Below, piece by piece: positions 1 through 64,000 of a stretch of 64,000 bases of DNA. The first letter of the stretch is position 1. Each line of letters starts with the position of its first letter. The translations under genes were made by a program, and so were the position numbers. Source of the stretch: Macrostomum hystrix (lineage: Eukaryota; Animalia; Platyhelminthes); contig CATNEN010000038.1 of NCBI GenBank assembly GCA_950097015.1, positions 8,308,001 to 8,372,000 on the forward strand. Reading direction: 5' to 3'. The notes beneath the pieces were generated by a model. That model worked only from the letters and a program-made list of their open reading frames with translations. It searched no databases and was not told where the DNA came from.

Positions 1-1061
1 CTCCACATCGGCCTGCTTCAACGGGTTCAGCACCATCAGCGTCTGGAGGCGGATGATGGGACATGGGATTTGGTTAGTCTTGTTAGTATCGAAGTTAGGG
101 CCTAACACGTTTAGAGGATACCACTACTACCAAAAATCCCTGCTACCAGAGTATCCGAATATCCCACCCTAACAAAATATCCCTAGCTAACAGAATATCC
201 CAGTCTACCAGAATATCCCAGTCTACCAGAATATCCCAGTCTACTAGAATATCCCAGTCTACTAGAATATCCCAGTCTACCAGAATATCCCAGTCTACCA
301 GAATATCCCAGTCTACTAGAATATCCCAGTCTACCAGAATATCCCAGTCTACCAGAATATCCCAGTCTACCAGAATATCCCAGTCTACCAGAATATCCCA
401 GTCTACTAGAATATCCCAGTCTACCAGAATATCCCAGTCTACTAGAATATCCCACCCTAACAAAATATCCCACTCTAACAAAATATCCCAGTCTACCAGA
501 ATATGATAACATCCCATTATCCTAGTCTAGAAGAATATCCACGCCTGCCACAATGTGACGCTCAGCTCCAACCTTCTGGGTGATGTGATCAAAGTTGATG
601 CCAAGTTCTTCTAACAGAGGCGGCTCGTCTTCAAAATTATTTCCGCCGCTAGCAGGGGACTGTGCTCCCTTGCCGTCTCTGCTGCCGCTGGCTGCACTGT
701 CTGGCACAAACATCTGACCAGAGTAGGCCGGGTGGTTCGCATACGGATCGTACACTGAGGTTGCAGGCTGGGGCTGATACGGCTGGTGCTGCGGTGGCCC
801 GCCCCCGTAGAAGTCTTGCTGCTGCTGCTGCTGCGGGTCCTGCTGGTAGTCGTAGGATGCAAAATCCCTGAAATATGGATTATGAAACTGCTTATAGCGC
901 GGAGAAAGTACACAGCCTCATGTATAGTGCATGCACGCAGTCTGGAATCTGCATACTTACATGACCTGCTGGTTATAGTAGACTGGGGCCTGCTGCTGCT
1001 GTCCATCTTGACTAGGATAGGCAGCCGACCATTCGGCTGGATTGTAAGGCGCGCTGCACAT
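1..1061 (-). CDS. YIPF5: Yip1 domain family member 5/7 (5' part; exons 961-1061, 573-867, 1-42; continues off the left edge)
   Basis: The spliced translation gives ...[23 protein letters not shown]|[14 protein letters not shown], the Yip1A signature. Junctions are canonical GT-AG and keep frame. Confidence 0.9.
145..505. repeat. 18-bp intronic minisatellite (ccagaatatcccagtcta)n
   Basis: Direct tandem copies inside a YIPF5 intron. Confidence 0.95.
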
Positions 1062-1204
1062 CGCTCAATTCCTTCTTTGCCTTTTAGTTTCCTTGCCGCT
1101 TATCCGCCTGATGCACTTTTACCTGGGTGAAAATGTCTGCAATTAAATATGATAAGCGTCGTTTTTCGATAGTGCCTACTGTGAGTAGAAGAATAGTGTT
1201 TTAA

Positions 1205-1456
1205 TTAATAACAATTATAAATTACACGTGCCCTATTGGGCCAGATGTGCAGCTATTGCGCGGCGCTTCTGAAGGCTGTGTACAACTGTTCAGTCTATGG
1301 ACTGGAGGTACGCTACACCCACCCTTTATTACCTTATCTATTGCTGGTACCCAGTTAACAGCTTGGGTGAACAGGCGTCTTTCTAAAGAACACAAATTGT
1401 TGGAGACGGGAATCGAACCCCCGACCTTCAAGTCGTGAGTCCGACACGCTAGGCTA
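1205..1456 (-). mobile_element. tRNA-derived SINE family 1 (Val-CAC-like head)
   Basis: The head has the B box GGTTCGATTCC and the anticodon-like loop CTCACGA. The body is shared with copies at ~47310, 48331 and 50342. Confidence 0.8.
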
Positions 1457-1792
1457 AAAGCCCAGAGTAATAGAAGGTAGACAGCGGGGTAGCTATGAAT
1501 TTATAGCTATTTTAATATGTAATATTTTTAGCTAATAAAAAAACAAACAAAAGGCAGCTTCATTCAAAAAGTCACAAACACGCGAAACTAAGCAAATTGT
1601 ACATTCTGCAAAATCGCTAGTCGCATCATTTCTCTCAAACTCAGTGCGTCAATTTCAACAAAATATGTTGCACAATGTAATTAAAATAAAAGCTTCTAAT
1701 CAGCAATTTTATTCCATACAAGTCAATTTAGAAACTTGAAAAAATGAAAAAAACAATGGTTTAACAGTAGAACTACAAAGGGGGAATTCCCC

Positions 1793-1925
1793 AGTGCTGC
1801 ACCCGAACGGAGCAACGCAAGCACATAAAACTCAAGAACACGGGCCAACTTTTTGTTGCGCATCTTCTGAAAACAAGAATCAAGTCGCCAGCCCTTCAGA
1901 CCATCGAGATATTCAACTGTTCTGG
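1793..1925. repeat. Dispersed repeat, similar to 52301-52430
   Basis: Shared ~130-bp sequence (gtgctgcacc...gaacacgggccaactttttgttgcg...caagaatcaagtcgccagc). Confidence 0.8.
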
Positions 1926-2475
1926 ACGAAGGTCTGATTTTCCCATAAGCGCTAGGGTATTTCATGCACCCCTATACACGAATTTGCACTGCGCCTCAGC
2001 GCGGCCTTGCCGGGCCTTTAAAATTGATCAGCATGTCACCCGAATGTGCCTGCATCATCTCCGTCTTCGGTGGTCTCCTACCTTAATCTAGACGGATTTG
2101 CTGGGCCTTCAAGGGCAACAACAGATGGAACTAGGCCAATATGGACACCCTGACGCGAATTACTCCAATTTCACTGATCAAGCCTAAATATTAGGCGCAG
2201 CTCAACCACAGGACAGCATCGCCTAGTCTGTCAACCAATCAGTCACCACTCAACGCTGTTAGCATTCAGGCGCTGGTAAAAAATTTCAGAGGGGGGGGGA
2301 TTTTCTCATTGGTATAAAAACAGGCGGCAAAATGGCTTGGTAGTCCTACTGTTAATATTAACTAAGCATTGCTGCTAATCAAAGCGTGAATGTTGCGACA
2401 AGGACCTGTGAAAAATAGCACAAGCTCTTCTTAGATGGTCAATAAGAAATTTTAAAACAAGAAGCAGCAACTGCT

Positions 2476-5276
2476 TCACAGTTCCAAGGAGGCATTGTCA
2501 ACGGTCCAGACTCGAACAAGAAAGTCGTCTCCCACACTAACAAACAGATTTTGAATTGTGGGGTGCCATTTCACATCGTTCACATCCTCGGAGTGGGCAT
2601 TCGTGACACGCTCCGTCAGATCCCAGCAGCCTGTCTCAGTGTTGAGTGTCCACAGACAGATTGAGTTGTCCTGCGAGGCGGACAGCAGCCAGTCCCTAGT
2701 TGGGTGCCTGCGAGTTGAGAGAAGGCACAGAGCGAGGAATAGGACATTTGTGAGTCTCACACATAAAATGGGATATCTGAAAGAATCTCCCACATTGAAA
2801 TGGAATACCTGTAAGAATCTCACCTGTGAAATGGAATACCTGTAAGAATCTCACCTGTGAAATGGAATACCAGTAAGAATCTCACCAGTGAAATGGAATA
2901 CCTGTAAGAATCTCACCTGTGAAATGGAATACCTGTAAGAATCTCACCTGTGAAATGGAATACCTGTAAGAATCTCACCTGTGAAATGGAATACCAGTAA
3001 GAATCTCACCAGTGAAATGGAATACCTGTAAGAATCTCACCTGTGAAATGGAATACCTGTAAGAATCTCACCTGTGAAATGGAATACCTGTAAGAATCTC
3101 ACCTGTGAAATGGAATACCTGTAAGAATCTCACCTGTGAAATGGAATACCTGTAAGAATCTCACCTGTGAAATGGAATACCAGTAAGAATCTCACCAGTG
3201 AAATGGAATACCTGTAAGAATCTCACCTGTGAAATGGAATACCTGTAAGAATCTCACCTGTGAAATGGAATACCTGTAAGAATCTCACCTGTGAAATGGA
3301 ATACCTGTAAGAATCTCACCTGTGAAATGGAATACCTGTAAGAATCTCACCTGTGAAATGGAATACCTGTAAGAATCTCACCTGTGAAATGGAATACCTG
3401 TAAGAATCTCACCTGTGAAATGGAATACCTGTAAGAATCTTACCTCTGAAATGGAATACCTATAAGAATCTCACCTCTGAAATGGAATACCTGAAAGAAT
3501 CTCACCTGTGAAATGGAATACCAGTAAGAATCTCACCTCTGAAATGGAATACCTGTAAGAATCTCACCTGTGAAATGGAATACCTGTAAGAATCTCACCA
3601 GTGAAATGGAATACCTGTAAGAATCTCACCCGTGAAATGGAATACCTGTAAGAATCTCACCTGTGAAATGGAATACCTGTAAGAATCTCACCTGTGAAAT
3701 GGAATACCTGTAAGAATCTCACCTGTGAAATGGAATACCTGTAAGAATCTCACCTGTGAAATGGAATACCTGTAAGAATCTCACCTGTGAAATGGAATAC
3801 CTGTAAGAATCTCACCTGTGAAATGGAATACCTGTAAGAATCTCACCAGTGAAATGGAATACCTGTAAGAATCTCGCCTGTGAAATGGAATACCTGTAAG
3901 AATCTCACCTGTGAAATGGAATACCTGTAAGAATCTCACCTGTGAAATGGAATACCTGTAAGAATCTCACCTGTGAAATGGAATACTCTTGAGAATCACA
4001 TCAAAAGAATGGAATATGCGTGAGAGTCCTACCTGTAGTAGAGCTGTCTATAAGACAGTTTCTAAGAAAGCACAGCCTAGAATACGCAGTACTCTCAAAA
4101 GTATGTCTTTAAATGCTTACCAGCAGCAGGTGAAGATCGGTAGCTCGTGACCGCCAGAAAGCGTTGCCAGGCAACGCCAAGCAACCGCCGATGACGAAGA
4201 TAAGGAATCGGCATCGCCGGATGGTGCCCAGATTCTCAGGCTGCGGTCGGCGCTGCAGGTGGCCAGCCGATCGCCTGCCGGATTGAAGGCGGCCCGCCAG
4301 ACGGTGGCCTCGTGGCCAGTCAGCGTGGCGAAGCAGCTCCAGTCGTCGCCGTCCTCGCGGTGCAGCTTCACGGTGTCATCATAGCTGGCTGTGGCCAAAA
4401 TCTGAGCGTGCAAATGGTGAGGGAGAGGGACTCAGGTGGGAATATAGTGGGATTCCTCAGACAATAAAGTCTTTCATTTAAGAGCTTCCCCTGCAAACCT
4501 GTGAATGCGGATGCCAAGCGACGCATTTGATATCCTGACTGTGCGGCTGGGTGACACTCAGGCACTGGAAGTCCGACTCATCGTCCACTGAAAATAAAAA
4601 AAAATGACCAGGTGTGACTGTGACTAAGGACTGAATGACCAGGTGTGATTAATGACAGAATGACCAGGTGTGAGTAATGACCGAATGACCAGGTGTAAGT
4701 AATGACCGAATGACCATGCGTGAGTAATGACCGAATGACCAGGTGTGAGCAATGACCAAATGACCAGTTGAGCATAATGACTGATCCTCTGAAAAGAGAC
4801 AGCTCAAATAAAAAGTCTTTACTTACTCTCCCACACCCAAAGGCTCTTGTCCCGACCGCACGTGGCCAGATAGTGACCAGAGGGCGACCATGCCGCCTCC
4901 TTGACTTCGTTCTCGTGTCCCTCCAGCTTGGCGATAGTTTTGAATCGGCCCAATCCGGCCTCACTATCGTCGCCGGGCGCCTGATCTCTGCTATAAACTG
5001 CTACTGTGGCGTCGAAACTGGCGCTGGCCAGACGGCGGCCGCACGGCGAGAAGGCCACAGATCTGATGGTGCGCGTGTGCTCACCTGCCAGCGTGTCGCA
5101 GTGGCTGAGCAGTCGGCTCTTCGAGTCGCCGCTGTCGGCGCCGGAGCAGCGCCACAGGCGGATGCTTTTATCGGCGCCGCAGGTGGCCAACAAGCGGCCG
5201 TCAGGGGACCAGGCGGCGCACCAGACCCGCTCAGAGTGACCGTCCAGCGTCTGGACCAATGAAACTACTGACGACT
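2476..5276 (-). CDS. CIAO1: Cytosolic Fe-S assembly WD40 protein CIAO1 (exons ~5276-4827, 4587-4499, 4401-4121, 2707-2476; start codon unresolved)
   Basis: WD40 repeats with CIAO1 motifs [47 protein letters not shown] and [13 protein letters not shown]. Junctions are frame-consistent GT-AG. Confidence 0.93.
2797..3990. repeat. 31-bp intronic minisatellite (cacctgtgaaatggaatacctgtaagaatct)n, ~38 copies
   Basis: Tandem array in the last CIAO1 intron. Confidence 0.95.
4603..4770. repeat. ~25-bp degenerate intronic minisatellite
   Basis: Repeated gaatgaccaggtgtgagtaatgacc. Confidence 0.8.
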
Positions 5277-5484
5277 GCGGACGGGTAGTAGTGAGCTAGG
5301 ATGAGGTGATTCCATTTTATATGAATTAATGCCTTTTCTTCTATAAATTCAAGAAAATATTTTTAAAATATGCTACTTAGTGATAAGAGCTCCTTATTTA
5401 CTAGGACATTTTACCCTGCTAGCAATCTAGCTTCCTAGTTACCCGAAGTCCACACCACCAAGCTACCCTACTCAGATAACTACT

Positions 5485-6150
5485 CTACTCTACCCACTTA
5501 GCTACTCTACTCAACTAGCTACTCTACTCACCTAGCTTCTCTACTCACCTAGCTTCTCTACTCACCTAGCTACTCTACTCACCAAGCTACTCTACTCACC
5601 CAGCTGCTCTACTCACCGAGCTTCTCTACTCACCAAGCTACTCTACTCACCCAGCTGCTCTACTCACCTCGCTACTCTACTCACCCAGCTGCTCTACTCA
5701 CCTAGCTTCTCTACTCACCAAGCTACTCTACTCACCTAGCTACTCTACTCACCTAGCTTCTCTACTCACCAAGCTACTCTACTCACCTAGCTACTCTACT
5801 CACCAAGCTACTGTACTCACCTAGCTACTCTACTCACCTAGCTACTCTACTCACCAAGCTACTCTACTCACCCAGCTGCTCTACTCACCTAGCTTCTCTA
5901 CTCACCTAGCTACTGTACTCACCTAGCTACTCTACTCACCTAGCTTCTCTACTCACCTAGCTACTCTACTCACCTCGCTACTCTACTCACCCAGCTGCTC
6001 TACTCACCGAGCTTCTCTACTCACCAAGCTACTCTACCCAACTAGCTACTTTACCCAGCTAGCTATTGTACCCTCATAGCTACTGTACCTACATCGCTAC
6101 TCTACTCACCTAGCTACTGTACTCACCTAGCTACTCTACTCACCAAGCTA
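5485..6150. repeat. 17-bp minisatellite (cctagctactctactca)n
   Basis: Tandem copies between CHMP2B and CIAO1. Confidence 0.93.
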
Positions 6151-6789
6151 CTTTATTGAATCTACCTGCCTTCCAACGAGTACTTTATATATTCTAACCT
6201 GCTAGACGTAGCCAAATAAAAATAATAAACTACAAGTCAAGCGCCGATACTTTGTGCTGGCCAAACTCGGCATTTGCCAGTACGAGTACTTTGCAAGTAC
6301 CAGTACTCTAGTCTGACTTGCCATTTTCCAGTACTTGGTAGATAGAATAACCCAATTATTGAATAGGAAGAAAACCGAAAGTAAGAAATGTTTTTTATAA
6401 CATACAAACGTGGACAATAATTGAAATCAATGTATGGGTACAACAGAATATATAGTTATAAAAAATCTATGCATAAGCAATAAATACACACAAGGGATAT
6501 TGTGCCAAAGTTTGGCATCTGAATAACAAAAAACTGAGGGGCACCCAGGTACAGAGGTTCACATGAATGATTCCTCTAAAATCCAGAGATGCCAATATAC
6601 ATTCTTATATGCAATCACAGTCAGTCACATTTGAAATTCTACCTGGTGTAATCAGCATGACTGCTGGCTTAGATTGGCCAGATGACAATCTGGGCCATAG
6701 ACAGTCTAACTGTAACCTCCCCTAAAATCCCATTTCGCCTGCGATTACCCAACCAATAGTCATTACCAGTTACCCACAGCATTAATCAT

Positions 6790-7050
6790 TACCTACAGCA
6801 CTAGTCATTACTCCCTTCACTAGTCATTACCCCCTTCACTAGTCATTACCCCCTTCACTAGTCTTTACTCCCTTCACTAGTCATTACCCCCTTCACTAGT
6901 CATTCACTAGTCATTACCCCCTTCACTAGTCATTACTCCCTTTACTAGTTATTACCCCTTCACTAGTCATTACTCCCTTCACTAGTCATTACCCCCTTCA
7001 CTAGTCTTTACTCCCTTCACTAGTCATTACCCCCTTCATTAGTCATTACC
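6790..7050. repeat. 19-bp minisatellite (cactagtcattaccccctt)n
   Basis: Tandem copies just 3' of the CHMP2B stop. Confidence 0.9.
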
Positions 7051-7094
7051 CACATCACTGCGTCACTAGACTGTCTTCTGAAATCGCAGACACC

Positions 7095-7903
7095 TCAGGG
7101 TGCGGACAGCCCGGCTAGTCGCTTCAGCATCTCATCTTCTTCAGTTTGACCGGAGGCCACGGCGGCTCCAGGTTTTGCCGATGCTGCCGAAGGCGCTTTT
7201 GACATCTGAGCGTTAATGTCGATGCCGATTTCATCCAGCACCTTAGCGACCACCTGGAAACAGTGTAGACAGGGAGTTGACAGACGTTGTAGGATTAATC
7301 ACTCATTGAATGGATATCTTCAGGTAGGATTAATCAGTCGGTGAAGGGATGTCGTTAAATGACAAACATGCCTCACTACTGGATAATTTCTGTAGGCTTA
7401 ATTTCGGAGACCGAAATTCTCACCTTGTCCTGCTCAGCCTCGTCATCTGATCCGGCAAAGATGTCGTCCAGGGCCTCATTCATGGTCTCTTCAGACATTT
7501 CCATCTTCATGTTGGCCTCCTGGAATTGGCGCATTGTTTTCATAGTGTCCTCAGGCGACATCACCTTGTTCATCTGGCCCATAGTCTTTGTTGTGGTCTT
7601 CATTGCGTCGGCCATTTTCATATTGGCACCCATGAGCTTCTGCTGGGTGCCAACGGCCGACACTTTGCTGCCCATTGCGTAGCTTCGAGTCTTCTGCTGC
7701 CGCAGCTGCACCAGCTGCTTGGCCAGTATAGTGCAGGCCTCTTTGTTGCCCTGCTTGGCGGCCTTCTTAATCTCTGCCTCGATGCGCTTCTCCTCGCGTT
7801 CCAAATTGCCCCGGTCTCGCTCCAGATCTCGTTGGGTCTTCTTCAACTCGCGATCGTTGGCCCGCATCTGCTCTTGCACGGTCGGCTTCTTCCAGAATGC
7901 CAT
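7095..7903 (-). CDS. CHMP2B: ESCRT-III subunit CHMP2B (exons 7424-7903, 7095-7253)
   Basis: Snf7-family sequence: RELKKTQRDLERDR, IKKAAKQGNKEACTILAKQLVQLR, spliced to VVAKVLDEIGIDI...EMLKRLAGL. Confidence 0.92.
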
Positions 7904-8024
7904 GCTTTTTTAGCTTGCCTGATGCTTTAAAGGGCTGATTGAGTTGGCTGAAATTTTTGGAATGACTCAGGATCAATTTGTGACTTATTATAGCTCATAG
8001 CTGAACTAATGACTATACTGGGTA

Positions 8025-9130
8025 ATTGTGATGACTGAGCTTATGACCAAACTGGGTGATAGAGATGACGTAGCTTATGACCAAACTGAGTGTGTTTGTG
8101 ATGACTGAGCCTATGACCAAACAGGGTGATAGTGATGACCGAGCTTATGACCAAACAGAGTGCGTTTGTGATGACTGAGCTTATGACCAAACTGAGTGTG
8201 ATAGTGATGACTGAGCTTATGACCAAACTGAGTGTGATAGTGATGACTGAGCTTATGACCAAACTGGGTGATAGTGATGAACGAGCTTATGACCAAACAG
8301 AGTGCGTTTGTGATGACTGAGCTTATGACCAAACTGAGTGTGATAGTGATGACTTAGCTTATGACCAAACTGAGTGTGATAGTGATGACTTAGCTTATGA
8401 CCAAACTGTGTGTTATAGTGATGACTGAGCTTATGACCAAACTGAGTGTGATAGTGATGACTGAGCTTATGACCAAACTGGGTGATAGTGATGAACGAGC
8501 TTATGACCAAACTGAGTGTGATAGTGATGACTTAGCTTATGACCAAACTGAGTGTGATAGTGATGACTTAGCTTATGACCAAACTGTGTGTTATAGTGAT
8601 GACTGAGCTTATGACCAAACTGAGTGTGATAGTGATGACTGAGCTTATGACCAAACTGGGTGATAGTGATGAACGAGCTTATGACCAAACAGAGTGCGTT
8701 TGTGATGACTGAGCTTATGACCAAACTGAGTGTGATAGTGATGACTTAGCTTATGACCAAACTGAGTGTGATAGTGATGACTTAGCTTATGACCAAACTG
8801 AGTGTGATAGTGATGACTTAGCTTATGACCAAACTGTGTGTTATAGTGATGACTTAGCTTATGACCAAACTGAGTGCGTTTGTGATGACTGAGCTTATGA
8901 CCAAACTGAGTGTGATAGTGATGACTTAGCTTATGACCAAACTGAGTGTGATAGTGATGACTTAGCTTATGACCAAACTGTGTGTTATAGTGATGACTGA
9001 GCTTATGACCAAACTGGGTGATAGTGATGACGTAGCTTATAACCAAACTGAGTGTGTTTGTGATAACTGAGCCTATGACCAAACTGACTAATGGTGACGA
9101 AAGAGCTTACAATCAAACTGGGTAGAGGCA
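8025..9130. repeat. 36-bp minisatellite (ccaaactgagtgtgatagtgatgactgagcttatga)n with 33-bp variants
   Basis: Tandem array upstream of CHMP2B. Confidence 0.95.
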
Positions 9131-9599
9131 ATGACTGAGTCTATGACAGAACTGGGTGATGATAATATAAATAGTAATGCCATGGCGATGATAAAATCAT
9201 TAAATCTTTAAGTTAATAACTTTAATTAATTAACTAATTTTTTTCTATAGCTAGGAATATAAAGAATTATGAAACAAAAGCTGCTTTCCAAAGCAAAGAG
9301 ATTATTTCCATACGGTCATGAGTCATTGTGTATTTTAGAATGTTAGAATATCATCGCATTCAAGGGTGAACAAAACTTTCGTATTTCAGAATATTGAATA
9401 CGAGCGTAAATGTGTGGAGCTGCTCATTACATCGTATTTTACAATAGTAGAAATGCTTTACAGTCAAATGTGATAGGTTAAAAAAATATTCAAGTACAAG
9501 AGAAGCATAATAAAATAGGTCACAAAGAAATACAAACAAATTCGTCAGAGTTGAAAAAACGCATTTTGATTATTTCCCGAAAATCTCATTGATGGCCTT

Positions 9600-9750
9600 T
9601 AATCAGCGCAGTCAGGCTATCATCACAGCCAATCAGAGCAGTCAGGCTACCATTACAGCCAATCAGAGCAGTCAGGCTATCATCACAGCCAATAAGAGCG
9701 GTCAGGCTACCAGCACAGCCAATCAGAGCAGTCAGGCTGCAACTACAGCT
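9600..9750. repeat. 30-bp tandem repeat, ~5 copies
   Basis: aatcagagcagtcaggctaccatcacagcc-like units. Confidence 0.85.
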
Positions 9751-10228
9751 TATCAAAGTTTATTTAGTTACCGTCTAGCCTAATTAGTAAAAGGCCACAA
9801 CTAATCGTCCAACCAATCCGCTAACAGAATCAACAGTAACTATTCTCTAGCCAATCAGCGAAGAGCAACAAAAATCGCTTCAGCGTGTGACATTTTTGAT
9901 CGACGGTCAAACTATGTCAATTAAAAAATTTATGAACAAAGTAAAACTAGATAATAAAATCGTCAATAAGAGACAAATAAAAATGCTTTTAACTAGGCTA
10001 ATTAGATTTCAGTCCCTAGAAAATCTACCAAAAAGCAGAGACTGACACTGAGAACGGACTGACAATAGAGAAAATTATAATAACGCTTGTAGGAAGACGT
10101 TAAAAAACGGACAACTAGCTTGACATTGACAGCTTCCTGCAGTTAACCCCGTAAATGCGAGTTAACACTCAGTAAGTCTCAGCAGCCGGTGCAAGTCCAA
10201 CGGCACAGCGGAAGACATTGAGAGCAAT

Positions 10229-11831
10229 TCACCTGCGGTGTTTTCTCCCTGTCCGCAGCTCCATCCGTTTCTGGGCGCTGAAGCTTTTCGTAGGCAGCGC
10301 GTTAGACACCGCAGCCTAAAGAAATTAGGAAAAAACGTAAATTTATTTTTTGACGGCTATGCCTTTTAGCTACTTAGAAGCGTGTAGTAAGTAGTAGTAT
10401 TCGAGTTTCAATTCCGAAAAATGGCTTGAAACAGCGCCAGCAGTAGTGCAGTGCACGAACTCAACCTTGAAGGTTCTGGTTGACGAACATCCAAGAAGTA
10501 AAAATGTGTGACTAAGAAATCTGCAGTCCAACCTTAGCGGGTTCAGCCAGTGTCAGGGCGTGCGAGAAGGCGGCAGTCGCTTTCAGAATTGACAGGTCAG
10601 ACAGCGATAGACGACACCGGCTGGTCTGCTGGGCGCGGGCTGGCAACTTTCTACAGCCACGGCTAGCAGAACAGGAGCAATGGTTTTCCTGGCCGCCTTC
10701 AGCTGAGGCTGGCGGCCGAGAAGTCTGCAATTTCACAGCTAGACTTGGCGCATTTGATTGCTGTGACCGCGCATTCTGCGAAACAGTCAGGTGATTCAGG
10801 TGAGTCTTAATGCTACACGCTCAGTTGCATACTGGGTCTCACAGCTCAGGTTCTGATTGGGTCTTACAGCTCGGGTTCTGATTAGGTCTCACAGCTCGGG
10901 TTCTCATTGGGTCTTACAGCTCGGGTTCTGATTGGGTCTCAGAGCTCAGGTTCTGATTGGGTCTTACAGCTCGGGTTCTGATTGGGTCTCAGAGCTCGGG
11001 TTCTGATTGGGTCTTACAGCTCGGGTTCTGATTGGGTCTCACAGCTGAGGTTCTGATTGGGTCTCACAGCTCGGGTTCTGATTGGGTCTCACAGCTGAGG
11101 TTCTGATTGGGTCTCACAGCTGAGGTTCTGATTGGGTCTCACAGCTGAGGTTCTGATTGGGTCTCACAGCTCAGGTTCTGATTGGGTCTCACAGCTGAGG
11201 TTCTGATTGGGTCTCACAGCTGAGGTTCTGATTGGGTCTCACAGCTGAGGTTCTGATTGGGTCTCACAGCTCAGGTTCTGATTGGGTCTCACAGCTGAGG
11301 TTCTGATTGGGTCTCACAGCTGAGGTTCTGATTGGGTCTCACAGCTCAGGTTCTGATTGGGTCTTACAGCTCGGGTTCTGATTAGGTCTCACAGCTCGGG
11401 TTCTCATTGGGTCTTACAGCTCGGGTTCTGATTGGGTCTCAGAGCTCGGGTTCTGATTGGGTCTTACAGCTCGGGTTCTGATTGGGTCTCACAGCTGAGG
11501 TTCTGATTGGGTCTCACAGCTCGGGTTCTGATTGGGTCTCACAGCTGAGGTTCTGATTGGGTCTCACAGCTCGGGTTCTGATTGGGTCTCACAGCTTAGG
11601 TGCTGATTGGGTCTCACAGCTCGGGTTGTATGTATGCTAGGGTATTGTCATGGTAAACAGTTATTCACAGCGGTTACTTACGCGAGCAGAAGAGAAGCTG
11701 GTCGGCGTGGCGCAGTCTAGAAGTACTTTAACCGGCTTAGGTCTAAACGGCAGCCGAATCGGTAGCTTCACCAGACAGCCGTAAGCTGAGCTGACTACTG
11801 GCTGCCGCTGGGGACTCTTGCGAAGGGTCAT
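10229..11831 (-). CDS. Putative orphan 159-aa basic protein (exons 11682-11831, 10533-10775, 10229-10315)
   Basis: Three GC-rich segments join by two phase-0 GT-AG introns into one open frame (MTLRKSPQ...SSAR|NARSQQ...EPAK|AAVSN...KHRR*). No recognised domain. Confidence 0.4.
10830..11628. repeat. 25-bp minisatellite (acagctgaggttctgattgggtctc)n
   Basis: Tandem array in the predicted intron of the orphan gene. Confidence 0.95.
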
Positions 11832-12054
11832 TGGATAAAGCTGCAATCTGTATGGCAAATGTTTTTTACTGTTTGCATAAAAGCACTGCTGATTTCGGAT
11901 GGGGAAAAACTAATGGGAGGTCAAAACGCAGGAATTAATAAAAAAAGAGATTTCGCGCCTAAAACTAAGATTTTGATAGTGTAGACGGGTTAAAACAATG
12001 AAGTCAGGTTATAGTAATGATAGAATATGACATGACTAAAAAATATTCATTCGA

Positions 12055-12590
12055 CTAGAGATGGGTCATAGGACTATATATGGGTCATAGGACAATAGAT
12101 GGGTCATAGGACAATAGATGGGTCATAGGACTAAACATCGGGTCATAGGTATGAAGATGGGGTTATTTAAATAAACATGGGGTCATAGGTCTGAAGATGG
12201 GGTCATATGACTAAACATCGGGTCATAGGTATGAAGAAGGGGTCATAGGACTAAACATCGGGTCATAGGTCTGAAGAAGGGGTCATAGGACTAAACATCA
12301 AGTCATAGGTCTAAAGAAGGGGTCATAGGTCTGAAGATGGGGTTATATGACTAAACATGGGGTCATAGGTTTGAAGATGGGGACATATGACTAAACATGG
12401 GGTCATAGGTTTGAAGATGGGGAGATATGACTAAACATGGGGTCATAGGTCTGAAGATGGGGACATATGACTAAACATGGGGTCATAGGTCTGAAGATGG
12501 GGACATATGACTAAACATGGGGTCATAGGTCTGAAGATGGGGCCAAAGGTCTGAAGATGGGGCCAAAGGACTGAAGATGGGTCATAGGAC
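12055..12590. repeat. 19/20-bp minisatellite (ggggtcataggtctgaagat)n
   Basis: Degenerate tandem copies. Confidence 0.9.
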
Positions 12591-13384
12591 AGCGGAGGCC
12601 TTATAAGACTGTCGTATTACAGCATAAAACTAGCTTTAACAAGTAAATTGTTTTTTTCAGCTATACAACTTTTTGTCTGAGGATACTAAGAGCTAAATAA
12701 AATATTGTCTAAAAAAGTAAACAGTAAAACTAGATCAAAACAGTAGGAAACAAAGGACAAATGGTTCCCAGTGAACTATTTAATTTTATTTGATAAGAAA
12801 ATTAACATGCTAAACTTTGAAATATATTTACTAGAAGAAAAGTAATTATGTTTTATGATATTACGCACTCAAATGACACAAATCAAATTTGTCCCTACGC
12901 TCAAAACTTCTGCTTTTGAAAGCATTTAAAAGTTGTACTAGATGAAACTACTAGAATATTTACTATCCTACTAACACGAGTAGTATGGCAGGCTAAACTA
13001 GTTAAATGAACAAGTAATATGAGCATGCAGAACTTTAACAATTACAGTGCAACTTAAAAAGGTTATTAGAAATGCAAATTAAAATGCTTTTAAAAGACTG
13101 AAGTGCAGAGCACCGCGCTGAAGATTGCAACTTACTTCAATACCTGTATCGAAAATTTAGGAAATTATGACATTATATACACAAGAGTAGAGTCGAATGG
13201 AGCCATCTACCATACGATAAAATAACTAGATTTTTCAGTACAACAACCACCTACAACTAGCAGTGGCTGAAACTAAACGGAAACGAAACTAATAAACTAA
13301 AAAACTGTGGATAAGTTTCAGCTGCCTGAAGCATAGTGCAAAAAAACTCAGCTGATAGAAGCCTCCATACATTAATATTTTAGC

Positions 13385-13995
13385 AACTGCAACCTTCATT
13401 CCCTGATCCTTCAGCAGCTGCAATCCTTCATTTCCTGATCCTTCAGCAGCTGCAACCCTTCATTTCCTGATCCTTCAGCAGCTGCAACCCTTCATTCCCT
13501 GATCCTTCAGCAGCTGCAACCCTTCATTCCCTGATCCTTCAGCAGCTGCAACCCTTCATTCCCTGATCCTTCAGCAGCTGCAACCCTTCATTCCCTGATC
13601 CTTCAGCAGCTGTAAACCTTCATTTCCTGATCCTTCAGCAGCTGTAAACCTTCATTTCCTGATCCTTCAGCAGCTGAAACCCTTCATTCCCTGATCCTTC
13701 AGCAGCTGAAACCCTTCATTCCCTGATCCTTCAGCAGCTGAAACCCTTCATTCCCTGATCCTTCAGCAGCTGTAAACCTTCATTCCCTGATCCTTCAGCA
13801 GCTGTAAACCTTCATTCCCTGATCCTTCAGCAGCTGAAACCCTTCATTCCCTGATCCTTCAGCAGCTGTAAACCTTCATTCCCTGATCCTTCAGCAGCTG
13901 AAACCCTTCATTCTCTGATCCTTCAGCAGCTGTAAACCTTCATTCCCTGATCCTTCAGCAGCTGAAACCCTTCATTCCCTGATCCTTCAGCAGCA
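13385..13995. repeat. 32-bp minisatellite (gatccttcagcagctgcaacccttcattccct)n
   Basis: Tandem array just 3' of the telobox gene stop. Confidence 0.95.
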
Positions 13996-14032
13996 TAGGA
14001 GGTCTGCACCAGAGCTTAGAATAAGCGCACAG

Positions 14033-17000
14033 TCAGAAAAGAATGCTTCGCAGTTCGAGATCTGTTCTGACGAGCTGCAGCAGCTCCTCGTTGGCCAGGT
14101 TGCGCACGTCATCCTCAGTGATGCCCAGCTGCCTGAGCCGTCTAGCCAGACGGCCGGGCATATTCTTAGCGAGCATAGTGCGCCAGCGGTCCTTGACCTG
14201 TACATTGGTTCTGGTGGCGTGAGCCAGGAGCTTGTTTCGGATGCCCACCCAGTTTGGGCCGTGCCTAACGTAGCCGATGTACAACAGGAACGAGTCGCGA
14301 TCGTTCCAAGGCCTGCGCCGCCGGACGCTGGATGCGTTGGAGTTGCTGGCCAACTCGTCGGAAAGGTTGAGCTCCAAGCGATGAGCAGCTGGCCTGTTAG
14401 TGGGCTGCAACCGAAACGGCTGCTGCTGCTGTTGGCTTGCAGAAGCTGCTGGAGAGCTTTCAGCAGCGATGCTATTGTCATCGGAGCTGCTGAGGCTGCT
14501 GCTGCTTATAGTAACATTGCCGCTATTGTTTTTCCCATTAGCGCCGTTTCTATAACCATTTACAGTGCTGACCTTTCTTGTGCTACTTCTAGTAGTAACG
14601 GATGTGGTCGGCGAACTTCTTACTTGCTGCTGATCCTGAAAAAACATTTATAAAATTGGCACATCTGCATTTTCATTACTAAATAGAACATAATAAAGAA
14701 CCTAGATATTACCAACCTAGAATCCCAGCTGGCACTAGAGCAACCATAAATGACAATAAAGCAACAATAACTGGAGCCATTGGGTCAAGGGTTTAGACAT
14801 CGTAGGCAAGCAGGACTCACTGCAATTTGCCGCTGATCATCAAGCCCAAGATCCTGTTGCTGCTGACTAACCAAGAACTCTGCCGGCTGCTCAGCAGGCC
14901 CTGCCCGTCTGGGAGGCGACGGCGTGCTGGTGTCATCGATGCCGTCAATGATAGAGCGGCTAACTGCGGGTGTGTTCAGGCTGCACTGCAGGAGGCGATG
15001 GCTGCCTTTTCTAGCCGCCGGCACGGCTGGCCGACTGTCGGATGACGAGGTCCCGGAAATTTCAATCACAGCCACAGACTCAGCGTTAGAGGCTGCCGTT
15101 AGAGTTCGACGGCTGAAACTTTTCTTAGAGGAGTTGGCGTTGAACACTGGCGCCACGGTTTCCATCGAGGCCTGCAAAATTTCGATGTGGGTGGAGTTTT
15201 AGTGGTGGTGTGCGGACAGGTACGACGACAGGTGAGTGACCCAACCTGAGGAAATCAGAGGACAGGTGAGTGACCCAACCTGAGGATCTCAGAGGACAGG
15301 TGAGTGACCCAACCTGAGGATCTCAGAGGACAGGTGAGTGACCAAACCTGAGGATCTCAGAGGACAGGTGAGTGACCCAACCTGAGGATCTCAGAGGACA
15401 GGTGAGTGACCCAACCTGAGGATCTCAGAGGACAGGTGAGTGACCCAACCTGAGGATCTCAGAGGACAGGTGAGTGACCCAACCTGAGATCTCAGAGGAC
15501 AGGTGAATGACCCAACCTGAGGGTCTCAGAGGACAGGTGAGTGACCCAACCTGAGGATCTCAGAGGACAGGTGAGTGACCCAACCTGAGGATCTCAGAGG
15601 ACAGGTGAGTGACCCAACCTGAGGATCTCAGAGGACAGGTGAGTGACCCAACCTGAGGATCTCAGAGGACAGGTAAGTGACCCAACCTGAGGATCTCAGA
15701 GGACAGGTGAGTAACCCAACCTGAGGATCTCAGAGGACAGGTGAGTGACCCAACCTGAGGATCTCAGAGGACAGGTAAGTGACCCAACCTGAGGATCTCA
15801 GAGGACAGGTGAGTAACCCTGAGGTGAGGTGAGTAACCCTAAGGTCCCTGAGGTTCAGAGACCAAAAAGTCGCCCATTACCTCAGGCACTTGAGTTGCAG
15901 TGGAAACACACACGGCTGGAAGAGAAACAGCAGCAGCTGCAGTAGCATTAGCTGTTGCAGGTGAAATCGCCGATTCCAAGGCAGCCTTGCAGCGAAGGTC
16001 CTCCAGCTCGGGCAGGAAGCTGCGCAGAGCCATCCGCAGCTGTCTAGCTAAAGCTTGCAATCTTTCGCAGTTGTCGGCAGTTCCGGTGGTGGTCAGGGAG
16101 CGGAAAAACTGCTCCTCGCCTGCGGCCAAGTGAGCTGATGCCTGTCGGACATTCCTGACGCCCAGATTCTCAAACAGCTGAGCCGCTGTGGTCAGCTGGC
16201 GTCGCTCCATTGCCGGCGTGCAGTCGGGAGCGCCTGCGCGCGCAGTCTCGGCTATTAACAGTGCCAGGCCTGTGAAGCTGATGCGCTGAAGCCAGGCGGT
16301 CAGCAGTGCGTCCAGAGCCTCCAGTTGACTGGTCTGCACAATTATTTAAAAGTGGATTTCAGTGTAAAGAGTGACAGAGAGTGACACTGAGTGAGTGACT
16401 AATAGATTGACACTGAGTGAGAGACTAATAGAGTGACACTGAGTGAGTGACTAATAGATTGACACTGAGTGAGTGACTAATAGAGTGACACTGAGTGAGT
16501 GACTAATAGAGTGACACTGAGTGAGAGACTAATAGAGTGACACTGAGTGAGAGACTAATAGAGTGACACTGAGTGAGTGACTAATAGATTGACACTGAGT
16601 GAGTGACTAATAGAGTGACACTGAGTGAGTGACTAATAGAGTGACACTGAGTGAGTGACTAATAGAGTGACACTGAGTGAGTGACTATTAGAGTGACACT
16701 GAGTGAGAGACTAATAGAGTGACACTGAGTGAGTGACTAATAGATTGACACTGAGTGAGTGACTAATAGAGTGACACTGAGTGAGTGACTAATAGAGTGA
16801 CACTGAGTGAGAGACTAATAGAGTGACACTGAGTGAGTGACTAATAGAGTGACACTGAGTGAGAGACTAATAGAGTGACACTGAGTGAGAGACTAATAGA
16901 GTGACACTGAGTGAGTGACTAATAGAGTGACACTGAGTGAGTGACTAATAGAGTGACACTGAGTGAGTGACTAATAGAGTGACACTGAGTGAGTGACTAA

Positions 17001-17859
17001 TAGAGTGACACTGAGTGAGAGACTAAAAGATTGACACTGAGTGAGTGACTAATAGATTGACACTGAGTGAGTGACTAATAGAGTGACACTGAGTGAGAGA
17101 CTAATAGAGTGACACTGAGTGAGTGACTAATAGAGTGACACTGAGTGAGTGACTAATAGAGTGACACTGAGTGAGTGACTAATAGATTGACACTGAGTGA
17201 GAGACTAATAGAGTGACACTGAGTGAGTGACTAATAGAGTGACACTGAGTGAGTGACTAATAGAGTGACACTGAGTGAGTGACTAATAGAGTGACACTGA
17301 GTGAGTGACTAATAGAGTGACACTGAGTGAGTGACTAATAGAGTTCCAGACTGAGTGACAGATAGAGGGACACTGAAAGTCTAACTGGACTCACTCGTTT
17401 AGCTTGCCCGCCGCTATCTAGAGTCCGCAGATGATTCAAAACCGACTGCAGTTCAGGCATTGACGCACGCAATTCCGTTGAAAACAATGCCAGAATCTCG
17501 ACTAAAGCGCGACGAAATCTGGCCAAACTCGGAGCGGAGAGGCACCAGTCGGGAGCCGCAGCTTCGGCAACCCGTTGGAATCGCTGAGCACAGAGCAGCA
17601 GAAGTCGCGATGAGGCCCAAAGAATGCAGTGCAGATACTCGGACCATTGAGCACGGGTGCTCAAGCCCAGCTCAGCCCTGTGATCGTCAACTTCAACTAG
17701 GCAGCGCAAATAGAAGGCGCAGTGCTGCAGATAGTTTAAATCATCGCAAGGAGCCAATTCCGCTACAGCCGGCTGGCCATTCTCGCAGTTGTCTAAAGTC
17801 GATGGCCATCTTCGCTTCCTGGTCGAAAACACAAGCAGAAGGCACCTGGGTGCCTGCAT
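14033..17859 (-). CDS. TRF1/TRF2-like telomere-repeat-binding protein, 623 aa (exons 17395-17859, 15881-16333, 14821-15171, 14033-14635)
   Basis: All three introns are phase-0 GT-AG. The C-terminal Myb domain RRRRPWNDRDSFLLYIGYVRHGPNWVGI...RTNVQVKDRWRTM matches the telobox motif (cf. TRF1 RTSVMLKDRWRTM). It is preceded by a helical-looking N-terminus and a Ser/Thr-rich linker. Confidence 0.75.
15228..15838. repeat. 34-bp intronic minisatellite (aggacaggtgagtgacccaacctgaggatctcag)n
   Basis: Tandem array in intron 2 of the TRF-like gene. Confidence 0.95.
16370..17345. repeat. 26-bp intronic minisatellite (gagtgagtgactaatagagtgacact)n
   Basis: Tandem array in intron 1 of the TRF-like gene. Confidence 0.95.
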
Positions 17860-18276
17860 ACTTATTAATTAAGCTCACGTTAGTAGCTGCTGTCTTTTGG
17901 AAGCAGGCTGGTGGCGCTGATGTAGTGACTGAAAATAGCAAATATTGTTTAAAAAGATCAAATGTCCCAAATTATCCCATTATACATTTTAGAGCAAATT
18001 ATTAAGCTCATTAATATGCGGGCATATTAAGCGACAAGCTCGTAACTTATGCACGAGTAAATGGATTTTATTTACAAATGATACGAAAATACGAGTAACA
18101 ATGATATATTAGTCTTGTTAAAATTCACTAAGTTAACAATTATCAATTGAGACAAAGGAAAATGACAGATTAAAGAAAGGAATTAGGGACAGGCTCAAAG
18201 ACATGGGGAAGTGCATGATGAGTGCATGCTGAACTATCAAAATGCAAAATGCGCCACTGACTAGCCGCCTCTTGAA

Positions 18277-18943
18277 TCAGCTGTCATCTTCTTCCTCGTC
18301 ATCGAAGGACAGCAGCTTCTTGTTACACACGCCAGATTGAACTGAGCTGTCAGCGGATGTTCGCTGTCGCTTTGCTTCGGTTGCTGCGGAGTCGTCAACT
18401 TTAGAAAAATTCCCCGCACCTATGACGGCCGCCTCCGCTTTGGTCTTTCTGCTGCCGGCGCCGCTGCCGCCGCTAACAGCGGGACGAACGAAACGGACCC
18501 GACTGCGAGCCTCGTCAAATTTGGCATCTTCCCCGGCCTCGCGAATTCGAGCCTTTAAGAAACACAAATGAATCTATTTTATTTGCATTTTTTTATAATT
18601 TAACGAGCGTTGAAGCATCAACGCTCACCTGCACAGCCGCCAGCTCAGCCTCAGAGACGCCACTGCCTGGCGTGACAACAATCTGCGGCATCTCCTCTTC
18701 GCTACGCGCTGCTGGTTCACGTCCGCCACAGTCTCCGCCATCGTCTGCTAGGCCAGGCTTGCCGAGGCCAGTTTTACCAGCATCCGCGCCAGAGCTGCTG
18801 GCGAATTTGTCAGTCAGCTTGGCGTCGGGCAGCAGGCCGGCGCGCTGCTTGAACTGGCGAATGAAAGCCGGCTCAGAGCGACCGCCATCATCGCCGCCAG
18901 CCTTGGCACCAGTGTACTCGACTGTGTAGCGAGGCCCACTCAT
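18277..18943 (-). CDS. KIAA1143: KIAA1143 (DUF4604) homolog (exons 18629-18943, 18277-18552)
   Basis: Family-typical motifs EPAFIRQFKQRAG, EEEMPQIVV and the C-terminus NKKLLSFDDEEEDDS. One phase-0 intron. Confidence 0.8.
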
Positions 18944-19169
18944 GCTCCCGCAATCTAATTTAATTAGTTAGTTAGCTAGTGCCAAAAACTACTCCAACGT
19001 TGGCTAAAAAGTGGTTGGTTTCACTTTTCTCAAGGGGTCCTTATGAGCATTTATATATATTCTATTATAATTAGCTCCATTGAAAATGTTTTTTATTTAT
19101 CTACCATATTCTTGTATTTTAGTTTTATACTTTATGATTATATATGACTGCATATAATAATCATCATCA

Positions 19170-19460
19170 TTGCACACCCTTTGGCGACACTAGACCTGCA
19201 GCCAGCAATTCAGACTCCTAAAAACACACAGGTACCATACAAACTCATACTCATATGCACATACTCACACAGGTGCATACATCTTTCCTGACTTTCTTAT
19301 CATCAGACAGTGTGTACACTAACTGTGCCTTGGAGGTTGGGCCCTAAAGGGCAAAAATTGCACAACAATGACCCTCAAACCCTCTATCTGTGGCTGCGCC
19401 CTGAGTTAATGTGCATTCACTGTGGAATTGGGCCCATGGACTTTGGTGCAGGAGGCAAAT
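19170..19460 (-). mobile_element. Degenerate copy of tRNA-derived SINE family 2
   Basis: Similar to 62125-62483 (ctgtgccttggaggttggccct...aattgcac). Confidence 0.6.
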
Positions 19461-21977
19461 TCTTTTAACTACATATAAAATATTGAGGTAATGTTGAGGT
19501 ACTGTTGGAGTTTTACCAGCAAAATTAGCTTTTATAGCTGCCTTTGGAGGCAGTTGTTAGGTCAATTTTATAGCCATTACATTTTTCAATTTGCAATTCA
19601 AGCAGTAGGCCTACACTCATACATGCGCAACCTCCCAAATCTTAGCCGGCGGTGTGACTTTGTTTTTGCTCTATTTATGACTTAGTTTGCTCTCATTTGC
19701 AACTTAGTTTGTTTCATTGCTCTCTTTTTCTCTCTCTTTTTCCTTGTCTTCACGCCTTCCTTTTTTGTCCCTTGGTCCCCCCTTTGATTTTTTTGCGCTT
19801 GATTGATTGGTTTTTGCAACATACCTTGCTTGGCCCTTGTTTCACCTGGCCAGTTTGGCTGGGTGTTGCGCATGTATGCCTACACTGAGATGCAGTCTAC
19901 TCTCATGTTGCAATGTGGCAAGTAAAGTAAAACTATTTTAAAAAATGTTTACACCCCTAAAACATAAATATCTTGTCATTTATAAGAATCTAGAAAAAAC
20001 CTACATTTTGGGAAAGTAAAAAATTAATTTATCAAACTATATTTATAGGATAGCCCAGTTGTAAAGAAGATGCACTATTATTACATATAATTAGCTAGCT
20101 AATTGTAAAAAATGTACAATATTTGTGTTCTTTATGTTTACATAAATATAAAAATAAATACAAAATACATTGACAACATTCAGCAAGACTTTGAAAAACT
20201 TATAGAGAGAATGTAATTCTTTTAATTTCTGAGTCATCTGACCCCTATCATTTCTTATGTTATAAAATCCCCAGTACAATGTTAAAGCTAGGAAGGCTTT
20301 TACAATATCTAACCACTAAGATGTTTCAAAGAAACTGTTTGTGACCTAAAATAAAATGGCAAATTTGTATTATGTTAATTGTATTACAAAAGAACATTCA
20401 GTTGGAAAGAAAGAAATTAAATAACTTAACAATAACACAATAACTGAAACATAAAACTTGTAAATTTAGACTTGTACACTTCTAAATTAACTACATTTAG
20501 AAGTTAGAATGTGAAGAATCCATTTTACTAGTGAATAAACAACTGTTTATCAATATTAGACTACTAATGGCCTATATGTATAGGCCTACCCCTTAATCCA
20601 AGCTGTTGCTCAGCTAAGATAGTTGACTGATCCACACAATTTGATTGATAGATTTGACACAATACAACTCTACCACATAGTTGATCTCAGAGCACCCTAA
20701 ATCGCATTGCTTTAATTATCTGGTAGCTCCAATATACAAGTATAAATTTATTTGACTCTTGGGACTTGGGTGATTTTATCACAAATTCAAATACAATTAA
20801 AGACATTTACAAGTATTTATATAGTGCAGCTAATAATCTACAAATCTACAATGATCTAACAATGTACATATGCCTAGAACTTATAGAAAATGTAAGGTCA
20901 CTTGCTTGACAAATAGAAAATAAATAAAGGTAATAATCAACATATTCGATTTTAATACCAATGCTTTTTGTCTTTTATACTATAGTCTATGCACTGTCAT
21001 AGCTTGTGTGAATAATTATTAATGATAAGTTGCCGAAAAAGTTTCAGATTAGAAAAAATTTAATTGTAGAGTCTCCCTATGAGAGTCACCCTATGAAAAA
21101 ATCATAAAAATAATTTAGGAAAGTAAAATAGGCTCGATCGATCTCCAAGTTATAGAGACCAAGTCGTTGTTAATAGGTAAGCACAGCGAGTTACTTTTTA
21201 TAGGCTAGTCACTAGCCAGACAATTAAATTTAGGCGGCAGTAAGCCTATACTAGTTTTAAAAGGTTAAGCTGCTAGCAACGTAGCAAATACAAACTGTAT
21301 GTCAAGCTGTAGAGAAATACGCTTAGCGATAGTCTCGATTTGACCTATCTGTAGTTCCATAAATTTTAAAAATAAATTTGACAAAGTAAGCATTCTAAAT
21401 AATATTTATTCTTTTACTCGCTGAATTTCAAAGTTAAAAGAATGATAAAACTAGATAAGTTCCATTTAATTGAAAATTACCTTCGAAAATAGAAGACTCT
21501 TGGCATCTTGCGCTTCAAGTGACTCATTTTAAATTACGTATGTATTTAAATTTTTTATAAAGTAAACCAAAAATATACCGTACACACCAAAGCAAGATGC
21601 AATGCCACTTAAAATTAATTAAAATACAGTTCAGCTAATAATTAAGTTTATCGAATGAATATATTTTAGTCGAAACATAATGCATATTAAAAGCCTATGC
21701 TCATGTATACAAAGTTTCACGATACAAGTAATTTCAGAAATATATAAGAAAAAGTTTGCATTAAATATATCTCACGCAAAATGTTGATTTATAAGTTAAG
21801 CTAAGTTAAGAAGTTAGGTAAACTTAACTCAAATAACTTAAATAATAGCACTTCAATGGGGTTAATTAAAGGCTACACAGCCGCCCATTCCGACCAATAC
21901 ATTAGAAGGAAAAATCAGTGAGAAGCATTTTTCGTCCCCCACTACTTCCCCCTCTATCTTATCGCTATAGTTAGGCC

Positions 21978-24093
21978 TCAGCCACAGCTAGGGCCTAGCA
22001 TTTGCAGCACCACAAGGCCCTGATCGCTAACAGTATTGCCGCCCGTCGTGGCATTGCAGCCGGTGCCAGCACAAAAGGAGCCACCGCCACCGCCCGTCTG
22101 GGCGCAAGCTCTGCCGGCACCGCCGCCGCTGTAACCACCGCCGCCGCCGCTGCCGCCGCAGGGTTCGCCGCCGCCGCCGCCTCCACCAAAGCCGCCGACA
22201 GCGGCCGCGTTGTTGGTGGCACCGCCGCGTCCACCTAGCCAGCCGTCGGCTAGGCTTCCGCCGCTATCGGCGTCGTCACCGGTCCTGGGCAGAACGCTGC
22301 ACTTGCCGAGCCATCCAGCGCCGGCGCCCCCGAACTTGTAGTAGGCCATGGCGCCTGCGGTATTGATCATGCCTGGGTTTCCGCTGACCCCTCCGAAGCC
22401 TTTATGTTCAGCATCCTGCCCGATGGTGTCCGTTCCATTTCTTGACGCCTGCCCAGGATTTCCTGAAGAATTAGTATCATTGTTTAAAAGGCTTACAACA
22501 ACAAATTTATTCACGAAAGTGATGACTGTGATTTGCAATAGTGCGTCCGTCATAGGTCATTATAATATATATTGGCAAATTACATCAGCAATATGACAGG
22601 AAAACAAATTTCAAACTTAGCCGAAATCAAAGTTTTCTTTTTGCCCACTCAGTGTTGTAGAGTGTGTGTTAAATTATTTGAAAAATGTGACCCGATGAAG
22701 CTAACCTGCCCATTATTGTCTTAAAGTAACTTGTCCATTTTAAAACTCTTTGCTAATAGCCATTTGCTAATAAATCTAGATCACATTCTACTATGTTACT
22801 CTGAATTCCACTCCTGTATTTCTTACCCGGGCGCCAGGTATTGGTGGCGCCTCCACCGCCGCCAGCAGACAGAAGCAGCGAGTTGTCCAATCTGCGGTAC
22901 ACAAAGCTGCCGCCACCGCCCCCGGAGCCGGAAAACTCCAGCCAGCCATGAGAGGGATGCACACGGTACATACCGGCAGCGTCGCCTCCACGTTGACCGA
23001 CGACGATGGCCAAGACGGTGCCGTTGGTCAGCATAAACTTGCCAGACACCTTGGCGCCGAGGCCACCCAGAGAGACGTTGCCCACGGGATCGGTGGGATT
23101 GGTCGAGCCGCCCCTGGCGCCGAAGGCTTCGATACGGTAGCAGGCCGTGAACTGCACGGTGTAGTTCTGGACGCTTCCAACCCGACCAGTGCTGCTATCT
23201 GCGATGGGTACGCGAGCTTCTATTGACTTCTATGTACGAAGCTGGTCTTGTGAAGATAATCGAAATCACAGTATGATGCAACTGTGGGCAAGAAATGAGC
23301 AACTGGGAATTGCAGAACATCTAATCTATGAAACATTTCTCCCCCCGGGATTTGGCTTCTCTCTTGGTAGTGATTGGCTGGGTCGGGTTGTCTGTCATTG
23401 CTTGAGAAGAAAGCGCCTTTTCTCTACCCTTCATGTACCGAACGCGAAGTATTATAGTCGAATCAAGAGGGTCATTGGCAGAGAGATAAACGCATTTGAT
23501 TTTCACACCAATGTCCCTGATCTCGATTTGGGGTGCAGCCGCGGAGAGAAGGCTTGGGGACTTGTCGTGCAATTTACGCCCTCGAGGTCCTAACGATGAG
23601 AAAGTCAGAGCAGATATACCTGTTGAGCTGTCTGCGTACGGTATCTGCGTGTGTGTGTGCGTGTGTGAGTGTGTGTGTGCTGCGGAAAGGGCAGAACTGC
23701 GATCCTCGCTGGCTGCGGTTCTAGTGTCACCAAACGATGTGCCAGATCACTGGTAAACACTCGTGCAACGGCTTTGGTGCGGAGCTGCTCGCCAAAATCT
23801 ACTGCCTGCCACAGCCGCGAGCCGGCCTCGGTGCCCAGCAGTCGTCGCACGTGAGTGCCCGGCGGCCCGGCCGTTGTGGAAGCGTCGTTGAGCACAGCAA
23901 ACTGGCACTGACGATTGTCAGCGCTGAGACTGACCAGAGCGCAGCCGAGGCTCAAGCAGCGGTCTAGGCAGTAGAGTTCAGATCTCGGAGAAGCCGTCCC
24001 AGTTGACTCGTTGAGCATTGTGCTGCTGTAGTCCTCAGCTAGCAGTACCGGACCGTTCTGCGTGAATTGTCCAAGTCCGCAGCTGAACAGCGC
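21978..24093 (-). CDS. PAN/apple-like + ALK/LTK-type glycine-rich domain protein (exons ~24093-23751, 23198-22827, 22462-21978; 5' end unresolved)
   Basis: PAN-like Cys pattern CLDRCLSLGC...CQF, then YRIEAFGARGG, LAIVVGQRG, GGGGGSFV, LLLSAGGGGGA and GGFGGGGGG, all typical of the Gly-rich domain. Junctions are frame-consistent. Confidence 0.75.
23500..23745 (+). mobile_element. tRNA-derived SINE family 2 copy (internally deleted, 3'-truncated) in an intron
   Basis: Matches the reverse complement of 62125-62483 (gccgcggagagaaggcttggggacttgtcgtgcaatttacgccct). Confidence 0.8.
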
Positions 24094-24424
24094 TGTGAAT
24101 TGAATGGGTTCGAGCTTGTGTATTCAGCATTTAGCGAGCTTGCTGTGTTTTACTCTCGTGCACCTCTCCTGCTCTTAACAATAAACAATTTGAGAATTTC
24201 AGAGGTTTGGTGCTTTTGCTATTCTATTCTATCCACTTTTTTCTTGTCTGTTGCTTATGTATTAGTCCGCTTTAATAATCTGTTCCAGTCTATCACACCA
24301 AGGTGTGACACGTCACCTATTTTGTAATATAGATATTTCGAAATCCGCTTTTTAATGCAAGCGAATGAACGGCGAGTTTTTCTATGCACAAGCATAGAAA
24401 AACGTGCGTCGGTGGCGATGCGGA

Positions 24425-26990
24425 AAACTTCACAAGCCATAGATACAAGCCTTAGAAGCCATAGAAATATCACAAGCTAGTAACTTCTCAAGCCATAGAT
24501 AATTCGCAAGCTAGAAACTTTACTTGCTAGATACTTAACAAGCTAAAAATTCACAAGCCAAAGATAATACGCAAGCTAGAAACTTCACAAGCTAGATACT
24601 TTACAAGCTAGAAACTTTACTTGCTAGATAATTAACAAGCTAGAAACTTTACTTGCTAGATACTTAACAAGCTAGAAACTTTACTTGCTAGATACTTAAC
24701 AAGCTAGAAACTTCACAATGCATAGATACAAGCCTTAGAAGCCATAGAAATATCACAAGCTAGAAACTTCACAAGCCATAGATAATTCGCAAGCTATAAG
24801 CTTAACAAGCTAGAAAATTCACCAGCTAGAAACTTTACTTGCTAGATACTTAACAAGCTAGAAAATTCACAAGCTAGAAACTTTACTTGCTAGATACTTA
24901 ACAAGCTAGAAAATTCACAAGCTAGAAACTTTACTTGCTAGATACTTAACAAGCTAGAAAATTCACAAGCCATAGATAATACGCAAGCTAGAAACTTCAC
25001 AAGCTAGAAAATTCACAAGCTAGATTTTATAATTTCTTCTAGCTTGTTTCTACAATGCTGGGGCTTGTAGTGAAGCCAGAACTTTACTACGATAGACTTA
25101 TTGTTCCCTAAGTCATTGAATTAAGAAATCCAATATAACTAAAGAGCTCATTTATAAAAATAAAGTTGGCATTAAAAGTCTCAGCAGTCTGCTCATACGC
25201 AGACCTGCTTACCTGCAGTCCTGAAGAAGAACAGAATTACTCTTAGAAAGCCCATATTTGTTATATTGAACAAAGCAAACTAGCCAAACAAGAGTGCTTC
25301 AGTTTTTCATTCTGCTTTTATCCGGAAAAATGACGGACTATAGTGCCATAACTGCAGCTGGCAACGAGAAAACAATTTAGTTCTCAAACAGGCAACTCTT
25401 TTAGCGGGGGCGTTGAATAGCTAAACAAAACAGCTACCTGGCTGCATGAGGCTGTGCGGATAATTAATTATGACAGCCCATACTCTGCAATCCGTAAAAT
25501 CCAGTGTCAAAACTTACTGACTGGTGATAGCCTAAAATGATTATCGTAAAATAAATTATTTTGTAAAAGATAATACGCAAGCTAGAAACTTCACAAGCTA
25601 GAAACTTTACTTGCTAGATACTTAACAAGCTAGAAACTTTACTTGCTAGATACTTAACAAGCTAGAAACTTTACTTGCTAGATACTTAACAAGCTAGAAA
25701 CTTCACAATGCATAGATACAAGCCTTAGAAGCCATAGAAATATCACAAGCTAGAAACTTCACAAGCCATAGATAATTCGCAAGCTATAAGCTTAACAAGC
25801 TAGAAACTTCACAATGCATAGATACAAGCCTTAGAAGCCATAGAAATATCACAAGCTAGAAACTTCACAAGCCATAGATAATTCGCAAGCTATAAGCTTA
25901 ACAAGCTAGAAAATTCACAAGCTAGAAACTTTACTTGCTAGATACTTAACAAGCTAGAAACTTTACTTGCTAGATACTTAACAAGCTAGAAACTTCACAA
26001 TGCATAGATACACGCCTTAGAAGCCATAGAAATATCACAAGCTAGAAACTTCACAAGCCATAGATAATTCGCAAGCTATAAGCTTAACAAGCTAGAAAAT
26101 TCACAAGCTAGAAACTTTACTTGCTAGATACTTAACAAGCTAGAAAATTCACAAGCTAGAAACTTTACTTGCTAGATACTTAACAAGCTAGAAACTTCAC
26201 AAGCCATAGATAATTCGCAAGCTATAAGCTTAACAAGCTAGAAAATTCACAAGCTAGAAACTTTACTTGCTAGATACTTAACAAGCTAGAAAATTCACAA
26301 GCTAGAAACTTTACTTGCTAGATACTTAACAAGCTAGAAAATTCACAAGCCATAGATAATACGCAAGCTAGAAACTTCACAAGCTAGAAAATTCACAAGC
26401 TAGATTTTATAATTTCTTCTAGCTTGTTTCTACAATGCTGGGGCTTGTAGTGAAGCCAGAACTTTACTACGATAGACTTATTGTTCCCTAAGTCATTGAA
26501 TTAAGAAATCCAATATAACTAAAGAGCTCATTTATAAAAATAAAGTTGGCATTAAAAGTCTCAGCAGTCTGCTTATTCGCAGACCTGCTTACCTGCAGTC
26601 CTGAAGAAGAACAGAATTACTCTTAGAAAGCCCATATTTGTTATATTGAACAAAGCAAACTAGCCAAACAAGAGTAGCTGCAGTTTTTCATTCTGCTTTT
26701 ATCCGGAAAAATGACGGACTATAGTGCCATAACTGCAGCTGGCAACGAGAAAACAATTTAGTTCTCAAACAGGCAACTCTTTTAGCGGGGGCGTTGAATA
26801 GCTAAACAAAACAGCTACCTGGCTGCATGAGGCTGTGTGGATATTCCGTTTTCCATTTTAGACAAGTAAAAAATAAGTTTGTTGAATTATGACAGCCCAT
26901 ACTCTGCAATCCGTAAAATCCAGTGTCAAAACTTACTGACTGGTGATAGCCTAAAATGATTATCGTAAAATAAATTATTTTGTAAAAAAG
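24425..26990. repeat. Tandem duplication of a unit made of a complex AAGCTAGA-based satellite plus ~550 bp of other sequence
   Basis: ~25020-25568 is nearly identical to ~26400-26985, and each copy is preceded by a satellite block. Confidence 0.9.
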
Positions 26991-27154
26991 AGCAGAAAAA
27001 ATATTTTTCTCCTAAGCAATGGATGTGCTGTGTAGCTTATTCAGAATATTTACTAAATTATCCCATCAGAAAAAAATGTCGGAAAATTTTGGAGTATCAA
27101 AACTTGCATAAGTGTCAAGGGGCGGAATAAAAATAGAGGCAGGAATTTTAGAGA

Positions 27155-28620
27155 ATCGAAATGGCGTAAAAATGGCAGGAGGACAGAAATGGCGTAGAAA
27201 TGGCGGGGGACATATATTGCTTAAAATGGCTGGAAGACCGAAATGGCGTACGAGCCGTAGAAGTGACGGGAGGACCGAAATGGCGTAGAAGTGACGGGAG
27301 GACCGAAATGGCGTAGAAATGGCGGGGGACATATATTGCTTAAAATGGCTGGAGGACCGAAATGGCGCAGAAGTGACGGGAGGACTGAAATGGCGCAGAA
27401 GTGACGGGAGGACCGAAATGGCGCAGAAGTGACGGGAGGACCGAAATGGCGTAGAAGTGACGGACCGAAATGGCGTAGAAGTGACGGGAGGACCGAAATG
27501 GCGTAGAAGTGACGGGAGGACCGAAATGGCGTAGAAGTGACGGGAGGACCGAAATGGCGTAGAAATGGCAGAAATACAGAAATGGCAGGAGGATAGAAAT
27601 GGCGTACAAATGGCGGGGGACATATATTGCTTAAAATGGCTGGAGGACCGAAATGGCGTAGAAGTGACGGGAGGACCGAAATGGCGTAGAAGTGACGGGA
27701 GGACCGAAATGGCGTAGAAGTGACGGGAGGACCGAAATGGCGTAGAAATGGCAGAAATACAGAAATGGCAGGAGGATAGAAATGGCGTAGAAATGGCGGG
27801 GGACATATATTGCTTAAAATGGCTGGAGGACCGAAATGGCGTAGAAGTGACGGGAGGACCGAAATGGCGTAGAAATGGCAGAAAGACAGAAATGGCAGGA
27901 GGACAGAAATGGCGTAGAAATGGCGGGGGACCTCTACTGCTTAAAATGGCTGGAAGACCGAAATGGCGCAGAAGTGACGGGAGGACCGAAATGGCGTAGA
28001 AGTGACGGGAGGACCGAAATGGCGTAGAAATGGCAGAAAGACAGAAATGGCAGGAGGACAGAAATGGCGTAGAAATGGCGGGGGACCTCTACTGCTTAAA
28101 ATGGCTGGAAGACCGAAATGGCGCAGAAGTGACGGGAGGACCGAAATGGCGCAGAAGTGACGGGAGGACCAAAATGGCGTAGAAATGGCAGAAAGACAGA
28201 AATGGCAGGAGGACAGAAATGGCGTAGAAATGGCGGGGGACCTCTACTGCTTAAAATGGCTGGAAGACCGAAATGGCGCAGAAGTGACGGGAGGACCGAA
28301 ATGGCGCAGAAGTGACGGGAGGACCAAAATGGCGTAGAAATGGCAGAAAGACAGAAATGGCAGGAGGACAGAAATGGCGTAGAAGTGACGGGAGGACTGA
28401 AATGGCGTAGGAATGACAGAAAGAGAGAAATGGCAGGAGGACAGAAATGGCGTAGAAATGGCGGGGGACCTATATTGCTTAAAATGGCTGGAAGACCGAA
28501 ATGGCGCAGAAGTGACGGGAGGACCGAAATGGCGTAGAAGTGACGGGAGGACCGAAATGGCGTAGAAGTGACGGGAGGACCGAAATGGCGTAGAAGTGAC
28601 GGGAGGACCGAAATGGCGTA
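27155..28620. repeat. Complex satellite with a 28-bp core (gaaatggcgtagaagtgacgggaggacc) and higher-order units
   Basis: Tandem array directly abutting dynein coding sequence. Confidence 0.95.
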
Positions 28621-29130
28621 GAATGCAGGCGTTCTCGCGCTGCAGCCGCGTGGTTGGCAGGCGCAGCAACTCGAGCTTGTCCGTGTCCACCTGAATTGAG
28701 AATTCATTTTTTAATACTTCATCAAACCGCTCGTACAACGGTTGTGTCGTTACTTTGAAAAATCCGAAAAAAAGCTGCGCACCGATTTGAATAGAAAATC
28801 AGCCAGCTCTACTGACTGTTTGCCAGCCAGCGGATCAAACAGGGACTTGGTCCGGCCGGCCGGAACGCCGGCAGCTTCACACAATTGGCGAAACTTTCCA
28901 GCCAATCGGCGACGAGCATCGGCTGACAGGCCGCCGCAGTAGGTTACGAAGGCAGCCGCCACGGCGCAGTTGGCCTGCAGCACGGCGTCGCTGGAGAACT
29001 CCGTCACAAAGGCGGACCACTCGGCCTCCATCGGCTGCAGCTGGCGCAAAACGGCGAGGCAGCGACGCAGCCGCTCGTCCATGGAGTCGATCTCGCCCTG
29101 CAGGCGGTGCTTGTTAAGGATGACGTCATT

Positions 29131-29584
29131 GTACTCCTTCTGCAAGCGCTTCAGGTCTTTCTCGACGGTGTCGGCGTCCTCAGTGGCTGCGGCGGCGTCG
29201 GCTGCGGCCGCTTCGGCATCGGCGGCGGAGGCTGCGTCGGCGGCTGCGGCGTTGGCCTGTGTAAGTACGAGCTTATTGTGGGATTTTAAATTTGCTTAAA
29301 GATTTTTAAGAATTAATTTTGGCCATTGGCCTTCATGGTCATAAAGTTCATAAAAAGCGTTGAAAAAAAAGAAAAAAACAAAGCTCAACAGAAAATTTTA
29401 ATGGCAATCACATGTGTAAAAGTGCGTCGTGCTCATTTGACCCTCACAAGTGACAAGATTTTTCAGACTAGTCAGGTCAAACAACAAACTTATTTGGACC
29501 CATGAGAAATCCTACAATATATTTTTAAGCAAAATAAAAAATCGGTGCAATTAAAGTGCAAGCGTGGATGCTCGAAAGTCAACC
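29131..29584. repeat. 454-bp host duplication, copy 1 (copy 2 = 33742-34195)
   Basis: Apparently identical dynein exon/intron sequence (gtactccttc...gaaagtcaacc) on both sides of the gypsy element. Confidence 0.92.
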
Positions 29585-32500
29585 GTGGCGACGAGTGGCA
29601 GCAGTACCAGGAAAGACTGGAGCAGTTTTTCGAGGCCAATGATATCAAAGATGAGAAAAAGCGCGCCGTTCTCCTCAGTGTCTGCGGCAAGAAGACTTAC
29701 CAGCTAATAGCCAGCCTGCTAGCTCCTGGTACTCCGGCTGCAAGCAGCTATGCAGACATCTGCGAAACACTGAAGAATCACTTCGACCCCGAGCCACCCG
29801 AGATCGTTCTGCGATTCCGTTTCTACACCCGAAGTCGCCGTGCCGGCGAGTCAATTGCTGACTTCCTCGCCGACCTTCGCAGACTGGCCAGGGACTGCAA
29901 CTTTGGCAGCAGCCTGGACAGCATGCTCAGGGACAGGTTCGTGCTTGGCATCAACGACGACAACATCCAGCGGAGGCTGCTGTCAGAGCGGAAGCTTACG
30001 CTCGACACCGCACTGTCTCGAGCCCAGGCCGAAGCTTCAGCAGCCGAAGGGAACCTGATGGTGACCAAATCTTCGGCCAGCCAGGAGGCCTTCCAAATCG
30101 CCAAGCAGCCGGTCGCTAAGCGCTGTTTTCGGTGTCTCTCGCAGCGGCACGCGGCTGCCAAGTGCCCCTTCGTTGACAAAAAATGCTTCAATTGCTCGAA
30201 GCTGGGCCACGCGGCTGCTGCCTGCAAGTCGCCGGCTGCCACAAATCGTCGGGGCGATCAGGCCGTCAGGGAGGTCGAGCTGGAAGAGGAAGAGACGCAT
30301 TCACTGCACGTAATGGCTGAACGACGGAGAGGGAAGATTCCGCCGATCGAGACAACGGTGCTTATCGATGGCACGCCGGTGCGCATGGAGATTGACACCG
30401 GCGCGTCGGTCTCACTCATTTCGTCGGACACCTTCCGCTCAGAGCTGCGAGGACGGCCCAAGCTTGAGCCCGCCAACGCCCACCTGCGCACGTATTCAGG
30501 AGAGCCTGTTCCGCTGCTCGGCAGAATCATCGTCCAAGTGCGGGCGGCTGGAGCGGCCAAGGAGCTTCCACTGCTTGTCGTCAACGGCTCAGGTTCGAAC
30601 CTGATCGGCCGCGACTGGCTTGCTGACCTGCCTCTGGACTGGCGCAGCATCAAGCAGGTGACCAAGGACGGCGAGCACCCGAGAATCCGCGCCCTGCTTG
30701 ACCAGTACGCCGATGTTTTTGAGCCCGGACTCGGTAAGTGCAATGGGCCACCTGTACGGCTGCACTTAAAAGACGGAGCCCGGCCTCGATTTTTCAAAGC
30801 GCGCACCGTTCCCTTTGCTCTCAAAGCCAAGGTGGAGGCCCAGCTCGACAAAGAAATCGAGCAGGGCGTGCTCGTTCCCGTGAACAGCTCGGACTACGCA
30901 TCGCCGATCGTGCCGGTCCTCAAGTCCGACGGCTCGGTGCGCATCTGTGCGGACTTTAAGCAGACGGTCAACATCAACATCGAGCCTGACAAGTACCCGC
31001 TGCCACGCATTGACGAGCTTTTTGCCAAGCTGGCCGGCGGCCAAAAGTTCACCAAGCTCGACTTGTCGCAGGCCTACTCCCAGATGCCGCTTGACGAAGC
31101 AGCCCAGCAACTCTGCACCATCAACACCTCTAAGGGCCTGCTTCGGTATACCCGGCTGCCGTTCGGCGTCGCTCCAGCTGTCGGCATCTTCCAGCGGTAC
31201 ATGGACAGCCTGCTGCAGTCCATCCCGCATGTCGCCTGCTTCATTGATGATCTGATCATTACTGGTGCTGACGACGGAAGCCATTTACGCTCCCTAGAGC
31301 TGGTGCTGCAGCGACTGCAACAGAGCGGTCTGCGCTGCGGCCTCGGCAAGTGCAACTTCATGCAGGAGAGCGTCTGCTACCTAGGCCACAGGATCGACGC
31401 CGCAGGCCTCCATCCGCTTCAGGACAAGGTGCGCGCGATCGTGGACGCTCCACCACCGCGGAATGTGACGCAGCTCCGCAGCTTCCTTGGCATGGTCAAC
31501 TATTATGGCAAGTTCATGCCGAACTTATCTGCCGAGCTGGCATCGCTGCACCGCCTACTAGACCAGGGCGCCGAGTGGCGTTGGGGTGCCCCGCAAGACG
31601 CCGCGTTCAACAAGTGCAAGAAGCTCCTCAGTAAGGCGCCGGTCCTGGTGCATTTTGACGACAGCAAGCCATTGGTCCTGGAGTGCGACGCCTCGCCGTA
31701 CGGCATCGGCGCTGTCATCAGCCACCGGATTAACGGCATCGACCAGCCGATCGCTTTCGCTTCACGCTCGTTGCACGACGCCGAGACAAGGTATTCCCAG
31801 TTGGACAAGGAAGCCCTAGCAATAATCTTCGGCGTAAAACGCTTTCACTCGTACCTGTACGGCCGGAAATTCACACTCATCAGCGACCACAAGCCGCTGC
31901 TGGGGCTGCTGCATGAAGGCAAGCCGATTCCTGCGATGGCATCAGGCAGGATCCAGCGGTGGGCGCTTCTCCTGTCCGCCTACAGTTACACGATGGAGCA
32001 CCGGTCCGGCCGATCGCTGCTGCGAGCGGACGCGCTGAGCCGGCTGCCGCTTCCCGAGAGACCGCGGGACGCACCAGTACCAGCAGACGTGGTTCTCGTC
32101 ATGGACATGCTGGACGAAGGACCGGTCACAGCCGGAGACATTCGAGTCTGGACCCGGAAGGACCCGGTCCTTTCCAGAGCGCTGCACTTCACCGAATGCG
32201 GCTGCTGGCCGGAGCAGACGAGCCCAGAACTGCAGCCGTATCGATCCCGACGCGACCAGCTCAGCGTGCAGGACGGCTGTCTGCTCTGGGGCACTCGAGT
32301 CGTGGTGCCGCACGCCGGCCGGTCTGCGCTGCTACAGTGTCTGCACCAAGGACACCAGGGTGCGTCCAGAATGAAGGCGCTCGCTCGAAGTTTCTTTTGG
32401 TGGCCCAAGTTGGATGAGGCGATCGAGCAGCTTGCCAGTGACTGCGCGGACTGTCGAGAGCTGCAGAAGTCACCGGCACCGGTGCCGCTGCACCCATGGG

Positions 32501-33408
32501 CGTGGCCGGACAGGCCGTGGTCGCGCCTCCATATTGATTTTGCAGGCCCAGTCGAGGGCAAGATGCTGCTGGTGGTAGTCGATGCCCACTCCAAGTGGAT
32601 GGACGTGCATGTCATGACGTCCACAACTTCGGCGGCGACCATCCAGAGGCTGCGGGAGAGCTTCTGCACTCATGGGCTGCCAGACATCATCGTGACGGAC
32701 AACGGCCGCAACCTGGTCAGCGAGGAGATGGAGAAGTTCCTGCAGCAGAACGGCATCCGGCACGTGCGGACCGCGCCCTATCACCCGGCGTCCAACGGGC
32801 AGGCGGAGCGAGCGGTCCAAACGCTAAAGAAGTCGCTGGCGAAGCAGAAGAGCGGCTCGCTGGAGGGCCGGGTGGCGCGCTTCCTACTGACCTACCGCGT
32901 GACGCCTCACGCCACGACTGGCGCCCCGCCGTGTGAACTGCTGATGGGAAGGCGGCTGCGGTCCCTACTCGATCGAGTGCGGCCGGATCTTCCAGCGAGG
33001 GTGGCTCTCCAGCAAGCGATACAGAAACAGCAACACGACGCCAACGCCCGTGATCGCCACATCGAGGTAGGCGATGCTGTGGTGGCGAGAGATTTCGCGG
33101 CGGATGGCAGATGGAAGCCGGCAGTGGTGACTGCCAGCTCCGGAGCGGCGTCTTTCTCGTGCCAGTTCGACGACGGCCGGCAGGCTCAGCGCCACATCGA
33201 TCAGCTGCGCAAGCCGCTGTCAACCGCGCCAGCCGCTGCGGCCCAGGAGTCGGAAGCCGAGCCTGTCGCGGAACCGGCGGCAGCGGAAACCCAGACATCG
33301 GCTGCGGCAGCTGCGGTCGCCAGCGACACCGCAGACACGGGCGACCCGGTGCCGATTCGACGGTCAACCAGGCAGCGAGCTACACCGGACAGACTGAGCT
33401 ATTTTTGA
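29585..33408 (+). CDS. Gag-Pol polyprotein (2 CCHC knuckles, protease, RT, RNase H, integrase), lacking its native start
   Basis: CFRC..H....C and CFNC...GH....C knuckles; DTGAS; LPFG and FIDD; CDAS; HQGH..C..C; HIDFAGP, TDNG and NGQAER. Confidence 0.95.
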
Positions 33409-33741
33409 CCGACTGACTGAGTTGTTACTTTTGCCATGACTTTTGCTTTCCTTGATAAATTACCTTGCTTGCCATCTCCCCCCGGTTCCTGTTTTGTTGG
33501 GGAGGGATGTGGTGACGTGGCTCTGTTTGCGGCTGGCTAAGGCAGGTGTGTTGTGCACCTGCCCGGCACGTATCCAATTTTGGAATGTACGTGTGTTGAT
33601 GTACGTGCTTTTAAACCTTCTATCCAATGTGCATGCGTGGAGTCTGCTATCGATTTTATAAATAAAATAAAATATAAAAGTCGCTGTGTCATCGCGTTTG
33701 GTAGTAGAGTTCGTTCTACAATCTTAAGTGAAGTCTTTACA
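29585..33741 (+). mobile_element. 5'-truncated Ty3/gypsy LTR retrotransposon (Mag-like) with only a 3' LTR (33508-33741)
   Basis: Single gag-pol ORF, a PPT ggggaggga before a TG...CA LTR containing AATAAA. No 5' LTR or PBS. Confidence 0.92.
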
Positions 33742-34195
33742 GTACTCCTTCTGCAAGCGCTTCAGGTCTTTCTCGACGGTGTCGGCGTCCTCAGTGGCTG
33801 CGGCGGCGTCGGCTGCGGCCGCTTCGGCATCGGCGGCGGAGGCTGCGTCGGCGGCTGCGGCGTTGGCCTGTGTAAGTACGAGCTTATTGTGGGATTTTAA
33901 ATTTGCTTAAAGATTTTTAAGAATTAATTTTGGCCATTGGCCTTCATGGTCATAAAGTTCATAAAAAGCGTTGAAAAAAAAGAAAAAAACAAAGCTCAAC
34001 AGAAAATTTTAATGGCAATCACATGTGTAAAAGTGCGTCGTGCTCATTTGACCCTCACAAGTGACAAGATTTTTCAGACTAGTCAGGTCAAACAACAAAC
34101 TTATTTGGACCCATGAGAAATCCTACAATATATTTTTAAGCAAAATAAAAAATCGGTGCAATTAAAGTGCAAGCGTGGATGCTCGAAAGTCAACC
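33742..34195. repeat. 454-bp host duplication, copy 2
   Basis: Matches 29131-29584 and begins immediately after the LTR terminal CA. Confidence 0.92.
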
Positions 34196-37100
34196 AGCCG
34201 TTGCGAGGTTTTACTCTTAAATTGCGAAAAGCAAGCCTGTCAAATTTAGTTTATTAAACAAGCAGGTTTACCATCATCAGCAATTACGATTTCGTCCTTT
34301 TTCTGCAAAAATGTTTTGAAAAAGATTTATGGAAAATTTAGAATTTAGACTACAAGAAGAAGTAGCTAAAACAAACACAATCATAGTTTCATGTTAGGGG
34401 GACCGATTTTGCTAGTCCTCTAAGCTAAACCAGACTATCAATTTTGGAAGGTCATCCAAGCTCACCTTTTCGTTGTCGTCTCGCTCCGAGCGCTCACTCT
34501 CCACAATCTCGCGCTCCAGAGTTCCGATTTTGTCTTTGGCATCCTTGAGCGGACCGCAGAGGCGGCTGTACTCGACAAGAGCGATGGTGTAGTGCACCAG
34601 CGTGGCTGCGTCCTCGCTACTGTACTTGGCCTGCGAAATGGTGATGCCGCGTGGCCCGCCGTCGCCAGGAGACTGATCTCGCCGACCACGAATCTTCTCG
34701 ATATTGTCGGCACCCTCCAGCAGCGAGCCCTCACCCGTCACGCCGAGCTGGCCGTCCTTGCTCTTTGCCAGGTAGCTTTCCACAGCTACGGGGCAGAGAA
34801 AAGGAATAAAAATAAATACAAAAAACTGCGCGCTCGCTTGGTGCAGATGCACACAAAAATTATCGTACTGCCAGGTACTCACTTCTGAGCACATCTTTAT
34901 CAAGGCCATCCAGCCAGCTGACATTTTGCAGCATCTCTACAAATTTAACAGAGTCGTTCATGCTCTGCTGCATCTGCTTCCAGGCTGCTCTGTCCACCTG
35001 AAAGGAAAATAAATGGTTTATCATTTAGCCTCGACGTTCGGAATAAGACACTTAGCTTTCTCTGTATTCTATAGTCTATTATCGGCGCACCTTTTCCTCC
35101 TTTTGACCCCTTCCGGTTGGCTTTGGCTGCGCCGAGCCAAGCGAAGTTCTGTCGCCTAGCAACCCGTCGGCATCCTTTCGCTTGTCGCCGCCAGCGGCGC
35201 CGGAGCCGCCGGCAGTAAGAGTTGGCGGCTTCTTACCAATGAGCACACAGACCATCTCCATGACCTGGCCGACCAGGGCCGGTGGATTCTGGAAGGCCCG
35301 GATTCGTTCGATGCAGTTCCGGTCGACCTTGTTGCTCCAGCTGGCCACTTCTTTGCGAGCGCTCTCAAGGCTGGCCTTGCAGGCCCGATAGGTCTCCTTG
35401 GCCGCCGCCAGCTCGTCTCAGGCCTGAGTCTTGCGATTCTTCATTGTCTCCTGGCGGATCTGCTCAAATTGGCGATCGTAGTCGTCGTAGTCTTCGTTGT
35501 TGAGCAGTTCATCCTGCTTGGTTTCCTGACGAATAGAGCGAGAGTGATTCTAGAGAATTTATCCGCAACTTGGCGAGGATATACGACTAGGGACTCCAGG
35601 TAATAAAACTCGCACTAAAGCCAACGATTGAGTTCAGGACCAATGATTTAGTTACAGGACGCAAAGTTACTAGACAAATAGCTCGTATATATTTAAGTAA
35701 CAAATATTGAGTCAGGGCTGAACGGACTGAGTTGTGGACCGAGATATTATACGAAGAAAACGAAGTCAGCATTGGCACTCACTTCCGGTTGCAGGTCGTT
35801 CATTTTCAGAAAGTGGGTCAATGACGAATTGTGATCAGTGCGGGAGCGAATTTTCTCCAGAACGGTGACCTTCTTTGTCAGCTCGGCCAGCATCCGGTCG
35901 GCCTCGGCGCGAACTTCCTGATAGTTGCGCAGCTTGGCAGCCCGCGCTGCTCGAATGGTCCTCTCATCGTGCCTGCTCTGCGCCAGGGTGGCCAGAGCTC
36001 GCCTGAGCAGTGTCAGCGGGTTGCGCCGCTCACCAGTCTTGCTGGAGTACAGGTAGTGAAACGCGAGCAAGAGGCGCCTGAAGTGCATCGGCCCGATCGG
36101 CACGGCATCAATGCAGGCAGCGTCTTCGCCTGAGCGAATATGACGACTGCGCAGGTGGTCCAGTAGCACCTGCACGCAATGCGAACAAAAAATTAGGCAC
36201 GTCAAACTCTGCATCGATTTGAGCACTAACGCTATTGACTGCATTAGACTCATCCCTCAGACTAGAATCCGCGTTGAAGTTATACAATATGCGAGTATAC
36301 AGCATGCCTACATCCGTGTTCCGGAGTGTGCATTGTAGTCGACTGAATGAGCAGAATTGCCTCTTCATTGGCAGGGGCTTACACAATGACTACTAAAGGA
36401 ATTGATAAGGTGAAGATGCAACTGTGTCAAGTGGCTCATCGTACTTTAGTAGTCATGAAACCACAGCATCCCCAAGCTACTGAATTCCCTATTTGGGGGC
36501 AGCGAACCTTCTGCGCATACGGTCGGTTTGGCACGCGCAGCGTCTCCTGCTTGGAGTGGCTGCGGCTCTCTTTGTACTTTGTGAGCTCGACCTCGAGCTC
36601 CTGGTCGCCCGCCCAGGGCACCTGACGGAATTCGCGAAGCACTAGCGAATGTGCCTGGGCGAAGGCGCGGCCCAGGGCGTCAGCGTCCTCTTTGCTGAGG
36701 TTCAGCTGCTGATTGGCGCCGAAGAAGTGCTGCGCCTCCTGCAGCAGCGTCTGCATAGACCAGTCGTTTACCCAGTTCACCTGGCTGTGCTTGAGCAGGC
36801 AGGGGTAGCTGGTGACGGCCGCGCACAGAAGAGGATCACTGGGAGGCAGACAGATGACAAAGTGCAGGTATTGCCGCACTCTGGACAGGTAGAACTTCAC
36901 CGGGTCGTTTAGCAGAGCCTGGTTCTCTTTCTTGATGGTTGGCACCAGGGACTGCATCAGGGTGTCCATCTCCTCGTTGGTGAAGAGCTGCGGGTGCTCA
37001 CCGCACGCAATGATGGAGTTGATGGCGTCCCAGTAGACGCTGTCCATCATGCAGCGGGCGGTGACGATCACGGCCACGTGGACGGCGTCCAAGCCGGCCA

Positions 37101-39911
37101 GGCGGAGAGCTCCGCGGAGACTGTCGAAGAAGGCGTTGCGCGATCTCGTGTCGGCCTCTTGAACCCGCATCTCCAGCATGAAGGCGGCCAGGCGGCACAA
37201 GGTGGACAGCTTGGTGCCGATGGAGCCTATTAACATCACGTGACCACGGTACGGGACGGACAGGGCGCGATGGACGCGAACAATCTGAGCGATAACGGTC
37301 TCTGAGAGAGTAACTTCGAGTGGTTCGTGCTTTTCTTCCTCGTTGTAGCGGGTCTGCAAACCAATGGGCGAGTGGCAAGTTCATTGATATTTTATTAGGG
37401 AGTAGAATAACTTTAAGCTTTTTTTGTTTCAACGGATTCACATGGACCGATAAATAATCCCCAAAAGACTCTGCTCACCTTGTAAATATCCAGGGTCTCT
37501 CTGAGCTCATCGAACGACTCAATCTTCGGCATGAGGCTGCTTACGCAGATGGAGGCTCTGTTGAACGACGAAGTCGGTCTAATGTTGAAACTCTGCACGT
37601 TCTTGTCAAACGTGGCGAACTGCTGGCTGAGCAGATCCACCGAGATGGACGGGAAGTGCTTGGCGCACAGCTGCTCGAGTGTCTCGTTGAACCAGAGCGC
37701 GTCGGCTGTGCGACAGACGCGATCGGCGAAGCCCCGGCGCACCTGGTATACCCAGTAGGGCACCAGGTCCGTCAGCTCGATGCGCCTCTCGTCTGGCAGC
37801 CTACGAAGGCACAGGAATGCGTCGCACAAGTCCTTCAGGTTGAACAGGTAGTGCCGCCGGCCAGGCAGCGGTGAAAGCTTTAGGGTGGCCTGGCAGCTCT
37901 CCAGCAGCTGGCAGGAGGCCTCCATTAGGCTAGCCAGGGCGTCCTGTTCAAGCGGCTGGCGATCATCGAAGTTCATCTGGCAGTGAATGAAAAACCAAGA
38001 CAATATAGTTTTAAATAAGAAACAATGCGTTCCTATTTAGTCAATCGGTTGAAAGTAAATCTTTGCCTATACCTGAGACTCAAGCACGCCGCGCACGACA
38101 CTTCTCAGCGCGTCCTTGGCCGGGGCGGGCACGTGCACGAGGTTGAAGTGCCGCAACAGACGGGGCGACAGCGACGGCGTCGGCACGGCCGGCGCGCCAC
38201 CAGTGGCAGCCGAGGCCACCACTGAGAGACCTTCAATCTGGCGCCACTCGTGCGGCCGCTCCTGAGTGACAAGCTGGTGACAGTCGCAGAGCTGGCGCAG
38301 CAGTTCTCCGGGGCGCTGAATGCCAAATGAGTCCGGTCTGGGGGCCGAGACGTCCTCGATGCACAACAGCAGCCGCTTGCCCTCCTTGGCTCCATAGACG
38401 AAGCCTTGTCTGGAGTGAGCAATTTGAGTTTGGAAATTACAATGAAAAAGCTAGAACTCTATCTTAATATATCGCTATCAGCCGCTAAAAGCAGTGAAAC
38501 CATGCGCGGCAGACTGAGACCGGTTCTGGGCTTGTTTGCCCTCGTCAGTCTGTCATAGCCGCACGGCTCTAGCCAGCTGACTGCTATTTACGCGTCCTTG
38601 CACATGACAACATTTTATAGACTGTCATGTGAAGAACTCGCGCTATGTTGACTCAGCGTTACTATACTCGAAAGTGGCAACGCTTTTCGACTCTAGTTCT
38701 AATGGCAAGGCCACACTCATTTTGGGGGTTGGACTTGTTCGGCAGGTTAGAGTTTACACTCCATGACGATGAAAAATTCTGAGCAGATGTACAGTCCGCT
38801 GTTCCTGAGTACGCCTCTATAATATGACGGCACAAAGGCTCACCTGTGCACAGTGTTGGCCTGCACAAACCGTTGCAGCGTGGCTGCCTCGGTGTCACCC
38901 GAATAGACCAGCTGGCGCAACAGCCGGAGCTGGGAGTCCTGCCGTTCGGCGAACTGCCGGCCAAGCAGCGTCTTGCCGCCGCCTCGAGGTCCGACCAGCA
39001 GCACCGACCGCTGCGCCTTGTAGGACAAGTCCAGCAGCTGCTGCACCCGGATGGTGTCCACTGTCTCGACCAGCGCCTGACCGGACAGCGCCAGGTCGTC
39101 GGTGTTGATGAGCTCCGGTACTCGTGACGTCCACGGATCCCATTCGCCGCTCTCATCAACGTAATAATCGTAGATGCAGATTTCCCGATCGTCATCCGGG
39201 AGTCTGGAAGTGTTTTGAGCTGGGATTTCAATATTTTGTAGTCTTCGATGCTTCACGCTGACTGGCCCAGATAAGCGTGGACAGAGGTAAATTAGCAAGG
39301 ATTGATTTCCAAGCTTGCAAGACGCAAAATCAACTCAAATTATACAACTAACAGGTCACATTTTTTTCTAATTAAAAAAAATCAGCTAATAATTTACTAC
39401 TGATGAAAATAAATCTTTATTATTATTAACGTACTTTTGCTCAAATACGGCTGTTACCTTCTTTTGATAATGCCTTTACTTTCGTTTAGGACACATGTTT
39501 TTTCGCGAAAATACCATCAGAAACAGTAATCATATTAGCACAAAAGTATTTTCGCAAAAAGACTACATTCACCTTCGTTTGAGAATACATATGTACTTTC
39601 GCGAAAATACGTCTGGAATAATCAACAATAATTTAAGTGCTTTCTCAACATACAGATTAAAATTGTTGACATAAATCAGAAATCAATTAATTATTCGTGT
39701 TTATGTTCATATGCTGTTCGAAACTACCTACTCTACTATGAGTAGACAATATAGCAACGGTAAATATATTATGAGTTCAATATTATGCTATTTCGCCATA
39801 GACAAACATTGAATGATAGTTTATGTGATTAAACTGTCGTACGGGTCACGATAGCAGCTTAAGTCAGAAGCCGAGCGCGCTCGCTTGCAAATCTTTGTAA
39901 AATTTCTTCTG

Positions 39912-39932
39912 TTATAAGCAGTATATAAGCAG
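39912..39932 (+). promoter_or_regulatory. Candidate TATA box (duplicated tataagcag) of the ZnF-recombinase gene
   Basis: ttataagcagtatataagcag lies ~35-50 bp upstream of aaaATGg at 39964. Confidence 0.45.
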
Positions 39933-39963
39933 TTCAGCAGATAATAATAATTCAGCAGGTAAA

Positions 39964-42900
39964 ATGGACGCACAAACTAATTGTTTCCTATGTCAAATGA
40001 CGATTCTAAGTTCTAATTTGCGACGGCATTTCATCCGGAACCACAAGGACTTTGTCGAGTCTTTTGATTGGGATTGCGTACCATTAAGCAAGCGACCAGC
40101 TGAATCTGCGTCCTATGAAGTCAATGCCATGAATATATGGAAGATTGTCCGGTTGCAAAAAGCGGGAGTCGATAATGTCCTTTCGCCATGTCCGCACTGT
40201 GGCAAATATGTGCGTCATCTGAAAAGGCACATTGCACGCCCGTGTAAGGGTCTACCGGCTGCTCAAGACATAGCGGTGGTATCCGATAACGGCAGTGTTT
40301 CATCGGATGACAACGAACAGTATGCCGTAGTAGACGTAGGTGAGCTGTATGCGAGTACTTCTGCAAACAAACAGACGATCACGCAACAGTCAACTAAACG
40401 TTTATGTGACTTGACATCTGGTGTTCGTCAAACTACGTCCCCGCATGCGCAACCGGGTCCATCCAAAGTACAATCTTCATACATGGCCGAGATTGTCAGT
40501 AATGACTTGGATCGACTGCAAAGCAATTATAGCGACGTACCTGTCTTAATCCAAGCCAAACATGAAATGGCAATGATCGGTAAGTGCTATAAACTATTAC
40601 CTATTATTTCGAGGAAACTGAGTTACTGAGTATTCATATTTTTATTTTCACCCCATTTTCGTCCGAAAAGAATATATCAATGGACTGCGTCTGAATGCGG
40701 CCGGCCTAAACGAGATTCTGCAGAAAGCCCACAACGCTGAGCATCCACGCGTTAATAGCATGTGTACTGGCTTGCAGAATCTGGTCAATCTGACAGAAGC
40801 AATCCTCCAGTATACGTCAGACTATGTTCCGGTCGGAGTCACCAATGCTGTCAGTTTGCTGAACCCTGTCAGTCAGCGACAAGCAGAGACTCAGACCTCA
40901 AAATCTGACGTGGAAAATACTGATGATTCTGTCAGTGACGACGAGCGATCGGCCAAAGAGCAGCTTGTATTGCAACGGAGGCACAAGAAGTCTCGGCTTG
41001 TTGTTTTCGACGGCCCAGACTACCACGTTGCATCTGAACACATGTACAAGCAACTAGACAATGTCGGCGACATCTGGTTCAAGGGTCATTGCTGTGTAGA
41101 AGAGAACGCATCGCATGTTAGCCGTAGGAAAGCAATCCAGCGAAACTATCATGCTACAACTAGTCGTCTCCTACAGGCAATCAATGTCACAGTCGAGATG
41201 TGGTTCATCAATCCAGCGCGTATCCAATTCGATTTGGACGAGATGGTGAAGCGCCATATCTGGAAACCATCGACTGTTGGACAACGAATGAACGAGCTTC
41301 ATAACATATTGAGCGGTGCGAAGAAGTTTCTAGCAGCCAACAACGACTTCGGTGCTCCTAGTGTTATGAACGCGTTCCAATTGACCTCGCCACCAGATGG
41401 ATTGTTTGCCAACGTGCATGCCGACATTGTCAAGGCCGCGTCAGAATTGCCTGCCTGTCCTGACCCGCGCAAAGATGGTATTCTCTATCATCAGACTGCA
41501 GTATCTGGTCTGTTGACTAGCCGCATCGAATCAATCATGGTGAGCAGTATTGTTGTGTCGCATGTTGTATTACCATGTTAGTTAATATATGTCATGAACA
41601 ATTGTAGAAGCTACTGCATGCATTTCTCTTTAATAACCCTTTAACATGTACAGGCTTGCATTGGATTGATTCGTCAGCGGCAAGAGAATATTTATCACCT
41701 GCGCGATGACGAACGCCAGCTGTCCTACACGGATAAGTTCCTGACCGCTGACGAATGGCGCATCATTCACGGCCGGCTAGACTGCCTGATCGATATGGTC
41801 GCCAAACATTCGTGGTCTCATCTACCCGTGAAGGGCTACTGGGGTCGCATTGGACAATGTGCACGTCGAATGGCCAACACTGTCGCCAAATGGAATGCAT
41901 TTATTATGCCGATCACTCGTGAACTGGCCTTCTTCTGTGCAGCAATTGTCCATGCCAACCGACTACGTCCATGGGTCGCGATTCGGCGTTGCTATTTGGA
42001 TGCTGCACTCAATAGTGGTGTATCAACGTCCTCCACCATCACAGTCCTGCCGCCTACCAAAGTGGCACACAAAAAGGGCGGTCGTGGTAAAGGTGCAAGC
42101 TGGACTGCGCCACGCAAAGTCGGCGAATGTCTACTGCAATGGATAGACAACTTTCTATTGCCATACTTCGCCGAGTGCAACATCCGTGTCAGGCCAGGCA
42201 AATGTCTGCTGTTTCCTACGCATCGTGGCAAGCAGCGTGACTCGACAAGTTTCAGCACGCTTGTCAAGCAGGGCGCCGAGTTGGTCATCGATCGGCCCTA
42301 TCGGATGGGCGATGGTCGTCGAAATGTACTGTCGGCATATGTGCATGCGCATCCCGACAAGCTAGACCAGCTGGTGCCTCTGTACGACACATCTCGCAAC
42401 TGTGTCGTCAATGCGTATGGACGCCTGGCAAAACAGCAGGCCAATCTGATGGTCGCCGACGACGTCAGAGGATGCTTCGAGACGTTCTGTCACAATCGAC
42501 CACTTGATCGTCGACATCAACGACGTCCAACAGCCGAAAACGACACGAAGCGTCGTCGCTCTGCCTGTAGCGTTGATCTGGACGCAACCAATTCATCGGC
42601 TGCATCTCCTCTACCTGCTGATGACATTGTGATGCCACATAGTCAACGCATACGCAAGCGACGCACTCGACGGTCGTCCATTTGCAAGGCCACTGACAAG
42701 AAGCGACCTCGAATGTCGACAATGCGACCCGCTACGGTTAGTCCTAGATGTTCAACAACGGACAACACCGAGTCGACAAAGCCGGCCATCGATTCAGCAA
42801 CACCATCGCCTTTTTCGTCTACATCGTCTAGACGACGCAGTCTTAGTCAACCGCCGATGCATGGAGCATCAGGAAGACAAGGCAACGTTCACGACGATAT

Positions 42901-43048
42901 CGACGAAGAAGGTGATGAAGGTGAACAACAGCACGTCAGCAATGACAATGAGATCAGCTCGGATTCTGAGCTACTCATGGTTCGTCGAACGGCATACAGG
43001 ACGCGATCTGGGCGCCTGATCAGTTCGAGAACTAGACTGGACATCTGA
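39964..43048 (+). CDS. 959-aa C2H2 zinc-finger + divergent tyrosine recombinase (exons 39964-40579, 40671-41539, 41654-43048)
   Basis: Two short GT-AG introns (phase 1 and phase 0) join three ORFs in frame. Zinc fingers: CFLC..HFIRNH and CPHC..HIARPC. YR-like motif order: RLRP, TKVAHK, LLFPTHRGK, GDGRR, LYDTSRNCVVNAY. Confidence 0.65.
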
Positions 43049-43414
43049 ATGCTCATATTGTCCCAGTCGTGTCACCTGACTTGATATGTGCTGATTGTCT
43101 GATTTGCCAAACTATTATCAATTGTGTCAATTGTGATACCCCCACTAATACCCGTCCCTTTACAACCGAGAATCTCATATGTTCTGTTTGTTGCTCTCTT
43201 ATATATTGTTAAGATGCTTATGATTATTGTCAACACTGTGATTATTTCGTTAGTAAATAAATTTATTAACAAATGAAATCATTTGATTATCATCTGATTA
43301 AACTAAGATTAAACTATTCTCGTTTTCTTAAAAGCCGCAGATACACAGTATATATTGTATTTTCACGAAAAAAAATCATTCGTGATATGTGCTGTAAAAA
43401 ACTACAAGTCACTT

Positions 43415-44426
43415 TGTCTGAGAATACGTATCTGCATTCGCGAAAATACCATAATATGTAGTCATGCACACTACTTCAAGAACTTTTGCAAAAATGCCGC
43501 CAACTACTTTTGTTTAATAGCATAGCAGTATTTTCGCGAAAATACCATAAGATGTAGTCATGCACACTACTTCAAGAACTTTTGCAAAAATACCGCCAAC
43601 TACCTTTGTTTAATAGCATATCAGTATTTTCGCGAAAATACCATAAGATGTAGTCATGCACACTACTTCAAGAACTTTTGCAAAAATACCGCCAACTACC
43701 TTTGTTTAATAGCATAGCAGTATTTTCGCGAAAATACCATAAGATGTAGTCATGCATACACCTTCAAGAACTTTTGCAAAAAATGCCGCCAACTACCTTT
43801 GTTTAATAGCATAGCAGTATTTTCGCGAAAATACCATAAGATGTAGCCATGCACACTACTTCAAGAACTTTTGCAAAAATACCGCCAACTACCTTTGTTT
43901 AATAGCATAGCAGTATTTTCGCGAAAATACCATAAGATGTAGCCATGCACACTATACTTCAAGAACTTTTGCAAAAATACCGCCAACTACCTTTGTTTAA
44001 TAGCATAGCAGTATTTTCGCGAAAATACCAAAGATGTAGTCATGCACACTACTTCAAGAACTTTTGCAAAAAATACTGCCAACTACCTTTGTTTAATAGC
44101 ATAGCAGTATTTTCGCGAAAATACCATAAGATGTAGCCATGCACACTACTTTAAGAACTTTTGCAAAAATACCGCCAACTACCTTTACTACCTTTGTTAA
44201 ATAGCATATCAGCATTTTCGCGAAAATACCATAAGATGTAGCCATGCACACTATACTTCAAGAACTTTTGCAAAAATGCCGCCAACTACCTTTGTTTAAT
44301 AGCATATCAGTATTTTCGCGAAAATACCAAAGATGTAGTCATGCACACTACTTCAAGAACTTTTGCAAAAATGCCGCCAACTACCTTCGTTTTGAGAACA
44401 TAACAGTATTTTCGCGAAAATACTGT
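43415..44426. repeat. ~96-bp tandem array (~10 units), each with the perfect palindromes GTATTTTCGCGAAAATAC and TTTTGCAAAA
   Basis: Palindrome cores near 43437, 43531, 43627, 43723, 43820, 43916, 44014, 44110, 44215, 44313 and 44409. Confidence 0.95.
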
Positions 44427-45134
44427 ATTTACTTTCTGTTTCGAAGTCGTTATATTTTTTCACGATAACACCTATAAATGAATTTTATTAATCAATACTT
44501 TGACACTTTGCATATACATTCGATTGAATTCGTAATACTATATATAGAGAAAAATTGCATATAAGACCCAGTTGAGGACGAGCTTTTGTATGCCACAGCT
44601 GAAGGAAGCAGATCGAGGCGTCAAAACGTCAGAATGTAAAATAATACAATCACTATGATTCATTATGCAGTTATTTTATAAATCTACGTCTGATTATATC
44701 GTAACTATTTGAGGTACAAATTAGTGTTATGTTGTATTTGATTGAAATTATACAGTAATCTTTTCGCCAAAATACAATCATAAACAATAATCAAAACTAC
44801 GTTAAAGCATTCTTGTTTATATTTTTATGCATGCAAACGCTCAATACATTTATTGTATTCGTGTTGGGCTTCATTAATCAATCAAGTGACTACAATTAGC
44901 AAGAAATCTGTTTTTTTTGCAACAGAAGTAGCAATTACCTACTTCACAACAATAGAAGCTCAAAACTGAGCATATAACAATGCTTTTATTTGTATGAATA
45001 ATTATAAAATTGCATACAAAAACAGCTGAAAGACAGACTAGACTGACCGATAAAAAATATAAAATATAGTTGATAAAATGGCAGCATGCAGGCAGTTTGG
45101 TGTAAAAAACCTGCTAACAGCACCGTCTTGTCGC

Positions 45135-45783
45135 TCATACTCGCCGGTCGGGGTGATCGCCAAACACATTGCGTATTGGGTGGCATTGTCCATCGCATTG
45201 GTAGTCGGTACTGAGGGAATGACCAATGAAGATGGCAACTACCGGACGCTTGTGCCCATCAGGTGTCGGTTCTAATCGGCGCTGAAAGTCCATCGAATAC
45301 GCACTGACCGGAGCATGCCCAGCAAGCACTAACAGTCGATTGAGCCAAGAGACGTGTCGAATAGCCTTGTATTTAGCATTGACTTCAAAAGTGTCTCCAT
45401 TGACCAAACGAAGTAGTGTGCACATGACTTCAGATGTGTCATCAAACAGTTGCGGGCGTAGCTCGTCAATAAACATGGCAGTGTGTATAGTCTCGCAGAG
45501 CTTGTCAAACATAAACGTGTTAGACCGCTTCTGCACCTGGATATTCAGCACTTTCGTAGAACCGAGATGGCTTTGCACAGAGTGGGTCTTCCCAACGCCA
45601 GACGGGCCGTATAGATAGACGACACCAGTTGGCAATTGCAACGCGCTGCACACAGCCTTTACAGTTGGGCTTTACAGATCTAAAGTAGTCCACGATCCTA
45701 GTCTGGCGTAGACCATTACAATCCGATGTAGCAATGCTGGCATCCACACGAGCCTTCTTACCACGGCCACGAAATGCTGACAT
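45135..45783 (-). CDS. SF3 (viral-type) helicase/ATPase with a frameshifted N-terminal basic + PIP-box segment
   Basis: Walker A YLYGPSGVGKT, Walker B MFIDE, B' FEVNAKYK, C-like LVLAGH and Arg-finger FQRRL. The upstream ORF 45520-45783 supplies the ATG in another frame. Confidence 0.7.
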
Positions 45784-46149
45784 TTCAAACTTGAAGTCGA
45801 GGCGTAGGAATTAACTCGTAAATGTGGTTGATCGATCGGTCAGTCAGTCAGTCGGTCACAAAGTATCTGTTAACCGCGCTCCGTCTTAGATAGCTCACTT
45901 TGCAACTGTACTGGACTGTAGTTCTAGGTCTGGCTATAGACCAAACTTTTTCGCGAAATTTCATATATGAATATTATTCAGCAAAAAATTTTTTTAACAC
46001 TGCGCAAATACTAATCGATGAAATGTCTATGTCTATTTCGCGAAAATACCATCTAAACTATCACAAGTATATAGACTAGCCATGTTAATTCAATTACTTT
46101 CGCAGTATACTTTACTACTTCAGGTGCAAGCAGCACTACTTCAAGTACT

Positions 46150-46976
46150 ATTGTCACATTCTTTCTCTTATTATTTCTCGTTGTGTAATTTTGTGATTAT
46201 CAAACGCCAACTTTTCAACATCTACCATAGACTATGGTGGAACTGCGAGTTTATTTTTCATATCAACGAGAAATCAGCTTCAATGGTTAAGCAATGAACA
46301 GTTTACAGTTTTTAGTTGTTTATAGTTGCAATTCTCAATGACGCAGATCTCTCTAACCATTCAAGTTGAAAGTGCAGCCAGAGAAATGACAATCCGTGAA
46401 GATAGTTGAGACGTTCTGCCTACTAAGTGTAATGTTCTGGTTACTCACGTCCATCGTGCTTGACGATCCAGCGTTAGATGGCTGATCAGTCCTAACCAAT
46501 TCTGTGTTCGTACGAGAATCACTTGATTGCAAAGCTTCCCCCACAGTCGTAGCCATGTCTCGCAGCGTGTGGTCACGTTTCCTCGATAGATACCGCCGTA
46601 CTGTCGACTCAGATTGATGTCCCGTGATATTCATGATGTCGGACAGAGTATAGCCAGCTTCGTGTAGATCAGCCGTCCTAGTTACTCGAATGCAATGGTT
46701 CGTATACTTTTTGCTGAGCTCACACAGGGTGCTTAATCGAGTCATGAACGATCCTAACCAATTGATTGGCTTCGCCACTCGTGACTTTGAGCATTATCAA
46801 AGCCTAAAACCATAGACACAACTAACCATTGATATGATATGATTATTCTCGTTTTCTCGTTGATATGAAAAATAAACTCGCAGTTCCACCATAGTCTATG
46901 GTAGATGTTGAAAAGTTGGCGTTTGATAATCACAAAATTACACAACGAGAAATAATAAGAGAAAGAATGTGACAAT
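46150..46976. repeat. ~124-bp inverted repeats (46150-46273 / 46853-46976), with a second IR pair (~46768-46830 / ~46974-47037)
   Basis: Reverse-complement matches were read directly. The ORF track gives the same peptide (SHSFSYYFSLCNFVII...) on both strands. Confidence 0.9.
46353..46778 (-). pseudogene. Crypton-type tyrosine recombinase, C-terminal fragment
   Basis: KKYTNHCIRVT...IMNITGHQSESTVRRY is the H-x-x-R / GH-x-S / Y signature of Crypton (KCTD1/ZMYM-related) YR domains, with a typical F..C.F tail. The N-terminal part is missing. Confidence 0.85.
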
Positions 46977-47309
46977 GGTTAGTTGTGTCTATGGTTTTAG
47001 GCTTTGATAATGCTCAAAGTCACGAGTGGCGAAGCCACGAGTGTCATTTGAGCATTATCAAAGCCTAAAACCATAGACACAATATTATTGTCTCATGATT
47101 TCTACACAAAACATATGCGTATTTCACACTGATTTGCTGTGCTCTTTCTACGAAGTCGAAATGTGAGTTGACCAAGGCCAAGGGGGCCAAGGGGGCCAAG
47201 AAACCAAGAACCAAGGGACCAAGGCAAGAGCTACATGTGCGAGGACACGTAAATGAAATATTAATCCAAAAATAAAAAATATACTTTTTTCTACAGAGGA
47301 AATGGATTC

Positions 47310-47600
47310 CTAGCGCTGTGATTAAAGCGTCGACTGAGCTCACTGCTGAAAGGTCAAGGGTTCGATTCCCGTCTCCACTGGAACATTTTGTGTCCTTTAG
47401 CAAGACACGTAACTCTACATTGCTTCAGTTCACCCAGCTATCAAATGTGTACCAGCATTAGGTAGGGTAATCGAGGGTGGGTGTGGCGTCCCCCCAGTCC
47501 ATGGACTGAACGAGGCCTTCAGATGCGCCACGCAATAGCTGCGGCTGTGCACTGTCGGCTGCACATGCGTGTGACCCAATTGGGGCAAGTTGTAATCAAT
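47310..47600 (+). mobile_element. SINE family 1 copy
   Basis: B box gggttcgattcccg and the shared body (cccagtccatggactgaac...gcaatagctgc). Confidence 0.8.
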
Positions 47601-48330
47601 TTTCATCCATTTTTAATAAGCATTTAATGATCCATTGTTTTAATATTCTGCAAATGTTTCCGATTCTCATTTCATAACCACGAATTGTTATAATCAGATG
47701 GTAGAATTCCAGTTCACACACACTAAAAAATTCTGAACGCCATTACAAGCATTAATCTTGATGTTATTAATTAGCTGCTCATGCAAAAATCCTGTTCTTT
47801 GCTTTAACTTGATAATAATTATTGAATTTTCTAAATAAACACGTGACCAAGAATCGAAACACAATTTCAGCTGCATACGCCCTTTTATTTTCCTAGTCCA
47901 TACTGCAAGCGAGGTCTCGTCAACTAAACTTTAGCTAGGTATACTGTAATTCATCCAGAATGGCATTCGTATGCATATTATTTCAGAAGGATATGAGAGC
48001 ACGTCTTAAGCAGTGAGGGCACCTCTCAGAATGCGCAAGGCCAACAAGGTATTAAAGGGGTAAGCGCACAGAGAAAAATTGTTTCTGTTCTCGACCGCTA
48101 GCCAAAAATACTCTCACTGACACTACAGGTTGCTATGCCAACATTCAACATCCCTGCATCAAGGCCGATTGTGATTTGTTTTCTGCTTGCGGCCTGGCTC
48201 GCAGGTGAGATAATTGATTCGATACAACTTGTATGCGTACAATGCGTTGAGCTAGAAAATAATCAGGTGGGATAATTAGTAGTAGTAGTAGTAGTACTAG
48301 TAGTAGTAGTACTAGTAGTACTAGTAGTTG

Positions 48331-48580
48331 TAGCCTAGTGGTTAGGGCGTCGGACTCACGACTTGAAGGACTCGGACTCACCACGTTCACCCAGCTGTTA
48401 AATGGGTACCAGCATCAGCCGGGATAATTGAAGGTGGGTGTGGCGTCCCCCCAGTCCATGGACTGAACAGCCGTACGCAGCATTCAGATGCGCCGCGCAT
48501 TAGCTGCGGCTGTGCTGTCGGCTGCACATCTGACCCAATTGGGGCAGGTGTAATCAATTATTATCTATTATTATTATTAC
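48331..48580 (+). mobile_element. SINE family 1 copy (B-box region deleted), flanked by (AGT)n microsatellite
   Basis: A box tagcctagtggtta, the shared body and a (TTA)n tail. Confidence 0.8.
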
Positions 48581-48904
48581 TAGTAGTAGTAGTAGTAGTC
48601 GTAGTACCAGTACTTAAGTACCAGGCCAATTATTTTCCGAAAATGAAAACACATCTCCCGCATTGTCTTACGGAAGTTACGCATTAATTATATAACACAG
48701 TCCATTGCGTCTATTTTTTCATATTGTGTTTTAAAAATGTTGTGTGGCTATTCCATTAACATGATCCTAACGAACATATTCTAATTAACATGTGCTCGTA
48801 GCTCGTAGATTGTATAAGCCTACAGATCTAGCTGAGCACAGTCATATACCATCTAAGCTCAGAACGCACACACAAGTTCTGCACACACAAATGATGTTCC
48901 GCAG

Positions 48905-49159
48905 AACCCGTCACAGCTGCCAACTGCTCTGCCATCACCTGCTACAATGGCGGCACGTGCAACATTTACACAGACAGCCCGCTCTGCATCTGCCCGATGC
49001 CCTACATCGCACCGTACTGCATTGCGGCTGTGAACTACTGCAATACAGCGCAGCCTGACAAGGGCATTAACGACCTTCCCGTCTGTCAGAATGGCGGCAC
49101 CTGTACTATAACATACTCGGATTCGTATTTTCACTGCGCATGTCCAACTGGCTATTCAG
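48905..49159 (+). CDS. Isolated exon encoding two EGF-like repeats (phase 1-1)
   Basis: ttccgcag|...|gtgaga. Translation: CSAITCYNGGTCNIYTDSPLCICPMPYIAPYC...VCQNGGTCTITYSDSYFHCACPTGYS. Not in the ORF track. Confidence 0.75.
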
Positions 49160-50029
49160 GTGAGACTTGAGCACTTACTTACTCACTTACTTGATGCACA
49201 CCCGCCCCACCCCCATACAACGCCTCACACCCGGCCCAATGCACAAACACAAACAAGAACAAGCAGACATGCAGAAGGCAGGGGTTAAGCTATTTTAAAT
49301 TAGCTTTGGTTGCACAGAATAAGGTGCATCTCCGCAAGTCACTACTTGGCAGACCCCCAACCAAGCCCCGAAATAATCGTGACTTGGAGGGAGGAACGAA
49401 CCAGCGACCATTGGAAATTGAGGCAGCGACTCTAGCCGCTGACCCACTCACCCCCCTGAGACTTTGAGCACACTTGAAGCCAGGTTTTTTCGGAAGCAAT
49501 AGAAAATTATGAACCTTCCGATTTCCGTCAGGACTACGGTGCAACGTCACAAAAAATGCGGCCTTGAATTTAGGTAAGCTGGGGCTGTTGCACCTACTGC
49601 CTGTTGGGGCATTGTACAGAATTGCTCATCTTCAATTCTCAGATTTTAAGCTAGCTGAAGGTCCGATTTCAGTCATCGCTGCCGCATTCAGTACAGTGCT
49701 TGTTGCTGCTCTCGTCAGCTAAGCTGCTGGTTTAACTTGCTAAAAGCACACGTGAGTTAAGCAAAAGTATTATATACTACTGAAACTTTGACCGAATTGA
49801 ATCGTTAACTGCTGTTCGAAATTTTTCAGTCCGGCCTGTTGGAAGCGAAAGCTATGAAAAAAGTTCTGCTTCAATGGAGCCGTTTCAGCTATTGACAAAT
49901 TGTAAAAATATTTTGTGAAATGCGAGTGTATTCTTAAAACTCCAGTACTTAAAGTTTATTTTCGAATAAAAGGCCTGTCCTTTCGTAGTTTTACATTCTT
50001 CTGCTGCAGCATACGGCATTCGTACTAAG

Positions 50030-50335
50030 ACACTCTACTCAGTAATCTACTTACCCTACCAAGTCGCCCTACTCACCCTACTCAGTCACCTACTCACTCT
50101 ACTCAGTTATCTACTTTCCCTATTCAGTTATCTACACACCCTACTCAGTTACCTACTCACCCTACTCAGTCACCTACTCACCCTACTCAGTCACCTACTC
50201 ACCCTACTCAGTTATCTACTCACCCTACTCAGTTACCTACTCACCCTACTCAGTCACCTACTCACCCTACTCAGTCACCTACTCACCCTACTCAGTCACC
50301 TACTCACCCTACTCAGTCACCTACTCACCCTACTC
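50030..50335. repeat. 21-bp minisatellite (cctactcagtcacctactcac)n
   Basis: Tandem copies, resuming briefly after the SINE at ~50640. Confidence 0.9.
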
Positions 50336-50341
50336 TATCGT

Positions 50342-50635
50342 TGTGGTTAGTGCGTCTGACTCACGACTTGAAGGTCGGGGGTTCGATTTCCGACTCCACT
50401 GGAACAATTTGTGTCTTTAGCAAGACACTTTAACTCTTTATTGCTTCAGTTCACCCAGCTGTTAAATCCGTACCAGCATCAGCTGGGGTAATTAAAGGTG
50501 TGTGCGGCGTCCCCCAGTCCATGGACTGAACAGCCGTACGCAGCCTTCAGATGCGCCGCGCAATAGCTGCAGCTGTGCTGTCGGCTGCACATCTGGCTCA
50601 ATCGGGGCAGGTGTAATAAATTTTTATTACTATTG
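50342..50635 (+). mobile_element. SINE family 1 copy
   Basis: gtggttagtgcgtctgactcacgacttgaaggtcgggggttcgatt head plus the shared body. Confidence 0.8.
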
Positions 50636-51265
50636 CTATTCAGTCACCTACTCACCCTACCCTACAATGTATTATTGTTATACATAAAGCTAAATAATAA
50701 TATTCTACCTAAGCTGACTTAGGTAGAATATTAGGTAGATAAGCGCCGACACGCACCCCAGCATATTTGTGACTATTTTTTAATCAGGACGAATAAATAA
50801 AACGCTACGACTTCGTTTTTGATGCCTACTACTATACTACTACTAGTAGCTACTACTAGAACGTTTTTATCACTAGCTTGGGTTTCTACATTTGTCAGTC
50901 AGTCGCGGTTGCCACACCGTTGACACGCAGACGCTAATGAATTTTTTCTCGGGACGGACTTGGGTCCATGGACAGGACAGACTTAGGGCTCGTCCATCGT
51001 ATTAGCCAGGAACATTATCAGGCAGGCAAAAGCTAAGACTAAAGCTTAACTTTGGGTTATTGTGCTAGCCAGTCCTTGGCTTTGAGTGGCTAAGTTGCAG
51101 GGTCGTGTGTAAAAATGAGCAGAAAGCGTCTGATTTTGGCGATGAGTCTCATTAGCGTTCATAGTAGCACCTCTCTAACACCTCTGTAGCGTTAAAATCA
51201 GGAATCCCATTGAGAGGTGCGTCTCGAACTATTCGCTAGTTAAAGTCGCAGTCTAATATGGAAGT

Positions 51266-51537
51266 TGCAGGATTATGCGGGATAAACAATAGGATCTATG
51301 GCATAAGTGGTGCAGGATTATGCGGGATAAACAATAGGATCTATGGCATAAGTGGTGCAGGATTATGCGGGATAAACAATAGGATCTATGGCATAAGTGG
51401 TGCAGGATTATGCGGGATAAACAATAGGATCTATGGCATAAGTGGTGCAGGATTATGCGGGATAAACAATAGGATCTATGGCATAAGTGGTGCAGGATTA
51501 TGCGGGATAAACAATAGGATCTATGGCATAAGTGGTG
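51266..51537. repeat. 48-bp tandem repeat, ~5.5 copies
   Basis: tgcaggattatgcgggataaacaataggatctatggcataagtgg-type units. Confidence 0.9.
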
Positions 51538-52127
51538 GCAACACAATGCCTTTCCGCATTCCGCTTTCAATAAGAGCCAAGACTTATTGGCTCTTAATTA
51601 AGTATTTTAATTATCACCATAGTTGTCCCCCCTGTTAGTTCATTGCCCGGTTCGAGAAGTTAATCGTAGGCACCAGGCACAACAGTTCTGTTCGTGGCCT
51701 ATGAAATGAGTGGGAATGACTTTCACTGGAAATTAAGTTATGAGTCGTTAAGGGGATGAGCAGCAGAGCAGTTGACGCGTCTGCCTCTCGCACCAAGGTC
51801 CTGAGCTCGAGTTCGCGGCAGGTGATTTCGCGACTCAAATACTAGTAATTTGTTCGTGTGATCTTTTAGAGTCCTTTTTTCAGCACAACGGTAGATAAAA
51901 GTTCACTATCCACACGGTTAACAGTAGGAATACAGCAGCAGTATTAAAAGGCTGTTTAAAGTATAAAAAACAGTACGAAAATATTGGTATCAACTAAAGG
52001 GCATTGTCAAGGCATTGTCTAACCTTGAGATGTCGATAATTCCGCTCATTAAACTGCATCAAAGCCAACTGTCAAAGCCAGCTCATGAAGATTGACAAAC
52101 GCTGGTCACTTCAGATACAAGAGAGGA

Positions 52128-52169
<42 letters not shown>

Positions 52170-52574
52170 GAACAAGAAATAGTTTCCATAGTTGCTAGCA
52201 GTAGTGCCAGTACATGCAACAATTATGCAACAACCTCATAATTGTACGTCTGTCAATGCGCATTTTTGCGAATCACTTTTTTCGTCATCGCTAACTAGCG
52301 GTGCTGCACCCAAACGTAGCAAAGGAAGCACGCGAAACTCGAGAACACGGGCCAACTTTTTGTTGCGTATCTTCTCAAACAAGAATCAAGTCGCCAGCTC
52401 TTCAGACCGTCGAAATATTCAATGGTTCTGGCCGTGGCCAAAGATCTAGTGCATAACCCAATTTGTAGGTTTACCAGGGGTCAGTTAGTGCGTGCGTATT
52501 AAAAAAACTAATGCATGACGGCTAGGCCAACCAGTACTTAAGGAGGAGCCGGACACTTGCTGCTTACTGGAGAC

Positions 52575-52993
52575 TACTCAGCCTACTCAGTTGCCTACTC
52601 AGCCTACTTAGCCTACTCAGTCACCTCCTCAACCTACTCAGCCTACTCAGTTGCCTAGACAGCCTACTCAGCTACCTACTCAGCCTACTCAGTTGCCTAC
52701 TCAGCCTACTTAGCCTACTCAGTCACCTACTCAGCCTACTCAGCTACCTACTCAGCCTACTCAGTTGCCTACTCAGCCTACTTAGCCTACTCAGTCACCT
52801 CCTCAACCTACTCAGCCTACTTAGTCACCTACTCAGCCTACTCAGTCACCTACTCAGCCTATTCAGTCACCTACTCAGCCTATTCAGTCACCTACTCAGC
52901 CTATTCAGTCACCTACTCAGCCTACTCAGTCACCTACTCAGCCTACTCAGTTGCCTACACAGCCTACTCAGTCACCTACTCAGCCTATTCAGT
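52575..52993. repeat. cctactcag-based minisatellite split by a gypsy insertion (continues 57528-57750)
   Basis: The same repeat lies on both sides of the element. Confidence 0.9.
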
Positions 52994-53241
52994 TGTAGCA
53001 GCAAATTCACTTCTTTCTTTTAACTCTTAATATTTAAAGATTCAAATGGTACTTTTATTTCCCCCCTTACCGCTAATTTGTCTATGACCCTTGTTATCGA
53101 TAGGTACAGTTGCCCGGTTAAGACTTAAATGTAACCCCACGATAAAACTAAATAAACAAGCTCAAGCTTTTGCCGACTCTTAAATTTAACAGCAACATTT
53201 GTAGCAAGTCAGCTACAAAATTGGTAGCAGAGCGTTTCATC

Positions 53242-54096
53242 ATGCCAAAAACCAGGAGATACGAACCAGGCACAGCAGAAGCCCAGCGTCAACAGCGGCA
53301 ACCCGATGAAACGCCTCAAATGCCCGAGCGACAAATCACACAGCACGCAGTCAAACCGCCCGCGTTCTATCGCAAGTCCCCAGAAATATGGTTCCGTCAG
53401 TTAGAAGCCCAGTTCACGTTAGCCGGCATCGTCAATCCGACAACCAAGTTCCACCACACACTGGCCGCTCTACCCGAAGACGTGGCTTGCTCAATCGATC
53501 TGGATACGGGAGACTATGCGTCACTTAAGTCGGCGGTGCTCGAATCGTTACGCGTAAACCGGCACCAGCGCATCGAAGAGGCACTGGCTGCAGTTGAACT
53601 CGGCGACCGCCGTCCATCGCAACTGGTTAACGACATCAAGCGCAAGTTCGGCGAAGTCGGTCTGCAAGTCGATGATAGCATCGTCAAGTCTCGGCTCCTG
53701 TCGGCACTCCCGACCCACATCCGTTCCGCATTAGTCGGACACGAAGACGCGCCGCTGGATGCTTTCTCTAAAATCGCCGACAGCATGCTGGCCGTGTCAG
53801 CCAGCACAACGCCGTTCGCCCCAATCAACCGGGCCATCGCACCCGGCCAGTTGTCCGCAGGAAACAAGAAAAGTCCGTTTCGAGGAGCTAGACGCGATGA
53901 TTTTCAAGCCAACCGAAATTCTCTCCGCCGCCCTAAAATCTGCAACGGTCACCTGTACTACGCCGCGGAAGCTCGCACCTGCCGACCGTGGTGTCAGTGG
54001 CCTGGACCGAAGCCGACGTTAACACTCGCCAGCCGCCAACCTACTCCGACTCAATCCCGCTCAAGCAGCCCAACGCCGACAGCGGCGTCAAACTAG
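53242..54096 (+). CDS. Gag with CHCC motif
   Basis: [30 protein letters not shown] and [18 protein letters not shown], typical of the CsRn1 clade. Confidence 0.9.
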
Positions 54097-57000
54097 TGGG
54101 TCACGTGCCTCGGCCGAGCCGCGACCCCTCCCAGGCCAACACGTTATTACTGTTGTGTCAAATTCTCCGTTCACCCGTTTCCTTTATAGTTGACACCGGT
54201 GCTGAGCGATCGCTGCTCCCACTAAAATTCGCTCCTCAAAATCTGTTGACAACCACACATGTGAAACTCTGTAGCATCGATGGTCGAGAAATCCCGACTT
54301 TCGGCCAATGCTGCGTCACTCTTACAATTCCTGGTCTCCGTCTCCGTAGACCCTACCCTGCATCATTTATCGTTACCGACACTGCGCCAATTCTCGGAGC
54401 CGACTTCTTCCTCAAGTTTGGGTTCCTCATCGATCTGAACACACGACGCATACAAGACCCAGCGACATCTCTTTACGCCAACCTCAGTCCATCGAGTGCG
54501 CAACTTCCCAAAATCAACGCCACAACTCAACTGGAACCGACCACACCACTCAAAAATTTCCCGCGATTACTGGAGGCGCCGGACTACACCGCGCCACCCG
54601 CCACATCTGTGCGACACCGCATCGAGACGACAGGTGAACCTGTATTCTGTCGACCTCGCCCATTATCCCCAGCGAAGTACGAAATCGCAAAGTTGGAATT
54701 CGACAAGCTCCTCCGCTTCGGTATCGTTCGCCCCTCGGCCAGTCCCTGGGCCTCCCCGCTTCACATGGTGAAGAAGAGGGACGGCTCCTGGCGACCATGT
54801 GGAGATTATCGAGCACTGAACGCGGCAACCAAACCAGACCGTTACCCTATTCCGAACATCAATCATTTTCACCATCGTCTAAATGGAGCGAAAGTGTTCA
54901 GCACCCTTGACCTGGTTAAGGCCTACCACTTCATCCCGATTGCAGACGAAGATGTTGAGAAAACAGCGATTTGCACGCCATTTGGTTCTTTCGAATACAT
55001 TCGCATGCCATTCGGCCTGAGAAACGCCGCCAGCACATTCCAGCGATACGTAGATTCCGTCTTTAGCGACCTCCCGTTTGTAACATCTTACATCGACGAC
55101 ATCTTGGTACACAGCCAGTCACGCGAAGAACATCAGGCGCACATCGAAGAGGTGCTGCGACGTTTAAGCGACAAAGGTTTGGGCGTCAACTCTGAAAAGT
55201 GCCATTTCTTTCGCGATTCAGTGGAGTTTCTTGGTTACTTCGTCACTGCTGACGGCATCCGACCGCTTCCGAACCGAGTCGAAGCACTGCGGAAACTCGA
55301 GGCTCCCACTGACATGCAATCACTACGGCGCTACCTTGGCATGTTCGGTTTTTATCAGCGGTGCATTCCTAATTATGCTGAGATCGCCACCCCGCTACGA
55401 CAACTCGTCACGGCACCATTCAATTGGACGAAGCGACACGACGAGGCTTGGAAAGAACTCCAGGACAGTCTGGCGAACGCAGTCACCCTGACTTTTCCTC
55501 AAGCCAATGCCACATTCACAATCACAACCGACGCCAGCGCCACTGCCATCGGCGCAGCATTGCATCAGGTGGTAGCCGAGCAATCTTCTCCATTGGCATT
55601 CTACTCTCGCAAGCTCTCTGACACGGAAGCAGCTTACAGCACTTTTGATCGGGAACTGCTGGCTATTTTTGCTGCGGTCAAGACATGGAAATACATGATC
55701 CAAGGCCAACAAACCACCGTGTTCTGCGACCACAAGCCCATCAGCGGAGCGTTTAGAAATAAGAAAGAACGGTTTTCCGATCGACAACAACGCCAGCTAT
55801 CCGTCATCACGGAGTTTGTGAGCGACATCATCCACATTTCCGGCAAGGACAACATCGTAGCCGACACGCTATCACGACCGGTTTACCCATCCCAGAACCC
55901 GCCACCAACCACAATTCGACTGCTGTCTGACCTTCCTCAATGTGTGGACCTGCCAGCCGTTGCACGAGCACAGAAGGAAAACCCGGAGGATGAACCCCAG
56001 ACAGGCCGTTTCAACAACTTCGACATTGGAATCAAGGACTTCCCACTGCGATGCGAAATCTCGCAGACAAACCCACGTCCCGTCATCCCTAGGACTCTCC
56101 GACGCGCTGTTTTTGACTCGCTGCATGCATTCGCACATCCTGGCCGCAAAGCCACGCAACGACTCATCGTTTATCGTTTTTTCTGGCTAGGTATGGCTAA
56201 CGACATCCAAAGGTGGGTAGCCGAATGTCAACAGTGCCAGCAGTGCAAGACAGGTCGTCACGTCCAACGCCCGTTGCAACAGCTTCCAGCACCCTCTCAA
56301 CGCTTCACGACGGTCCATATCGATTTAGTCGGACCACTGCCACCCCCAGAGTCGACCGACGTTAGTCCCAGACCTCGCTACTTGCTCACAATGGTCGATG
56401 CATATTCACGTTGGATTGAAGCTGCCCCTCTCATTGACATCACCGCCACTTCAGTCGCGTGCGCCTTCCTAGAATCCTGGATTTCTCGGTTTGGCCCACC
56501 ATTGACGCTGGTGACCGATCAAGGCGCGCAGTTCCGCGCGGAGCTCATGCAAAACCTGGCGACACTGCTCGGAATCCATCACATCCGCACTTCAGCCTAC
56601 AATCCGAGGGCAAATGGCATCGTCGAGCGAACCCACCGAACATTAAAGTCCGGGCTGAAAGCACGTGGCAAGAACTGGCTGCAGCAGCTACCCATCGTGC
56701 TTCTCGGAATGCGCATTTTTGCAGACGAGACAGGTGCATCGCCATTCTCCATCGTTACCGGTGAACAACCATTAGTCCCACCTGTAGTTGCCGACACCTC
56801 CTCTGTCAAGGAACTTTCCACAAGACTGCACCAACTTTTTTTTCCGTATCGCCAACCACGAACGCGCGAGGTAAGAATTCATCTGCCAGCAGACTTGGCT
56901 GCATGCACCCACGTCTGGTTGCGACTAGATCGAGTTCGACGTCCCCTAGAAGCACCCTACCAGGGACCCTATGCAGTGTTGGAGAGACACGAAACGACAT

Positions 57001-57221
57001 TCACATTGGAAATCAACGGCAAGCCTTCTGTAGTGTCTATCGATCGAGTGAAACCAGCTACACTCCCAGCACCGGTACCAATTAGCAAAGCACCAGCAAC
57101 TACTGTAACACCGGAAAACCCACCGGCAGCAAACATACGTGCTAAAACCGCTTCCCACGTTCGTTTTTCCACAGAACCATCTGTTAAACTGTTTTACGCA
57201 ACTGAACCATTATTAACCTAA
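53988..57221 (+). CDS. Pol (protease, RT, RNase H, integrase) in the -1 frame relative to gag
   Basis: VDTGA, RPCGDYR, MPFG, YIDD, TDAS, HPG..C..C, HIDLVGP, TDQG, NGIVER and GPY. Confidence 0.95.
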
Positions 57222-58559
57222 CTGAAAAGCATCGTTTTCTAACTGTTTCATAACGACAATCAAAACCTTTGCATAAACTCCGTTTTGGGTGGGGGGAGTA
57301 TCTTGTAGCAGCAAATTCACTTCTTTCTTTTAACTCTTAATATTTAAAGATTCAAATGGTACTTTTATTTCCCCCCTTACCGCTAATTTGTCTATGACCC
57401 TTGTTATCGATAGGTACAGTTGCCCGGTTAAGACTTAAATGTAACCCCACGATAAAACTAAATAAACAAGCTCAAGCTTTTGCCGACTCTTAAATTTAAC
57501 AGCAACATTTGTAGCAAGTCAGCTACACAGTCACCTACTCAGCCGACTCAGTTGCCTACTCAGCCGACTCAGTTACCTACCCAGCCTACTCAGTTACCTA
57601 CCCAGCCTACTCAGTTACCTACCCAGCCTACTCAGTTACCTATTCAGTTGCCTACACAGCCTACTCAGTCACTTACTCAGCCTACTCAGCCTACTCAGTC
57701 ACCTACTCAGCCTACTCAGTCACCTACTCAGCCTACTCAGTCACCTCATCAATCTACACGGTAGCCTACTTAAGCGGCTAAGTTAGCCACGATAAAAATA
57801 TTGTAAAAAAGAAAAAGCCATACTAAGTATTTAAGTGTTGAACATATAAAAAACAATAAGAAAGGGCCGTTATATTAAGGCGTCATTGTTGTTTAACAGA
57901 ACTAATCAAGGCATCAAATCGCAATTGGCAATGCTTTAATTAAATAATTTGGAATCAGGGCTAAAACAGTTACATCGAAGGCAGTTTTAGACTACACAAA
58001 CTTTTGATACTACTGTAGTAAAATTCAGAATAAAAAAAGCGAAAATATAAAATTGTTCAAGATACTCACTGTCCAAAATTGGCGAATTGAGCGCATATAG
58101 CTTATAAATAACTTGCGACTTGGGCGTGAAGAAAAAAGTCACATTGAAAGCTTTTTTAAACTTATTTGTTGTGGCAACAAAGAAATTTTCCTTCGTAAAC
58201 TAAAATACATGTAGCTATATTGTAAGATGCTTTACAGCCTAACAACTGTATTGACGCGTTGTTATGATAATTTGTTAAAAAGTACGAATTTTACAAAACT
58301 TTCAGATCGAATATTTGTGGAATTGATTGCATGTTAAAATCGATTCGATGAAAAGTACTATTAAAAATTCTCAGCAGCTAAATTAAAATTTTAAATCACC
58401 TGTAACATAAACATCTCAACATTTCCATGTCAACAAGCCAGCAGTTTCCTAGGCAGAATTTTCGGCTGATCAAACGCTGAATTAAGCGGAATTTACCACA
58501 GAATCCTACGTATTGTAAACCGAGCAAGGAGGGCACCAAAAAGAAGGCATAGGCAGATT

Positions 58560-58940
58560 CCAGGAGTGATTCCATGCAGTGGAAACGGACCAAGAAACCA
58601 CTGACCAGTTGAGAATATTTCTCGGACGATTCCAAGAAGCAGAATACCGATTAGGAAACTGCCGAACAGTTGGGCGGGTTCTCCGAATGATCCCCTGCAG
58701 TGGAAACAGACCAAGAAACCGTTGAACAGTTGAGAATATTTCTCAGACGATTCCAAGAAGCAGAATACCGATCAGGAAACTGCCGAACAGTTGGGCGGAT
58801 TCTCTGAATGATCCCCTGCAGTGGAAACGGACCAAGAAACCACTGACCAGTTGAGAATATTTCTCGGACGATTCCAAGAAGCAGAAAAACGATCAGGAAA
58901 CTGACTAACATTTTGGCTGAATCCAGGAATGATTCCATGT
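58560..58940. repeat. 121-bp tandem repeat, ~3 copies
   Basis: gcagtggaaac recurs at 58576, 58697 and 58818. Confidence 0.85.
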
Positions 58941-59370
58941 AGGTCAGGAAACCGCCGAAATATGTGATTCCCCAGATGATTCCAACAAGCGGTAAGCGAC
59001 GAACAGAGGGCAGACTCTCGGTTGGATCCCTAAGCCGTTTTCAACTCTAGACCTACTCTAGACTTGAAATTTTAAAGCGCATTTACTGAGCTACTTTTAG
59101 TAGCACAATAGCACAATAATAGGAATATTTGTACACCAAAATCATTTATACACAGACAAATAGGCTAAACTTGCATATGCAGATGTGTACATACGCATCT
59201 GTACATTCTTTTGCAATGACCGGAATGGGTACAAAAGTACAACAATATACTTTTGGATGCATTCCTGCATCGATGTCCTTGGTAAACGGCAGGAGTAACT
59301 ATTCGCTTTTATGCACTATCGAAGGCCTCGTCATCAAATTAGTACCAATGTCCACTTGGATGGCGGCTGA

Positions 59371-62300
59371 TCATGAAAGCTGCTCAGAGAGGGTCTCAAT
59401 GCACCTGGTTGGCTCCAGGTTGCTGAGATTGGCATTGCCGCAGTAGTCAACATGAGTCTGGTCAGTGAAGAAGCTGTCAAACCACTTCGGGCCGCAGTTG
59501 AAGTAGACACAGAAGTCGCAGGAGGTCAAGGGCGCCAGGTAGAAAGCGGTCCACAGGCCGGCTAGCAGGGCCAGCCAGGTGACGAGGCAGAGGGCGACGG
59601 CGACACGGCGACACAGCAGGGCGGCCCTGGGCGAGTAGCCCATGTGTACGTAGGGCATTAGCACCACTGAGAGTAGCAGGCCGCTGACTAGGCCGCCAAG
59701 ATTGGCGAAGTTGTCAAACCAGGGAAAGAAGCCGAAAATGATGAGCACCAGGGGTGACAGGATGAGCAGGCACAGCGGGCGCACCTGAGGCATGTCAAAT
59801 TGGTGTCAATCAATCAGCGAAACTGAGAGGATAATGTTCCAATCTTAGAGGATAATGTTCCAATCTGAGAGGATAAATGTTCCAAACTGAGAGGATAATG
59901 TTCCAATCTGAGAGGATTATGTTCCAATCTGAGAGGATAATGTTCCAAACTGAGAGGATAATGTTCCAATCTGAGAGGATAATGTTCCAATCTGAGAGGA
60001 TAATGTTCCAATCTGAGAGGATAATGTTCCAATCTGAGAGGATAATGTTCAAATCTGAGAGGATTATGTTCCAATCTGAGAGGATAATGTTCCAAACTGA
60101 GAGGATAATGTTCCAATCTGAGAGGATAATGTTCCAATCTGAGAGGATAATGTTCCAATCTGAGAGGATAATGTTCCAATCTGAGAGGATAATGTTCCAA
60201 TCTGAGAGGATAATGTTCCAATCTGAGAGGATAATGTTCCAATCTGAGAGGATAATGTTCCAATCTGAGAGGATAATGCTTAAATCAGAAAAAAATATAT
60301 TAATAATTGTAGGAGGGCTGCGGGCAATGGTGACAATCATTTGGTGACACTTGACCCGCAGCCAGCGATTAGGCAATTCTGCCCATTTCGCTGATTCCTG
60401 AGAACACACGCACACACAGGTGTGTACATCTGCCCTGACTTTGTCATCGTCAGGCAGTGCACACTTTCACTTTGCCTTGGATGTTGGCCCTCAAGGGCGT
60501 AAATTGCACGACAAGCCCCCAAGTCATCTCTCCGCGGCCCTAAATAAATGTGGCCTTGCCGCGGAATCGAACTTGGGGACCTTGGTGCAAGAGGAAAACG
60601 CGTTAACCGCTCTGGCACTGACCTTTCAAATCTTAAATGCTTAAATTATAGAGGATAACATTATACCCTAGAGTATTTTATTTAAATCTTATGGGGAAAT
60701 GTTTAGCTTGTTTTAATAAACTTAGGAGATATTGCTGCTATTCTCGGAACCTGGCACTTCAAATTGAATTCGGGTCACCATGGGGGGGATTTTTGCTAGT
60801 CTATATACTACTCTTACGCTCGTAGGGGTCACCAAGGGGGTATTTTTGCTAGTCTATATACTACTCTTACGCTCGTAGGGGTCACCAAGGGGGTATTTTT
60901 GCTAGTCTATATACTACTCTTACGCTCGTAGGGGTCACCAAGGGGGTATTTTTGCTAGTCTATATACTACTCATACGCTCGTATAAGCCGGAGCTATCCA
61001 CAATACCTTGTTCTCAAGCAGGCTCCAGGACATGGTCAGCTCAATCAGGATTGGCGCCAGAGAGCCAATCTGAGCACTGGTTGGGCCAACATCAACCAGG
61101 TAGGGCAGGAAGATCATGGAGACCAGGTTGCCAATTACTCCGGAGCCCAGGTAGATGAAGGCGGTCCTGTGCCAGCCGAGGCTCTGCTCAAGCTTGCGCA
61201 GGAACAGGGCGTGATGAATTAGAGTGACGGCCAGGGTGACCAGGCCCGAGTGCAGGAACAGGCTGGTGAGGACCCGGTAGAACTGGTTGGGCCTCTGCGG
61301 ATCCGGCAGGCCCAGCATGCCGCAGGTCTCACTGATGCAGCTCACCTGCGAGCACAGCTGCCGGTCTGGGAAGAACACGCCGCGCATGAACTCACAGCGC
61401 TGCTGAGAGGTGATGACGCATTCACCTGAGGATCGGGAGCGAGTGACGGATTAACAGTAGAAGGACCACGGGGATATTTCAAATACCCGCTGACGATAGA
61501 CTAATTTTCAAAGCCTTCCAAGTCAGCATCGTCGAGATAATCAGCGATTCTTGTCGAAGACCCCGGTGACAACGACAAGTAACAAGATTAGCAATATTAT
61601 TATTATTATTAGCACCTGCATTCTCGCAATCTCTGTTAAGTTTTCTATGTACTTTGCTAGCTTTCCTGTTTTCTTGTGTATTTTCTTGAACCATTAATTT
61701 TTTTTTCTTCTGCTGTGAGACTACGAAAGCTCTTTACTATGGATGAAATGTCTCCAACGGAATGTCTCCACCCAGTTGCACCGGAAAAGAAAATATACTT
61801 AATTTTCGACCCCGACTTTGCACTTCGGGCAAATTCAGTTTTCATAAGGGATTTTCGGGCGAACAGAACGTGTCGTTTCGCAGGCCAGTCTGTGATTTCC
61901 TAAACGAAAATTCGACAGTATGCGCCTGTACGTGTTCCGGCTTTGAAACATTAGGTAGATAATTTTCACGGCAGAAATATCTCTTGAAACTGCAGTAGAA
62001 ATGGCTGAGCTTTGCAGAATTTTGGACCCTCCCTCTGTCTCCAGTGTCCTAGGAAATCACATTGAAAGTTTTCCCTGTGAATTTTAACAGACCTTGTCTT
62101 TGAGCTCAAAGAACAGTTTCGCAGTAATAATAATAATAAAAATAATAATTGCAGGAGGGCTGCGAGCAGTGGCACATCATTTGGTGGCACTAGACCCGCA
62201 GCCAGCGAGGAGGCAATTCTGCCCATTTCGCTGACTCCTGAGCTCACACGCACACAGACACCGTTCGCAGGCAAACGCTCACACAGGTGTGTACTCTCTC

Positions 62301-63886
62301 ATCGTCAGGCAGTGTACATTTCACTGTGCCTTGGAGGTTGGCCCTCAAGGGCGTAAATTGCACGACAAGCCCCCAAGCCTTCTCTCCGCGGCTGAGCCCC
62401 AAATAAATGTGGCCTCGCCGCGGAATCGAACTTAGGGACCTTGGTGCGAGAGGCAAACGCGTTAACCGCTCTGCCACCGACCACGTACAGTTTCGCAGTA
62501 CAACACTTCTAATTTTTGTTGCAATGCCTACTTCGCTGTATTCCGGGTCCCGTATAATGAAGTCTGGGCGATGAGATAGGGATGACTAGAAATGAAAGCT
62601 TCATTTCTGTATATCATACAATAGAGGCAGTCTAACAAGTTCTGATCGGCCCCCATTGCGGTCAGCATTTTGACTGAGTTGCATTATTGCCTTGCAGTTC
62701 CTAAAGTTAATTCTCTCTATTAAGCCTCGATCCCAGAGTCCTAAATATAATTACATAACATTTTTGCCTATATTGCCGGTTTTTGCCACCAGACAACCCC
62801 GACGAGAATCGTTGAATATGTCGACGATGCCGATGATTTGTTGTCTAATCGGATGGAGCAGAAAATTTAGTCCGAATCATGTATTTTCATGGCTATTGTT
62901 AGAATATTTTTCTAGAAGCTCTCTACTGCTAATCCCATGGAGGATTAGGGAAAGTGAAGGATGCATCCATCTGCCATGAGGAATTGATCCTACTGACCTT
63001 TGATGCCAACACAGCAGGGCCTGGCGCTGATGGGGCAGACCAGGTGCGCGCTGTTCTGCAGCCGCTCCAGCGCTGACTCGTTGGCTGAGCCCAGCGGCAC
63101 CTGGCGCAGGCAGGGCGGCCACTGCCTGACGTCGTCTGGCCAGGAGGGGCTGTCTAGGCCGGGCGGAGACAACGGCTCAACGCAGGTGCGCGGATCCTGG
63201 CCACAGACCGGGCCGCTAAGTCGGTTGTCCGGGCCCTGGTTTTGTTAATTCGATTTGTATTAATTTAAACAGACTAGTTTACAGTATAATGTGCTGATGT
63301 GCTCAACTATGGGATAATTTAGGGATTTGACTGAATCTAGGATTTTTAAAGCAAGGAGAATATAAGAAATGATAATCTGAGGATAAAGTATAAAGGATAA
63401 AGGGATTTTAAAGAAACTGGGATCTTTAAGAATTTAAGGATCTTGAGAATCTTAGGATCTTGAAAAAATCGGGGATCTTAAGGAATCTGGGATCCTAGGA
63501 GAATCTTGGATTTGGGAGAATCTAGGATCTAGGAGAATAATGATCTTTTATACTCCTAAAACGGGATTTGGGAATTCGAAATCTACAAGGTACAAGGGAC
63601 AAAAAGCTTAAAAGCAGAGGCCGAACCGCCTTACCTTGCTATCGTTGTCCCATTTTAGCCAGGTGCTCATCTGGGCGGGGCAGCCCTCCTTCTGGCTCTG
63701 GTAGCAGGCGGATCCGTCATTGTGGACGCAGCAGCCGCTCTTGGACTCGGCCCGCAGCTGGCGGCCCAGAATGTCCTCATAGAGACTGTCGTACCGGCGC
63801 ATGCAGAGGCTGTACTTGGCGCCTACCCTGATTAGGTCTGACATGCGCGGCCCGATGAACAGGTTGTGATAGTCTATGGCACACAC
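59371..63886 (-). CDS. RHBDF: Inactive rhomboid iRhom, 3' part (exons 63635-63886, 62998-63235, 61007-61425, 59371-59784)
   Basis: IGP...GAKYSLCMR; Cys-rich iRhom homology domain (GCCVHND, VCGQDPRTC, WPDDVRQWPPC, RPCCVGIKG); PNQFYRVLTSLFLHSG; GPx motif (VGPTS); PWFDNFA. Confidence 0.93.
59820..60280. repeat. 21-bp intronic minisatellite (ctgagaggataatgttccaat)n
   Basis: Tandem array in the last iRhom intron. Confidence 0.95.
60300..60620 (-). mobile_element. SINE family 2 copy
   Basis: tRNA-like head (cagagcggttaacgcg...gttcgattcc) with a body shared with 62125-62483. Confidence 0.8.
60772..60983. repeat. 55-bp tandem repeat, ~4 copies
   Basis: gggtcaccaagggggtatttttgctagtctatatactactcttacgctcgta-type units. 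Confidence 0.85.
62125..62483 (-). mobile_element. Full-length tRNA-derived SINE family 2 (Ala-CGC-like head)
   Basis: A box tggcagagcgg, loop ctcgcac, B box gttcgattcc, and a (TTA)n tail. Confidence 0.82.
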
Positions 63887-64000
63887 CTGCGATTCATTGC
63901 AGAGTGGGGCTGACTGATGCTGCCCGAATAGGAATATAGGAGGACTACAGAGATGAGACTAGATATGAGATCCTAGATGAGACTAGCTATGAGATAGTAG

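What the first reader, a model, noticed from the sequence alone, without database searches (positions are those of the whole stretch)
39964..43048. Three separate ORFs splice into one 959-aa zinc-finger + non-canonical tyrosine recombinase
Seen: intron 40580-40670 (G|gtaagt...aaag|AA, phase 1) and intron 41540-41653 (ATG|gtgagc...tacag|GCT, phase 0) join the ORFs without a stop. The order is two C2H2/C2HC fingers, a helical region (KPSTVGQRMNELHNIL, reminiscent of YR core-binding domains), then candidate catalytic residues: R (41966), K (TKVAHK), an LFP..G patch, G-D-G-R in place of H-x-x-R (42317) and LYDTS.....AY in place of LGHS.....Y (Tyr at 42416). Inference: a divergent YR lineage lacking both canonical histidines and clearly unlike the adjacent Crypton YR. 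The introns imply nuclear Pol II expression.
Basis: partly seen in the sequence, partly recalled or inferred. Interest (0 to 1): 0.8.

Follow-up and report, generated by a model that had tools for sequence, protein, structure and literature searches.

The report
Histidine-less recombinase in helicase-bearing mobile element
A spliced zinc-finger gene, predicted to encode a DNA-cutting recombinase that lacks both of its usual histidines, lies between palindromic repeats beside a virus-type helicase gene, and because both genes have their closest relatives in a flatworm they likely mark an undescribed kind of self-copying mobile DNA in animals.

Summary
The gene is real. The two introns join three ORFs into 959 aa. 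Contigs from two studies skip intron 1 (5 of 5 same-organism runs) and intron 2 (4 of 5). A 1084-aa Macrostomum lignano protein matches all three exons in order. Homologs keep R598, K635, D715-x-R717-R718, T741-S742 and Y750. Neither His is kept. The tyrosine-recombinase (YR) fold is likely (about 85%) but not shown: language-model features score 0.93-0.94 to integrase clusters, while sequence profiles and a pLDDT-55 model give only weak, in-register YR matches. The gene sits in a roughly 7-kb unit defined by an 18-bp palindrome (14 exact 10-bp cores in the window, all in the unit, ten in a 96-bp array). The unit also holds a PIP-box, CRESS-type SF3 helicase gene whose only hit is again M. lignano. 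This copy is broken at two places where other copies carry more sequence. Best reading: the recombinase of a multicopy, helicase-bearing DNA element that excises, is copied by host replication machinery and reinserts. Ends, linkage in Macrostomum and activity are untested.

The parts
39351..39610 (.). left degenerate copy of the repeat array; palindrome cores at 39501 and 39597, 96 bp apart
   Evidence: local alignment to the 96-bp unit scores 117 against a shuffle maximum of 55
39873..39963 (+). likely 5' UTR; a cDNA 5' end near 39873
   Evidence: loose end in X2, recognised from memory as a template-switch oligo; other contigs begin at 39897
39964..40579 (+). exon 1: C2H2 finger (39982-40047), C2HC finger (40189-40245), low-complexity linker
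   Evidence: 36% identity over 94 aa to P0008, E 3e-19
40580..40670 (+). intron 1, 91 nt, GT..AG
   Evidence: skipped in 5 of 5 organism-A runs laid
40671..41539 (+). exon 2: linker, then a conserved helical region (about 41009-41539), candidate core-binding domain
   Evidence: 32% over 226 aa, E 2e-30; hhalign places its end on the XerC core-binding end, not significant
41540..41653 (+). intron 2, 114 nt, GT..AG
   Evidence: skipped in 4 of 5 organism-A runs; retained in X6 and one X2 contig
41654..43048 (+). exon 3: predicted YR catalytic domain (to about 42520) with R598 at 41960, K635 at 42071, R717 at 42317, T741 at 42389 and Y750 at 42416; then a basic/acidic tail
43437..44423 (.). array of ten 96-bp units, each carrying the palindrome GTATTTTCGCGAAAATAC (exact in nine); candidate origin or recombinase-binding array
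   Evidence: (15 matches against 0.01 expected)
44590..44604 (+). ATG with a TATA-like stretch upstream; two runs leave the window sequence at 44604 with the same loose end, so a further gene may be missing from this copy
   Evidence: X10 and X3; the window frame closes after 22 aa
45138..45670 (-). SF3-type helicase domain (Walker A, Walker B, arginine finger; His at the motif-C Asn position); broken from its 5' part at 45670/45671
   Evidence: contigs of X2, X3 and X5 stop at 45670 and go on in sequence not found in the window
45676..45783 (-). 5' part of the helicase gene: basic stretch and a PCNA-binding (PIP) consensus at 45682-45705
   Evidence: rough chance 0.001 in 40 aa; covered by X3 and X5 contigs
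45949..46045 (.). right pair of palindrome cores (45949, 46036)
   Evidence: region 45860-46160 scores 67 against a shuffle maximum of 59
46150..46766 (-). 3' half of a canonical (H-x-x-R, G-H) YR gene, cut at 46766; membership of the element unsettled
   Evidence: Pfam PF00589 E 5e-6; a 1660-nt X2 contig has 1041 nt beyond the break; an X10 contig leaves the window at 46153
46767..47082 (.). nested inverted repeats (65-nt and 127-nt arms) that truncate the canonical YR

Best explanation
The spliced 959-aa protein is likely the active tyrosine recombinase of a multicopy DNA element that would excise as a circle, be copied from its palindrome array by its own PIP-box SF3 helicase with host PCNA and polymerase, and reinsert. 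Shown: the gene, its splicing, a full-length flatworm homolog, the conserved R-K-DxRR-TS-Y set, the palindromes confined to the unit, the helicase gene, and other copies that differ from this one. Inferred: the YR fold (about 85%); catalysis by R598, K635, R717 and Y750 without either His (about 65%); that recombinase and helicase travel together (about 70%); the circle, the origin role of the array, and PCNA binding. The window copy is a deleted derivative with an intact recombinase gene.
For: Homologs: P0008 matches all three exons in order; seven M. lignano records give five distinct sequences over a 156-aa core. Conservation falls on the predicted catalytic positions in three lineages at 23-44% identity. 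Language-model features: integrase-named clusters at 0.94 and 0.93, two unnamed clusters at 0.95. Structure: in the second look at Foldseek's candidates, 16 of 50 rows are YRs, and they are the only rows aligning 125 or more residues (model about 23-278; next best 114). hhalign puts LFPT, R717 and Y750 on the XerC counterparts. Selection: 18 of 35 listed coding differences between transcripts and window are synonymous (23% expected; p 3e-4, or 0.013 at a 32% expectation), and 10 of 11 in aa 600-780. Both His positions vary among active relatives: Cre and Flp have Trp, topoisomerase IB has Lys (PMC2747268, passages). Element: 14 of 14 exact palindrome cores in the window lie in 39501-46045. The helicase's only hit among 26 candidates is also M. 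lignano (45% identity) and resembles CRESS Rep helicases. Contigs at under 95% identity and different break points point to a family of copies.
Against: No significant fold or profile match. Pfam, PHROGs, NCBIfam, PDB-sequence and phage tblastn searches found no YR family for exon 3 or its homologs. The model is poor (pLDDT 55; residues 102-152, which carry R598 and K635, under 50). The wide structural search returned only helical bundles. hhalign scored 17.4, reached by 6 of 60 column shuffles. The profile ranked 32 YRs above 119 other ORFs at AUC 0.66 (20 shuffles, maximum 0.62), but the reversed profile gave 0.61. Language-model hits share only 138-162 of 256 features. No element ends, target-site repeat or empty site were found (no genome). 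Linkage of the two genes in Macrostomum was not seen. The difference lists are the best-supported rows only (91 and 108 rows hidden). A palindrome without a spacer is unlike a standard YR crossover site (11-13 bp arms around 6-8 bp, PMC3212892). A second, canonical YR lies next door and could be the real integrase.
Confidence: 0.45

Rival explanations
1. The protein is a YR-fold nicking initiator or hairpin resolvase that works on the palindromes and stands in for the HUH nuclease normally fused to CRESS-type SF3 helicases; the neighbouring canonical YR does the integration.
For: The helicase is CRESS-like, yet no HUH motif is in P0010 or the window's pieces. YR-like relaxases that nick an origin exist in bacteria (MobK, TcpM, MpsA; PMC8152469, passages). 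Spacer-less palindromes resemble telomere-resolvase sites (recalled). Repeat-like sequence runs up to the 3' end of the canonical YR gene (family D7 at 46134-46153).
Against: The missing middle of the helicase gene was not read and could hold a nuclease; P0010 may be an incomplete model. Standard YR chemistry leaves a 5'-OH, not a primer (established knowledge). An X10 DNA contig leaves the window at 46153 (25-nt loose end), which suggests the canonical YR is a separate insertion.
Confidence: 0.2
2. It is a YR-derived but catalytically dead DNA-binding protein, an origin-binding or transcription factor for the palindromes, or a domesticated host gene like the DUF3504 proteins.
For: Both His positions are lost; zinc fingers and long disordered tails; purifying selection fits any function; YR domestication is well documented (PMC3212892, passages).
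Against: The domesticated DUF3504 genes lost the Tyr and the second Arg, whereas here both Arg, the Lys and the Tyr are kept in every homolog that covers them (3 of 3 each). The gene lies inside a repeat-delimited unit, and its GC3 (0.51) matches the helicase (0.53), not the dynein exon (0.77).
Confidence: 0.15
3. The unit is a remnant of a larger endogenous DNA virus with a capsid gene, which integrates through this YR, as nimaviruses and Polinton-like viruses do.
For: Nimaviral YRs carry a C2H2 finger, some are multi-exon, and five of seven key residues were located (PMC10871703). Polinton-like viruses often pair a YR with an SF3 helicase (10.64898/2026.06.19.733378). Palindrome arrays recall the homologous regions of large arthropod viruses (recalled). 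The loose end at 44604 looks Arg/Gln-rich by eye, as capsid N-termini often are.
Against: No capsid, packaging ATPase or polymerase gene was seen among the 21 + 14 window ORFs scanned. No IMG/VR relative of the YR-like protein, its homologs or the palindrome. No crustacean or viral name among the homolog clusters.
Confidence: 0.12
4. The domain is not a YR at all; the motif order is a coincidence in a novel helical DNA-binding protein.
For: All direct fold and profile tests are below significance.
Against: Three methods each put YRs first or in register, and the residues conserved across distant homologs are those a YR needs.
Confidence: 0.08

Closest known systems
Crypton DNA transposons (Kojima & Jurka 2011, PMC3212892; Glomhoppers, PMC13465315)
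   Same: Intron-containing eukaryotic YR gene, no reverse transcriptase, no terminal inverted repeats seen, circular intermediate proposed.
   Different: Cryptons keep the R-H-R-Y tetrad and 4-6-bp terminal repeats; 'helicase' occurs 0 times in either main text. Here both His are lost, and a helicase gene and internal palindrome arrays are present.
YR integrases of endogenous nimaviruses (Kawato et al., PMC10871703)
   Same: C2H2 finger with a YR domain, multi-exon genes in some, five of seven key residues located, animal host.
   Different: They belong to large crustacean viruses inserted in telomere repeats or 28S rDNA; none appeared among my four representative hits or their named cluster members. 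Which two residues they lack is not stated in the sections I read.
Polinton-like viruses and group 2 Maverick-Polintons (10.64898/2026.06.19.733378)
   Same: SF3 helicase as replication gene; YR as integrase in many Polinton-like viruses.
   Different: They have capsid and packaging genes, and the helicase is generally fused to a polymerase or primase; none of these is seen in this copy.
CRESS DNA virus Rep proteins
   Same: The helicase domain resembles theirs.
   Different: No HUH nuclease seen; a PIP box leads the protein; the motif-C Asn position holds His in both known members.
YR-like relaxases MobK, TcpM, MpsA (PMC8152469)
   Same: A YR fold used for something other than standard recombination.
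   Different: Bacterial conjugation proteins; no sequence link was tested or found.

Membership tests
Tyrosine recombinase superfamily | DNA breaking-rejoining catalytic fold | tested here: inconclusive
   pLDDT-55 model; YRs are the only whole-domain matches but Z at most 4.1; Foldseek E above 0.1; language-model 0.93-0.94 to integrase clusters
Tyrosine recombinase superfamily | Arg-I, Lys, Arg-II and Tyr conserved in that order | tested here: met
   R598, K635, R717, Y750 each kept in 3 of 3 sequences that cover them; R717 and Y750 in register with XerC
Tyrosine recombinase superfamily | His of H-x-x-R and His/Trp of the last box | tested here: not met
   G/S/M and T/T/T at those positions
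Tyrosine recombinase superfamily | Covalent 3'-phosphotyrosine intermediate | not testable with these tools
   needs biochemistry
Crypton | YR with R-H-R-Y tetrad, recognisable by YR or DUF3504 profiles | tested here: not met
   no Pfam YR or DUF3504 hit for exon 3, P0008, P0003 or P0004; His absent
Crypton | 4-6-bp terminal direct repeats at defined ends | tested here: inconclusive
   ends not defined; only AT-rich 8-9-mers shared between candidate end regions
DIRS/Ngaro YR retroelements | Reverse transcriptase and RNase H in the element | tested here: not met
   none in 39300-47100; the RT hits belong to two Gypsy elements elsewhere; the copy is deleted, so this holds for the window copy only
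Polinton-like viruses / Maverick-Polintons | Capsid proteins and A32-like ATPase | tested here: inconclusive
   none among the scanned ORFs, but sequence is missing at 44604 and 45670
Nimaviral YRs | Sequence kinship and nimavirus core genes nearby | tested here: inconclusive
   no such hit among 4 representatives; no direct comparison with nimaviral sequences was possible
CRESS Rep | HUH nuclease fused to the SF3 helicase | tested here: inconclusive
   no H-hydrophobic-H motif in P0010; the middle of the window's gene is missing

The most novel reading that the evidence does not exclude
A new class of capsid-less, self-replicating eukaryotic element, in effect an integrating nuclear plasmid of animals: a His-less tyrosine recombinase with a D-x-R-R / T-S active site acts on spacer-less palindromes, and a PCNA-recruiting SF3 helicase of CRESS-virus origin copies the excised DNA without an HUH nuclease or polymerase of its own.
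Probability: 0.3. Interest if true: 0.9.

Novelty: new variant of a known kind. Interest (0 to 1): 0.72.

Why it matters
Eukaryotic YR elements are few, and the Crypton papers I searched mention no helicase. A transcribed, selected YR lineage that standard profile libraries miss (its relatives are labelled 'Ras-GEF' or 'C2H2-type' in UniRef) would widen the known active-site chemistry and supply a new recombinase with a candidate 18-bp site. If it travels with an SF3 helicase, it links transposons, plasmids and small DNA viruses. A relative sits in the laboratory flatworm M. lignano, where this can be tested.

Tried and rejected
No whole genome is held, so copy number, ends and empty sites could not be examined. 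Single-sequence AlphaFold2 failed (pLDDT 35). The wide structural search gave only three-helix bundles at Z 5.2-6.7; no YR is listed there, which does not exclude it. Word-index protein searches found nothing for exon 3 among longer proteins or for P0008 500-945. Locus searches found no relative of the YR-like protein or its homologs in IMG/VR or JGI metagenomes; these patterns reach close relatives only. The helicase alone found none; its alignment found 6 weak loci, of which L001 is a CRESS genome; three others that I checked (L002, L005, L006) hold no PF00589 match. The palindrome has no exact match in IMG/VR. No Rfam match in 39000-51000. No listed run is on record as RNA. X9 (organism B) and X10 hold near-identical pieces; I do not take this as evidence of transfer or habitat. 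Contig depth was not used to rank genes. Rejected: intronless DNA copies as the source of the skips, because the host dynein intron is skipped too. Rejected: R600 and K631 as catalytic residues. Ten paper searches listed no description of this element; the library lacks most subscription journals and Repbase, where it could be catalogued. Five of six look-ups of earlier findings were empty.

Full report
Observation. ATG 39964, a 91-nt GT..AG intron (40580-40670) and a 114-nt GT..AG intron (41540-41653) give a 959-aa frame. Sixteen of the 63 acceptor pairs tried also read through, so independent support was needed. Contigs of five runs of one organism, from two studies, were laid on the region. 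All five skip intron 1 exactly. Four skip intron 2, one with a 255-nt flank and three with 20-28 nt; X6 and one X2 contig retain it. The runs are labelled DNA? or unknown. X1 and X5 also skip a host dynein intron, and X2 has a loose end at 39873 that I recall as a template-switch oligo, so I treat them as cDNA. Two other runs (X9, X10) hold pieces that do not span an intron.

Homologs. A search of 1.84 billion representatives with exon 3 gave four hits. Two clusters hold seven Macrostomum lignano records, with five distinct sequences over a 156-aa core; hidden polyploidy or assembly redundancy could explain part of that. One record, P0008 (1084 aa), matches exon 1 (E 3e-19), exon 2 (2e-30) and exon 3 (1e-75) in order, which supports the single-protein reading independently. 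The other two hits are unnamed fragments covering the first and second halves of the domain. The host is unknown; an animal is inferred from the host genes and the flatworm homologs.

Active site. In the four-row alignment, R598, K635, D715, R717, R718, T741, S742 and Y750 are kept in all three rows that cover them. The first His position holds G, S or M and the second holds T. hhalign against 40 XerC-like integrases puts LFPT, G714-R717 and D740-Y750 on the XerC counterparts, but 6 of 60 column shuffles reach the same score. Of 35 listed coding differences between transcripts and window, 18 are synonymous against 23% expected, and 10 of 11 in aa 600-780; the lists show only the best-supported rows.

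Fold. This is the weak link. No family library recognises the domain, nor do PDB sequences. The language-model search returns two unnamed clusters at 0.95 and integrase-named clusters at 0.94 and 0.93. AlphaFold2 with four rows gave pLDDT 55, one usable model of five. Foldseek ranks a staphylococcal integrase first at E 0.66, and the highest probabilities (0.10-0.23) belong to YRs. On realignment, all 16 rows with 125 or more aligned residues are YRs (integrase, Cre/Tre, XerH), at Z 3.0-4.1. The wide search lists only helical bundles. A ranking test gave AUC 0.66 for 32 YRs against 119 other ORFs, above 20 shuffles (maximum 0.62) but close to the reversed control (0.61). I put the YR fold at about 85%.

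Surroundings. The 10-bp core TTTCGCGAAA occurs 14 times in the window (0.11 expected), all between 39501 and 46045: two left of the gene, ten in a 96-bp tandem array and two on the right. Between the array and the right pair lies a convergent gene with a PIP-box consensus near its start and an SF3-type helicase domain. Its only hit is again M. lignano, at 45% identity, close to the 43% of the YR-like domain; its look-alikes include CRESS Rep helicases. The helicase gene is broken at 45670/45671, where contigs of three runs continue in sequence absent from the window. Two runs also leave the window at 44604, just after an ATG. A canonical YR fragment follows, cut at 46766 by nested inverted repeats; it has no detectable likeness to the YR-like protein, and one DNA contig suggests it is not always attached. 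The unit lies upstream of a dynein exon whose preceding exon is not in the window.

Mechanism. Most likely (0.45) the protein is the element's recombinase: excision as a circle, copying from the array by the helicase with host PCNA and polymerase, then reinsertion. Rivals are a nicking initiator or resolvase replacing HUH (0.2), a dead DNA-binding derivative (0.15), a remnant of a capsid-bearing virus (0.12) and a non-YR fold (0.08). The initiator idea was prompted by earlier finding e1-5834137, which I did not test. No step of the cycle was observed.

Comparison with the literature. I saw keyword passages of PMC3212892, PMC13465315, PMC2747268 and PMC8152469; passages and section 5 of 10.64898/2026.06.19.733378; and passages, sections 10 and 26 and a two-term supplement search of PMC10871703. 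Figures, and the preprint's supplements, were not seen and may hold relevant alignments. All other papers were seen as search listings only. Cryptons share the lifestyle but keep the tetrad. Nimaviral YRs share the zinc finger and a reduced residue set but belong to large viruses. Polinton-like viruses pair YR and SF3 but with capsid genes. Ten searches listed no description of this combination. The likeness of the palindromes to telomere-resolvase sites and viral homologous regions, the PIP consensus and the SF3 motif names are recalled.

Verdict. Observation confirmed; interpretation partly supported, with two residues corrected and the fold still unproven. New variant of a known kind, with a 0.3 chance of being a new class of self-replicating element. 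Interest 0.72.

Noticed in passing
window 34400-39203 (-): 3' part of a dynein heavy chain gene. The next exon upstream, seen as a loose end at 39203 in X5 and X6, is not in the window, and EGF and rhomboid exons lie to the right. The element is therefore in an intron of over 24 kb or at a break in the locus.
   Followed up: partly
window 43019-43204: An X3 contig shares this 3' stretch but has a different 157-nt 5' part; X2, X3 and X6 contigs also leave the window at 39865-39933. Related genes or copies share these ends.
   Followed up: no
window 45374-45742: An X2 contig skips 367 nt across the helicase gene without splice-type ends: a different deleted copy.
   Followed up: no
window 29506-33408 (+) and 53152-57221 (+): Two Gypsy-type LTR retroelements with long open pol frames.
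   Followed up: no
window 47350-47570, 48340-48560, 50350-50620: A dispersed SINE-like repeat, matched by many contigs in X1 and X5; no Rfam match.
   Followed up: no
window 48895-49167 (+); 59374-61450 (-): An EGF-repeat exon and rhomboid protease exons.
   Followed up: no
P0001, P0002, P0005-P0007, P0009: UniRef labels these M. lignano fragments 'Ras-GEF domain-containing'; Pfam finds no such domain in the full-length relative P0008, so the label looks like a mis-annotation.
   Followed up: partly
whole window: Dense minisatellites: 82 Tandem Repeats Finder rows.
   Followed up: no
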